DNA of 63,951 nucleotides, counting the filler, from Reclinomonas americana ATCC 50394 (taxonomy: Eukaryota), in assembly GCA_048213135.1 (NCBI GenBank). It is 12 parts of 10 records of this genome, joined end to end, with 100 filler letters (N's around TTAATTAATTAA, not from the genome) between each part and the next. Parts side by side here need not be neighbours in the genome. Positions count along the whole stretch, not along the records: positions 16,314 to 39,389 come from AFZH01016648.1; 11 more parts are not named here. The stretch is one strand, 5' to 3'. The position numbers and the translations under genes were made by a program. The notes under the pieces are model-generated. The model did not search any database. It saw only the letters and a program-made list of their open reading frames with translations, and was not told where the DNA came from. The first letter of the stretch is position 1. Every line of letters starts with the position of its first letter. Shown here piece by piece: positions 1-63,951 of the stretch.

Positions 1-233
1 GCAGCATCGCCACTGGGAGTGAAGGCGCGATATGTGCCGGCCATGTTGGCTCAGCAGCAAGCAATGTGTTTGTAGTTGGCCGGACGATGCGGCGGACAAC
101 TGCGACTCTGTGGATCCGTGGAGTGGGGCTAGCTGTGCAGGGAACCACGTCACTTGTTTGCTACACGGGATGCGCGTTGCTGGTTTCGCAAAAAACAAGT
201 TGTCCTTTCTCTTCACTATTCCGTCGCCCCAGC

Positions 234-2914
234 TCATGTGCCGGAAAAGTCGACGACACTGACGAGAAGTGTCTGTGTCAGTGAGCCGCCTGTTAGTCCG
301 GCGATCAGCCCGAAGCTCTGCAGACAGACAGGTGGGCACGAATGATGGGAGGTGTGAGTGGGTGCAGCGGCAGACGCACCATGACAATGCCCGCGGTCTC
401 CAGATCCACCGTGCGAATGCCCTTCGAGTCGATCATCATGCCCATGGTGGCCTGTGTGGAGCACACGAGTCAAGGCCTTTGTCGATGCCCATGCAAGACA
501 CGTCGAGGCACACTCACCAGCAATCCGCTGACATACCCAATCACCACCGTGATCACCAGGCTCGCCCAGTCGTTCGCAATGAGGTGCGGTTTCACGCAGA
601 AGAAGACCAGTAGAATGAACAGTAGCCGCACGACGACAGCCACGTAGTACCAATGTGGTGGCCAGCGCGGGATGTAACCGGCCGTGATGCGACCTGTGAT
701 GCCACGACAGCAGTGAGGAGGAGAGAGTGCAAGGATGCACGGTGTGTTTTTCGGTGGCGCACCGACAAAGTCGCTAAAGTTGAACACCATCTGTGTCGCG
801 TGCACGCTCAATTAAAGATCAGCTGTGGAGCACATTGCGGCACCGACCACTCACCAGCAGCGTCACCGGGAACCAGTCGTTCGACCAGGTGTAGGTGACC
901 GGCGGTATCAGCGCCACAATGCCCGGATAGATGACGTACGACGAGAAGAAGGTGACAAAGACAGAGGAACGGCTTCCACAGCAGGCGGAAGATGGACCAG
1001 ATGCCTGAGCCGGCGTCCTTGTGTTTCTGCCTCCGCAGACCTGCACGGACTCAGACAGGCGCACAAAAAAATGCGCCCAATGAAAGCAACACATGCACTC
1101 AACTCCATCGCGCCTCGTCATCATCGTCAATATCCTCCTCGTCATCGCCATCGTCACGACCCGCTGTGGCAAACTGCTCACACGACACTCGATAATTACA
1201 TCCAGCATGTGATGTTTCCAGTACAACCAGCGTACCTCTCGTTCCAAAAAATGCTGACTGAAACCCCACCCGCGCATGGCCAGGTACAGCAGCAGCGAGA
1301 GCACGATGAGGACCACCGACACCGAAAAGTAAATGTACGATGACACCACGGCTGGGTGATTGCACGTGGTGAGAGAGTGGCAGCACGTACGACAGTCGCA
1401 GCGTGCTGGCGCAACTGGTGCGCGACGTGGTGAACGCCGCCTTGGTGATCATGCGCACGGACGATGCGGTGAGGCCAGCCGCGGCGGCACCCACCAGAGT
1501 AGCTTGCATGTAGCGTGGCGGAAACAGTGAGGCGAGGCCGAGCACTGCGACAAGAAAATCAGCATCGAGCAGAAGCGCAATGGGGTGTCAGATGGTGCAT
1601 ACCAGTCGCATTCAGTACACCACTGCGGGCAGGGGATGCAAGAGTGAGGCGTGGTGCGGGAAAAGACAAGACATCGGAGGGAGGGGAGACACACGCAACG
1701 CGACACAACCTGTAGAGCCAGCGATCACGGTGAGTCAGGAGCGATCAGAAGAGCAGCGCGTACTCTCCCTCACCGGTCGTGAAGAACGAGCCCAGCAGAA
1801 GGAAATAGGCCGTGCGTTGACTTGTCAGGTACGTCCACGCCGTTGAGATCATGAACAGCACAATGAGAATGGGATAAAACATGAGCATGCGACTGTGGAT
1901 GGTGAAACGCTGCGCGCGAATGCCGAATGCACATGTCAGAGGCCACGACGGCAGGGCGCCATTGCATGAGATACACACACCTTGGCCCATATCAGCACGG
2001 GAAAGTAAACGAGAAAGTTGCCGAGGTTGTACGAGAACGAGATGTTGCTGATGACCCCGCTGTACGACGGATACTGCTGCTTCATAAAGTCGACTGCTCC
2101 CATGAATCTGTAGCAGCGTGTGTGAGCATCCTTTCCGATCGCTGCACACCAGCCTGCTCCACGACGCAACGAAAAGAACGGCAGCAGGAACGAGGCGCCC
2201 AGCAGGATGCACGACAGGTACGTGCGTTGGCACTGCAGCAGGAAGCGGAACAGTGAGTCCACCGAGAGAACGAACGAACAAACCAACGATCGATCTCATG
2301 CATGCATGCATGCACCTGATCGCGTGGCAACAGCGTAAAGTCCGTGCCGGAGGCTGGCGACGTGGAGTGCTTGCTGCCACCAATGAACATGTCGCCACTC
2401 GGCACATCGCTCTCCGAGTCATCCCCACCAAACCCGCCGTACCCTCGATACGGCGTCGGATGCCGTCCATTGCCGCTGTCGATCGGAGACGGAGGTGACT
2501 TGTTCCCGCGCCCTCCGCCTCGTTTCACTCCTCCTGCATCAGTCTCCCGCACAGTGTCTGCATTGATTGTGGTCGATGGTCTCTGCTTCCCTCGTCGCCC
2601 AGCAGAAGAGGCCTTGTCGGTGCGCCAGTTGTTGGGTGAGCTGGCTGTGTGCTGAAAGAGAGGCGCAATGCCTGCGACTCCAACACCACCACCACCACTG
2701 TTGCTGCTGCTGTTGTTTGTGGAGTCGCCGAGGTGCAGGAGACTGCCATCGGGTAGTCGCGGAGGGCCAGAGTTGCTGCCGTACGACTCGGGCTCATCGG
2801 ACCACTCAAAGTCGCCAGTGATGAACTGCAGCCGTGTGAGTGTGGCGAAGAGATAGAAGGGAGGAAGAGGGGAGGGCGTGCCTTGGTCTTGGAGCCCGAC
2901 CGGCCCGGGCGCAT
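234..2914 (-). CDS. Equilibrative nucleoside transporter (ENT/SLC29 family), paralog 2, multi-exon, long low-complexity N-terminus
   Basis: Spliced translation: LPRDQ..YLSCILLGASFLLPFFS-FMGAVDF..GCVAGVLNATVLGLASLFPPRYMQATLVG..FVTFFSSYVIYPG..NDWFP..RLLFILLVFFC..DLETAGIVM-SFGLIAGLTGGS*; stop at 234-236. Start at 2914 is inferred via a GC-AG intron. Confidence 0.9.
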
Positions 2915-3014
2915 CTGCGAACGACGAATCAATACATGCAAGGACGCGACGGACGTCGACGTACAAGAAAACCATGTTTTACATTCGTTGAAGCCTACGT
3001 ATTAAACAGCGCTA

Positions 3015-4664
3015 TTACGTACTATCGTTGTTGGTGCCGAGGTCCAGCCAGGAGACCAGACCGGACTGCAGCAAGGCGCCGGTGATGAGACCGGCGTTGA
3101 GTGCGAAGCTCATTAGAATGCCCGCCATTTCTTGGTCGTGGCTCTGCACGCGGCTGCACCCGTAGATCATGCCCATGGCTGTGTGCGCGTGGAGTGAGTT
3201 ATAGAAATCGGGCTGAGAGCGAGGCGCGGCCACACAACTGCCAAAGAATCCTGCAATGGAAGAAGTCAGGTGAGAAATCGACTGGCGTGATGAGAAAAGA
3301 GACGGCACGACACACCATTCGTGAACCCAAAGAGCACGGAGAGGATGAGTGGCACCATATCGGCGTGGATCAGAGATGGTTTGACGCAGAAAAAGATGAG
3401 CGGAATGCACCCGATGCGGCAGAGTGTGGCGATGACAAGGCCGGTGGGTCCAAAGGGCTTCCAATTGCCCACAATGCGCCCCGCCTGCGCGAGTGTGCAC
3501 GAATGAGGGTGGTGAAAGCAGCAAGTTGTCTTCATCAGCACAACACGCAACAAAGTCAGACACGTTCCACAACAGGAGCAGCACAATGGGAAACCAATGG
3601 TCGTTGCCCCAGCTCCATGTGTGAGCCGGAATGGCGGTGACGATGCCCGGGAAGACGACAGCCGAGAGGAAGAAGGTGAGGTACACGACCAGGAACATGA
3701 GCTGTGGCGGTCACAAAGGTTAGGGGCGATGCCGCGCACGCGAGACGGCTGGCGCACACTACGCAACAAAGATCGATTTGAACACTTGGAACGTCTTGGA
3801 CTTGGGTTTGTCGGCGATCAGCGGTGCTGCAGTCTCGCACGATCAGATCACATGCACGCACACACACAGAGACATGGCACACACACACAAAGCAAGCGTA
3901 CCGGATTCGGGATCATCCGACGTATTCAGCACCACCTTGGTCTGCACGATTTGGAACACAGAAGGTGAGCAGCAGCGGGCGACACGACCACGTGCAGGCG
4001 CACGCAGCTTCCTTGTCCAAGTAGTACTGCGCGAACGGCCACGTGCGCATCATCGTGTACAGCACCACGCAAACAAGAAGGAGGAGTCCGCTGAAGCCAA
4101 AGTAGACGGCCGATGACAGAACCACTTCCGAGATCAAGAGTAAGTGCAATGCGCAAATGCCAACGCTCACGCACACGCGCACACCTCCTCGGTTGGGACC
4201 AAGTGCGGCCTTGGTGATGATCCGCGAGGTCGAAATGAGCGTACCCGCCGCACCCACACCTGCACACGCAACGCCAAGTGAGGAGGAGGAGCACATCGCT
4301 TCGTCGAGAGAACATCACACGCAAGACAACGCGCCTGTCAGCGCGCTCTGCGTGTACTTGGGCGGAAACAAGGCCGCCAAGCCGAGAATGGTGGCATTCA
4401 GCACCCCACTGACGACACCTGCACGCCACAGTTGAGGCGCGGTAAGGTGGAGACAAGAAAACGGAGAAATATACCAATGAGGAACATGGAGGCCTCCAGC
4501 AACCACGACGCCGTGTTGATCTGGTTCGACAGAATCACGCTCCAGAACGGCGTAATGCCCAGCAGCACAAACATGCTCAAGTAGCCGGCCACAGTGCGCA
4601 CGAGAATGCTCACTTTTTGCGCAAAGAACAGCAGCAGCAGATAGATCACAAAGCCTCCAATGCT

Positions 4665-4695
<31 letters not shown>

Positions 4696-5117
4696 TCAGC
4701 TTCCTCGCGCACAGTGTGTGTATGTGTGTGTGTGAGAGAGAGACGCGTAACTTGTACGCAGTGTTGATATCAGTGACTACGTTCTTGTGCCCGGGGTACT
4801 GATCGTTGAGAAAGTCGACAGCGTTGATCATGCTAAAGAACGGAAGCTGCATGCAGAGCAAATCAGTGTGTGCGCGCGCTCTCACACACTCTCTCTCACA
4901 GAGAGAGAGGCATACCATAAAGCCAGCTCCGAGCACCATCACGACAATGTATGTGGCGGTCTCCTGTTTCAGTGTGTGAGAGAGAGTGTGCGCGCGAGAG
5001 AGAGAGAAGAGCAGTCGCGCATGATGTGACCTTGCCCTCTGGCACCCTGTGGCGCAGTGCTCTGGTCACCTCTGCATCCTCAGAGTTGACACTGCTCCAC
5101 TTCGCAGCGGCACTCAT
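3015..5117 (-). CDS. Equilibrative nucleoside transporter (ENT/SLC29 family), paralog 1, multi-exon
   Basis: YIVVMVLGAGFM-LPFFSMINAVDF; GLAALFPPKYTQSALTG-VGAAG; YLTFFLSAVVFPG; WNVSDF-AGR; GFTNG; DQEMAGILMSFALNAGLITGA; TAA at 3015-3017. Confidence 0.93.
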
Positions 5118-5180
5118 TTGCGACACTAATAATGAGCCCCGATCAACAGAATCAGACACAGATCGTATCGTTACGTTGCA

Positions 5181-8100
5181 ATGAAGAGCGATCGTCGTCG
5201 TCTTCTTCTACTCCTCCTGCTCCTCGTGTTGGCTTGTGGGCGATGCGACGCGCAGAGTTCCACGTCAACATTGCAGCCGCTCGGTGACATTCTTTCGCGA
5301 TGGACGAGCGCTGGCGACTCGGTGGTGTCGGCCTCTGGAGTGGCCCTGCACTCGTTCCTCGCAACAGGTGCCACACCAAGTGGAGGCCCGAGTCTGGCAG
5401 ATGCCACGACGCCCTCCATGTTGCGTGGCTTTTCGCGCGCACACACACGCACGCACGCAACGAGCGATAGAGAGAGAGAGAGAGAGAGGCGCATCAGCAG
5501 CGACATGTGCAGATAGATGCGACTTGTAGGTCGTCAATGTCACCACACCTTCACTGATGCAGTCGCAGTCAGCAATCATCAACCGATGCTCGATTTCGTC
5601 ATTTATTCATTGTGTGATCGATTGGTGACAGGTTTGGTGCGAGTGGCGGTAACGTGATCAACGTTGGATCGGTGTCGAGTCTGTCGTATTCGACGAGTCG
5701 TGTGTCGGCCAACACAGCGTGGGGCAGCGATGGGCAGTGGTTCACGGCGCAGTCGGTGAGACATGCTACTGGCGTGTTGTTCGCGTTGGCGTGATCTCAT
5801 GATCATTGTGCCCCGCGATGCAGAGTCAAGTGTGGATGTTTGCGGCCAACTCGATGAGTGTCGCGGGCTTCCAGATCCGTGGCACGTCGGGTGGAAACAC
5901 GTCACGGCAAGCGTCGGCAACGACGCTGCAGATCACCAGCAACGGGCACACGTATTCTGTGCTCTGTCGCCAGGTGTGGACGAGAATGCGGTGTGCTCTC
6001 TTCTTTCTATCGTAGCGTGTCTGACACGAGCGACACACAGACGTTCAGCGGAACCGCGCCATCGATTGTGCGCATGACACTGGTGCCGGATACGCCGTCG
6101 GTGTCGCAGACATCGTTCGAATCATCGCCCTCTGTCGACAATGTCGACATCAACAATCTGTCTGCCGCCGTTCGGGTCTACCACTTGCTGTTCTCGCAGT
6201 TCGGCGGCACCGACTCGACGGCCTTGACTAATGCACAACTGCGCAGGTTGAGTTGACACCATGAACCTTTCCTTTTCCGAACTCACTCACATGTTCTCGC
6301 TTCAGTGTGGCCAACTCGTTCATCTCCAACATTTTGCACACGGTTCCCAGCGATGTGGCAAACTTGTCGCTCGCCAGTGTGCAGTCCGCCATTCCCACTG
6401 CCGTGCCCGCGATCGCCGGTGCCACGGCATCGTTCCTGTCAACTGGCTTGACAACGTCCGGCAACACGGCCTTGTCGTACACGGGCAGCAATGGTACGTC
6501 ACATGCGTCGACTGGCAGGCAGGGACGATTCTTGCAGCTCACATGTGTGCATGCGCAGCTGCCGTTGGCAACACGGTGACCACCAGTGTCAATCTCCAAG
6601 TGCAAAACACCGACGACGTACTTATCACACCGTCGAGCACGACGTCGCCCTTCCTCACAGGCTCCTACGTGTCGTACACTACCGGTGGCCTGTACGTGCT
6701 GGCTGCCGATATCTCCGCCATCTCCAACTTGGCCATCTCCGGCAGCACCGGCATGACGTCGTCGGCCTCTGTGAATTTCCTCACGCTTACGGCTACTGAC
6801 ACCACTGGCATCATTCACACGGCGTTTGTGCGTTTTGTGTGCTCGACTACCCCCGTCTGCATTGTCCACATGGGCATCATCATGGCCGGCCAGTCGTGCG
6901 GCGCCACGGGCACTGCCAGCTCGGCAGCCTCGGTCGATTCGCTGTTCCTCTCCAATCTGCTGCCGTGCCAGCGCGCGTACCTCCTCACCTACACTACCAC
7001 GGCGGCAGTGACCGAGACGACGGCTCGCGCGACGATGCGAGCGGCTCTGCAGTCGCTGGCGGGCGTCTCCATTTCTGGCGGTGATTGCGTGCACCTCGTC
7101 ACCTGCGCACGCAGTCGTTGTCAGTTTGACTGACTGTGCGAGTAACAGGCAATACGCCCAGCGATAATTCACTGTCGTCCTACTCGTCGCGGCTCACCAA
7201 CAACTCATCCTCACTGAGCAACGCGATTCCGAGTCGGTTCAACTTTGTCGACGGCTTCACAGGCACGGAGATCAACGACGGCGGCGAAGACATGTTTGAC
7301 GGGTGAGATTGCATGCAACACTCGCTTCCCCTTCTCTCGCGTACTCACACACACACACACACACACACTCGGTGTGTGCGAGCAGTGGAAACCAGCTCAA
7401 CACCAACGTCCAGTCTCTAANNNNNNNNNNNNNNNNNNNNNNNNNNNNNNNNNNNNNNNNNNNNNNNNNNNNNNNNNNNNNNNNNNNNNNNNNNNNNNNN
7501 NNNNNNNNNNNNNNNNNNNNNNNNNNNNNNNNNNNNNNNNNNNNNNNNNNNNNNNNNNNNNNNNNNNNNNNNNNNNNNNNNNNNNNNNNNNNNNNNNNNN
7601 NNNNNNNNNNNNNNNNNNNNNNNNNNNNNNNNNNNNNNNNNNNNNNNNNNNNNNNNNNNNNNNNNNNNNNNNNNNNNNNNNNNNNNNNNNNNNNNNNNNN
7701 NNNNNNNNNNNNNNNNNNNNNNNNNNNNNNNNNNNNNNNNNNNNNNNNNNNNNNNNNNNNNNNNNNNNNNNNNNNNNNNNNNNNNNNNNNNNNNNNNNNN
7801 NNNNNNNNNNNNNNNNNNNNNNNNNNNNNNNNNNNNNNNNNNNNNNNNNNNNNNNNNNNNNNNNNNNNNNNNNNNNNNNNNNNNNNNNNNNNNNNNNNNN
7901 NNNNNNNNNNNNNNNNNNNNNNNNNNNNNNNNNNNNNNNNNNNNNNNNNNNNNNNNNNNNNNNNNNNNNNNNNNNNNNNNNNNNNNNNNNNNNNNNNNNN
8001 NNNNNNNNNNNNNNNNNNNNNNNNNNNNNNNNNNNNNNNNNNNNNNNNNNNNNNNNNNNNNNNNNNNNNNNNNNNNNNNNNNNNNNNNNNNNNNNNNNNN

Positions 8101-8369
8101 NNNNNNNNNNNNNNNNNNNNNNNNNNNNNNNNNNNNNNNNNNNNNNNNNNNNNNNNNNNNNNNNNNNNNNNNNNNNNNNNNNNNNNNNNNNNNNNNNNNN
8201 NNNNNNNNNNNNNNNNNNNNNNNNNNNNNNNNNNNNNNNNNNNNNNNNNNNNNNNNNNNNNNNNNNNNNNNNNNNNNNNNNNNNNNNNNNNNNNNNNNNN
8301 NNNNNNNNNNNNNNNNNNNNNNNNNNNNNNNNNAGACGTGGCGAGTGTTTGTTGTCGTGCACTTCGTCT

Positions 8370-8414
<45 letters not shown>

Positions 8415-9931
8415 GACACAACGATTGTGGTACCAACGTATGTGCTGGACAGACCAAGCGCATTTGCAACTCGGGTGACCCGAGCATCAATCACGTTTCG
8501 TGTGTCTGCAGCACACGCCGTTGTGCGACTGCTCCGGATCCGCTCACACATGTGGCCGTACATAGATCTGGATGATCAACTCGGCGGCTCCGAATGCGTC
8601 GAGTGTGTCGCAAACAATCGCCACCGACACTAACAGTGACCTGGATCAGCTTACCAATATGACCGGTGCGTGTACACACACACACAAACACATGCAGCTG
8701 TCATGTGCAGTGACATGCTTACTCTTCATGCTTACTCTTCGTCGGTGCGCTTCCAGGTATCTCGGAGGTGCACTACATGTTGTTTGGAGGGCAGGGCTCG
8801 GCGTGTTTCGCGCAGGACACGTTTTCGGGTCTGGCCACCAACTACCTCGGTGTGGTGCTGGCCAACCGTGCAGCCTCTGCGGTCCCCACTCCGGTGAATC
8901 GCACTGCCATTATCGTGGGCACTGTCTGTGGTGGTGTCGTCTTCCTCGCCATTGTGATTTTGTTGCGTGCATTGATGCTGGTTTGGTTGGTGAACAAACA
9001 ATGACCTGTTCTCCGCAGTGTGACGGCCAAGTGGCTCGTTCCTGGTTGCATCGTGGCACGACGACGACGACAGGCTCAAGCCGAAGCAGCACGCGAGCAG
9101 CTACGCCGCGATCGTGACGCTCATCTGCACGTAGCCGAAATAGAACGACAGCGCGAAGCAGCTGCCATTCGCGCAGCAGCACCACTCCCGTCGCCACGTT
9201 ACGGAAATCCATCACCAATCGGCAGCGACAGCGATATGCCCTTGATGGGCGGTGCACCGGCATCGGCGCAAATCGGCAATGCCAATCCGGCGGCCTTCGA
9301 ATTGGTGCCTCCGGACAACGTGATGGCCGCCATGGCAGCTGCGGCCGCGGGAGGGAAGAATAATCAAGGAGGTGGTGGCAACGGAGAGCCACCGCTCAAG
9401 CCGGTGTACCCGGTGCGTAGTATGGGAACCGTATGCTGAGAGATGGTGAGGGTGATATGCTGACTCGCACTGTGCTGCGCAGGGCGCCAATATGCCTCTG
9501 CCACCAGCTGCACCGCTCTTTGCGCCGCCAGCACCATTATCGCCTGCTAGCGCCGCAGCACCGTACGCACCTCCCCCATATCAATATGTACCGAGTGCGC
9601 CACCAGCACCGCTGTCGCCAGAGGTGTGTTGGCGCCTGCTGAAGAGTGGTGTTATCACGAAAGAGTTGATGATGCTAAGTGACGCAGTTTGCATCGCTGG
9701 CTGTGCCTGCCCCACTCGGTGGTCCAGCGTATTCGGCAGCTCCTGTCATCTATCCACCAGTGCGTCCACACGTGCCACGCGTTCCGTGCATTTGCCCAAT
9801 ATGTAATCTCTCACATGCACACACAGGCTGCACCCATGTACGCGCCCGCTCCACCCACAACAATCGAAATGGCGCGATTGTCACCATCACCACTACCACC
9901 AAACTCGCCACCGCCAGCGTATTATCCATGA
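5181..9931 (+). CDS. Large type-I membrane/surface protein: signal peptide, Ser/Thr-rich ectodomain, Cys-containing region, one TM helix, Pro-rich cytoplasmic tail; spans a sequence gap
   Basis: Signal peptide [27 protein letters not shown]-rich exons 5600-7300; TM AIIVGTVCGGVVFLAIVILL (~8905-8965); tail with APPPYQY and PPPAYYP*. Continuity across the 7421-8333 gap is assumed. Confidence 0.7.
7421..8333. other. Assembly gap (run of N)
   Basis: Uninterrupted N run. Confidence 0.99.
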
Positions 9932-10008
9932 TTGTTGAGTTCAATTCACACTGAAAATGTCTTGCTGTTCATCCTTGTTGTATTCCGTTCGTGGTCCTGC
10001 ACATCGCA

Positions 10009-12040
10009 TCAGACACAAGGCTGTATGCTGCCGCAAAATTGACTCACGTACATACCACGCAATAACTGGGGTGCGGGCTCGGCGTTCTTCAAAATCAACG
10101 ACGGAAAGCGCTCCGCAACATTCTGCACATACAGAGGCTATTGGTGAGTGCGCCTGCAAAGTACCAACAGAACACACGCGTGCTGCGACCGCACCATGAT
10201 CAACTCGCCAAACAAACTGCACCAAAAGAGAGACGGATGTGAGCATTCTGTCAGCGTGCGATAAACTGTGCGCCTCACTCACCTGTTGCACCAGCCGAAC
10301 CACGACCTGGATCACCGAAAATGTTCAGTCATCATCATCTTGACGCACCAGCAGCACCACATGCAACTCACCGCGAATACGCAGACACGTCGTCCTTCCA
10401 GAAACTCTCATGCATGAACCCGGTGCCATTGGCACTCCGCACCAGCATGGATAGCAGGCTGGAGATCTCTGCAGGATCGTCGCTGGTGAACGCCTGACAC
10501 CGGCAATTCAAATCAAGTGAGCAACATCGTGCGACGGAGATAACAATGACAAGTCATCCACCTGCATGATCAAACCCATTGGCCAGATGAATTTCTGCAG
10601 ACAACGTAGCGACGTGGGCACAAGGGTGAACAAACATGTACTGAGGAACACCAGCGCACCTGTCGAGTGTGGTACGAGCTACGCGCGGCAAGGGATTCAG
10701 CTTCAGAGTGATGACAACAGCGAGGACGGATTGCTCACCCCACGCCAGTGGCGGCCGAACCGGAAAAGTAGTATGGATTTGATTGGGAAAGAATCAACTG
10801 ACGAGTGTTACGATACACCGGCTGCCACGACGAGACAAGTGTCAGTCATCGACCACCGTCACCTAAAAGCGTTCATTGGACGCAACATCGGTCGACTTGA
10901 CGTAGCCAAGGTACGGCAGACTCAGCAGCGACGGGACCTGTGCACGAAAAATCGGTTAACTGCGGGTCGCGGGTATTGATGAGACTTGTGGTGTCACGCA
11001 CATTGGCATCGTCCATCCTGCCACAACAGATCGAGTGAGCACGTAATCTATTGCATGCACACTCTCTCTTTCCATTCAACATACCATACGCGGTTGCCGT
11101 ATCCGTCCACCTGCAAATGCACAATACTAACGCGTCAGTAATCCGGCAAGTGCATGAAGAGGGTAGAGAGTGCGTGCGTGCCTCGTAAGCATATGCTCGA
11201 CCAAAGATCTCGTGCTGCGCAATCGACCACGACTGGATGCTGTACGTGTAAAGGAGCGAAAGATGAGCAGCGTGGCCGCAGAGAAAGAGTGGAAAACTCG
11301 TCAACATGCCCTTGATTGATTTCCGCCGCGAGTGCCCGAGCTCGGTTGGCCCTGTCTCCGTCGTTCATGTTGTCGCAGATCTCGGCCGCCTGTCGCAATG
11401 ATACCACCATCATGGCATTGGCAGCCGTCTGAAGGAGGACGCATGGACATGAGAGGAGGGAGGTCAGCATGGTGGCTGTAAAATCGACTGCCGCACCGGA
11501 TAACCAAAGACGCCATTGTCGTCTGAAGGGCGGGTGATCGACTTGGCCATTCCTGAGCAGCACACACGCATACAGCCATTCCACTGAGCACCGGAGCAGA
11601 GGTCAATCGCAGACATGGCGCTTCGCACCTGTTCGGCGCACCGGAGTCCCAACGCCCTGCCACAGATTCTGCACCTGCACGGTCTCTCGCGTGAGCGACT
11701 CACACGCACAGAAGCACAGTCTCGCACACACACACACACACACCTCCTGATAGTACTGATACGACGCCTCACTGCCTTCAATCGTCTCGTCCTCCGCGGT
11801 GCCGTGCTGCGTGTCGACAATCACTTGCATGATCTGATCGAGGCCCTGTGTCCACACGGGATCGCTTGCTGCACAGCAGTTGTCAACGTGCCTGCGACAA
11901 CATACAAGTCTGCACATGTGCTCGTTCACAAACCAAATGGGGATGTGTCGTTGCCGAGGGCCCTGTACAGCCCATACGAGAGGCGCAGCACGGCCGCCGG
12001 CGAATCCAGCTCCCAGTTGGCCTGGCAGATGATCGGCTTC
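10009..12040 (-). CDS. Glycoside hydrolase family 125 (metal-independent exo-alpha-1,6-mannosidase, DUF1237); 5' end lost in gap
   Basis: Family motifs in order: NWELDS, RPSDD..FGYPV, ANAMMVV, YAYE, MDDANV, WPMGLIM-QAFTSDD, GFMHESF, SWFGWCNSLFGELI. Confidence 0.92.
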
Positions 12041-12140
12041 NNNNNNNNNNNNNNNNNNNNNNNNNNNNNNNNNNNNNNNNNNNNTTAATTAATTAANNNN
12101 NNNNNNNNNNNNNNNNNNNNNNNNNNNNNNNNNNNNNNNN
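12041..12140. other. Artificial scaffold spacer N44-TTAATTAATTAA-N44; also at 13183, 16214, 39390, 41119, 47919, 52164, 53743, 56923, 59146, 62003
   Basis: Identical 100-bp element with stops in all six frames, always embedded in Ns; genes such as ALDH, the FN3 protein and TFIIH p62 continue across it. Confidence 0.97.
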
Positions 12141-12496
12141 CCAGTACTGTCTGAAGGGTCAGTGCATCGACAACACCGTCGTCGAGCACTTCCTGGCCAC
12201 CATCGGCAGCTTCAGCCCGATTGGCATCTCTGGCCCTGGCACTCTGTCGGCTGGCACCGCGTCGGCCTCTGGCACCTGCAGCCCGGCGTGCGACTCGAAC
12301 CAGTACTGCCTTAAGGGACAATGCATCGATAACACCGTCGTCGAGCACTTCCTGGCCACCATCGGCAACTTCAGCCCGATTGGCATCTCTGGCCCCGGCA
12401 CTCTGTCGGCTGGTACTGCGTCGGCCTCTGGCACCTGCAGCCCGGCGTGCGACTCGAACCAGTATTGCCTGAAGGGTCAATGCATCGACAACACCA
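12141..12496 (+). repeat. Coding tandem repeat, 159-bp period, about 2.2 copies visible (likely more in the gap)
   Basis: Units start at 12141, 12300 and 12459; differences are mostly synonymous. Confidence 0.92.
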
Positions 12497-12990
12497 TGAC
12501 CAGCACGTTTGCCACGGCCTTTGTGCAGGCGGCGGATCAGAGTTGCGAAACGAAGATTGGCTGCATTATTCGTGTCTGCATTCTTGTTGGACCTCACTTT
12601 TCATGCTGCCTGCAACAGATCAATGCCGCGGCTGCTATTCCAAGTGCGCGGCCGACGGATATGCTACGATGCAGCAAACGTGCGGCGGCCAGGTCTGTCT
12701 GGAGGCTGCTCGCCAGGTTGGCAATTGCATGTTTGGCTGCCGCGACAGCCCTGCATGCGGTGGTGCCAATGGTTCCGGCCAGTGCCGCGAATGCCAGCAA
12801 CAGTGCGCGATTCCGGTACGTGTGTTCAGCTTCGTGCCCTTAACCTGCTTGCTGCCTGGCCTCACTGTTTCGATTCCAAAAACAGACTGTGTGGTGCTCC
12901 ACCGTCAAGTGCACCGGCCAGATGTGCGACACGTGCCTGTTCCTGACCAGCAAGTGCTTCCAGCGCTGTGGAGATGCATGCGTGGCCTAA
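12141..12990 (+). CDS. Cys-rich, probably secreted protein with 53-aa tandem repeats (5' partial)
   Basis: Repeat QYCLKGQCIDNTVVEHFLATIG(S/N)FSPIGISGPGTLSAGTASASGTCSPACDSN, then exons QCRGCYSKC..CRECQQQCAIP and TVWCSTVKCTGQMCDTCLFLTSKCFQRCGDACVA*. Confidence 0.75.
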
Positions 12991-13306
12991 ATAATCGTGT
13001 TATCAAAGGGCCACGGCGAGGCACACTGCCAGTGAGCGCCTGTGCACGGTACTGATACATAAAAGCGTGCGACTCGCATTCATGCATGCAAGTGCAAATT
13101 TGAGGTGTTGTGAAGCTCCTTTGCAGCACGGCTGGCTAGTGGTACACATGCGCGTGACAAGCAACACCAGCTGGGCAACGCGNNNNNNNNNNNNNNNNNN
13201 NNNNNNNNNNNNNNNNNNNNNNNNNNTTAATTAATTAANNNNNNNNNNNNNNNNNNNNNNNNNNNNNNNNNNNNNNNNNNNNAGATGTTGTGCTGTTATC
13301 CGCAGC

Positions 13307-14288
13307 AGGAACGGATGACGCTCATCGTTGGGTGTACAGGTCGATATGCGACGACAGGCCGTGTACTTTGAGGCGCTCTTCAGGTGTCATGAGTGGCAAG
13401 GCAACGGGAACATTCCGTTGCTCAATGCCCACCACATTGCACTCATCATCCGCCTGTACGATCGTTGCGTGCAACTGCTGCTGCACCGCGAAGAGCGGCT
13501 GTGTACTGATGTCATGCACCACCACGCAGGCGAGTTCTTCCACGGCGCCATGGGCGAGCTCTTTGAGAAGCACCAGTGCCAGCTGTTTGTGCACTGTGTG
13601 GAGGCCATGCCGACGCAGGCTGGTCACTACTGCCGCAACGGCCTGGCGCATCACATTGCCGTGTGCGCGCCAGTCGTGCTGTCGAGCTTTGACGGCTCGA
13701 GCACTGCCAATGCGTTCGCCACCGCCACCACCACCACTGCTGCCGCCGGTGCTACAGCGTCGCCACTGGTCACTGCTGCTGCGCCTGCGTCGGCGTCACC
13801 CGCGGCGTCTGTGATGAAGCAGCGCATGTGGACGGGCGAGTGTGGCTGCGACGACGATGCAGGCTCCGTCACCATGATGGACGACACCGGCGGCATGTGG
13901 GACGACGAGACGCCTCGCACGGAGCCGCTGTACGTGTGTGGCCACGCATGCACGAACAGGCTCGAGGCTCTCTTACTGGTGGTGGAGCACGAACTGGCGC
14001 ACTTGTTGTGCCTGTGCAATCACCAGCACGCCGTCGACAATCTGCACGGACCGGAGTTTGAGGCGGTGGCCTACGCCTTCTTCCGACACTCCAGCTGCAC
14101 ACACCAGCTCAAGACTGGCTGGGACCTGGCCAGCGCCATGACCTCCTTCCCTCGGCAGTCGCGCCCCGAAACCGTGGTCAGCGTCGTCGCCTACGACTAC
14201 CAGAGGTGCGGTGTCCATTCGCTCCGCCACTGTGGTCTGTCCCATCCTCACTGTCTTGTGCAACAGGTACCGCCAACTGGCACCATGA
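13307..14288 (+). CDS. SprT-like zinc metallopeptidase (HExxH), bacterial-type; 5' partial
   Basis: LYD-REFFHG after removing intron 13464-13529; CTNRLEALLLVVEHELAHLL..HGPEFEAVAYAFFRHSSCTHQL. Confidence 0.8.
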
Positions 14289-14425
14289 ACGTGGCCACCG
14301 CTGCCGCACCGATTTTGTTGTCCATCCCCCTATAGCTACATGTACAGATGTTTGCTTTTGTTTTGTCTCGCTCTGCTGCCTGTCACATGAATACAATGAA
14401 CAGACATGCGTTGTTTGCACTAATC

Positions 14426-15108
14426 TCATGAGGGCGCTGGCGCGTCGCTGTCGAGTCGCTTGCCGTTCAGCATGACAACAATCTCATCGTCCACACGCTG
14501 CTCCACTTCCTCCCGATGGCCCAGCGACAGTGTCCTCCGTTTTCTCCGCGTCGCCGGCGACACTCCCGGCACCAGCTGCTTCGCCACATTGTTCAACTGC
14601 ACTACCGTGTGACACACACAAAACATACGTGGCAGACGTACACTGTATACACACACCTCAAACGCCGTCATCCGCCCACTCTCCGGCTCCATGGTGACCA
14701 ACACCAGCGGCAGAGTCGATCGCTGCGCGTGCGATCTCGCATCGGCAGTGTACCCGGCCGCACTGACAAACACTCCCAACACCGCCTGCTGCTGCGTGGC
14801 CAGCACGCCCTCCATCTCGCGCAAGTGTTTGGCACCCAACTGTGCGCCTGTGTGACGACACTGCACGAGCACTGGCACGTGATCGTTTGCACACAGATGC
14901 CAGTGGCCGCGCAGATCCACACCACCGTCGTATGCACCTCCGCAACGTTCGACTTGGAAGCGAAGGCGATGAAGGACCTGTGCGTGTGCGTGAGAAAGAA
15001 ATGTAGAGTGAGGATGATTGCATTCCGACTTCATGCCTTTTCTGTGGTTTCCTCGAAGCGGGTGCCGCGGTGCACAAAGGAGAACAGGCGTCGATAGAGC
15101 AGTTGCAT
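14426..15108 (-). CDS. RRG7: RRG7/DUF2034-like mitochondrial PD-(D/E)xK restriction-endonuclease-fold protein
   Basis: MQLLYRRLFS presequence-like start; RGTRFEE; GGAYDGGVDLRGHW; VLVQCR; LREMEGV; GVFVSAAGYT. Confidence 0.8.
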
Positions 15109-15194
15109 CCTCCTTGTCTCTCTCAACACACGTCGGAAAAATGATCGACCGCCAATGGACGAACACCTGAGAAACTCGCTGTGTTCATTTAGAG

Positions 15195-18100
15195 TCACCC
15201 ATCGAGGGAGGATGCCAGGTTGGCATTCCACAGCGGACGCGATCGAATCGACGGTTCTCTGGATCTGCGTGTCTCGTCGCCATCGTCGTCAGTTTCCTTC
15301 TCTCGCGGAGAAGCGGCAGCTCGTGCTGTTTGTTTTTCGGTCAACAGGTTAGTTGCCTCTGCATCCACCATCCACATGCACAGGTAAGCAGAAAGTACAG
15401 TACCTGCGGACGCGGGCGGGGCCGGGGGCGCGGACGGCTCAGCATCTGCAATTCACAGTTGGGGGGTGTCTTCATCGCACGTGCACGTGCACAACCGAAC
15501 CTTGATCAAAATCCGCTTGCCACGGAGCCGGAGGTGCAGATGGAGGGGGCTGCCCCACCTCTCGCGAGCGAGATTCGTGCGCTTGATACTCAATTGAAGG
15601 TCGAAGATCGCCTGTGACTGTGTGCGTGTAAGAGTGCAAACGCTATTGCCAGACAAGCGGTGTGTCCACCCACTCACCATCGGCATCCTCCTCATCGCCG
15701 TGAATAAGCAGCATACGATTCTCCTCCACCGCTTCGGCATTGATGTTACCGACAATCACGTTCTGAGGCCGACGCAGAGCCACGTGACGGCGCCATCGCA
15801 CCAGCAGCCACACGACTAGCGCCACCAATGCGACGCCTGCAGCACACGAAACCCCAATCACAATCCACTTCCACACCGGAGGCGACGGTATTGGTGGATC
15901 AGGTCCAGGTCCTCCACCGGTCGTCAACACACGCAAGTTGGCCGACGGGATCGACTGGCCGTACGAGTTGACAGCGCGCACGTTCACCACATACGGCGTG
16001 CCAGGCTGCAGGTTCGCCTGAGTGAACGTGTAGTTGGCACGCGATGACGACGACGACGTCGACTCGGTGGCGTTCTTGTAGCTGACAATCACGTTGCCAC
16101 CGCTCTCTGGAAATACCTGGATCTGGTAGCTGGTGATCAGACCGAGACCAGTGTACACCGGGGTCGAGAAGTTGATGGTGATTGTCGTGTCAGACACAGC
16201 ACCCTGAGTTGGCNNNNNNNNNNNNNNNNNNNNNNNNNNNNNNNNNNNNNNNNNNNNTTAATTAATTAANNNNNNNNNNNNNNNNNNNNNNNNNNNNNNN
16301 NNNNNNNNNNNNNCCCAGTTGGTGGCGTTGAGCCAGAAGCGGTAGAAGTTGCCGTTCACCACCGTCACAGATGCCCTGGTGTCGATGGGACCCAACGCCA
16401 CCGTCGGGTTCGACGCAGTCGTGCCCGACGTGCCAGTCAGAGCCTGGTTAGAGATGGCAGTCGACGCGCCAGTGGCAGTCGTCCACGTGAACGCAATCGC
16501 CGTGCCAGTGTTGCTGGTCACCGCAAAGTTGGTCTGGTCGTTCGGCACCTGGCCCGTCAGCACGTTGTTGTTGAGGCCGTTACCGATGATACCATCACCG
16601 AAGGTGGCCTGAGTAGTCGACGTGCCAATGCCGTTGATGCCGCGCACATCGATAAAGTAGTTGGTGGCGTCAGTGAGGCCGCGGATCACAGCCTGCTGCA
16701 CCGAGGTGGTGTTCTGGGTCAGCGTGCTGGCCATAGCCGCGCGCCACGACACCTGCCACTGGTTCACGAACCCCTGGCCGCCAGTCTCCTGCGGCTGTCC
16801 CCAGCTGAGCCAGATCGAGGTCGAGCGCTTGAGCAGAAGGTTCGACGACAGCGACGTGATGCCGCTCGGGCGCACAGGCGACGTGGCCGTGGTGATGGTG
16901 ATGGCCGACGCAGACCAGGCAGTCTGGTAGCCGTTGAACGACGACACGCCAATGCGGTACTTGGTGTTGGAGGTCAGGCCATTCACCAGCAGCGACGAGG
17001 TGGTCGAGCCGAGCGAGCCAGTGAGCTGGGTCACAAACGAGTCCGGCACAAAAGTGGTCGAGGTGACGTTGGTCAGGTTCTGCACCAGCACCTGCACGCC
17101 GACAAAGTTCGCGAAGCCGTCCGAGGTGGCCAGCAAGTACTGCGTGCCGATCGCCGTCGACGGGGTCGACAGCGTGAAGGTGGCGTAGCCGGAGCCAGTC
17201 GTGCCAGCCGAGCCGCCAGTGGTTAGAGCCGGCAGCGGGTACGGGCGCACAATCGAGTTGGCAATCTGCGACAGAGTGCCCGACTGAGCACCGCTCTGCG
17301 TCGAGGTCACACCAGTGTCCGAGCGGGTGTTGGTGGCCTGCACGGCGTAGGTGTACGACTTGCCCGGAATGGTCGGGAAGTTGAAGTTGGTGGTCGTGGT
17401 CGTCCACGTGTAGGTGCGGTTGCAGTTGCTGGTGTTCTGCGTCACAATGTAGCCATTGATCGAAGAGCCACCAATGCCAATCGGCGACGTCCACGAGATG
17501 CTGGTGATGGTGTCCTGGTAGCAGTTGCCAGAGAAGCCCACACCGAGGGTACCAGCCACGAAAGCGCATCCGGCGCTCGAGTTGGTGCCCTGCGAGTTCG
17601 CAATACCAGCAGCCAGCGTCGGGGCGGCCGGGGCGATCGGTGCGTCATCTGTGTGGTGGAAAAGGGAACAGGTGGATGAGATACTGATATTCAAAACAAG
17701 CAGATGGTTCCCTGTCTATCTCCCCCTATCCCCTCTCCTGTCCTCTTTCTTTCCCCTTTCCTTTCCCCCTTTCACGCAACTAGTGTTGTGAGTGGTCTGC
17801 GTGATCGGGCCAGCAGCCGTGGCCGAGTTGGTCGACGTGGCAGTGGCGTACACCTGGTACGTGTACGACGTGTTGGCCGTCAGCGTCGTGTCGGCAGTGT
17901 AAGCGGCGGTGGTCGCCCAGCCAGCCGGCAGGGTCACCGTGCCCACAGACACCGGGGTCGCGCTGCCCTGGCCGCGGAAGATCGTGAACACCGTCACCGC
18001 GTTGGTGCCAAAGTTCTGCGGAATCGTCCACTGCAGGGAGATGTTGGTGAGGCCGTACTGCGTCACGACCAGGCTGGTCGGCGGGTTCGGCACGACACCG

Positions 18101-21100
18101 GTGGCAGCCGGAGTGGTGAAGTTGATGGCAGTGCTGAACACGCACGTCACCGGGTTGGCGGTGGTGCCAGCCGGGTTGAAGGGCGACGTCGGGAAGGCAA
18201 TCGAGAACTGGTTGCTGGCGCAGATCTGCAGGTTGACCGAGGTGCCAGCCGGCAGGCTAGTCACGTCAATGTAGTAGGTCGACAGGTTGGCGTTCCACGA
18301 TCCAGTGCCAGTGCCGTTGGTGGTCGGGATGGAGCTGGTGTCAATGTTGACGGCAAGGCCTGCAGTGGCCGCAGTCACCGACGAGGCGCTGGTGGTCGAG
18401 TACACCACACGGTAGGCGCTCACGTTCGGAGTCGGCGTCGTCACGTTGCCTTGCGTGGCGCTCGAGGTGGCAGTGTTGGAGCCGCCGACGCTGATCGGGG
18501 TCGAGAAGTTGAGGCGCACGCCAGTCGAGAACAGGCGCGAGTACGCCACACCAGTGGGCGCAGCCGGCACGGAGCCGTTGTTGTCGGTGGTGGCCTGGAG
18601 GGAGCCGGCCGCCGAGGCAGTGGTGTTGTTGTTCACAGTGACGCGGATCTTGGTCGTGTACTGCGTGGCAGCCACAAAGTTGTTGGTGGTGCCGCTCACA
18701 GTGAAGCCGGTGATCTGCTGGTAGAAGCCAGAGTTGTACGAGAACAGGCCGAAGAACGAGGTGGCGAGAGTGCCAGTGCCAGTCGCGCCAGTGGTGATGG
18801 CAGGCTGGTCAGTGCTGGCGTTGGTCACCGTGTAGGCGACGCCCGGCGGAAGGGCAGTGTCACCCGTGCCAAAGGTGGCCGGGTAGTTGAAGGCGACGAC
18901 AAACGACGTCGAGGTGACCTGGTCCACAGAGCCAGTGTACGGGGCGACCGTGTAGCCAGTCGGCGTGGCCGGCGCACCGGACGCCAGAGTCACAGTCACG
19001 GCGGTCGAGAAGGTCAGGTTGGCACCGTTGTCACCCGGAGTGCCGCTGCCGTTGTTGTAGGCAGTCGAGATGGCGCAGCTGGTGCCAGTCAGGCCAGTGA
19101 CCTTGACGAGCACACGGTTGCGCGACAGACCAGAGCTGCCGGCCGGGATGCCGAAGTCGGTCAGATCGGCAATAGTGGCTACCACCGTCACCGCACCGGT
19201 GCCGCAGTCCGACTTGACGTACCACGAGGCAGCGCCAATCACACCCACGTTGGCCGCCACACCCTCCCACTCCACCCACGTCGAGGTCGATGTGACGTAG
19301 CGCAGGTTGGACGACAGCGTCGGCGCCGCAGTCGACACCTTGGTGGCATCCGAGCCGCTGGTGGTCAGAGTGCCGCTCCAGGCCGCAGCCGAGCGGTTCA
19401 CCTGCGACTCAGTCCACACGTTGATGGTGTAGCCCTGGCCAGTGGAGGCGTTGGCGGCGGCAAGAGTGGCCAGAGTCACACCGCGCCACGCGTTGGACGA
19501 GACGTTGGTCTTGGTGACAGTGGTGGGGCCAGCGTCGCCGACCAAGAACGCGCGGTAGGCAGTGGTGCCGGTGGCGAGGTTGGTGGTCTGCAGTACGGTG
19601 ATGGTGGTGTCAATGTCCTGGAAGGTGCTGGCAGTGGCACCGACGGCAGAGTTGGAGGAGAGACCGCCCTGGCCGACTAGGTCAGTCGGCAGCTGCAGCC
19701 AGATGGTGGCCTGGGTGCTGCCAATGTAGTAGATGGCGTTGGAGCTGGCGGTGGTGACCTGAGCACGGTCTATTTTGAGGGAAGGAAGTAGGAAGTGTGA
19801 GCTCACCAATGGTGAGAAAAATGAATGAGAGAAAAGAGAAAGTGGGCGGTGCGCAACTGGTGGCAGTCCAGAAGTTGGTGCCAGTCGGTGAGGCGGGGTA
19901 AGACGAGTTCGTGCTGGCCGCATTCCTGACGGAGAATCTAACTTGTGGGAAGTACTGACGGCCGGGAAGGAGGCCGGAGAGGGTGACCTGCCAGCCGTCG
20001 AGGTGGCCAGTGGCCGGCTGGTCGTTGTTGGCCGTGGTGGTTAGGCCCGACAAGACAAAGACACCACGCACGAAGGCAGAGCCAGTGGCAGTAAACGCGT
20101 AGACGCTGGCGGCAGACGAGGCGTTGACGTTGGCCTGGTTAGCAACGTACTGCGCCTGGGCGGCGGTCAAGGTGATGACGAACGTCAGCGAGGTGTCGGT
20201 GATGTCGATGACGGTGATAGAGTTGGCAGTAGCGAGTTCGCCAGCGTTGCTGCCAGCACCGGAGGGAGTAACTGCCGTGGTGACGGCGGTGACGGTGGCA
20301 GAGTACGCGGTGCCACCGGCAATGAGATCAGGAGGCAGGGAGAGGTGAAGAACATCGCCAATATGATAGTCCTGCCCGGGTGCACCGTTGAGCGCTGACG
20401 CTGCACCACTGTGGTCAACAGTAATCAGCAGCGTTGCACCCGCACCACTACCACTGGTCGTCGTGGGCACATTGTTGTACAAGCTTGATGTACCGTACCC
20501 AGTACCACCGGTGGAGTTACTCAGCGTTGCAATTGCACCACCGGTAACCGAAGCAACCTTCACCGTAATCTGATCGCCAACGGCCGGAGTCGGCAAGTAG
20601 GCGCTCCCACTTTTACAGCCTCCCCCGCCGCCCAGAATTCTGAATGTGTCATTCATCGCGTAGCCAGAGCCACCGCTGTTGATGGTGACGGCGGTGATGG
20701 TGCCGGTCGGAGAAACAACGACATCGACCGTCGCATTAACACCAGTGCCAGTAACGGCAGTGGTGGCACAACCGACGTATTTCTTGCTGAAGCTGTCGCT
20801 TCCGGCAGTTACAATCAATGATGCAACACCGTCTAAAGTGGCATTCGATTGCGTGGCACTTGCGGAACAACAGTAGAGGCGCGCAGAGGCCCCACCACTC
20901 ACCAATGTCCAACTCACACCAAATGTAGTGGTCGTTGTCGGCGTGGTTCCACGGATCGCCACCAAGAATTTGGAAGCACTCAGTGCAGTCGTCGCCGTGT
21001 TTCCATCAAGATAAGCAAAATCCACGGCCACCACTCCATTGTTGCCAGCAGTTGTACCGGCGACGAAGCCCATGGCGTTTACACCACCAATAGCAGTACC

Positions 21101-23092
21101 AGTGGTTGCAGTCGCCACCACACCACGCTGCTGCGGCGAGCCGGCGTACAGAACGACGAAATTGACACCAACAGTGACAAATGCATTGATGGAAGTTACT
21201 GCATTTCCAGCACGGTCATACCAGACAGCGCTTCGGGGCGCCGTCACACCGAGGGAGGATATTGCCGTCACAGAAGCTCTTCCAACGGCGGCACCAGAAA
21301 TGGACGTTGCCACAAGATTAACAGTTCCGACACCGCCATCGCCAGGGAGAGAATGCGAAAAGGTCATCGTACCAGTGAGGTCACTGGGGCCCATCGACAC
21401 GGTGCCCACAGCACCAGCGACGCCATTGGCAGAGAACGTGTACGGTGCCACACCAAAGCCACCACCACCAATGGTTGTGGCAGCAAACAGGCTACCCAGG
21501 CAGTTGGTGATCGTGCTGCCAGTCACCGACCAGCAGGCTACCAGGGTCTGAGCCGGCAACACCGGGCTGGCATCGGCGGCAGTCAGAGTGATTTCGAGAT
21601 GCGAGGCAACGTCGAGAGCAGCAGTGCCATCACCATTGGCGTTCTGCGCAGTCACGCGGATGCGGTACTTGGTGATGTTGGTCGAAGACAGCTTCGAGAT
21701 TAGAATGTGACCACCAGACAAACGTCCGAAGGCGCTGTCGTAAGCCGGCGTGCCAGTGAACGAGGTGGAAGAAAAGGCGTTGAACAGAACAGTGCCGCCG
21801 TTGGCGGAGGCCGCAGCCTCCACCTTGAAGCTGGCGATGGCACCGCCAGTCAGCTGCGGGCTCGTCCACGAGATCAGACCGCCGTCAGAAGCAGCCGCCA
21901 CCAGGGTCGGGATTGTGACCTTGTCCGGAGACTGCTTGCCGTCCTGGGTGGTCACCGTGGCGGTCTGCGAGGAAGGAGAAGGAGAAGAGGGAGGGTGAAC
22001 AGCGTGCAAAACCGAAAGACGAAAAGAGAGACGCAACAATGCTCCACGGGCCAAAACCCCACTGGCCCACAGCACGCACGCGCACACCGTAGCGAGTGCT
22101 TGGTCGCAGAATTCCATGGGAGGCGATTGCGCCAGTGCCCGACACCACGCACGACTGCTGCGAGAACGGGCCAGAGGTGAACGGGTTAATGGCCGCGTTG
22201 GCGTTGTTGCCGTTGATGGTCTCGGAGAAGAAGGTCACCGGAGTCCAGGCGATCAGCGAGTTGTTGGAATGACTGTAGATCTGCACCTGGAAGAAAGGGC
22301 TTTGCAGCTGGTTGAAGTTCGGGTTTCCAGAGCCAGTGGCGCCAGTCTGGCCGAGCTTGATTGGCGGGTAGAACGACAGCACGAACGAGGTGGCCGACCT
22401 GTAATTGATGGACAGGTTGGTCGGCTGGCGCGGGGTGCCGCTGAGTGGCACAGTCACGACCTGCGATGAGGTGCGGACGCCCTCACCGTACGCGTTGACC
22501 GCGTAGGCCTGTGGGTGGGGGAAAGTGACGCGACGAGGGGGGAAGAGGAGGGAAGGAGGGAGGGAACGCAACAGCGATGGTGTACTGCACACCCTCCTGG
22601 ATGTTCTGGTCAAAGTAGCGCAGAATCATGCCGTAGCAGCCGTAACCACTATACCATGGACCTCCGTTGGCCGTAATGGCGTTGACCGACATGCACTGTT
22701 GAGGGAGGAGAGGGGAGGAGAGACGGTGGTGATCAGAGGAGAGAGGAGAGAGAGGAACACGGAGGAGAAGAAAACGCAACAGTGTACTTGGTGGTACCAC
22801 CAGTGCTGGCCACGTCGACACCAAACTCCAAGGGCAACGCGTTGCCCTGGTTGACGGGGTTGGTCCAGTTGACCCAGATGGCCGACTGAGAGCCAGTAGG
22901 GAAGGAGGTGTCGAGGTCTGTGGGAGAGAGAGAAGGGAGGGAGGGAGAGAGAGAGGGAGAAAGTGAGAGAGGGAGGAGGTGTGCACACAACAAAGCAAAT
23001 GCGACAGCGACAAAGATGAAGAGATACAGCGAGATAGAGAAGACTGGAGAGAGTTGGAAGCAAGAAGACAGCTGAGAAGAAAGAATACACAG

Positions 23093-23143
<51 letters not shown>

Positions 23144-23368
23144 CACCATCCTCGCCCACGGCCTTGATGATCTGGAACTGCTCTGGTGCCGCTGAGCTTC
23201 CAGGAGCATAGAGCTCGCTGGCGAGGGCGAGTGGAACTGAGGCAAGAGCTGCGTGCGTGAGAGAGTGGCATGTTATTCAATGTGAATGATGGATGACTCA
23301 CGCAGCAGGAGCACTAGTGCCACAATGACCGCAAGTGACACGAGGTTCTGAGTGGGTAGCGACGGCAT
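15195..23368 (-). CDS. Giant (>2000 aa) type-I surface protein with multiple fibronectin type III repeats, one TM helix and a short cytoplasmic tail
   Basis: Signal peptide MPSLPTQNLVSLAVIVALVLLL-PLAS; FN3 signatures (ISLQWTIP..YTYQVYA; LQPGTPYVVNVRAVNSYG; GLTDATNYFIDVRGINGIG; LRPSTRYGVRVRAVGQWG); TM WIVIGVSCAAGVALVALVVWLLV; three small tail exons ending NLASSLDG*. Confidence 0.88.
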
Positions 23369-23639
23369 TGCACAATGCTACACTCGTTCCCGGCACCTAC
23401 GCATGTACGTGGAGAGAGAACGAATCCAAGACGTCCTGCGAACACTCAAAACACGGCAAGAAAATTGTTCCGAACAATCCTTGACGCTGCCTCTGCCGAT
23501 CGAGCTGTCTTCTTCTTCTTCTTCTTCTCTGTCTACCTCTCTCTCTCTCTCTCTCAACAACTGCATGTTGACTTTGGAAACAGTTTCCAATCTTACACTC
23601 CTCCAAATTCTTCTTTTCCCCCACGACCACGACTCTGTC

Positions 23640-26600
23640 TCACTGAATAGCCAGCACAGCAGTCGCCAGCAGCTCGTCCACATTGGCACCGGCGCCACGC
23701 AGGAATCGCTGCCCCTTGTTGAAACTGCAACCAAACGCACACAAGTGAGATGTACAGCAGCAGGTGGTGGTGAAACACACAAGTGCACAAGAGTGACGAA
23801 CATCAGCTGCCACTCGCCACGACGCGCAGCGCCCACGGTCTTCAAGCCATCAATGAAATTAGTCCATCGAAGCTTGCACCTTCCACACAATCAACACTGA
23901 TGCACAAACCTGCAGCACGGCCATTGCAATAGCAGTCCACCACACCTTGTCGTCGTCCACAGACTCCGGACGCAGTGCATTCAGCTGCTCCACAGTCTTC
24001 GTCGTGTAGCCCGCAATCAGTCCGCTCTCCGACGGCGTCCAGAACCCAGCAAACTGCACAGGCAGAAGTAAGGAACACACCACGACAGCAGCTGGTGAGT
24101 GGGGAGATAGAGAGAGAATGTTGGTTGCGCAACGTTTTGCTTCAGCATCAGTGAATCCTGTGTGGAATCGAGTGAGCAACAAAGACTGATGACAACAGCA
24201 CCTGCTGCGGACGCAACGAGGTTCAAGACTGGAGCTGCCACAACGGAGCTCTTGCCGACTGGCTTTTCTTGCTGCCTGCATAGTTGTAATTTCAAAGTCA
24301 GTATGCCACACACGCATCAATGAGTAGAGCGCTCGACGCACTTTTCCTCTGCCTCGTACGACGCCAGAGAGGCGGCCAGTACAGCAGCCAGATCAGGGTC
24401 GTCTTCTTCGTCTCCAGCAGCCATTACCGCACCTTCAGCTGCCAGGCTCCTCTCCACGGCCAGACCACCGATGTCCAACGCGCGCAGGTCTACAGCAGCC
24501 GCTGGAGCTGGACTGTACGCGAACAGGCTGTCCAGCGCACTGCTTTCACGAGCGACGTGGCCCACGTCGGCGGCTTGCATGTATCCAGCTGCACCTGCAG
24601 GAGGTGGTGGTGGTAGTGGCATTCCTCCATACGCGTGCATCGGGAATGCCGCCTGCGGGGCTGGTGCTCCATACATCTGAGGCGGAGCATATGCTGCGGG
24701 TGCTGCCACTGGTCCGCCTCGCAAAACAGGCATCGGTCGATGCTGTTGCTGCTGCTGTGGCTGTTGAGGACGGCCGAAAACCGCACCAGAGGCTACTGCC
24801 AGGTCACTGAACGGGTCTGCTGCTGGCGACGCATCTGGGCATTGAAATAACAAGCAAATTGCACATGCATTCAGCAAAAATACACCAGATCGACGAGATT
24901 CAGCCGCTGCTCATACCTTCTTCTGCTTCGCCGAAATCGTCCGCATACGCGAGGTGGTTTGCGTGACTGCAGCACGGCGACTAGTGAATCACATGCAACA
25001 TCCAGTGACATCACATCAACAAGCTGTTACTCACTGCGGCATGTGACCGCCAAATGCCCTCGGCATCGCACCATGGCCACCAAGTTCCCTCGCCATTTCG
25101 GCAGGCGCGAAAAACGCGGCCATCGCTGGCCGCATCTGTGGACCACCACCACCACCGCCGAAGGCCGCAAAATTTGGCGCTAGCACACTCGACGTGGCAG
25201 TGGCTGCAATAGGTGCACTGCAATAACAGTCCTCAGTGGTGAGGATAGATCTGACATGGAAGCCAGAGTGACAAGCAATACTCAACGATTTGTAGCCGCT
25301 CTCGAGAGCAATGTTGATCTCACGCAACACCGGAGCCACTGCACACGCACCATCACAACCGTCAGACAACTCGCTGAACACTTTGAATTGCGCTTGCATG
25401 CGCATACACCCACCATCACTGGCGGCCGACGGAGCGTCGTCCACCACAATGAAATTCGTGTGCTTCGACGCCAGCTTGAAGCGCGTCGCCAACTCCACAA
25501 TGTCGCCAGTCGATCTGCGTGCACACACAGACAGACAAATAGACACGCCACTCAGAACAACAACAACGAAGGCGCATGTGCACAGTCCCCCGTTCTTCAC
25601 ATGCACGCACCCGTTGTGAGTCTCCAAGTGCGCGATCTTACTCTTGGCTGCGCACACAACACCACGTCAGCATTCAAGTCGCTGGCGATTCAACACACCA
25701 CAGTTCATGATCGGTACAGTACCAGCAAGAGTGTGCACTTGCGTGCCGCGCACAGCCGCACCAGCACGAACAGTTGCCGTCTCCTCCACTTCCTCTGCCA
25801 AAGATGCACAAACCAGTGAGTGTCGACTTGTGACACAGAGGAGATTTCGCACTCACCGGCACCCTGCTGCCACGTCAGCTTGACCTCGAACGAGCCGACA
25901 TCACGCGGTGCAAACATGTACACGCAGTGCAACTCGCCCTGGAACGTCGGCGGAATCACATCGTCGGCCACATGCACACGCGGGTTGTCGACCGTGATCT
26001 TGCAGTTGGTGAGTGCCGGCTGCATGGCGCCTGTGAGGACGCCAAACACAGACGGACGCATTCCACCCTCGTCAGCTTTCACTCACTTCGTGCGAGAAGC
26101 ACAATGCCACGCAACGAGTGAGTTGGGTGATGACCAGCGAGGCCATCTGCTGTTCCCCGATCTTGCTGAATGCAGCACTGCCGTTTCCCTTGCGCGCCAG
26201 TTCCAACACCAGCTCGGCATCCACCTGCAGCCCAGATGCACAGTGAGCATCTCTCACTCTTGCAGACAACCATCAGGAGACTCACATCGTTGCCGATGCC
26301 AATGGACCACACTCGAGTCGTTCCTGCATGCTGCACCACTAGGGCACTCATTGTTGTCAGCCAACGACGAACAGATGAAGATGACTGCCTGCTGTCACAC
26401 TGACCTTCGTTGACACAATCCTGGGTATTCTCCACCTCACCATCGGTCAGCACAAACAACTGGCGGCTGTAGCCGGCCACCACTGGCTGACGGAAGATTG
26501 CACCCAGCGGTGCCAGCAGATTCGTGCCACCGAGATCACCGTCAGCGCGTTCGACATACGCACGCGCCTCGGTCAGCGTGTCCTCGTCGACCTTGCGCGA

Positions 26601-28160
26601 CTGCGGCCACAGGCTGTGGAATACACCACCAAATCTGCGACCAAAGAAGAGCAGACGCTGCGTTTTGAGTTGCACGCAACAAGAAATCACCACATTTTTT
26701 CATGCAGACCGATAGATGTTGAACATGACGCCAGGTGCGAGACTCTGCAAGAACAGTTGCATGGCGCGCTTGGCTTCGCGGATTGGTCCACCACTCATTG
26801 ACCCACCTGCATCACAAACATACATGATCACAATATGAGCGACGACGATTGGACATGCCACTCCTTCACAACACGCCCACGTAACTGCAGTCCAACAGAA
26901 ACACAATCTCCGTGTTGATCTCCACATCCAGGTTGGCATCCAACGCCGGGGCAATCGTCACACATACCGCCAGTTCCTTGTCGGTGCCCACCAACGCCGG
27001 ATCCACCTCCACAGAGACAGCAGGCACTGATGCATTGTTCAATGTTGGCCAACAAGGGAGGAGAGAAAGACAGCAGCGCACCTGGCAGCTCCTCCAGTGT
27101 GAATGATACACACAAGTCGCTGGCAAACGACTGTCGCACGTCCTCCAGACGCAATGTGGCCTCGTTGTCGCGCACATCGGTGCTGTGCATTGCGTGATTC
27201 TCCGATGTCACATTGGTGATGACCGACGGCATTGTGGCCTTCACATCCACCGACGCGCAGAACCGACGCAGCACACCAAAGGCGGTCTCTATCTCCACTG
27301 CCTCCGGTGCAGACGAGCCGGCCTCACTGTCGACACCGAGTGAGAGATGCCTCACAGAGGAAAAGAGAGAGAGGGAGGGAGAATGAAACGCAACTCGCGC
27401 TCACGCAGCGGTGGCAGCAGCGACTTGGAGACGACAAAGACGAGGTTCTTGGCCAGTGCGTCGGCCTTCAACTCCGTCACGTATGTGATGCACACGGTGG
27501 CCTCGTGTGTCGGATCCAGCCGACCAATGTTGACCTGTGTGTGAACGACGAAATGCACGATGGTCGGCGATCGAGTCAGCAGACAACTTCGTCTCCTGGT
27601 GGTGGCGACGCAACAGTGTAGGTGAATTCGTCACGCTTCTCGACCATGAAGGGTCGATGTCCGGCCGCAATGGCATCGTCGTAGCGCTCCTGCGCCCGCT
27701 GCTTGGCCTCCACAGCGCCCTGCAGCGATCAGAATCACCGATTAGCTAAAAATATCACGGCGTGTGTGATCAACTGGCGACACGTAGCGCACTCAACTCG
27801 CAACACCCGCCCATCAACCTGCACCGCAAAGTCGCACACGGCAGTCTTGCGGTCACACGGGAACATGTATGTGATCTCCAGCGGCGTGTCAGTGCGATTG
27901 GCGTACACCTGGATGCATGTCACTCGCGCCGTCGCGCCCACAATCTCCGCTTGCACATGCACGCCTGTGCCACAGCGAGAACGAGAAGAGAGAGAGGTGG
28001 AGGAAGAGACACACGAGTGAGACAAGTGCTTTGAGTGTGAAAGGCGGAAAAATGACAGCCGCGTCGCACCTTCCACAGGTAGCACGCTCTTCCCCGCTGG
28101 CACTGTGGGGTCCTCGTAAAAGAGGCCCGCAATGGGCTGCACAAGTGTTGGTTCCTCCAT
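23640..28160 (-). CDS. VIT + von Willebrand A domain protein (VWA5A-like) with Pro/Ala-rich linker and a UIM
   Basis: VIT: VHVQAEIVG..YANRTDTPLEITYMFP..AQERYDDAIAAG; MIDAS EIVFLLDC-SGSMSG; LGGTNLLAPL; LFVLTDGEV; RVWSIGIG; LASKHTNFIVVD; C-terminal VWWTAIAMAVL..EWQLM-FNKGQRFL. Confidence 0.92.
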
Positions 28161-28258
28161 GTGTTGTCTTCTCTCTCTCAATGATGTTTGTTGTGATCAT
28201 CCACCCCTCCGCTCCACTCAACCAAGCCATACCATACCATCGCACGATGCGTCGCAGC

Positions 28259-31200
28259 AGTGGTGTCTTTTGTTGCGTATGTGTGTGTCGCCGCTGCATC
28301 TTGTCTGCGTGCGCTTTCTTCTTCCATCTCTTCTGTTCTCTGCACGCGTGTGTGCGTGTTTGGGGGGGTGGTGATGTGCATTTCCTCTCTTGTCGCCCCG
28401 GCACTCTCTGACACTGCTCTCCGCGCTTGCTGCAGTGGGCGGTGGTTGCTGCAGCTCCAAGCCGGCGGATGTGCGCGACCCAGCGGCGCCAGGACGAATG
28501 ACTCTCGGTCTTGTGTGATTGAGCACGCGCACGCACACTGCTGCATGCTCACTCTCTTGCAGGTGGGCTGGAGCCTCACGCCGACCCGGTGGTGCCGCCT
28601 GCGAATGTGGTGGTTCGTGCTGTTAACGTACCACCGGTGGTGGTCAATGTGCCCGAGGTTCCGCATGTGCCCGAGGTTCCTCGTGTGCCTGAGGTGCCTC
28701 GCGTGGCCGAAGTTGTGCAACAAGTGGTGGCGCAGCCGGTGGCGCAGGCGGCTGCGGCTGTGGAGACGCAAGTGGTGTCGGTGCCGACTGAGGTCGTGGC
28801 CAGAGTCGAGGATGTCGTTCCTGGTGTGTTCGGTTTCGATTTCCTATCGACTGTGACTGGTTTCGTTGTTGATCGTGGTGGCAGAGATCCCGCCGCTGGA
28901 GGAGGTTATGCCGTCGCCAAGCATGTCCCTGGCGGAGATTGAGTCAGCTGACATTGTGGTGGGTGTTTCTTGTGCTGTTTGCTGCTGTTGTCTGTGCTGT
29001 CCGCTGATGTCTGATGCGGATCGTGGCGTGCAGGAGGTGGCAACGCCTCCCCCGAACGAGGCACCGGCTAGGAACCTGGTCAACTACTATGCGGCGGAGG
29101 AGGAGGGCGAGGCTGCAGATGCTGGAAGCGTGTCCACTGATCATGCGTTGCCAAAAGTCGACTTGCCGCAGAGCGATCCGCGATACTTTGCGGCGCTGGC
29201 CGGCGAGGTGCGTTCTGTGATCGTCTGACACTGAATGGAGTGTGGTGCTGCCGCTGACACGTGCATATCTTTTTTTGTGTGCGATAGTCGCGAACACAGC
29301 GCTTGTCTTGCACGGGTACGTTTGTTGATGTGTCCACGAGGGGCTGTGGTGTAAATGCATTTCTGACAGACTTGGTGGGTGTGCATCGTGCAGCCGCCAG
29401 TGTCCGCCTCTTCCTTTTCGACTTTGTGGCGGAGGTTCAGCTGGAGCAAAAGTTTGTGCATGTGGGAGATGCGCCGGAGGTGATGGAATATTGCTTCCCC
29501 AAGTCGGACACCATGGCTCTCATGGAGTGGAGTGCCACGGTGAACGGCAGCACATTCAAGGTCTCGAGTCGCCGTGCACCACCTTGTGCCACTGTGTTCC
29601 CCCACTTTCTGTTGACTTGTGGGGTTTTGTTTTCAGTTGAATGCGCAGCGCAGCGCGGCCGCACAGAGTGAGATCCCGTCGTGGAAGGAGAGTGCATCTG
29701 GTGAGCGTGGTCAGACGATTATGTTGATGCCGTTGGGTCTCGTGTCGCCCGGCGATGAGGTTGGTCATTGTCGTAATGGACGCGGTGCATGATGAATCCA
29801 GTGGTTGATTGCGGTTGTGGTCTGTCATGTAGGTGTCGGTGTCACTCAAGTACGCGGTGCGTGCCGAGTACGACCGTTTCTCGCGCAGCATTGTTGTGGT
29901 GCTCCCGTTGTACATGGCACCCGAGGCGAGCAGGTGAGTTGTCGGATGGAAGAATGATCTCTTTGTTCTACGTCAGTTCGTTCACCGCGGACCTGCAACA
30001 GTGCATCCAAGGATCCTCTGGTGTCCGTCTTGTGCCGCATGTCGGACCCCATTGATGATATCCGATCACCGTCGCACTCGATTCGTCGACTGCTGCAGGG
30101 CACACAGGTCACGTGCTCTAGTCCATATCTTGAATCGGTGCGCGAAATGGCCCGCTGACAGTTGTACCCACAGGCCCGTGTGCAAGTGATGCCGACGTTC
30201 GGTGTCGAGTTCCTCGTGCTGGCTGTGTATCCCAAGCGCTACTCGTTCCCGATGTGCACTGTGGGTCGCTCACAATCATTTGCCGAGAAGACCGATGCCA
30301 ACCACGAGTACTGTGTCAATCTCACTCTGCGTTGCGTACTTTGCGTCGCGGCCAGGGTGCATTCGTGCCGTTTGATGCTGATTTGTCGCGTTCCTGGTTG
30401 TAGTGCCACCTCGCGAAATTTTGCCAGCCGTGCTGCCGAGGGATCGCATGGGCGAACTGAATTGTGACTTTGTGTTCATTCTGGATTGCTCACGCAGCAT
30501 GAAGGGTGCACGGTGCGTCAAGCGTGTGACATACCCCGCTCTCTGTGGTGTGTGTACAGTCACTGACATTATTGCATCGTGCAGCATGACGGAGAGCAAG
30601 CGCGCCTTGCTCCTCTTCTTGCAGTCGCTTACCGTGGGTGCTCACTTCAACGTTGTCAAGTTTGGTGACGAGCATCATCGCATGTGGCCTGTGTGCCGCT
30701 CGCTCAACGACGACACCATGGCGGAGGCTCGGTCCGTTTGCGCTTTTGCAGGCTGTCGTTTTTCTCTGCGAACAACTGACCATCCAGCGTGCGCGACAGT
30801 GCGTTCATCAACTCTGCTGACGCCGACATGTTTGGCACTCGCCTGTTCCCGGTGCTGGAGGAAATCTACAGTGAGGTCTGTAAGTGTCGCACCATGTTTG
30901 TCTTCACAGCTGCTACGGACACTGATTGATTTCTTTGGTGCAGCCGGAGACTGGACGCACTCGCCAGCTGGTGAGCTGCGAGTGGTTGCAGACTTGCGCC
31001 TGCCCCGCTCTCTGTTGACCTTATTCGTTTGTGCAGTTCTTGTTGACCGACGGCAAGGTGGCCGTTGACAAGCTGCGCCTGTTGGGTCAAGGTGAGGGCT
31101 GTAGTTGATAACTGTTTTCTTCACCCACGCATCCGTTGCCAACTCGGTCCGATCATGCGGTAGTTCGGAACGGTGCGAAGAGCACTCGTGTGTTCACCAT

Positions 31201-32840
31201 TGGCATCGGAGATGAAGTGGATCCGGACATGGTTGTCGATATTGTGCGTCGTCTCACACGTGCAGATGTTGTGCCAGGAGGTCGTGTGCTCACCAGTGAG
31301 CACTGTAGGCGCGCTTTGGTAACGGAGCGTACAACTTTGTGGAGATTGGCCAGCAGAACTTGTCAGATGTGGTCATTTCGCAGCTGGAAACCGCGCTGGT
31401 GCCGTCTCTCACGCGCATCACTGTCGAGTTCTCGTCTCCAAACGTCCGCCGCTTGTTCGAGCTGATCCCGCCGCTCTTTGCTGCCTCCACCACGCACGTC
31501 AGCTTCCTGCTGCCGCGCAACGAATCTCTGCGCGTCAAACTCTCGTTCACTGGCCTCGGTGAGTTTGCATATTTCGTCACCAACTGTTGCGCCATTGTGT
31601 AGTCCATCTCACCACGGAGTGTGTATCCTCTCAGACGGTGTGGAGCAGTCGGCCGAGACTGTAGTGTCGACAGACAAGGCGCACTCGACGTCTGCTGTGC
31701 ACGCACTCTCTGGTCAGTCGTGGTTGCGCACACTCGAGCTGTGGCACCCCGAGTTGCGTTTTGGGTGCTCTCATTTGTGTTTGTGTGTTGAAGATTGCCA
31801 GAAGTACTCACTCGTGCACCTGCAGTCGTGTGGAGGAGATTACCAGTTGGGCTGTGCCGTTTGCATTCCCAAGCACGCAGTCGCTTGTTGTCGTCGACGA
31901 GACGCATGCTGATCCCGAGAATGGTGAACGTTGTTGGTGTTTGTACCGATTTTGAGAATGTGGGCCTCACTCGCCAACAGGTCACCATTCCCCCGTGCGT
32001 CAGCACCCGGTGCTTGTCAAGGTGCCCGGATCGAGCTCGACGCAGTTGCGTTTTTTTCGAGTGAACCCAATCAATCTGTGTCCATTGTGTACTGACACGC
32101 TCTGCGACAGAGCGCTGCAGCGCACTCGATCGGCGGCGAGGGTGAGTTTGTGCGCTCGTGTGTGCTCTCTGAATTTTCTGTTGTGACTGATGAACTGTGC
32201 GTGCAGAACTCGGCAAGCATGGTCAAGGCGCCGTCGCTGGACCCTGCACGTGGCCAGCTCGACGCTCTCATGTTTGCGCAGACGGTAATTGATTGTGAAG
32301 TTTGTGTTATTGTAGTATTCGCACTTCTCACATTCATGTGTCTGTGGCACGCAGGCCGGTGGTGCGTGGATTGGCACGGAAGCGTTGTGCCAGATGCTCA
32401 GCGTGACGGAGGAGGAGGTGCGCTTCTGGTGCTGTTGCTCTCTGGTTCGCTGCCTCGTATCGCTCACTATGCAGTACGCAGATTCACGCTGTTCCCGCCG
32501 CCCGAGCTTTGCGGAGCATGGAGCTGTGGTACTCTGCTGTCGCTCTCGCCTCATTGGAGGTGTGTCGTGGTGTTACATCCCGGTGTGTGGAGCAACGCTA
32601 ACACGGGGATGTGTGCAGACGTTCTTCCCGGCCGAGTTGAATGAGTGGCGTTTGGTGGCCAGTAAGGGTGCCCGATTCCTGGCAACAGAGTTGGGTGTGC
32701 GTCCCATGGCCAAGATTCTGGAGGAGGCTCGTGGCTTTGTGGATGCCTCGTCGTCGCCACTGAAGGGCAGAGCGGTGAGTGCTGCCGCCGTGTCTGCTGC
32801 CGCTACGGCGTCAGCTGCTTCCGGTTCTGGCTCGCGATCG
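28259..32840 (+). CDS. Second VIT + vWA (VWA5A-like) moiety with GGGCCSSK N-terminus and Val/Pro-rich region; probably the N-terminal half of a fusion with LTA4H
   Basis: AEVQLEQKF..MEYCFP (VIT); DFVFILDCSRSMKG; LLLFLQSL..HFNVVKFG; LLTDGKV; RVFTIGIG; WYSAVALASLE-TFFPAELNEWRLVASKGARFL. Start position uncertain. Confidence 0.85.
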
Positions 32841-32902
32841 GTTGCGTACCTCCCACGGCTCCTCTTCTTTGCCATTGTGCGATGAACTCATTGTGGAGAC
32901 AG

Positions 32903-35900
32903 ATACAATCCGCCGTACCGGCTGTGGTTAGCGCCAACCCGGCTGCTGTTGGCCGCGCTGCCCTGCGACCTGTCGGATCGTCGACATCGCCGAGGAGTCT
33001 GGCCGCCAGTGCCACGTCATCTGCGGCACACACCCTGTCGTCTACGCAGGCATCTGCCGCTGCGACATTGACGCATGCCACGGGAGCGATGGCTTCCTCT
33101 GTGGCTCCAGCTGCGGCGGCTGCATCGTCGGCACCGGCGGCAGCCAGTGCCGCTGTGTCTCACGCGGCGGCGGCGCCCGCTCAGGCCGTGCATGCAGCGG
33201 CGGCATCAGCGCCAGCAGCGGCAGCCAGTGCCGCTGTGTCTCATGCTGCTGCGGCGCCCGCTCAGGCCGTGCATGCAGCGGCGACATCAGCGCCGGCAGC
33301 GGCAGCCAGTGCCGCTGTCTCTCACGCTGTTGCGGCACCCGCTCAGGTCGTTCACGCTGCTGCGTCGTCGGCACCAGCCGCAGCAGCCAGCGCAGCGGTT
33401 GAACACGCTGTTGCGGCACCGGCTCAGGCCGCGCATGCTGCCGCGTCGTCGGCACCAGCCGCAGCAGCCAGCGCAGCGGTTGAGCACGCTGTTGCGGCAC
33501 CGGCTCAGGCCGCGCATGCTGCTGCTTCATCGGCACCTGCTCACGCCGTACAGGCTGCGGTGGTGGCTCCGGTGGCCGCCGCTGTCAGCGATGTGCACGT
33601 AGCGGCCTCCAATGCCGTGGCGGCTGCACCCGCTGCGGCTGATGCGGCTGCGTCACATGTTGCTTCGGCTGCGGCTGCCGCGCCTGCTGCTGCAGCGGCG
33701 GCAGTGGATGTGGCTGCAGCGCATGCGACCTCGGCCGTCGAATCTGCCGCTGGCATTCGACCGGGTTGCCGCGGTCGCCCAGATTTCTGCACGCTCTCCA
33801 GCCATGAGTTCGCGCAGAAGCACCTGGACTTGGAGATTCGCGCTCACTTTGACAGCAAGCAGCTTGATTGCACGTGAGTTCTTGTGTTTTGCTCTACGTC
33901 GCCTGTTGGTGTCATGCTACCTACCTGACTCTGCACCAACAGTGCCACGTGGACGCTGGAAGTTGGCCACCGCTCCCTGCCTCTGATTGCATTCGACGCG
34001 ACGTCGTCTCTCGTCGTGAAATCTGTCGTGTTGTTGGGCGCTGACGGCTCCGCACAACCGCTGGTGTTCTCGCGCGGTCAGCAGCACGAGATCACTGCGC
34101 TCGGGTGCCCGCTGTTGGTGGAGCTGTCTTTCGAGGTGACTGGCGAGCAGCGCATTCGCATAGAGTACGAGGTGTCGTCTGGCGCCTCGGCGCTGCAGTG
34201 GCTGGATGTGGCGTTGCGTCTGCTTGCTTGATTGTCGAGACCATTCATGGCCCGCGTCGTTGTTGTTATATTCATTACTGTTGTTCGTGCAGACAAACTG
34301 CCGACAAGAAGGCGCCGTTCATGTTCAGTCAATGCCAGGTTTGTCGCTGCGTGCTTGGTTGCCGCTTCTGCGTGCCTGCTTACCTGTTCTGCACGCAGGC
34401 CATCCATGCTCGCTCCATTCTGCCGTGCCAGGACACGCCATCACAAAAGTTCACCTATCACGCCATTGTCGAGTTGCGCAAACCGTCCTGGTCATCGTGT
34501 ATGCTTGAGACTGACACGTGACTGACTCGCAGATTCCCCGACGGAATGACGGCGCTGATGAGTGCGAATCGCGTCGATGTGCCCGCTTCCCGATCGGCGC
34601 CAGCAAACCGCAAGCTGGCCGCGTTCCACCAGCCCGTCGCCATTCCTGTTTCGTTGGTCATTGTCGGTTGTCCTTGACTGTTGTTGTTGTTGTACTCACT
34701 TTGTTGGCAGTCATATTTGCTGGCCATTGCCATCGGCGACTTGGCTTCACGGTTGGTGTCTGCGTCAATGTGTTTGTGCTTTGTCGGACGGTGTGTTGAT
34801 GGTGTGTCCTCCACACAGAGTAATCGGTCCGCGCTCGTCGGTGTGGGCCGAGCCGTCCATTGTGCGTCTGCTGCCTGGCGAATGCATATTGTGACGGTGT
34901 CCTGACCAGTCCTCTGTGTAGGTGGAGTCGGCCGCGCACGAATTCGCAGAGACCGAGGACTTTATCCGCTACGGTGAATGCCAGTGCTTGTTGCTTTTTC
35001 TTGCCTCTTGCAGTTGCTGATGCATAGGTATGTGTATTGTATGATCTGCGAACAGCCGAGGAAGTGACTGGTGCGTCCTGAATGCTCGCGATTCTTCGTT
35101 TTCCGTGCTTGTCTCACCAGTCGGCATGCCTGCGCAGGTGTACCGTACTTGTGGGGTTCATACGACATTCTTGTTCTGCCGCCTTCGTTCCCGTTCGGTG
35201 CGTGTGGGGTGCATTGCAGATGCCAGTTCCTTGCCGCTGAATTCACTCATTCCTGCTGTTCTCTGCTCAGGTGGCATGGAGAACCCGGTGCGCTTGTTGT
35301 TCTTCGTTTGACATGCTTCACGCATGTGGTGCTCATGTCTCTCGCCTTGTTGCAGCAAATCACGTTTGCCACTCCGACACTGTTGGCTGGCGACCGCTCG
35401 TTGGCGTCGGTCATTGCACACGAAATTGCACACAGCTGGTCCGGCAACCTGGTCACCAATGTGGTACGTTTTGCGGCAAAGCCTGCGTGATGGTAAGAGT
35501 TGAGCGCTCATGCCCCCGTTTGCTGGCAGACACACGAGTCGTTCTGGCTGAACGAGGGCTTTACCGTGTTCCTGGAGCGCAAGATTCTTGGTGCGTAGCT
35601 GCTTGTGAACAAATCGTGGACAACTCCGCGCCTCACGTGCCGAACTGCGCGATGCAGGACGTGCTTGTGGCGAACAGATGCGTCAGTTTGACAGCATCCT
35701 CGGCCACATTCATCTGCAGGCTGAGGTGGACCACATTGGCCCGGATCACGACTTTACTTGCCTGTGCCCTCGGTACGTGTGAGAATTCTCGTAAGTGTGT
35801 GTGTGTGTGTGGAGAGAGGTAAAATGCTCACGGATATTGCTGCTTGCAGACTGGAGAACATTGACCCCGATGACGTGCGTGCCGCTGATGGTTCTCATCG

Positions 35901-37069
35901 CCACCGCTTTGCATTATTCTAACCGCACTACCTTTTGCAATGCAGTCATTCAGCTCCATTCCGTACGAGAAAGGTATTGCGATAAAATGGGCATGGCATT
36001 GCACATTGGTGGCGTCGCTAACCACACTGAAACGATGTAGGCTTCTACTTGCTGTATTACCTGGAGGAACTGGTCGGTGGACCGCAGGCCTTTGAGCCGT
36101 TCCTCACTCACTACTTTAACAAGGTTCGCATATCCGCCATGTGGTCAGCCGACTTTGATTGTGTGGCGCTGACAGCGACTCCACAATAGTACAAATACCG
36201 AACGCTGAGTGCGGAGGAGATGAAGGAGACGTTTATTGAGTTCTTCACCGGCAAGGTCAGTGCTGCAACACTGGAGTCGATCGACTGGGAGACGTGGTTC
36301 TACACTCCCGGTATGCCCAAGGTCACCAATGTGTACGACCGCACATTGGCCCAGTCGTCTCTGGATCTGGCACAAAAGTGCGTGTGTGTGCGCGCGCGTG
36401 TGTGTGTTTCGATTGTCTGCTGTCGTGACTGACCCACGCGGCCGCTGGTCAGGTGGCACGATGCCAAGGGCGAGGGCTGTTCGGCGGCTGACATTGCTGG
36501 CTGGCACTCACGTCAGACGGGTATGTTCATCACGCGTACACTGTTGTTGCTCGTTTCGGTCATTTTATCATTCACTCTGTTGTCCCCCCCGCAGTGTACT
36601 TCCTGCAGCAGCTGATCTTGTCGTCGTGTCCGATGGATCACGATGTCATTCGGCATCTGGACTCGTGCTACTCATTCTCGAGGACGAAGAACAGTGGTGC
36701 GTCCATGTGTGCTCTCGGGTGCATCGCTGTTGTCTCCCTCTGATCAGTCCGTCCTGCAGAAATCCGCCATCAGTGGCAGACACTGTGCTTGCACTCCAAG
36801 TTTGAGGAGGTCTTCCCTCAAGGTGCGTCGCTCAGTGTGGAGAAGTGTGTTACGTTCGTGTCTGTCAACTCACGCGAGCTGCAAACACAGTTGAGGCGTT
36901 TGTTCGCGAGCAGGGTCGCATGAAATTCATCCGACCACTCTATCGTGAACTGGCCAAGTGCAGTGACGCGGGCCGAGAGCTGGCCCGACGAGTGTTCCTC
37001 GAAATGCGAGGCTTTTATCATGGCATTGCTTCAAAGATGGTGGCCAAGGATCTCGGCATTGACTCGTAA
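32903..37069 (+). CDS. LTA4H: Leukotriene A4 hydrolase-like M1 zinc aminopeptidase preceded by a ~290-aa Ala-rich linker
   Basis: [97 protein letters not shown] 37067-37069. Confidence 0.95.
33125..33540 (+). repeat. Coding tandem repeat, ~81 bp (27 aa) x5: [12 protein letters not shown](S/E)HA(A/V)AAPAQA(V/A)HAAA
   Basis: Directly visible in ORF 32882..33877. Confidence 0.9.
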
Positions 37070-37121
37070 TACGCCGCGGCTCCCCTTGTCACTTCTGCGA
37101 CGCTGGAGTTACTCTTTCTCT

Positions 37122-40100
37122 TTACGGATCGAGCGCAATGTAAACGGTCTTGGTCTGCATGAGGAGTGAGAAGGCAGCGAGTGGATTTCGCCGAATCGTG
37201 AGGCTCGTGGCCAAACCTCGAGATACTGCGTGCAAATTGCAGGTGAGCACACAGAATCTGTGTAGAGTGCAGACGCACACAACACAGCAAACCTCGCGAA
37301 GACCCTCCTCGCCGTACACGCGCCCAGTGCCCGACCTGCAAGACACTCAGCCCCCACATCAACTGATTGACAACCACCACAATGACGCGCAACTGCTTGA
37401 ATCCTCCAAAGGGTGCGCCAGGCTCCACCACTGTGCACAAACAGTGAGTCACAGAAGGGCGCAGAAACACACGCAGTCATTAGCCACGAATTGGACGCAC
37501 GGCCGTAGCTGTGGTGGCATGCAAAAGAGAGGATGCTGCATGAGAAAAACGAGAGAAGTAACTGTCAATGTGCAAGGATGACCTCACCAGTTGACCCACT
37601 GCACACGGGAGGCAGCGACACAGTAGTGCATGATTAGATCAGCGAAGTGTGCGAGACTAGCATAGAGAATCGAGTGTCAACGAACCACGGTGCCAGCGCG
37701 CCTGCACATGGGATGCGACAGCATCAGATATGAGATATTAACCACACAAGGGGAACAGTGGGTGAACACGCAACACGGAGCGCATGATCGCCATGGCCTT
37801 GGAGACGTCCTTGACCAACACGGCAGCCGCCAGACCGTACGAGGTGTTGTTCGCCTGGCGTCGTGTGAGGGAAGAGAAAAAACGAGGGACGCGCAAGCAG
37901 CAATAACTCAACTTGCGTGATAGCCTCGTCCAGCGAGCTGAACGGCGACACCACCAGGACGGGCCCAAAGATCTCTGCGGCACTCCCCGAGGTGAGGAGC
38001 CAAGAGAACAACTACGCGCGTCGCACGGCTGGTGACTCACCCTCCTTGACGATGCGCATGTCGGGAGTGCAATCGGCTGCTCCAAAAAGGGATTCAGTCG
38101 CACACGAAAGAAGTGCGCAATACATCAACAACACGCCACCCACCAAAGATTGTCTGCGAAGGACCACAAGGTGTGAGCCATGCAGTCCGAGTGCGAGTAA
38201 GATTCACAGACAGCAAAGACGTACCGGCTCGACAAAGTAGCCACGACTGGAGGCGCGCTTGCCTCCGCACATCACGCGGGCACCCTCGCGCTTGCCAATG
38301 TCAATGTACGACAGCACGCGACGCATTTGGTCTGCCAGAAGAAAATGAGTCATCGCCGCAGCAAGCAAGCTGATTCACGATTGCTTAAACAGTCACAAAC
38401 CCTCGTTAACAAGCGGGCCCTGCTCCGTGTTCTTGTCGAGCGGGTTACCGACGACACGCTTCTTGGCGCGAGCAGCCGCCTTTTCCAGGAACTGCAACAG
38501 ACGGCAAGTGGGCCCCGAGTACTCTCAGCATCTCGACGATCAGAAATACCGCAGCACCTTCTCGTACACGCTGTCTTGCACGTACACGCGCGAACCGGCA
38601 CAGCTACATAAGTGGAGGAGGTGGTGGAGAAGTGAATGATGTGGAAAGACAGAGCGCTGCGTACATGGCCAGACTGATACTCACCAGACTTGACCACTGC
38701 ACCGAAGCGACACGAGGGTGAGGACGCGAGGTGAGTGCAGTCGCAAGCAACACAACATCAACGCACGTGTTGTAAAAGATGGCATTGTAGCTCTGTTCGA
38801 CAGCCCAGTCGAGATCGACATCGTCAAAGATGATGAGCGGCGACTGGGATGGAGAAGTTTCAAAAAAAAAAGTAAGTGAAATGTAGGGAGATCACAGAGA
38901 CGATATCGCCAACATGCCGACCTTGCCACCGAGCTATACGGGAACATCGTGAGCACGCAGGATTACAATGGGACGTGTGCGCCAATTCAAACGTCACCTC
39001 GGTGGTCACGCGCTTCAGGTTGGACTCGGCGGCAGCTGTCGAAAATAGTCAGCGACAGATTCGGCGGAAATGAGCTCGAGTCACTCACCCTTGTGAACCA
39101 GACGGCCCACTGTCGTGTATGCAGATTGAGATGAATGGTCAAAACGGGAAGACAGCATTTCGCACACGACAAACCTTCCGTCGACTGCGGAAGACACAGG
39201 CGAGAAGACAAACAACGAATGAGTCGCGAGGAGAGGAGAAGGGGGAAGAGAGGGGGAAGGAGAAGGGGGAAGGCGAAAGGGGAAGACGAAAGGGGAAGAC
39301 GAAAGAGGAAGACGATGGGGGAAGAGATGGGGGAAGAGATGGGGGAAGCGAAGGGGGAAGTAAGGGGGAAGTGAAGGGGGGAAGTGAAGNNNNNNNNNNN
39401 NNNNNNNNNNNNNNNNNNNNNNNNNNNNNNNNNTTAATTAATTAANNNNNNNNNNNNNNNNNNNNNNNNNNNNNNNNNNNNNNNNNNNNAGAAGGGGGAA
39501 GTTAGGGGGAGCGAGAATGATAGAAAGAGAAAGGCGATGAGCTCAGAGACAAAAGAGAAAGATTATCGAGATGAGTGAGGAAGAAAGGAGAGCGAGTGAG
39601 ACAACAGCTGCACAAGCATGGAGGGCTACGCAACTCCAGTGAATGAGACCTTGTCGACGTCCATGTGGCGCTGTATTGGGGTGAGATATCAGAGACTGTC
39701 GATGGTTGATTGAAGAAGAGAAACGCACAGTCAGCGCTTCGCCAGTCTCTGCCGCACCCGGCACAATGTTAACGACACCTGCGGCGACGTGAGCGACAGC
39801 AACTTCAGGGGGCGGTACAAGTGCACAAACCAGGCGGGATGCCGGCCTCCAGCACCAACGTGCCAATGTAGAGAGCCGACAGTGGGGTCTGCTCGGCGGG
39901 CTTGAGCACGACGGTGCAGCTGAAAAGAAGTCACAGTGAGCGCCACCACGTTGAAGTATCAGCCCGACAAGTGACGCCCGACATACCCAGCAGCCAGGGG
40001 AGGCGCGATGCGAGATATGGCCATGAGGAAGGGGAACTGTGTGGCGACAAAGTGATTGAGCAGCTGAATCGACTGCACGAATCATGCACACGCGTGCAAG

Positions 40101-42068
40101 CGCAACGTTGAATGGCCTGCGGGAAGTTGTGTACGTGGTGAGAAGAAAATGAGCGCACGAGCAGAGCAAGGTCACAGTGACTCACACAATGAGGCCGCAG
40201 ACTGTCGATCAGAGAGACGAACAAGGGGTGAGTGCAGGACAGGGACTTATTCTGCATGCAAACGAGCCGCGTACCGCCAATCCTGCAACAAAAAAGAGTG
40301 AGTCCACGATACCTGATCAAACCACTCTTGCACATGTGCGTACGCAACGGCTCCAACACGGTCATGGTGTGGAACTTTGGGTGCACCGGCAGCACGTTGC
40401 CCGACGGCACCTTGTCGGCGTAGCCGGCGTAGTGGCGCACGTAGTGCACGGCGGTCTTGATTTCGCCCGTGGCGTCGCTAATCGGCTGTCACCAGCAACA
40501 GAACAGGCAAAAAGGGTCAGCTGCGTCGCAAAATCAAAGACGACGCGGGGTGGAGGCACGGCGCCCACCTTGCCCGAGTCCATCGACTCGATGACGGCGA
40601 TCTCGTCAATGTGAGCCTCGATTACGTCGGCCTGGGGGGAGCGCAGATTAGGGGAGAGGAAGAGTAAAGGGCGAAGGGAGAGGAGAAGAGCAACACAGCG
40701 CACACAAACCAGTCGATTCAGCACACGCTCACGCACGGCACCGTGAGTGTTGCGCCACTTTTCAAACGCCGCACGAGCCGCAGCAACGGCCTTGTTCACC
40801 TGCACCTCGGAATACCAAAAAATGAGACACAAGAAGGGGGTGGCGGCGGCGGGGGAAACGAGTGCGCAGGCGCAACGTCCTCCTTGGAGGCCTCCGACAC
40901 GTGCGCAATGGTCTGCCCAGTGGCGGGGTTCTCCACAGCGAACGAGCCGCCGTTCACCGGCGACACCCATTCGCTGAAGGAGAAAAGGAAAGGGTAAGAA
41001 GAGGAAGAAGAGAGAGGAGAAGGAGGAGAAGAAGAGGAAAAAGTGGGAAAATAAGAAAGAGGAGTAGGAGGAGGAGGAGGAGGAGGAGGAAGAAGAATGA
41101 GAAGAAGCAGAAGAAGGGNNNNNNNNNNNNNNNNNNNNNNNNNNNNNNNNNNNNNNNNNNNNTTAATTAATTAANNNNNNNNNNNNNNNNNNNNNNNNNN
41201 NNNNNNNNNNNNNNNNNNGGAGGAGGAGGAGAACAACAACAAGAAGAAGAAGAAGAAGAAGAACAAGAAGAAGAAGAAAAGAAAGAAGAAGAAGATGGAG
41301 AAGACGAAGAAGAAGAAGAAGAAGAGGGAGTGGAAGAAGAAGAGGAAGAAGAAGAACAAGAAGAACAAGAACAAGAAGAAGACGAAGAAGTAGATAAAGG
41401 AAGAAGAAGAAGAGGAAGAACAAGAAGAAGAAGAACAAGAAGGAAGAGGAGGGGGAGGGGGAGGAGGAGGAGGAGGAGAAGAAGAAGAAGAAGAAGACGA
41501 AGAAGAGCAAGAAGAAGAAGAAGAGGAAGAGGAAGAGAGATGACAGAGCGATTTTGCATGCAATGCCCGCAACTTGTTGATGAACAGCTTACTCATGATG
41601 GGAACACCAAAGCCGCTCAGCTGCCCATCCGAACCCGAAGAAGACGCTCCTGCAAAAAAAAAAAACGTGAGAGAGAGAGAGAGAGAAAGAAAGAAAGAGA
41701 AGAGAGAGAGTGAGTGAGAGAGAGAGAGAGGAGGGGAGTGAGCGTAAGTGAGTGAGTGTGTGAGTGAGTGTGTGAGTGGGAGAGTGGGAGAGTGAGTGAG
41801 TGTGTGAGTGAGTGAGTGAGTGAGAGAGTGGGGGAGTGAGTGTGTGTGAGAGAGAGCGAGTGAGTGAGTGTGTAGAGAGTGTGTGAGTGGGTGTGCAAGA
41901 GAGAGATTGAGATGCAAAGATGCAAAGACACACACACACACACACAGAGCATGCAAACATGCACTCACCTGCACACTCCTCCACTCCCGCACACTCCACA
42001 ACACTCTCCACAACACGCTCACTCAACTGCGACAAGAGCACATCAACACGACGACGTTGCTGCTCCAT
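37122..42068 (-). CDS. Aldehyde dehydrogenase (ALDH1/2-like) with N-terminal PTS2; more than 20 exons
   Basis: [112 protein letters not shown]. Confidence 0.96.
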
Positions 42069-42630
42069 TTTCAACAAACAAACAAACAAGACGGAAAATT
42101 AATAAAATCGATCAAAAAGAATGCATCTCGGCGACCCGGAACCGAAAAAGAATGGATCTCGCCCTCTCAAAAGAATGGATCTCTCAGCCGAAGCTGTGAA
42201 AACAGACCGTTGCCGCGAAATGGCAGCCGGGAAATCCGGATTTCCATCACGGTTGGAATATCACGGTTTCGTAATTATAAGTGAAAATACGATCGCTGCG
42301 GAGTCTTCACCTCTCGTTTTTCACTTTCTTTCCTGTTGAGTGCTTTAACCGAGGCTCGAAAAGAAACCAAGTGAACTCCCATCATTGTGCTGACTCTGAT
42401 CGTTCACGTCGAATTCGATCGCGAAATTAATTGGCACGTGCACATTTCCGTATAAGTGGATCGATATCCATGGACGCTTGCAGCATGCGCAGCGCATGCA
42501 ATTGACTTTCTAAATGTTATCCAAAGCAGTCTAGAGGAGCATGCAGGAACAGTGTTGTCGCTGGTTCGGCACGTTACCCAGAGGTTTTGTCTGATTCGGA
42601 TCTTTCGTCCCATACAATCAACACACAAAC

Positions 42631-43019
42631 ATGTTTTCTCTTGTGCGACGAGCTGCTTTGTCGTCGTTTTCGTGTCGATGTCGATGCTTGTTTTCATCGA
42701 CTTCTCCTCCTGTTTCTGTGCCTCCTCCGCCTTCGCCAGTGGATCCTGCGGAGAAGAGCTGGATGCAGCGAGCGGCGTTGGGGCCGCGCATTGATAAGTA
42801 CTCTGCAAAGGTGTGTGTGTGTGAGAGAGAGGAGAATGTGTGTATGTGTGTGTGTGAGAGAGAGAGAGAGACAAGTCGTGATTGATTGAGATGTGATGCA
42901 TGCAGATCACTTCGTAATCAGTCTCCTCTCTCGCCTGTTGTCTCTCTTTCTCTCTCTCTCCCTTTTGTGCGTCATCCGTCATGTATCTGCCGCTTGCAAC
43001 TTGACTCCTTTCCCCTCGT

Positions 43020-43058
<39 letters not shown>

Positions 43059-44620
43059 CTCGCACTGATGAAGACAAGCAGCTGTCTCGTTTCTCCATTG
43101 TCTCTCTCTCTCCTACTTCCTTCGTGCATTCACCACTTGCAAGTCCATGTGATCGCTGTCCCTCGCTCACCTTACAGTGTCGACACAAGCAGGCGCACTT
43201 TGTGGTCAGTCTCCTCTCTCTGTTGTCTCTCTTCTTCGTGCACTCACCACTTGCAAACCCTTGTGATCGCTGTCCCTCGCTCACCTTACAGTGTTGAAAA
43301 CAAGGAGTCGCACTTGATTGATGTCTCCTCCCTCCTGTTGCCTCTCGTTCTCTCTCTCTCTCCCTTTTGTGCGTCGTCCGTCATGTATCTGCTGCTTGCA
43401 ACTTGCTAGTGTCGCCGTCTCATTGCGGTGTTGACTCCTTCCCCCTGTTGTCTCTCTCTCTCTCTCTCCCCTTTTGTACATCATCTGTCATGCATTCACC
43501 ATCTCTGTCCTTCGCTCGTTACAGTGTCGACACAAGCAGTCGCACTTTGTAGTCAGTCTCCACTCGCCTGTTGTCTCTCTTCTCTCTCTCCTGCTTTCCT
43601 TCATACACTCACCACTTGCAAGGCGCTGTGATTGTTGTCACTTGCTCTACTTACAGCAGCAAGTCGCACTTTGTAGGCAGTCTCCTCTCTCGCCTGTTGT
43701 CTCTCTTTCTCTCTTCTGCATCTTTCGTGCATTCACCACTTGCAAATCGCTGTGTTGTCTCTTCGTCTCTCGCTCTCTCCGTCTCCTTTGCACGGATGAC
43801 GCTCATCCCGTGTTTGCAGTGGATCCTTGATGACGACCTGCGGCACTTGTTCTCACGGGCGGCTGCCGGCGCTGTCTACGCAATGGTTGTGACGACAGGC
43901 GCGTGTGCACCTTACTCGCTGCCTGTCCTTTCTGTGTGCTGACTTTGCACACAACACGCAGTGTTGACGAATTTGGGGGTGGATGTCAAACCGCTGCTGG
44001 GCTCTCTCGGTGCGAACTCATCGCCCGAGTGGGTGGGTTTGTTGCCTTTTGTACTCACATCTTCTCGTTGCGCAGGCATTGCGAGTATCACGATTGGCTT
44101 TGCCCTGCGGTTCGTTTCCGCCCTCTGCTATGCTCTCTCTCGGTCCGTGTTGTCACTCACTATCCCGACGCAGTGACATTGGTGCATCGAATGCTTCTTC
44201 CAGCGCTGCTCTCTTCTCCCCATCTGGACTGACACTCTCTCACTGCAGCATCCAACTTTTTGAGTGGCGTTCTTCTCGTGCACAGTCGGCCGTTCACCCG
44301 CGGTCAGCACATTCTCGTCGGCAAGCAAGTGGACGGTGTGGAGGGCCTGGTGCTTCGCGTGGACCTGCGGTACACGTATCTGCTGACGTCGACAGCCGAT
44401 CGCCGAACCATTGCCGTGCCCAACTCGGTGAGACAGCACGACGGAAGCAGCGCCGTCTCTCTCTCTCTCTCCCCACTGCTCATCCGCGTCACTCCCGCAG
44501 CTCGTCATCAATTCGCCGATATTTGTGCGTGGTGTGGTCCCCGAGAGTTACAGCCCCGCTGGAATCCACGACAAGGTACCCGGCAGCACCTCCAATGTCG
44601 GCAGCAGCAAGACGACATGA
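42631..44620 (+). CDS. Small MscS-family mechanosensitive channel with a predicted mitochondrial presequence
   Basis: MFSLVRRAALSSFSCRCRCLFSS; LTNLGVDVKPLLGSLGIASITIGFALRDIASNFLSGVLLVHSRPFTRGQHI..EGLVLRVDLRYT..IAVPNS. Confidence 0.9.
42900..43760. repeat. Degenerate intronic minisatellite (~110-120 bp units interleaved with CT tracts) in MscS intron 1
   Basis: Recurrent CA(T/C)TCACCACTTGCAA..CGCTCACCTTACAGTGTCGACACAAGCA..GCACTTTGT..CAGTCTCC near 43125, 43240, 43492, 43606, 43729. Confidence 0.8.
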
Positions 44621-44733
44621 CCTCGCGATTGAGTGAACCACCACCACCTCAAAAACAAAACCCTCCACTATATTGGCAATCTCCATAACATTGTCGCCAT
44701 CACCGCACCACCACTCTACACCCCACGTGCGCA

Positions 44734-46158
44734 TCACGGCGTTCCCCTGTACCACACGGGCGAAGTGGGTGTCATGGACGGGAAGGATGCCGTCGGTGAC
44801 GATACTGGCGACACAGCTCTGGTCGACACGGGCGTCGTCAGCAACGAATGAAACGGATACTGCACGGGGGCGCCCTGCAGGCGGCGCAGGCTGGACTCGG
44901 CGGCCACCGAGGTGGCCGAAATACGAGCTCGTGCACGTTCCTCCAACTGCAGTAACAAAACAACGGTGAGCGAAGAGCGACGGGGAGGTGCGATTGTGTT
45001 ACACGACGATTGCGCAACTGTTTCACGTTCAATGCGCTCGTGTTCCAGCTGCGCAACAAGATGTGAGACCACTTGCCACAATCCCGCCCACTTTCCCACT
45101 TCTCCACGCCGACGTACCCGCTCGAGCCACGTGTTCCGCGGCTTTGGGGCCGACACCTCCTCCAGATTGGCATATCGTTCCTTGGCAGTGCGCACCAACT
45201 GTGTGTACGTACTACGTGAGTACAGAAACACATGTCGGACGACTCCCCGAGTGTGTGCGACGCACTTGCAGTTGCCGCTCCATCTGCACCGACGGACGAC
45301 GAGGTGAGTCAACATACTGGACACGAGAGGCACTGCACGACACACAAACAAACCATTTGCGCTGTTTCGTCTTGTAAGGCCTTCAGATGCTGTGCGCCAT
45401 CGATGAGCGATCGCCCACAACGACATCCACCGAACAAGCGCACGTACCTCCACTCGCTGCTGCATGAGGCTCACACTGGCATCGACGTCCACCAACTCCT
45501 TCTCCGTCTGCGCGATCACGATCGATCGTTCAGCAAATGAATAGGCGTTTGATCTCCCACACATAGACACACTCACGTATTCTCGCGGAAACACGGGCAC
45601 AGCAATGGCCGCCGAGTCGTAGATCCGCTGCGTCTGGCGTCGCATCGACTCCTGTCGCACACATACGCACACGAGCGTGTGAGAAGGGATGAATCATGAT
45701 CCAACCCACTGCCATCTCTCACTCACCTCTGCGTCGGCCGCCGACACCAGCATGCGAGTGCGACTGAGCAGCTCTTGTGCCTCGCGTGTCACTCGCAGCG
45801 CCTGTGTGTGTGTGTGTGTGTGAGAGTGAGTGCGATGGAAAGAAGAGAGAGAGAGAGAGAGTGGTTGTGTGATTCGACAACGCAACATCGGTCTCTCGTC
45901 GCAGCTCGGCCGCGTATCGCGCCTGTGCGTGAGTGTCAGTGTGTGTGAGAGTGGTGGTGGTGATGGGGAGAGCGTGAGAGCACGCACCGTCGCACTGAGC
46001 AAGTGCAGTCGGTCTTGATCCTCTTCTGGTTGTTCTTGTGGCGATGGTGCAGGCGGCTGCTGCTCCGCGACTGGCTTGAGTGACATGGGCGACGCTTGAC
46101 TCCACGCGGAGGGCGACGCGAGCGACGGCATACTGGCGGGAGAAAAAGAGTGGGCCAT
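44734..46158 (-). CDS. Hypothetical coiled-coil protein, multi-exon
   Basis: GT-AG exon chain: MAHSFSPASM..ELRRETD-ALRVTREAQELL..TEKELVDVDASVSLMQQRVE..LEHERIERE..SPVWYRGTP*. Confidence 0.6.
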
Positions 46159-46897
46159 TGTGCGCGCGTCAGGGACCAAAGAAGAACGAGAGAGAGAGAG
46201 TTGGTCAAAAGTTTTTGGACATCGGTATTTGGATCGCGGCTCCCGCGGCCGGTGTTTTCGACAACTTGGCTTTCGCTAGCTGTTCAGTGAGGGGCATTGG
46301 GGCTGTAGAGGAGAGTGAAATCGAAGCAAGACGGAAGTCGGGTGAGATCGGAAATGGAGAAAAAACATACACACAAGAATTCGAAACCTGCTAGCATGCT
46401 GCTGCCCAAGATTGGTATTAGTGTTGCTGTTTTGGAAATGGTTGAACTTGGTCATCAAGACAGCTGTCGCTTGTTTGCTGGTGAATGAAATTGTTGTTGT
46501 TGTTGTTGTTGGAGGGTGAGCAGCGATCATGATCGACCGACCATGAAGCCATCGATCCCTCATCGACCATCATGGCCAGCAGCAGGCGGTCTCTCGCACC
46601 ATCAATCATCAGTCATCATTTCTTCCAGAGGAACAGCAGTCACAACAAACGGGGCTTTTCATGCTCTTTGTGAATACAAACAAGAGAAGAACGGACAGAT
46701 ACAATTGGATTACGATTGTGACTGCTCCGTTCTTCTCTTCCAGAAACCTCAGTATACTAAACAGTAACTATCACTAATTTGCATGTTGCAGTCGGCTTCG
46801 GGGGTGTTTATGATCCTTAAAAAAACGAATACATAGCACGCCAGATGCATGCACGCCACCCCAGAGACCGGAAAGCAGCAGGTGGTGTACCACGCTG

Positions 46898-47827
46898 TCA
46901 GCGCTTGGAGCGCTTCAGTCCCGGTTCGTCGCCTTCAGCGCTGTGATCGACTGCTGATGAGCGTGACATGCATGCGCGACACTGGCACGAGTGACATGAG
47001 CCAAACACGAAACTCGTCGTCACTGCTCTTGGTTCGCCGGCGCCGACACATGAGTTCTTCGAGCTTCTCGCAGGCCTCATCTGCACGCTTGCGCTCGATC
47101 AAACACATTTCCTCGGCAAGCTTGCGCTGCTGCTCGAAATACTTGCGCTGCTCCTCGAGATGATGAATTCTCGCCTGGGCATACTCGCGCTCGACCGCAA
47201 GCTCAGCCTTCGCACATTGAGCCTCGTTTTGGGCACACTGACGTTGCTTATCGGCACGTTGAAGCTGCTCCTCCGCGTGCCGAAGCTTCGACTTGAGCTC
47301 CTCCACGTCAGAGTCCACGGACTCCAGCTCCATCTGCACGCACCACACACGGATCAGGCACCAAGGCGACATTACACCATCACACACGTGCATAACAAAG
47401 ACACAACACACCGAGCCCAACGACGGCGTCAACACCGGCGGCACACTCTGCGACCACGACGGTTGCAAGTCAGGATACTTGGTCATGGCCTTGCGCACAG
47501 TGGCAAGGTACACAGAGTGCGTTGGCTTCTTCAGCAGAAACCGATGGCGGAAGAGGTGCGTCTTCCGCAGCACACGCGCACGCACTGCGGAGCGAGACGC
47601 AGTGCCTCGCGCGCACTCACAGCCACTTTCATCATGACTGTCACAAGTGACACTGGCGAATCGCACCACTCGATCGCGATGACGGCGACGAGCTGCACAC
47701 ACAGACGCACACACGCACACACACACACACACACACACACGTACAAGAAAGAGAGAGTGAGATGACAACTCACCGCAGAATCACCCATCACCGCAGCAGC
47801 CGACTCAGTTGGCGGAGACTCAGACAT
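46898..47827 (-). CDS. Hypothetical coiled-coil protein with basic C-terminus
   Basis: MELESVDSDVEELKSKLRHAEEQLQRADK..KLEELM heptads; last exon DHSAEGDEPGLKRSKR*. The 5' end abuts a gap region. Confidence 0.6.
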
Positions 47828-48160
47828 CTCGTGGAAGAGTGCAGTGTAGGGAGAGAGAGAGACAGAGTGGCACAGTTACGGCGCGCAAGCAAAGGAGGTT
47901 GTCAGTGCGTGTGATCGGNNNNNNNNNNNNNNNNNNNNNNNNNNNNNNNNNNNNNNNNNNNNTTAATTAATTAANNNNNNNNNNNNNNNNNNNNNNNNNN
48001 NNNNNNNNNNNNNNNNNNTCACTCACTCACACTCACACTACTCTCTCACTCACTTCACTCATCCTGTCTCTCATCTATTCACCCTCTCTCTTCTCCTCCT
48101 TCGATCTCATCCTCATGTCCGACTTGCTCACCGTGCCTTTCCCTCTTCGCTCTCCCACAG

Positions 48161-51100
48161 TCGCGCACTGGCCAGCTACCTGCTCCAGTCAGTGGACAGC
48201 GTGACCGCGGGATCATCCTCAGCAGCAGCCGCACCGCCACACTCCCGATCGCAACGCTCGCCCTCGCCTCCTGCGCTGCTGGTCACCACCAACTCACAGA
48301 CGAACCTCGCCCGAGCCTACAAGGCGTTCGGGCAGACCACGTCCAATGTCATGCCGCAAAAGTTTCGTAACACCCTCGCGATCGTCGTGATATCGGACAG
48401 TCGGGTTCGCTGCGGGAGGAGAGAAGATCTGTGTTCCGACCTCTTTTGGGTCTTGCACTGACCGTGTATTCGTGTCACGCAGACGACAGCGTCCAGTGTC
48501 CGCAGTGACTGCTGCGGCACCTGCAGCTGGCACGGCGAATGGCCTCACCGACAGTCGAGTTCGTGGGGCTGGCGGTGCTGCGGCCTCGCGGTACCATCGC
48601 CCCGGCAGTGCGGTCACGTCGGCATCGTCGGCCAGTGGCAAACGATCGCCTGGTTGCGTCTTTCCCCCCTTCCCCCCTCGTGTTCCTCACCGACGCCGTG
48701 TCTCACTTCCCACACCACCCGCAGCTCCGTCGATGCTCTTTCACGGATCGTCGCTCTCGGCGACCTCGTCGTCGTCATCGTCGATGCCCGTCAGTCGTGC
48801 ACGTGCGAAGCGAGCACGAGAAAAGGCCGAGCAACGCATTGCTAGTTACAGTGCGCGGGGCGCCGAGACTGCAACAGCAGCGGCAGCAGCAGCGGGTGCG
48901 GAGCAGGAGAACACGCAGCCAGAGGTAAGCCATGCCTCTTTGTCGTCCATGATCATTCTCGTTTTTCTTTGTGTTGGCTGACGCCGCACGCATACAGTCG
49001 ACCGCCGTCACCAAGGCAGCGAGTCCAGCGGCCGCTGTCGCTGCGGCGGCGCTGGACGAGGCATTGAAGATTGGAGGGACGAGCTCCGAGTCCGAGTCGT
49101 CGTCCGACGATGAGTCCGACAGCGACAAGGGCAGTGAGAAGCGACGGACGTCGGTCACGCCGCCAGCGCGTGCGCCAAGTTTCACCGCCATGCGGCCGGC
49201 CGACATTGTTGTGGACACACCGACACCCGTGGCTGCACCGCCAGCGGCAGTGGCGGAGAAGGAACAGCAGCAGCAGCAGCAGGCCGCTGCAAGTGATAAG
49301 CGCCGCCGACCGGTACGCACACACTACTGCCTCTTTTGTTATGCCCACCTGTGCATCTGATTGACTCTCTTTCTCTTGCCCGTGGCTAGCAGTCGCGACA
49401 GGAGCGTCATCGGTCGCTGAGTGTCGACTCGCTTGGCGTGCACTTTGCGGAGCCGACCGCCAACGGCAAGGCCAACAACGGCGCACAGTCGCCGAGTGAG
49501 ACCACCACGGCCAGTGGATCGCAAAAGGGCACACAAAAGACAAACGAGCGCACCTTTGAGGATGTGACACTGGCCACTCGGCAACGCAGCGCCAGCGCCT
49601 CGTCCGTGCTTTCCTCACCGACCGTAGGGCAAAAGGTCATTCCTGTGGTGAGTACACGTGCACATGCGCGCACCCCGGCCGTGTCTGCGTTGCTCATTCT
49701 CGTGCACAGCCGCAACATCGACCGAGCTCGCGAGGGAGCAGCACTGCAGGGGATCATTCGCGCCGTGCGAGCGTGCAACGAGACGACATTGAGCGCGAGT
49801 TTACCTTGCGCCTCGGTGCCGGCGGTGGCGCCGGTGGTAACATTCCGTGGCTTGAGTCCTCACCCAGTGGCACTGGCGAGGCGGGCGGTGTGCCCCGTCT
49901 GCATCGCATGACGCCATCTCCTGAACGTCGTGGTGCGTCGAGTTATTCTCGCCACTTGCACTCATCGCCGCCGCTCATTTCTTTCGCTTCTGCGAGAACA
50001 GGCCGGAGCCGCACGCGTGATGTGATCGAGCAGTCGAGTCATCCACGCACCGCCTCGCGGTCACACAGTCCGCTCGACTCACCCGGACAGCACTACTCCA
50101 GCCGCTTGGGTCGTCTGGTCAACAGTTTGTCGGTGTTCGATCCCGAGTTTATGGAGACGCCACTGGAGAAGATTGTCAAGCGCCGCAAGCGCGTGGTGCA
50201 GCAACAGGCTCCATCGCAGCAACAGCAGTATTACACGGCCTCACACACACCGAAAGCCGCCAGCCGCACTGATTTCGACACCGACAACAAGTCGTCTGTA
50301 TCGTCGCAACCAGGCGATGGTGCGTGATTCTTGCCTGGTTGACGGCGCATGCATGAGGTACTCATTGCACCGTGTTGCAGAAACTACGCCCGATCTGCTC
50401 TCCACCTCACCCGCCCCTCGATCGCGCAACAAGTCGTACGGTGACTCGGGATTCACATACGCGTCGTCCATTTTGTCGCCGCCCTCCAGCGTTGCGTTCT
50501 CCGCAGTCAGTCTCTCTCTCTCCTCCTGTCTGTTGACAGTTTCCTGTGATATCGATTGCAGCAAACAACGCAGCGAGGGCCAGCCGCGGGACGTCCCCAA
50601 GTGGTCTATGAAGAGACCACGGACTGGACGCAGACCAAGAAGGCCGACGTGTTGGGCGTCTTTGAGGCTTTCTGCAATCAGCCGCTCGAATTCATGGCCG
50701 AGTGTGGCATCTACATTCCCCACACGTGCCTGTTTTCTCAAGGACAGGTCGGTTTCTTTCTTTGTTTCGAAGCTCATTCCGTCGTCAGTGTCTCATCCGG
50801 CTGGTAGATTGTTGTGTGGTATCACATGGAGGGCAAGATGATCAACCGTGTGCTCGGATCCACCGTCAATCGGCGCGACATTTACCAGGCGTTCGTGCCG
50901 AAAGATCTGGCCTCGGACGACGAGATTGTTGCTGTGCTCTTGCACCAAAAGGAGACCGACGGCGCCGAAGGACAGGCACACTCGACGTACCTCACCGCCG
51001 CCCAACTCGGTGCGTCTTTCCGTGTGTCGCGTGATCGCTGTATGTGTCTGTGCGATACTGACCGTGTGCGCACAGAGTCGCTGCTGAAGACCGGCTGGAG

Positions 51101-52163
51101 CATCACTGGTCTCTTGCAAAAGTTTATCCGCGGCAAATCCGGCCGAGCTGGTGCGTGCTGCAGCGATGCTGATGCTGTTCCCCCGTGCTTCACTCCTCAA
51201 CTTCGTTATCGATGCACCGCAGCCGTTATTCGATGTGTGGCCGTCAACGGAGAGATGCGCAGTGTCAGTCGTCGCATCAACTTGCACTCGTTGTACGACA
51301 CGCGCATCGATCCGACAGAGCGAGCGGTGCGTCTCCACGAGCCAGGACCCACTTCGTCCTCTTCTTCTCCATCTCTCTGTCGCTCATTTGTGTTGCACCA
51401 GTGCACTTTTGATGGTCCCGACCGCCTGTCCGTGGAGAGCGACGTGAATCAGCCGATTGTGCTGCGCATCCTCGAGCGTGCCTGCCGCAACCTCTCCACT
51501 CGCCTGGCCTACGATGGTGCGCGTGTGGTTCGCCTGGTGGCCTACTTCAAGACAACGCAGAGCCGAGTGTGGTTCATGTGGCCGGAAACGATCAGCATGA
51601 CGTACTCGCTAGGAGTGAGTGGATCTGCCTCTCTGCCGCTCTGCCCTTTTTTTTTTGCTGATCATAGTGCCTTCTGATAGGTCTCGCTGAAGCGTCCGGT
51701 GCTTGCGCCCTCCATCATGATGCAAAAGGTGCTCACACACAAGGACCCGTTCCTCGATGGCGATGGTCGAGAGCGTCGGTTTGTGTGTCGAATTCGGTGA
51801 ACTCTCTTGCATGCTGGACTGCTGACGACTGTGGCATACACAGCGGTTTCGTGGCATCACCGCCAAAGATGGAGACGTCACCGACAAGGGCCAGCCGCAA
51901 GGAACTGCGACTCGATCGCAGTTTCAAATGCGCTGTGTGCGACTGCGTCGCTGGTTTGTGCGCGCCATTCGCACATCCTTCCCCGAGATTACTAATTTGG
52001 TCGTGCGTGCATAACAGACATTCGGAACAGTTACGAGGTCAGCTACAAGACCATCATTGTGTACGATTACCTGAAGCGACATCGGACGCTGCCGCGACTC
52101 CGACACAACATGCCACCGAAGGATGTTGCGTTCTGTTCTCTCGCCTGCCGACCTTCTGCTGAC
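48161..52163 (+). CDS. Large protein: Ser/Ala/Pro low-complexity N-terminus plus a conserved uncharacterised (possibly ATP-grasp-like) domain; partial at both ends
   Basis: IYIPHTCLF..IVVWY..GLLQKFIRGK..VIRC..RRINLHSLYDTRIDPTERA-CTFDGP..RLVAYFK..VWFMW; later CAVC and YEVSYKTII. The pattern is recalled from uncharacterised proteins of ciliated/flagellated protists. Confidence 0.6.
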
Positions 52164-52263
52164 NNNNNNNNNNNNNNNNNNNNNNNNNNNNNNNNNNNNN
52201 NNNNNNNTTAATTAATTAANNNNNNNNNNNNNNNNNNNNNNNNNNNNNNNNNNNNNNNNNNNN

Positions 52264-55222
<2,959 letters not shown>

Positions 55223-55299
55223 CAAAGTGTGATTGATTGGATTTCAATGTGCCAATCAGTCCGTCGACGCGCGCGGCACTTCACACACAGCTCATCAGC
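55223..55299. promoter_or_regulatory. 77-bp head-to-head intergenic region with inverted CCAAT boxes
   Basis: TGATTGG (55234-55240) and CCAATCA (55252-55258) lie between divergent ATGs at 55222 and 55300. Confidence 0.45.
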
Positions 55300-56922
55300 A
55301 TGTCTGCGCCGGCGCCAGCGGGCTCCGTGGTGGCATCGGCGACTGCGGATGCGGGCGAGCGAGAGGGCGCGTCACCGGTGGCAGAGATGGCCGAGTTGAG
55401 CGTGACCGACACCTCGGTGGAGTCGGAGGAGGCAGGCGATGTGTTGAGTGGAGGCGGCGCAGCGTCGGCATCCGCTGCGTCGGTGCTGAGTCCGCTGGCG
55501 GCTGTGGTGGCTCCGCAGGTGCGTTTCCCGAACATGGCAAACAGGCAGAACGTGAAAGACGAGCAGCGTGCTCCTTTCGTGTGTGTTGCGTGTGAGTGGC
55601 GTGTCTCTGTGTGTCACATTCGTGGCGTGAGATCAAGTGCATGCATGCGTGTCTCACGTTGCTGGGGTCGTTGTGTTTTTTTGTTTGTGTGTCATGGGCA
55701 TGTCCGTGTTGCGCTCTGTCTCCTGTGTGCTCTCTCTCTCTTTCTCTGTCGTCCTCCCTCCCTCTCTTGCTGTGTTCGTGAGCATGCGGTTGCGATGTGG
55801 CCGTCTGTCGATAGAGGGGGCTATTTTCCGACGACGTATCCACGAATCTTCCTGATTGCCACAGCTGCCCGACGGTACTCGGATCTATCTGACGTCGTTT
55901 GCACATCCGGTGGTGAAGCGATCGCGTGGTGGTCCCGGCAGGGCGTCGGCCGCTGCTGCTGCTGCCGCAACTGCTGCCGCAACTGCTGCTGCCCCTGCAT
56001 CGTCATCATCACATGGAGCAGCAGACGAGGGATCATCTGCACCAGCATCGTCGTCGGGGGAGGGGGAGTTGCCGGTGAATGCACCATGCGACTGCACATT
56101 CAACATCATCAAGAAGAACATGATGTCGGATGGGAGCGCGGTGGTGTACGTGCCGTCGCCGAACCGCGTGTCGACGTTTGGGTGGAGTCTGTCGCGCGAC
56201 TCGTCGTTGCGATCTCGGCACATTATTCAGTGGCTGTTTGAGAACCAGCATGTGGCACGCCTGAAGGATCGGTGTCTGCGTGACCTGCTGGCACACATTA
56301 GCGCACGAGTCGGGAGCAAGACGGTCTTCAACTTTGGCTTCTGCTGCAGCAACGGAGGGCAGCGCTCGGTGGCGTTCGCCGAGCGCATCAGGGCGGATCT
56401 GGAGGCACTCTTTGTGGGTCAGAATGTGCGTCTGCCTGTCGAACGTGTGTGTATGTGTGCAATCGTAGTGACAGTGCCGGCGCAACCAAGCAGGTGCATG
56501 TGGTGTCGCGTCATCGTGATGTGTTCGAATACGAAAGACGGCAGAATGAGTCGTCGGGGAGCACACGCCCACGCGGCAAGTACATTTGGCAGTACGCGGA
56601 GCCAGTGGAGTACGAGGTGGGTATGGAGACAGCGGCGGCCGCGGCGGCGTCGACGCAGTCATACACGCCGACCAACAGGGGCTCCAGCTCCACACCAACT
56701 TCAGCAGCAGCTGCATCAGCCGTGACCTCTCCCACGTCAGCATTGTCTCCCACCTCGACATCTAGTAGCCACTACAATCCACACTTGCCGGATCCATCAT
56801 GGAGCCACCCGGCGTCTCCGCACTGCCCGATATGGCACGACATGTCGGCCGCGGACTCGGCTGCGTTGGAGCGCGCCTTTGAGCAGAATCCGATCAACAG
56901 GAGTGCCACAGTCCAGCTGTCA
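55300..56922 (+). CDS. RapZ C-terminal-like (CX5R) domain + WWE domain protein; 3' partial
   Basis: IYLTSFAH..CDCTFNI..VPSP..FNFGFCCSNGGQRSVAFAERI..VHVVSRHRDV; then YIWQY..WHDMSAADSAALERAFEQNP. Confidence 0.75.
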
Positions 56923-57085
56923 NNNNNNNNNNNNNNNNNNNNNNNNNNNNNNNNNNNNNNNNNNNNTTAATTAATTAANNNNNNNNNNNNNNNNNNNNNN
57001 NNNNNNNNNNNNNNNNNNNNNNCTCTTCGCGTGTGCTCAGTGGTGTTCTGACTTCCCTTTTATCACTCACCCTTCCCCCTTCGCA

Positions 57086-60000
57086 GACGAGCACAGCCGC
57101 ATCATCACCCTCCTCGACCGCCCCGTCAACCTACAATCACACATTGACGGCCTGCTGCAGCAGGATGAGCACTTCCAGGAGATGCTGCGCGACACCGTGC
57201 GCTTCCACCGAGACATGTACACCTCAGTTGCGTCTCTTACAAACCCACCTCCATTCACCCTCTTTTTTTCGCTCGCACTATTTCCTTTCCTCCTTACCTT
57301 TCTGCTCAGTAGCATTTCTCGCAAGCCCACCCATCCTGCCGTTCGCTCTCTCTCTCTCCATTCACCCTCATTCTTCGCCCTCACCTCCTTGTCTTTCTGC
57401 TCAGTTGCGTTTCTCCCAAACCCACCTATCCTGGCGATCACTGTCTCTCTCCATTCGCCTTCTTTCTTAGCCCTCGCTATTTGCCTTCCTCCTTGTCTTT
57501 CTGCTCAGTTGTGTCTCTCACTTACCCCACCTATCCTGCCGTTCACTATCCCTCTCTCCATTCGCCCTCTTTCTTCGCTCTCACTTTTTTGCGTTCCTCC
57601 TTGTCTTTCTGCTCACTTCCCCACGGTGTTTCAACGCTCCATCCACTCCCTCACTGTCTGTTTCCATGTCTCCCTTCTTCCATCTTATCCCCTCCCCCCC
57701 CTTTCCCTCACATCCCTTCCCCCTTTCCCTCACATCCCTTCCCCCTCCATAGGACGCCGACGCCGGCCGTAAAAAACAAGTCGTCCTCGCCGCCATCCTC
57801 AAAGTCCTCCTCCGCGAATCCCTCACCGTCTCCGACGTCTACTCCCGCAAAGTCTTCATCGAGCGCGTCTACAACTGGTACCGCGACCATCGCAAGAACC
57901 TCTTCGAGGAGCAAATGGTGAAGAGACCCGTGCGCCCCGTCAGTGCCCCACTGCGACCGGGAGCGCGTGCCGAGTTTCGTGCTACTACAGAACTCTTCTT
58001 TCATTCATCAAGAGAGTGTGTTTTTTTTGAGAAAGAGATCCATTCTTTATCAGGAGAGGGTTTCCAAGAGAGGGTTTCTTTTTCAGCGAGAGAGTTTATC
58101 CTTTCTTTGAGAGGTGGCTTCTTTCTTTCATCAACAGAGTTTATTTTTTCTTTGAGAGCGGGCTTCTTTCTTTCATCAAGAGAGGGCTTCTTTTCTTTCT
58201 TAGAGAGAGTTTCTTTCCTATCAAAGAGAGAGTTTCTTTCTTCTTTCTTTCATTCTTTGAGAGTGGGTCTTTCATTCTTTCATTGAGAAAGAGATCCGTT
58301 CTTTATCAGGAGAGGGTTTCAAGAGAGGGTTTCTATTTCAGTGAGAGAGTTGCTTTTCCTTCTTTGAGAGAGAGAGTTTCTTCGTTCTTTCAAGAGAGAG
58401 TTTCTGTCATTCTTTCTCTGAGAGAGTGTCATTCATTCTTTGAGAGAGAAAGAGTTTCTTTTCCTTCTTTGAGTGAGATTCTTCGTTCTTCTTTCATCAA
58501 GAGAGAGAGAGTTTCTGTCATTCTTCTCTGAGAGAGTTTCTTTCCTTTCTTTCTTTGAGAGAAGGTTTCTTTGTTTGAGAGAGGGTTTCTTTGTTTGAGA
58601 GAGGGTTTCTTCTTTGTTTGAGAAAGAGGGTTTCTTTTTTCTCTGAGATAGAGTTTCTTTCTATCTTTGACAGAGCGTTTCTTCTTTCTTTGAGAGAGAG
58701 AGAGTTTCTTTCCTGCGTCAAGAGGGCTGCCGTTCCTTCATCATAAGAGTCTCTTTCCTTTCTTTGAGATAGAGCTCCTTTCCCTTCTTTGCTCACCCCC
58801 TTCCCCTTTCCTTCCCATCCATATAGGGTGGTGACACCCACCTTCCAAAGCGCCCGCGGAACGGGCCACTCCATGACCCCCAGCAACGCCGCTTTAGCGG
58901 CCGGCGGTGCCGGCGTTGCCCGGGCGGCGCCGTCGTGGGCCAGCGAGACGGCCACCACCTTTGACTTCGGCGGCTTTGACGACGACGACGACGATTTGGA
59001 GTTTCTGGTCGACGGCACTGGCGACGCGCAGCAAGCGTGGGGATCACCAAAGGGCGGTGCCTCGCGCCTGGAGCGATTACCGCTGAGCTCGCGCATGCAG
59101 CTGCCCGTGGAGGAGATGCGCAAGCAGGCCAAGGAGCGGTTTGAGNNNNNNNNNNNNNNNNNNNNNNNNNNNNNNNNNNNNNNNNNNNNTTAATTAATTA
59201 ANNNNNNNNNNNNNNNNNNNNNNNNNNNNNNNNNNNNNNNNNNNNACTGAGGAGGCCCGAGGTGCAGGCCACGCCGCGCAAGTCACCTCGCTCTCCTCGT
59301 TCTCGCTTGCCGGTGAGTGCCGTTGTGGGAAAGCTCGGAAGGCAGTCGCTCATTTTGTGTGTGCGCATGCAGGGTCAGGAGCGCAAGGCACCAACGCACA
59401 TCGACACTGGCTCCGATGCAGGCTCACAGCGCGACGACATGGAGTCCGGCGCCGGCGCGCAGGGCTCATCCGTGTCGCACAACATTGTGCCGCAGCTGCC
59501 ACCGCAAATGGAGGAGCACTTTTTGACCGACAGAACGCTGCGCGGTTTCAAATCGCCGCACCCCGAGTTGCAGCCGAAGCACCGACAGCCGGCCTTCCAC
59601 TCGGATTTGAGGGTGGATGAGATTGCGAATCGTTTGGCTGGTGCGTTTTGCTCTCATTCCCTGCCTCTCTTACCGTTCTCTCTTTGCATCCTTTCTGGTT
59701 TGTGTGGGTAATCCAGCTGTCTACAATTGCGTTTTCTTGTCTCCCTCCCTTCTCTCTCGGTTTATCTATTTGTCTCTCGCTCTCTCTCTCTCGCTGCAGA
59801 ACATGTGCTGTCACTGTGTCTTCTCATGACACTCTCTCCCTCCGCCCTACATACTATAGTTGTGCACCCACTCGCGCCTCGTTCCGCCTTTATCCGCATT
59901 CTCACTTCTCTCTGCATCTGTGTGGGCTCCCCTGCTCTCTTCGATTGAGTTTTCTTGACTCGCTCCCTTCTCTCTCTCTGCAGAACATGTGCTGTCATTG

Positions 60001-60853
60001 TGTCTTCTCATGACACTCTCTCCCTCCACTCTGCGTCCATTTGTGTACTGTTCCTTGCATTCTCACTCGCACCTCGCTCCGCCTTCATTCTCATCCTCTC
60101 TTCATCTCTCCCTTTCTTCTTTCTCTCTCTCTCTCTCCCCTCTCTCTGTGTCCTTTCTCTTACTCGCTGCTTCTTTCTTTCTCTCCGTTTCTTTCTCTCC
60201 GTTTCGCTCTGCTTCTCAATTTTCTCGCTTCCTTCTCTCACTCTCACTTCGTTCCGCCCCCGTCCTCATTCCTTATTTCCTGGTCTTGTTCACTCGTTTC
60301 TTCCTCGTTCACCCTTTCCCTTCTCTCTCCCTTCCCCTCCCTTTTCCTTTGTTTGACACCCTCCACCCGCACAGACACGGTAACCTTCGAAGTCAAGCAT
60401 CGCAAGCCGGATGTGCCGAGCGAGATGGACAAGTCGGTGAGCGCCGACAAACCGCATCTCCTGTCTCACCCTCCCGTGTGCTGACACGCTACACAGATTG
60501 CCGATCGCTTCATCAACTCCAAGCTGCCGCCGTCCGACTTTAGAACGCAGCAGATTCAGGAGTGCCAGGCCATCAAGGAGCGCTTTGCCAAGTACAATAT
60601 TCCTATTGCGCTGGCCACCATCCAGCGGTGAGCTTCCATCTCTCTTCCTCTCTTCTTCGCGTCGCGCTCACCTTATTTGCACAGTGCAATTTTGTTGCCG
60701 GAGGACCGCCTGTACGAGGACTGTGTGAACATGTTGCCGGACACCAGCAGCCGCTTGATGCGTGACTCAACCGCACCGGTGAAGAAGGCCAAGGCCACCA
60801 CCAAGGGCAAGAAGGGCAAGGGCAAGAAGGGTGGCAAGAAGAAGAAGAAGTAG
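57086..60853 (+). CDS. Hypothetical protein with conserved-looking C-terminal domain and poly-Lys tail; 5' partial, large CT-rich introns
   Basis: Exons ..RKVFIERVYNWY..; FRTQQIQECQAIKERFAKYNIPIALATIQR-AILLPED..LPDTSSRLM..KKGKGKKGGKKKKK* (TAG 60851-60853). Confidence 0.65.
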
Positions 60854-61158
60854 TGGTGACTCGCAAAGGGCCGGGCGCGAGTTTATGTTGCGAGGTGATT
60901 AATGTATTCTTTTTTGTGAAGAGGGGTAGGTGGAGAAGAGAAGGAGGAGGATGAGCAGGGGATTGAGGAGAAGGAGGATAAGCAACATGCTCAGCGTCTT
61001 GTTTCACGATGGCATAGGGCGACGTGACAAACAATGGATTACTTTCCGTAAGCCGTGAAGGAAGAGCACCGTTCAGGTAAAAGCAAGCATCTCTTCAAGA
61101 CGCAACAAGATCGAGGTGTATTCTTCCCTGCACAACGCCCTCCCCTGACACCAACACC

Positions 61159-61864
61159 TCACTGACCGCCGCCCGTCTGCGACGCTGGCGCAATCGACAA
61201 GAACCACCGATCCACATCGTCGCAGTGGCTGTTCCAGATCGGGTCGAACTCCTCCCATGACAGCACAAAGCCGCCAGCTGCGCTTAGGAATGAGAACATA
61301 TGCACTTCTCGCTCGTTCACTCGATGTTATTCGCGCTGCAACCTCATATCTCTCACTCTTTTGCGTTCCTTCTCTTTCATTTCCCGCTTCCTTCTTTCCC
61401 TGCCTGTCTCAATCGCCCAGTTCCTTTCTCTCACTGTCTCGCCTTTCTGCAACCTCCCCACAGTCATACTCTCCGTCCTCGCTCCATCGCTTCCTGTCCA
61501 TCTCGTTCTCTCTCTCTTTTCCACAGTCTCCTTTCGACCCACACTTTGTATTTCTCGTTATTCCCGCTCTTCTTCGTCAGCTCGCTCTCTCTCTCTCACT
61601 CTCACACACACAGTCTCGTTCATTACTCACACTCGCTCACTCATCATCATCACTCTCACATTCAAGTCATATTCTCACGCGTTCTCTGCAGCTGCCACCC
61701 ACGTCACACCTGGGAGTTCCTCCCCTTTGTGCATTCTCAGAGACTTCCCCTCATTTCGTCTCTGATTTGTCTCCTCTCTTCTCTCGCCCTCTCAGATCTC
61801 TCATTCTTGCTTTCTCTCCCACTCCCACACTCCGTTCATCTGCATTCTTCCCACTCCGCGTCTT

Positions 61865-61896
<32 letters not shown>

Positions 61897-63223
61897 CTCC
61901 TCCTCCTCCTACCTACCTTACCTTACCTTTACCTTTACCTTTACCCTTTTCCCTTTTTACCCCTTTCCCCTTTTTCCCTTTTACCCTTTCCCCTTTACCC
62001 CTNNNNNNNNNNNNNNNNNNNNNNNNNNNNNNNNNNNNNNNNNNNNTTAATTAATTAANNNNNNNNNNNNNNNNNNNNNNNNNNNNNNNNNNNNNNNNNN
62101 NNTACTTACTTTCGTTCGTTCCTTTCCTTCCCTACCCTACCCTACCCACCTACCGTTCCTACTACTCTCCTCTTCCTACCTCCTCCGTCCGTCCCTCCCT
62201 CCTCTCTCTCTCTCTCTCTCTCTCTCTCCCTTCCTCAACCACCCACTCTTTAACTTAATTTTCCTTCCTTTCCCCCTTTTCCTTCTCCTTTTTACCATCC
62301 CTTCCCCCACTATCCCTTTCCCTATTCCTCCCCTACTTTACCCTTTCCGTGCCAATACGGCGCCCCACTCTCCGGATCCCTCTCGGAGAAACACACCGCC
62401 GGATCGACAATGTGCACCTCAAACAGCGCACCACCATCCCCATCGCACCCGTGAATCACATCAAAGTGCGTGCCCCCGTGCATCCGGAAGCACGTACGAA
62501 TGTCGACCACCACCAGGCGCCCACGCTGCAGCTCGCCACGAATCACCTCGGCACACTCGGCACTGGTCGCCTGCGTGCCCAACTCGCGCTGGTACACCAC
62601 CGACGCCGGATCCGCGGTGTCGCACGAGTCACCACCGGGCACGAAATGCTGCGCGATCTTCGTGAGGTTATACGGCGCCGTGAACACGCCGGCCGGATCG
62701 TCGGGCAGGAACAGCTCCTGCTCCAGTCCGTACATCAATACATCGCGCAACTGAGAAGGCACAGGGTTAGGAAGCAATCAATGAGAACCGGTGAGCGGAC
62801 GACTAAAACGCAACTTGCACCGCATATCCGAGCCCGCGCAACGCCATGTACAATGCCGTCGGACCGCACGCACTGAAGCAGCAGTTGTCAGACAATGAGG
62901 AAAACATACTTGCGCAAACAAGCGGGTCTCAATAACCACGGAGCACATTACACAGCAAATGCTCAGTCTCTCTCTCACTTCAACCTTTCTCTCTGTGTGC
63001 GAGTGTGTCCCCTTACACACCACGGCAGTGCCTTGCTCTCATCGCGAGGATCGCGCAAAAAGTGCTGATCGACAATGTCGGTCAGTGTGGGCTTGCCAAT
63101 GAACGTGGGCGAGAACGAGGCCGCGGACTTGACGGCGATCTCCGCGCCGGCTTCCAGGGCGGCGGCACTGGCGGCGACGACAGCGGCGTCGAGCGAGGAG
63201 GCGACGAGAGAGGCTTCGCTCAT
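61159..63223 (-). CDS. Peptidase C39-like (papain-fold) protein
   Basis: VDQHF..ACGPTALYMALRGLG (catalytic Cys); IRGELQRGRLVVV..GTHFDVIHG (His)..HIVDPA (Asp); last exon VLSWEEFDPIW. Confidence 0.8.
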
Positions 63224-63717
63224 GAGCAGGAGTGAGTGGATGATTGTGGCAGTCGTGGACTCTGGACAAGAGGACACTTGACGCGCGTCTATTATTGTTC
63301 TTGCAACTGCAGGCGATGCCGGTTCTGGTGTTGAACCTCGGTGGCAAAGATGTTGTGCATTCTCGATCAGAGGCTTCGCTCGTGATCGACGGGGAGTGGA
63401 GGATGATTGTGGACACGTGCACGTGCACTGGACAATTGCACGAGGACACTCTTTTTTTGTTCTTGCAAGAATGGTGTCTCTGCAGGCGATGCCGTTCTTG
63501 GTGCTCGACCTCGATGGCAAGATGCTGCACATTCTCGATCAGAGGCTTCGCTCACGATTGACGGATGATTGTGGACAGTTGTGGCTCCGGACAAGAGGAC
63601 ACTCGACGCGCGGCTTTTTTTTTTGTTCTTTTTGCAAGAAATGGCGTCTCTCCAGGCGATGCCGTTCTTGGTGCTCAACCTCGGTGGCGAGATGTTGTAC
63701 ATTCTCGATCAGAGGCT
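63209..63717. repeat. Three degenerate tandem copies (160-172 bp) of the bidirectional promoter plus the first codons of both flanking genes
   Basis: Units start with AGAGGCT at 63209, 63369 and 63541 and end at 63711-63717. Confidence 0.9.
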
Positions 63718-63755
63718 GCATGCGCAACAGATCCCCGTCGAGAAGGCTCACAGAG
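63641..63755 (+). CDS. OSCP1: OSCP1 (organic solute carrier partner 1), exon 1; gene runs out of the window
   Basis: MASLQAMPFLVLNLGGEMLYILDQRLHAQQIPVEKAHR, then a GT donor; NLGGEMLYILDQRL is the OSCP1 N-terminal signature. Confidence 0.92.
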
Positions 63756-63919
63756 GTGCATGTCGCGCGCGCGCAACGCACTCACTGACTCACTCACCAG
63801 CTCAGAGAGACAGACGCACACTGCGCTCCTCTCCTCACTCTGCTCTCTCTCTTTCTTCCTCTTTCACTCACTCTTTCGCACACTTTTTACACACTTTCTC
63901 TCACTTGTCTCCACTCGTT

Positions 63920-63951
<32 letters not shown>

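Follow-up and report, generated by a model that had tools for sequence, protein, structure and literature searches.

Introduction

That bacteria have passed whole genes to protists is well established, and the surface proteins of apicomplexans carry adhesive domains of bacterial type. Fraser et al. 2006 reportedly described Ig-like and FN3-like domains that decorate phage virions, and Barr et al. 2013 is said to deal with Hoc-mucin adherence. A short foreign piece lying in frame in the middle of a receptor gene, with its own codon usage kept, would be a far rarer and clearer example of evolution by domain insertion. Marine phage particles and the surfaces of bacteria are rich in the repeat considered here, but it has neither a Pfam model nor a solved structure. 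To our knowledge, it has no known function. Literature searches on the motif, on the GTTGCG splice donor and on phage-to-protist transfer of structural genes gave no account of the repeat and no such case. One instance of prokaryote-type repeats on the surface proteins of protists is the BspA-like family of Trichomonas vaginalis (PMC2843621).

The locus described here lies in a 63,951-nt stretch of the Reclinomonas americana ATCC 50394 assembly (GCA_048213135.1), hereafter the window, to which all positions refer. An Rfam scan of the window gave no match.

Architecture of the host gene

The whole gene was reconstructed at 15643..23368 on the minus strand from reading frames, GT-AG junctions and translations, the joins being putative ones made by eye. 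It runs from an ATG at 23368 to a stop codon at 15645-15643 and has a length of at least ~2180 codons, in six large exons and three small upstream exons. All features given below lie on this strand, except for the contig spacer, which has no strand. Exon 1 (23303..23368) encodes Met and then a hydrophobic stretch, a likely signal peptide, and is followed by a GTGAGT donor. An upstream FN3 exon (22038..22511; GC3 0.80) scored 25.3 bits with Pfam fn3 (PF00041), for which the cut-off is 25 bits. After a phase 0 intron (21965..22037; donor GTTGCGT, acceptor AG) comes a large exon of 702 codons without a stop (19858..21964), which encodes an FN3 domain, a region termed region A, two repeat modules and an FN3-like domain. 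The FN3 domain immediately upstream of the insert (21623..21892; residues 115-204 of the open frame P0001) matched Pfam fn3 with 27.6 bits (E 3.3e-6). The FN3-like domain immediately downstream (19859..20284; GC3 0.77) scored 15.3 bits, under the cut-off.

The gene continues through a phase 1 intron (19770..19857; donor GTTGCG, acceptor AG), an FN3-rich exon of 663 codons (17781..19769; GC3 0.845), an intron with donor GTTGCGT (17649..17780) and an FN3 exon in which Pfam fn3 matched three stretches (16314..17648; 54.5 bits, E 1.4e-14; GC3 0.85). A contig spacer (16214..16313; 44 N, TTAATTAATTAA, 44 N) then interrupts the gene, and the exon with the transmembrane helix lies on its far side from the module-bearing contig. 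The putative helix was read from a 25-aa hydrophobic run (15799..15873), after which come ~50 aa of tail and the stop codon.

The carrier had been predicted to be a eukaryotic FN3 protein, and the gene structure agrees with this. Five short GT-AG introns preserve the FN3 frame, and Pfam also detected FN3 in three exons besides the module-bearing one. Moreover, the contig at 16314-39389 holds, besides the host gene, split VIT/VWA_3 and Peptidase_M1 genes of eukaryote type. As judged from its sequence, the host gene is eukaryotic, and its product would combine a signal peptide with many FN3 domains, a putative transmembrane helix and a short tail.

The tandem modules

Positions 20283-20833 translate to a stop-free peptide of 183 aa (P0002), which sits in an 850-codon open frame (P0001) at 22234..19685. 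The original prediction had placed two tandem modules amid FN3 repeats at this site, and they were recovered as two units of ~82 aa each, all in one 2.1-kb exon. The units were scored using a repeat HMM of 50 positions, built from 151 units of database matches alone with the query left out, and the HMM was run on the six-frame translation of the whole window (127,898 residues). The module 1 core, a GGSGY-type repeat unit at 20633..20779, scored 33.6 bits (E 8.5e-12), and the module 2 core at 20327..20479 scored 52.5 bits (E 1e-17). The cores are spaced 100 codons apart, with a tandem period of ~82 aa, and between them lies a linker half-unit (20495..20581) with GGTGY at its end, for which the HMM gave an E of only 0.21. 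Outside the cores and the half-unit, no position of the window in any of the six frames was better than E 5.

The core signature extends over ~50 aa and reads Y-x-N-V ... G-S-G-x-G-A-T ... G-x-(I/V)-T ... G-G-x-G-Y-x-x-G-D. The linker half-unit form is also present in the matched proteins P0003 and P0007. The two units matched each other with 10 bits but foreign units with 34 and 30 bits; thus, they are not the product of a recent internal duplication. The modules themselves (P0002) gave no fn3 match at E<=1 in Pfam.

Relatives of the repeat

A protein search among 1.84 billion representatives gave 33 matches at E<=1e-3, five of them at <=1e-10. The best match was P0003 (3.5e-19), up to 17 stretches were matched per protein, and the best identities were 31-49% over short stretches. 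The sequence sources of 30 of the 33 matches were looked up and were metagenome or genome entries. A virion-category PHROG was matched by 31 of the 33 proteins (at least one each), and phrog_6005 by 29. The PHROG families that embed the repeat are 6005, 32294, 2885, 438, 460, 4406, 5342 and 701. For the repeat in the window, the PHROG matches were to a baseplate wedge family at 1.2e-7 and to a virion structural one at 4.3e-7, and within the 850-aa frame they were restricted to residues 458-534.

The domains that anchor the matched proteins outside the repeat were of phage or bacterial type. The baseplate wedge family phrog_2885 anchors P0004 (6.5e-205), P0017 (3.7e-217) and locus L002 (2.8e-270), the Pfam domain Baseplate_wedge anchors P0028, and phrog_578 together with Pfam Phage_stabilise, of head-closure type, anchors P0007. 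The best match, P0003, carries Flg_bbr_C and is a bacterial flagellar hook protein; P0008 carries CHU_C, as a T9SS-secreted protein, and P0009 carries Cu-oxidase_2 and FG-GAP, as a multicopper oxidase. The nearest Atlas clusters scored 0.95, and the sole cluster with recorded taxa was viral. At the level of sequence, then, the repeat is genuinely related to one in baseplate, tail and other virion proteins of T4-like marine phages and in bacterial surface proteins. It had been described as typical of baseplate and tail proteins of such phages and of bacterial surface proteins, a description with which PHROG, BFVD and the anchor domains agree. Ordinary eukaryotic domains as best matches, which would have spoken against the proposal, were not seen, all 33 matches being without a eukaryotic mark.

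Close relatives were scarce. In tblastn, the 183-aa peptide matched none of 50,697 phage records, a scan of prokaryotic genomes with P0002 gave 0 related loci, and the same scan of viral contigs gave two distant loci with 29% identity. Homologue searches with exon residues 91-795 (near and longer lengths) and with P0002 (longer lengths) found nothing at E<=1e-3, and the own protein was likewise absent. The libraries searched were mostly prokaryotic and metagenomic, with eukaryotic proteomes represented in part, so the eukaryotic spread of the repeat may be wider.

Structure comparisons

The AF2 model had a middling mean pLDDT of 60, with 70-86 in the modules, and predicted an all-beta module. 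The top fold matches in BFVD were structural proteins of marine cyanophages and other marine phages, with a best E of 3.3e-3 and none at <=1e-3. Single-module superpositions covered 70-75 columns with an rmsd of 3-4 A and 30-33% identity. In the PDB, Foldseek gave a best E of 0.78, and no counterpart of the repeat was found by sequence or fold search. The PDB sequence matches were antibody scFv linkers and were rejected as spurious. A wide structure search using VIA-align reached a best Z of 3.8, which is noise level.

Codon usage and region A

A compositionally distinct block of ~1.17 kb was found at 20315..21487 (residues ~250-640 of P0001), with a GC3 of 0.52 vs 0.76 in its flanks. A two-breakpoint likelihood placed its ends with an LR of 43.9, reached in 0 of 200 permutations. 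Windows of 60 codons with a GC3 below 0.6 numbered 64 of 129 in the module exon and 0 of 218 in the three further FN3 exons compared, whose GC3 was 0.80-0.85. The Pfam-matched stretches of other genes, seven of seven, had a GC3 of 0.63-0.82 (pooled 0.70, n=446 codons). The codons GTT, ATT, AGT, GCA and AAT were far commoner in the block than in the remaining gene. Part of the contrast in GC3 could come from an increase in the repeated FN3 parts, as by biased gene conversion, and not from a foreign origin of the block.

Region A (20834..21589) comprises 252 aa that neither Pfam nor PHROG assigned to a family, and it showed no similarity to the matched proteins or to alignment A1. Its single-sequence AF2 model had a pLDDT of 32.5. 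In the Atlas, its top score was 0.76, below the useful level, for a viral cluster with He_PIG on 37% of members. Composition is the sole basis for a foreign origin of region A.

Origin of the block

We lean towards horizontal transfer, in which a bacterium or phage was the source of a block inserted in frame that is now an exposed extracellular module. The original prediction had likewise proposed capture from outside, which is favoured because codon usage breaks at the block. Counting against transfer, no close donor was found among phage records, prokaryotic genomes, viral contigs or protein representatives. That the likeness arose by chance, from the composition of a Gly/Thr/Ser/Val-rich beta segment, is scarcely credible. 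The peptide composition is indeed biased, and the PDB sequence search gave nothing but the scFv linkers; however, against the module scores given above stands a repeat HMM maximum of 4.7 bits in 1000 shuffles of the peptide, and ~2000 aa of equally biased FN3 exons had no repeat-HMM match. Composition-adjusted BLASTP against single matches (P0003, P0004) gave 1e-10 and 5e-12 over the full period, with the signature conserved position by position. Fusion of a contaminant bacterial or phage fragment into a eukaryotic contig would suit a draft as fragmented as this one, where 64 kb contain 11 N-spacer pairs and a single run of 913 N, and a block with codon usage of its own. Such an assembly artefact is very improbable, as both ends of the block are in frame within the 702 stop-free codons, the GC3 shift is gradual over tens of codons and not abrupt, and the overall GC of the block is 0.57, the same as that of the window. 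Moreover, 16314-39389 is free of N, and the collections scanned held no near-identical prokaryotic or viral sequence.

Vertical descent is unlikely, if less so than these two. It would make the repeat an old or patchy eukaryotic extracellular domain that was never modelled, its likeness to phage and bacterial proteins coming from ancient ancestry or from reverse transfer. The repeat has no Pfam model, even in its prokaryotic matches, so eukaryotic copies would stay unannotated; identity to every match is low, and the chiefly prokaryotic and metagenomic libraries also leave room for such copies. However, none of the 33 matched proteins has an eukaryotic-type anchor domain, more than 150 units occur in phage and bacterial proteins of many architectures vs two units here, and the codon usage of the block is unlike that of the remaining gene and of other genes in the window. 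A more specific version of capture is improbable. In it, a protist feeding on bacteria took over part of a phage virion protein (the two modules plus region A) and displays it on the FN3 stalk, where the ability of the phage to recognise bacterial surfaces would be turned to prey recognition or the part would act as a sink for phage or bacterial ligands. The donor cannot be called as phage over bacterium, because the flagellar hook match ties with the phage baseplate match in E-value. If domestication of a phage piece were true, a eukaryotic receptor would have been made from a phage host-recognition part.

The segment encodes a beta-rich surface repeat, prokaryotic and phage in type, that is present twice in tandem. 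Together with ~200-240 aa of unassignable sequence, the copies lie in the predicted ectodomain of a giant, FN3-rich protein that would be a type I membrane protein. Homology, gene architecture and the break in composition are thus observed, whereas the transfer, its direction and the function are deduced from them. Under the favoured reading, a horizontal insertion, a block of ~1.2 kb would have entered the gene in frame from a bacterium or bacteriophage and would have yet to adopt the codon usage of the host. In the mature protein, the FN3 stalk may keep the module clear of the membrane and exposed. A surface or binding role is proposed because the other settings of the repeat are virion surfaces, a flagellar hook insert and secreted bacterial proteins; by this analogy, the repeat most likely acts here as a surface decoration or as a module that binds extracellular ligands weakly. 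Displayed on a simple stalk, the copies in this eukaryote would give an independent way to learn what the repeat binds, and should the carrier organism feed on bacteria, their protein would be a testable candidate for prey recognition.

Comparison with known systems

The phage comparators are PHROG 2885, 32294, 438, 6005, 4406 and 701 and, from BFVD, the 'Baseplate wedge initiator', 'Structural protein' and 'Tail protein' entries of Synechococcus and Prochlorococcus phages. With the baseplate and virion repeats of T4-like cyanophages, the modules share the ~50-aa core signature and the tandem ~82-aa period. Unlike them, only two units are present here, vs up to 17 matched stretches per protein, and the identity is ~30-40%. 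Neither a baseplate wedge core (phrog_2885, Pfam PF23786 Baseplate_wedge) nor any further virion core domain was found in the 850-aa frame. The other carriers of the repeat are virion proteins or secreted and surface proteins of prokaryotes, whereas this one is a eukaryotic FN3 protein with a predicted transmembrane helix, encoded by a gene with introns. To the Ig-like and FN3-like decoration domains of phages, small surface beta modules with weak glycan binding, the likeness is a functional analogy only, and the modules here differ in having no fn3 or Ig match in Pfam.

Among bacterial proteins, P0003 (a hook with a repeat insert), P0008 (a T9SS CHU_C cargo) and P0009 (an N-terminal array) likewise carry the repeat on an extracellular structure, and P0003 also has the linker half-unit in common with the modules. 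These proteins use prokaryotic secretion or anchoring signals, whereas the protein described here has a predicted signal peptide, an FN3 stalk and a putative transmembrane helix. The BspA-like family of T. vaginalis (PMC2843621) is alike in placing a prokaryote-typical repeat on a eukaryotic membrane protein. Compared with that whole gene family, the present case is a short insert in an existing FN3 gene, and its repeat is best known from phage particles.

Repeat units and predicted fold

The minus-strand translation of window 20283-20833 was a stop-free peptide of 183 aa (P0002), the same as that quoted in the original prediction, and it was enclosed by an 850-codon open frame (P0001, 22234..19685, minus strand). 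The peptide comprised two units, set at a period of approximately 82 aa and separated by a half-unit. A 50-position HMM, built from 151 repeat units that all came from database matches, was searched against the six-frame translation of the entire window (127,898 residues) with all filters off. The core of module 1 (20779-20633, minus strand) scored 33.6 bits (E 8.5e-12) and that of module 2 (20479-20327, minus strand) 52.5 bits (E 1e-17), bearing out the two tandem modules predicted at approximately 85 aa. The linker half-unit (20581-20495, minus strand) was weakly matched (E 0.21), and no other position in this search was better than E 5. Composition-adjusted BLASTP of P0002 against single matches aligned the whole period, with E-values of 1e-10 for the flagellar hook protein P0003 and 5e-12 for the phage protein P0004. 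Compared with each other, units 1 and 2 scored 10 bits; the best foreign units scored 34 and 30 bits. Judged from these comparisons, the two units did not arise by a recent duplication; the pair seems to have diverged before its joint arrival.

The AF2 model of P0002, based on a 12-row alignment, was all-beta and of middling confidence (pLDDT 70-86 in the modules, 60 for the whole). Its best BFVD matches were structural, tail and 'baseplate wedge initiator' proteins of Synechococcus/Prochlorococcus and uncultured marine phages, with E-values from 3.3e-3 up and none reaching 1e-3. Single-module superpositions covered 70-75 columns at an rmsd of 3-4 A and 30-33% identity. Among solved structures, no match to the model was found (Foldseek best E 0.78; VIA best Z 3.8).

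Carrier gene and introns

The minus-strand frames from 23368 to 15643 were read as one gene, with exons joined by eye. The first exon (23368-23303) opens with Met followed by hydrophobic residues, and three small exons precede an FN3 exon (22511-22038). Downstream of this are the open 702-codon exon with the modules (21964-19858), a 663-codon exon (19769-17781) and a 445-codon exon (17648-16314) ending at a contig spacer. The last exon, past the spacer, holds one more FN3-like domain and a putative TM helix, a hydrophobic run of 25 residues (15873-15799), followed by a tail of approximately 50 residues and a stop codon; its join across the spacer is suggested by the same strand and the same domain type. 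Significant Pfam fn3 matches lay immediately upstream of the insert (27.6 bits) and in another three exons; the match directly downstream was weak. The five junctions read from the DNA were short GT-AG introns, mostly pyrimidine-rich, that restored the FN3 frame; the three delimited ones were 73-132 nt long. Accordingly, the predicted placement of the modules within a eukaryotic FN3 surface protein agreed with the GT-AG introns, Pfam fn3 and the hydrophobic helix near the C-terminus, and its predicted features make the carrier a type I membrane protein of a eukaryote, with a minimum length of 2180 residues.

The five introns examined within the gene body all began with GTTGCG(T) (17774-17780, 22031-22037, 22566-22572, 22774-22780 and 19852-19857), and 36 further sites occurred in the window. 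GTTGCGT was seen 40 times against 15 expected, a count reached by none of 100 shuffles, which suggests that 5' splice sites in the source organism follow an unusual and strongly conserved consensus. In the accessible parts of the literature, no link of a GTTGCG donor to a known taxon was found. The second intron contained a long (CT)n microsatellite (approximately 23085-23140).

The contig at 16314-39389 contained no N and also held split VIT/VWA_3 and Peptidase_M1 genes. The former (approximately 24320-28200, minus strand) had VIT and VWA_3 domains and a Pro/Gln/Ala-rich C-terminal part with an acidic, ubiquitin-interaction-motif-like stretch at its end. On the adjoining contig, just downstream of the receptor gene, an open frame (14429-15184, minus strand) matched Mrr_cat restriction endonuclease (E 1e-15) and RRG7 (E 1e-12). 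At 12088-12600, a minus-strand frame reaching the contig end held at least two near-identical copies of an Arg/Ala-rich unit of approximately 53 aa, apparently a tandem repeat in the DNA where the contig breaks off. Eleven 100-base spacers (12041-12140, 13183-13282, 16214-16313, 39390-39489, 41119-41218, 47919-48018, 52164-52263, 53743-53842, 56923-57022, 59146-59245 and 62003-62102) each consisted of TTAATTAATTAA, which gives stops in every frame, flanked by 44 N on either side, and a 913-N run was located at 7421-8333. As the window is a chain of draft-assembly contigs, linkage across spacers is presumptive.

Distribution of the repeat

Pfam and NCBIfam had no model for the repeat; P0002 gave only a sub-threshold partial Gp18_dom_I match, and its prokaryotic matches had no Pfam family across their repeat part. 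In PHROG, P0002 matched phrog_32294 'baseplate wedge subunit' (1.2e-7) and phrog_6005 'virion structural protein' (4.3e-7). HMMER against all 1.84 billion representative proteins, from libraries that cover eukaryotes only in part, yielded 33 matches at E<=1e-3, five of them at <=1e-10 (best 3.5e-19) and most with several matched stretches.

The matches anchored by a non-repeat domain formed two groups. Phage virion proteins were P0004 and P0017 (phrog_2885 baseplate wedge, E 6.5e-205 and 3.7e-217), P0007 (phrog_578 head closure Hc3, Pfam Phage_stabilise) and P0028 (Pfam Baseplate_wedge). The second group, bacterial proteins that are secreted or lie on the surface, comprised P0003 (labelled a flagellar hook-basal body protein by its source; Pfam Flg_bbr_C), P0008 (CHU_C type IX secretion signal) and P0009 (multicopper oxidase with FG-GAP). 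A virion-category PHROG was matched by 31 of the 33 proteins and phrog_6005 by 29; P0008 matched only PHROGs of unknown function and P0024 none. Since these matches run mostly through the repeat, they indicate its frequent presence in virion proteins but do not identify all 33 as phage proteins. In one of two distant viral-contig loci (L002), the repeat lay in a 1559-aa phrog_2885 baseplate wedge protein whose gene adjoins a phrog_438 wedge gene. Atlas gave three unnamed clusters at 0.95, the sole one with recorded taxa being viral. The claim that the repeat typifies phage tail/baseplate and bacterial surface proteins was thus upheld by PHROG, the anchored matches and L002.

Compositional break and origin

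GC3 was 0.52 in P0001 residues approximately 250-640 (window approximately 21487-20315) versus 0.76 in the flanks of the same exon, and the two-breakpoint likelihood ratio of 43.9 was equalled by none of 200 permutations. The other FN3 exons had GC3 of 0.80-0.85; 60-codon windows below 0.6 numbered 64 of 129 in the large exon versus 0 of 218 in those exons. Across seven stretches with Pfam matches in the window's other genes, GC3 ranged from 0.63 to 0.82 (pooled 0.70, 446 codons), in each case above the block. Synonymous codon choice in the modules departed sharply from the rest of the gene, with, for instance, 56% versus 6% for Val GTT, 78% versus 32% for Ile ATT and 43% versus 10% for Asn AAT. 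The block starts approximately 35 residues past the upstream FN3 domain and ends with module 2, so that most of region A (252 aa, 20834..21589, minus strand), which had no recognisable relatives, falls inside it.

The most economical account, and on balance a somewhat probable one, is that a piece of approximately 1.2 kb from a bacterial or phage surface-protein gene would have entered the FN3-repeat gene in frame. A vertically inherited eukaryotic domain that was never modelled is considered rather unlikely. An assembly chimera is judged very improbable, given that both block junctions are in frame, the GC3 transitions are gradual, the overall GC of the block equals that of the window and no near-identical prokaryotic or viral sequence occurred in the searched collections. 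The repeat at 20283-20833 is real and beyond chance: the best of 1000 shuffled P0002 sequences scored 4.7 bits, and approximately 2000 aa of FN3 exons, equally rich in Thr, Ser, Gly and Val, gave no HMM match. Compositional chance is therefore scarcely credible.

With in-frame insertion as the preferred reading, the donor may have been either a bacterium or a phage: a bacterial hook protein and a phage baseplate protein tie as best match, and none of the matches was above approximately 49% identity over short stretches. Of the phage-module capture originally proposed, the foreign in-frame insertion is favoured, but the specifically phage donor is not.

As the repeat occurs on exposed extracellular structures everywhere else, this context suggests that the modules probably decorate the stalk or bind weakly as an exposed element of it. 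The prey-recognition or decoy role in a phagotrophic host, as originally proposed, would be a candidate function. The accessible parts of the literature gave no account of the repeat or of such a case. In P0020, an 840-aa phrog_32037 protein, and in the hook protein P0003, the repeat was an internal insert in otherwise unrelated hosts. Thus, in prokaryotes and phages as well, the module seems to pass from gene to gene as an insert.

Follow-up and report, generated by a model that had tools for sequence, protein, structure and literature searches.

Sequence signals for a probable in-frame fusion of a VIT-vWA protein with an LTA4H-type aminopeptidase in Reclinomonas americana

Aminopeptidases of the LTA4H and yeast LAP2 type share the domains Peptidase_M1_N, Peptidase_M1 and Leuk-A4-hydro_C, together with the motifs GGMEN, HEIAH-x18-E, PYEK and GRMKF and the DPD region. 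They are normally stand-alone enzymes, as a first-pass annotation of the DNA studied here had noted; the full-length relatives among our matches were all 556-635 aa long and the PDB chains 605-633 aa. In read-through (conjoined) 'Rosetta stone' fusions, same-strand neighbours are joined and the upstream stop codon is removed inside an intron. The VIT-vWFA family comprises a VIT-vWFA-CTD clade with its C-terminal domain (CTD) at the very C-terminus, VWA5A-type proteins described as intracellular, and PARP4, assigned to clade D, as set out in PMC10539598.

We analyzed a window of 63,951 nt of R. americana ATCC 50394 DNA, in which a VWA5A-type VIT-vWA-CTD gene on the + strand is directly followed by a complete LTA4H-type M1 peptidase. 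The best reading of this locus, and one that we consider probable, is a single fused ORF of ~1,804 aa. Removing a 62-nt segment (32841-32902) puts the vWA and LTA4H frames in phase, and between ~32774, the family C-terminus of the vWA protein, and 33779, the start of LTA4H homology, the frame is open except for this segment. If real, the fusion would be a new domain architecture built from two known families. The features are as follows.

28498..32840, + strand: VIT-vWA-CTD (VWA5A/BCSC-1-type) coding region (ab initio model, blastp)
28959..29033, + strand: probable in-frame 75-nt intron, GTGGGT..CTGAT..CAG (ab initio model, codon score, composition)
29394..29759, + strand: VIT domain exons (Pfam VIT, E 3.9e-4, on ORF 29288-29668; blastp to VWA5A-like proteins)
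30404..31558, + strand: vWA domain with intact MIDAS pattern (Pfam VWA_3, E 5.4e-5)
32355..32774, + strand: conserved CTD of the VWA5A clade (tblastn, blastp)
32775..32840, + strand: 22-codon Ala/Ser tail past the normal family end, VSAAAVSAAATASAASGSGSRS (codon periodicity)
32841..32902, + strand: proposed 62-nt phase-0 intron (comparison with 28 local introns)
32903..33778, + strand: 292-codon spacer in the LTA4H frame (repeats, codon differences, periodicity)
33779..37069, + strand: complete LTA4H-type M1 aminopeptidase (spliced alignment, blastp, Pfam)
35197-35284, + strand: GGMEN, split by an intron (spliced model)
35419-35556, + strand: HEIAH-x18-E (spliced model)
35961-35972, + strand: PYEK (spliced model)
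36914-36928, + strand: GRMKF (spliced model)

Each half is an intact member of its family, with 46 frame-preserving introns across the two and all catalytic and MIDAS motifs present. The peptidase has 22 exons and 21 introns of 60-82 nt, and encodes 615 aa plus TAA; four guide proteins were used for its spliced alignment, and 16 of the 21 introns were agreed by all four. Homologue residues 5-14 align at 33791-33806, and the half is 43-49% identical to stand-alone 556-635-aa homologues over almost its full length (blastp). Searched against PDB, the zinc-site exon finds LTA4H chains with E values from 2e-13 to 2e-14. GGMEN, HEIAH-x18-E and PYEK are intact after splicing, as had been claimed, and GRMKF and the DPD region are also present; the position aligned to what we take to be human Tyr378 is Phe. 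Unlike its stand-alone relatives, this peptidase has no Met at the family N-terminus and is preceded by the 292 spacer codons and, via the proposed 62-nt intron, by the VIT-vWA protein.

The ab initio model of the VIT-vWA-CTD half comprises 25 exons separated by 24 introns (55-91 nt) and encodes 897 aa as far as the proposed donor. Two stretches, the V/P-rich first ~165 aa and residues ~605-760, are purely ab initio; six introns in 30513-31308 were also recovered by protein-guided spliced alignment. It begins at ATG 28498, since position 28436, given earlier as the start, is not a start codon. By blastp the model matches the 816-aa protein P0018 at residues 43-515 and 703-811, and P0017 at 26-148, 310-514 and 779-864, with ~31% identity to the latter across 206 aa of the vWA domain. 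VIT-vWA-CTD order and intact MIDAS residues (DCSRS 30484-30498, DMFGT, LTDG 31043-31054) are shared with VWA5A/BCSC-1 and Dictyostelium Vwa1, the intracellular clade; the V/P-rich N-terminal region is extra, and the model N-terminus, MTLGGLEPHADP.., is by eye unlike a signal peptide.

Pfam was run on 71 stop-to-stop + strand ORFs, of which 7 gave matches, several of them under the cut-off, as the queries were single exons. Their order along the + strand is VIT, VWA_3 (ORF 30382-31065), Peptidase_M1_N (34045-34518), Peptidase_M1 (35068-35487) and Leuk-A4-hydro_C (36492-36740 and 36806-37066). One weak SsfX3_N match was treated as noise.

The first-pass annotation had proposed a membrane-tethered fusion of ~1900 aa. 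The in-frame fusion is the part best supported by the sequence signals; the modelled length is shorter, as given above, and the tether found no support. The only hydrophobic stretch present, the Cys-rich VGVSCAVCCCCLCCPLM, would be encoded by 28959-29033 if read through; the likeliest reading of this segment is an in-frame intron of 75 nt. It is well formed as an intron, with a composition of 39% T, 37% G and 5% A, and its codon log-odds of -0.55 per codon compare with a mean of -0.43 for confirmed introns and +0.50 for the LTA4H CDS.

The normal end of the vWA protein is placed at ~32774 from alignments to the last residues of three relatives: EWRLVASKGARFL..EEARGFV aligns by tblastn to residues 772-811 of the VWA5A-like P0018 (816 aa), 848-864 of 895 in P0017 and 1306-1321 of 1362 in P0016, and model residues 761-870 match P0018 703-811 of 816 by blastp. 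In the clade the CTD is the C-terminus, whereas here the frame goes on past it. A paralogue 340 nt away on the opposite strand ends normally, with TGA 23642-23640 lying 30 codons past the EWQL motif. The earlier statement that no stop follows the VWA5A end therefore held in part: the frame continues past ~32774, but it reaches TGA 32883-32885, inside the 62-nt segment, unless that segment is spliced. The segment's sequence is as first described, with donor GTTGCG, branch-like CTCAT (32887-32891), acceptor CAG and phase 0 on both sides.

Periodicity of the coding type extends as far as the two proposed splice sites. Of the 22 vWA-frame codons in the tail (32775-32840), 16 carry C at the second position, compared with 1 at the first and 5 at the third (p 4e-6); within 32841-32902 periodicity is absent (p 0.46), and beyond it resumes, shifted by exactly 62 nt. 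The segment also resembles local introns: its 62 nt fall within the 60-82 nt of the LTA4H introns, GTTGCG is the donor hexamer in 2/28 confirmed introns, CAG the acceptor in 23/28, and 22/28 have CT[CGA]A[CT] at a distance of 7-35 nt from their 3' end, compared with 12 nt here. In simulations, the chance of a pseudo-intron of the right length over a given codon was 1.6% with observed donor hexamers and 9.6% with any GT. With a weight matrix built from 26 introns, the donor itself scores low: its 0.77 takes rank 4 of 26 in the leave-one-out series and is reached by 48% of 763 background GT sites. GTTGCG is also found three more times within the spacer repeats, there with no donor role. A second in-frame donor that also joins the frames, a consensus GTGAGT, lies at the tail start (32775; score 7.24, rank 20 of 26).

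The ~290 Ala-rich residues reported to run without a stop were recovered as the 292 codons of the spacer (49% Ala, 13% Ser, 10% Val, 7% Pro, 5.5% His, 1% E and 1% D), with a single Met at codon 63 (33089). At 33113-33517 lie five tandem repeats of 81 nt (27 aa), which vary mostly at codon position 3 (21/30 variable columns; chi-square p 1e-4). In the LTA4H frame 96 of their codon differences are synonymous and 42 non-synonymous, the ratios in the other two + frames being 12:131 and 13:132, and the observed synonymous fraction was reached in none of 5000 permutations. The antisense frame with the same third positions gives 91:54, and that Ala frame has 9 stops. By these codon patterns, the spacer is under purifying selection and translated in the LTA4H frame. 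Upstream of the sole internal Met, C occupies position 2 in 22 of the 31 codons of 32996-33088 (p 6e-6), a periodicity by which coding extends 5' of this Met.

The fusion is thus the best-supported reading on several independent signals of sequence, namely the intron-like 32841-32902, the flanking periodicity, selection on the spacer, and the lack of room for a terminator or promoter. The naive ab initio gene finder also extended the paralogue on the minus strand into its neighbour via a chain of weak introns, so that its join alone is no evidence for fusion, and its path score was discounted as circular because the spacer sat in the codon training set.

The main alternative, which we regard as unlikely, is a pair of abutting genes, the vWA protein stopping at TGA 32883-32885 with the unspliced tail ..GSGSRSVAYLPRLLFFAIVR, and LTA4H starting on its own transcript at ATG 32882-32884, which overlaps this stop (ATGA). 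Transcription would then begin inside the last vWA exon, and the peptidase, now of 914 aa, would open with an organelle-targeting presequence of ~45 residues, followed by the Ala-rich extension. This N-terminus would resemble a presequence, rich in Arg, Ala and Ser, with 4 Arg and no acidic residue, and includes RSL|A, presumably reminiscent of a cleavage site; acidic residues are, however, scarce across the whole spacer, not just there. Between the upstream stop (32663-32665) and 33089 the frame has no Met other than ATG 32882, but base composition predicts about one chance ATG over the frame's 79 upstream codons. The weak donor fits two genes, as does the codon score of the read-through tail (-0.08 per codon, between the intron mean and the CDS value). 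So do the homologues: the fused architecture was found in 0 of the 13 retrieved, with VIT or vWA domains in 0/8 LTA4H-type matches and Peptidase_M1 in 0/5 VIT-vWA matches. Against this, two genes would require both a promoter in the coding exon upstream and polyadenylation within a ~1-kb coding spacer of 10-14% A. No A/T-rich stretch was found for ~1 kb 3' of the TGA, and the 400 nt after it contain 14% A, against 26% after the paralogue and LTA4H stops; the neighbouring same-strand pair (paralogue stop 23640 and next gene) has an A-rich, microsatellite-bearing separator. Coincidence would also have to account for the intron-like features (1.6-9.6%) and for the Ala/Ser tails that match on either side of the segment.

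A variant nested within the fusion reading, more doubtful still, is that one read-through transcript has two outputs: the vWA protein alone, stopping at 32883 when the intron is retained, and the fusion when splicing uses either the 32841 donor or the alternative GTGAGT. Two in-frame donors share one acceptor, the stop sits inside the intron, and the 32841 donor has the weakness usually seen in regulated or retained introns. A retained-intron mRNA with 21 downstream introns would, however, be an expected target of nonsense-mediated decay.

It is very improbable that LTA4H forms a gene of its own, translated from Met 33089 (MASSVAP.., the start named in the first reading and the first Met 3' of the TGA that does not overlap the stop), with 32886-33088 as intergenic DNA or 5'UTR: the strong same-frame periodicity of 32996-33088 and the His-punctuated Ala/Ser repeat pattern carry on 5' of it, and a terminator, promoter and 5'UTR would share only 203 nt. 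Least credible is an artefact of misassembly, sequencing error or a pseudogene half, for although the window is joined from contigs by N44-TTAATTAATTAA-N44 linkers, the region lies within one contig with no linker from 16314 to 39389, both halves are intact, and the spacer is under purifying selection.

On the preferred fusion reading, the locus would be a single transcription unit in which splicing of 32841-32902 removes the stop codon of the VWA5A-type gene, and a spacer of ~314 residues rich in Ala, Ser, Pro and His would link VIT-vWA-CTD to a zinc aminopeptidase that is catalytically intact by its motifs. vWA modules are generally held to mediate protein-protein contacts; the one here, with its intact MIDAS, may act as a docking module, with a long and largely disordered arm keeping the peptidase close to a substrate or partner. 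PARP4, also intracellular and with a VIT-vWA module fused to a catalytic domain, is a comparable case and may serve as a precedent for such enzyme docking. By description, its PARP domain is N-terminal to VIT-vWA and there is no long Ala-rich spacer, whereas here a metallopeptidase is C-terminal. The fusion could have originated by read-through of two neighbouring genes, after which the spacer DNA was turned into coding repeats. As in conjoined fusions, the ancestral protein ends are recognizable on both sides; here the former intergenic DNA has apparently all been converted to coding spacer under purifying selection, which argues for an established fusion over an occasional chimeric transcript.

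The DNA of the window is eukaryotic and intron-rich, with a G+C content of ~56%. Eleven blocks of the form N44-TTAATTAATTAA-N44 (12041-12140 and ten more, e.g. 16214-16313 and 39390-39489) are non-biological contig linkers carrying stops in six frames, and a single gap of 913 N is present at 7421-8333; several linkers break ORFs or microsatellites. No linker occurs in 16314-39389 and therefore the entire vWA-LTA4H locus lies within a single contig. The elements considered here are as follows.

28498-32840, plus strand, VWA5A-type VIT-vWA-CTD gene (CTD: conserved C-terminal domain of the VWA5A clade)
32841-32902, plus strand, candidate phase-0 intron
32903-33778, plus strand, Ala-rich spacer
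33779-37069, plus strand, LTA4H-type M1 peptidase
23640-28160, minus strand, paralogue, a second VIT-vWA-CTD gene

Pfam was run on the 71 stop-to-stop ORFs of the plus strand in 28001-37398. Seven of them gave matches, which follow one another along the strand in the order VIT, VWA_3, SsfX3_N, Peptidase_M1_N, Peptidase_M1, and Leuk-A4-hydro_C (twice); the SsfX3_N match was weak and was treated as noise. The matches of the peptidase half were obtained with single exons (E values of 4.5e-5 for M1_N, 3.7e-10 for M1, and 1.2e-18 for Leuk-A4-hydro_C). Using a custom protein-to-genome spliced aligner with four stand-alone LTA4H homologues as guides (P0012-P0015; 556-635 amino acids), we modelled this half with 21 introns (60-82 nt) separating 22 exons; 16 of these introns were recovered with each of the four guides. 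The spliced product (33779-37069) comprises 615 amino acids and shows 43-49% identity to the homologues over nearly their full length (e.g. 47% between residues 9-613 and residues 10-601 of the 602-residue P0013). It contains the zinc site HEIAH-x18-E at residues 298-321 and GGMEN, matching the GXMEN exopeptidase motif, at residues 271-275, together with PYEK at residue 385, GRMKF at residue 565, and the DPD region at residue 376, which we take to provide the catalytic Tyr, the carboxylate-binding Arg/Lys, and the Asp needed for epoxide hydrolase activity, respectively. The zinc-site exon matched LTA4H chains in the PDB with E values of 2e-13 to 2e-14 (residues 272-305 aligned), all 22 PDB matches being 605-633 amino acids long. 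Judged by its sequence, this half is an M1 metallopeptidase of the LTA4H subfamily with all three domains in order, and is a putative aminopeptidase or LTA4 hydrolase. Homologue residues 5-14 align at 33791-33806, so the usual LTA4H start would be at ~33779; no Met is found at this expected N-terminus.

For the upstream half, the VIT (E 3.9e-4) and VWA_3 (E 5.4e-5) matches both fall under the Pfam gathering score since each query held one exon; the spliced vWA model matched five VIT-vWA proteins by blastp with E values of 1e-24 to 4e-31. Protein-guided spliced alignment was reliable for only 6 introns, located in the conserved vWA core, and the remainder of the model was built ab initio from local splice matrices, a branch motif, an intron length prior, and codon log-odds. 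The model begins at ATG 28498, has 24 introns of 55-91 nt, and encodes 897 amino acids up to 32840, with matches to the VWA5A-like P0018 (816 amino acids) at 43-515 and 703-811. One modelled intron (30313-30403) scores -10.3 and its true start may be 30331. The MIDAS motif, defined as DxSxS, T, D, is represented by DCSRS at residue 422, DMFGT at residue 489, and LTDG at residue 517. A V/P-rich N-terminal region (28563-28823, plus strand), which includes an 18-nt tandem repeat at 28648-28714 (PEVPHV/PEVPRV), has no counterpart in the VWA5A-like proteins compared and may be either coding or 5'UTR.

The CTD (32355-32774; AGGAWIG.., LWYSAVALASLE, EWRLVASKGARFL..EEARGFV) aligns with the extreme C-termini of P0018, P0017, and P0016, and the usual VWA5A C-terminus therefore corresponds to ~32774. 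PMC10539598 places the CTD at the extreme C-terminus in the intracellular VWA5A/Vwa1 clade. Here, in contrast, the domain is present but non-terminal, as 22 more codons lead to the candidate donor and 36 to the TGA; this is a point of difference from the clade, not a failure of homology.

The spacer consists of 292 stop-free codons (49% Ala, 13% Ser, 10% Val, 7% Pro, and 5.5% His) with a single Met, at 33089. A codon-usage model trained on globular exons could not separate the frames of this Ala-rich sequence, and was set aside in favor of position-specific periodicity and a substitution test on five 81-nt tandem repeats. Among the variable columns of these repeats, 21 of 30 are third codon positions in the LTA4H frame (p 1e-4). 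When the repeats are compared in pairs, this frame shows 96 synonymous versus 42 non-synonymous codon differences, compared with 12:131 and 13:132 in the other plus-strand frames, and the observed synonymous fraction was reached in none of 5000 column permutations. One antisense frame sharing the same third positions gives 91:54, as GCN codons also read Ala when reverse-complemented, but it contains 9 stops. The substitution pattern, together with the interruption of the antisense frame, indicates that the spacer encodes protein in the LTA4H frame and is subject to purifying selection. Periodicity, measured as C at codon position 2, is weaker in 32903-32995 (16/31 codons, p 0.07) than in 32996-33088 (22/31 codons, p 6e-6).

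How the two halves are connected depends on a short segment. The vWA frame does not end at 32774: 22 Ala/Ser codons follow up to 32840, and beyond them the frame passes through VAYLPRLLFFAIVR before reaching TGA 32883-32885. This stop lies within the 62 nt of 32841-32902, which begin with GTTGCG, carry CTCAT 12 nt before the end, terminate in CAG, and are in phase 0 on both sides. In a reference set of 28 local introns regarded as confirmed, GTTGCG is the donor in 2, a CT[CGA]A[CT] motif occurs 7-35 nt before the intron end in 22, and CAG is the acceptor in 23. Scored against weight matrices derived from 26 introns, the 32841 donor is weak (0.77, rank 4/26 in a leave-one-out comparison; 48% of 763 background GT sites score as high) and the acceptor is middling (4.52, rank 10/26; top 13% of 389 background AG sites). 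At 32775 lies a consensus GTGAGT with a score of 7.24, in frame with the same acceptor; the resulting intron would measure 128 nt, beyond the local length range. On the plus strand of the locus GTTGCG occurs 11 times, including 3 modelled donors, the candidate, and 3 copies in the spacer repeats that are clearly not donors. The extended GTTGCGT, found at or close to several modelled 5' splice sites (30331, 31753, 32045, 32841, and 34213, plus strand), seems to form a minor class of donors, GTGCGT being the dominant one (10/28).

We estimated by first-order Markov simulation of the local composition how often a pseudo-intron sharing these features and of the right length class would span a given codon by chance: this occurred in 1.6% of trials with the observed donor hexamers and in 9.6% with any GT. 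Such pseudo-introns cover, per length class, 0-3% (observed donor hexamers) or 3-12% (any GT) of the positions in the actual LTA4H coding sequence after splicing. The C bias at codon position 2 is strong in the vWA frame over 32775-32840 (16/22 codons, p 4e-6) and absent inside 32841-32902 (p 0.46); thus the periodic signal halts at the proposed donor and returns at the proposed acceptor, shifted by exactly 62 nt. Removal of 32841-32902 leaves one continuous, stop-free ORF of 897 + 292 + 615 codons.

Translation from 32903 onward requires either this splice, which creates the fusion, or initiation at the ATG 32882-32884. On balance, we lean towards a single ORF joining the vWA gene, the spacer, and LTA4H, the argument being that a single intron lies between two long exons and that translation of each exon is independently supported. 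Retention of the intron could possibly yield a stand-alone vWA protein as well as the fusion.

We regard as rather unlikely that the locus holds two separate genes, with LTA4H starting at the ATG inside the candidate intron, overlapping the TGA, and producing a protein of 914 amino acids. The N-terminus of such a protein would resemble a targeting presequence, being rich in Arg, Ala, and Ser and lacking acidic residues; however, acidic residues are scarce across the entire spacer (1% E, 1% D), and we estimate that chance alone would supply about one ATG in the upstream portion of the LTA4H frame. The weakness of the 32841 donor also speaks for two genes, as does the occurrence of the fused architecture in 0/8 LTA4H and 0/5 VIT-vWA homologues, none of them a close relative (best identity 65% over one exon). 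Against this, the promoter of a separate LTA4H gene would have to sit within a vWA coding exon, and the poly(A) site of the vWA gene within a coding spacer of ~1 kb that contains 10-14% A. The paralogue, by contrast, ends normally, at TGA 23642-23640 located 30 codons past the EWQL motif, and is followed by an A-rich (26% A), microsatellite-bearing region before the next gene. A separate LTA4H starting at Met 33089 is very improbable, given that the strong codon periodicity of 32996-33088 lies upstream of this Met, and an artefact is less probable still. A normal LTA4H of 620 amino acids would result if a short ATG exon further upstream were joined to an acceptor just before PDFCTLS, but this reading was rejected since the selected open frame of the spacer would then serve no purpose.

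Because the spacer was part of the training set, the path score of the ab initio model across the junction is circular and was not used. We also gave zero weight to the joining of the two halves by the ab initio gene finder, because it over-extends the paralogue into its neighbor via a chain of weak introns. The pentamer TGTAA, which may be the poly(A) signal of Reclinomonas americana, is found 70 nt past the LTA4H stop (37139, plus strand) and ~43 nt past the paralogue stop (23593-23597, minus strand), and is absent from the plus strand between 30879 and 37139. At least two other genes lack it past their ends, and its depletion in 28498-37069 is not significant (expected 2.7, observed 2).

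A search of longer proteins with the junction exon (32903-33874) gave no match among 8000 candidates, probably due to crowding out by low-complexity proteins. An exhaustive HMMER search with LTA4H exon 2 gave 7 matches: a fragment of LTA4H (P0007), two inspected repeat proteins unrelated to LTA4H, and four multi-stretch matches. Metagenome scans with the vWA last exon and LTA4H exon 2 gave pattern matches without any relative, and a full-text literature search found, among the matches listed, no article that mentions VWA5A or VIT alongside LTA4H or an M1 aminopeptidase.

If the 62-nt intron is spliced, the product would be a cytosolic protein of ~1,804 amino acids, in which the VIT-vWA-CTD module might dock on a partner and present the aminopeptidase at the end of a long poly-Ala arm interrupted by Pro. 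That this fusion is real, established, and functional, with a VWA5A/BCSC-1-type scaffold bearing an intact MIDAS and carrying an LTA4H-type aminopeptidase on a His-punctuated poly-Ala-repeat spacer of ~310 residues, is a tentative proposal. Both halves belong to well-known families and the novelty lies in the domain architecture; lineage-specific fusions are not rare. To our knowledge, the function of VWA5A/BCSC-1-type proteins is still poorly understood, and finding one fused in nature to a defined enzyme would yield a concrete, testable hypothesis on their partners. It is plausible that the fusion provides a Rosetta-stone link for this family, which, if true, would be evidence that intracellular VIT-vWA proteins cooperate with N-terminal peptide trimming; for instance, the peptidase might act on vWA-bound clients, unmasking or eliminating degradation signals at their N-termini. 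The locus would also be a clean example of former intergenic DNA turned into a selected, repetitive protein spacer. PARP4 is an earlier example of an enzyme linked to a VIT-vWA module, and one intracellular VIT-vWA protein of Dictyostelium is linked to an SCF ubiquitin ligase (PMC10539598).

The first-pass annotation had proposed a membrane-tethered aminopeptidase. This tether is unsupported: the hydrophobic Cys-rich stretch at 28959-29033 (plus strand) is intron-like, with GTGGGT, CTGAT, and CAG signals, 39% T and 5% A, and a score of -0.55 per codon (introns, -0.43 ± 0.35; coding sequence, +0.50), and it is probably an in-frame intron of 75 nt. If read through, it would add 25 hydrophobic, Cys-rich residues resembling a transmembrane or palmitoylated segment. 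In-frame introns of 60-80 nt can thus pass for transmembrane segments, a trap for annotation, and stop codons within introns of this size determine one-gene versus two-gene calls in this genome.

The paralogue is transcribed divergently from the vWA-LTA4H locus, their start codons (28160 and 28498) being ~340 nt apart, and has larger exons. Upstream of its CTD, a stretch ..DEEDDPDLAAVLAASLASYE.. resembles a ubiquitin-interacting motif. Other features of the window are listed below.

1102-3710, minus strand, two nucleoside-transporter fragments, apparently from two tandem genes (Pfam)
14429-15184, minus strand, Mrr_cat/RRG7-type restriction-endonuclease-fold protein (Pfam)
15643-23300, minus strand, very large Thr/Ser-rich gene(s), with fibronectin type III matches in ORFs 19685-22234 and 21888-22625
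44233-44685, plus strand, mechanosensitive channel domain (Pfam)

The Thr/Ser-rich gene product looks like a surface adhesin, and a likely C-terminal transmembrane segment (..VWKWIVIGVSCAAGVALVALVVWLLVRWRRH..) is encoded close to the 3' end.
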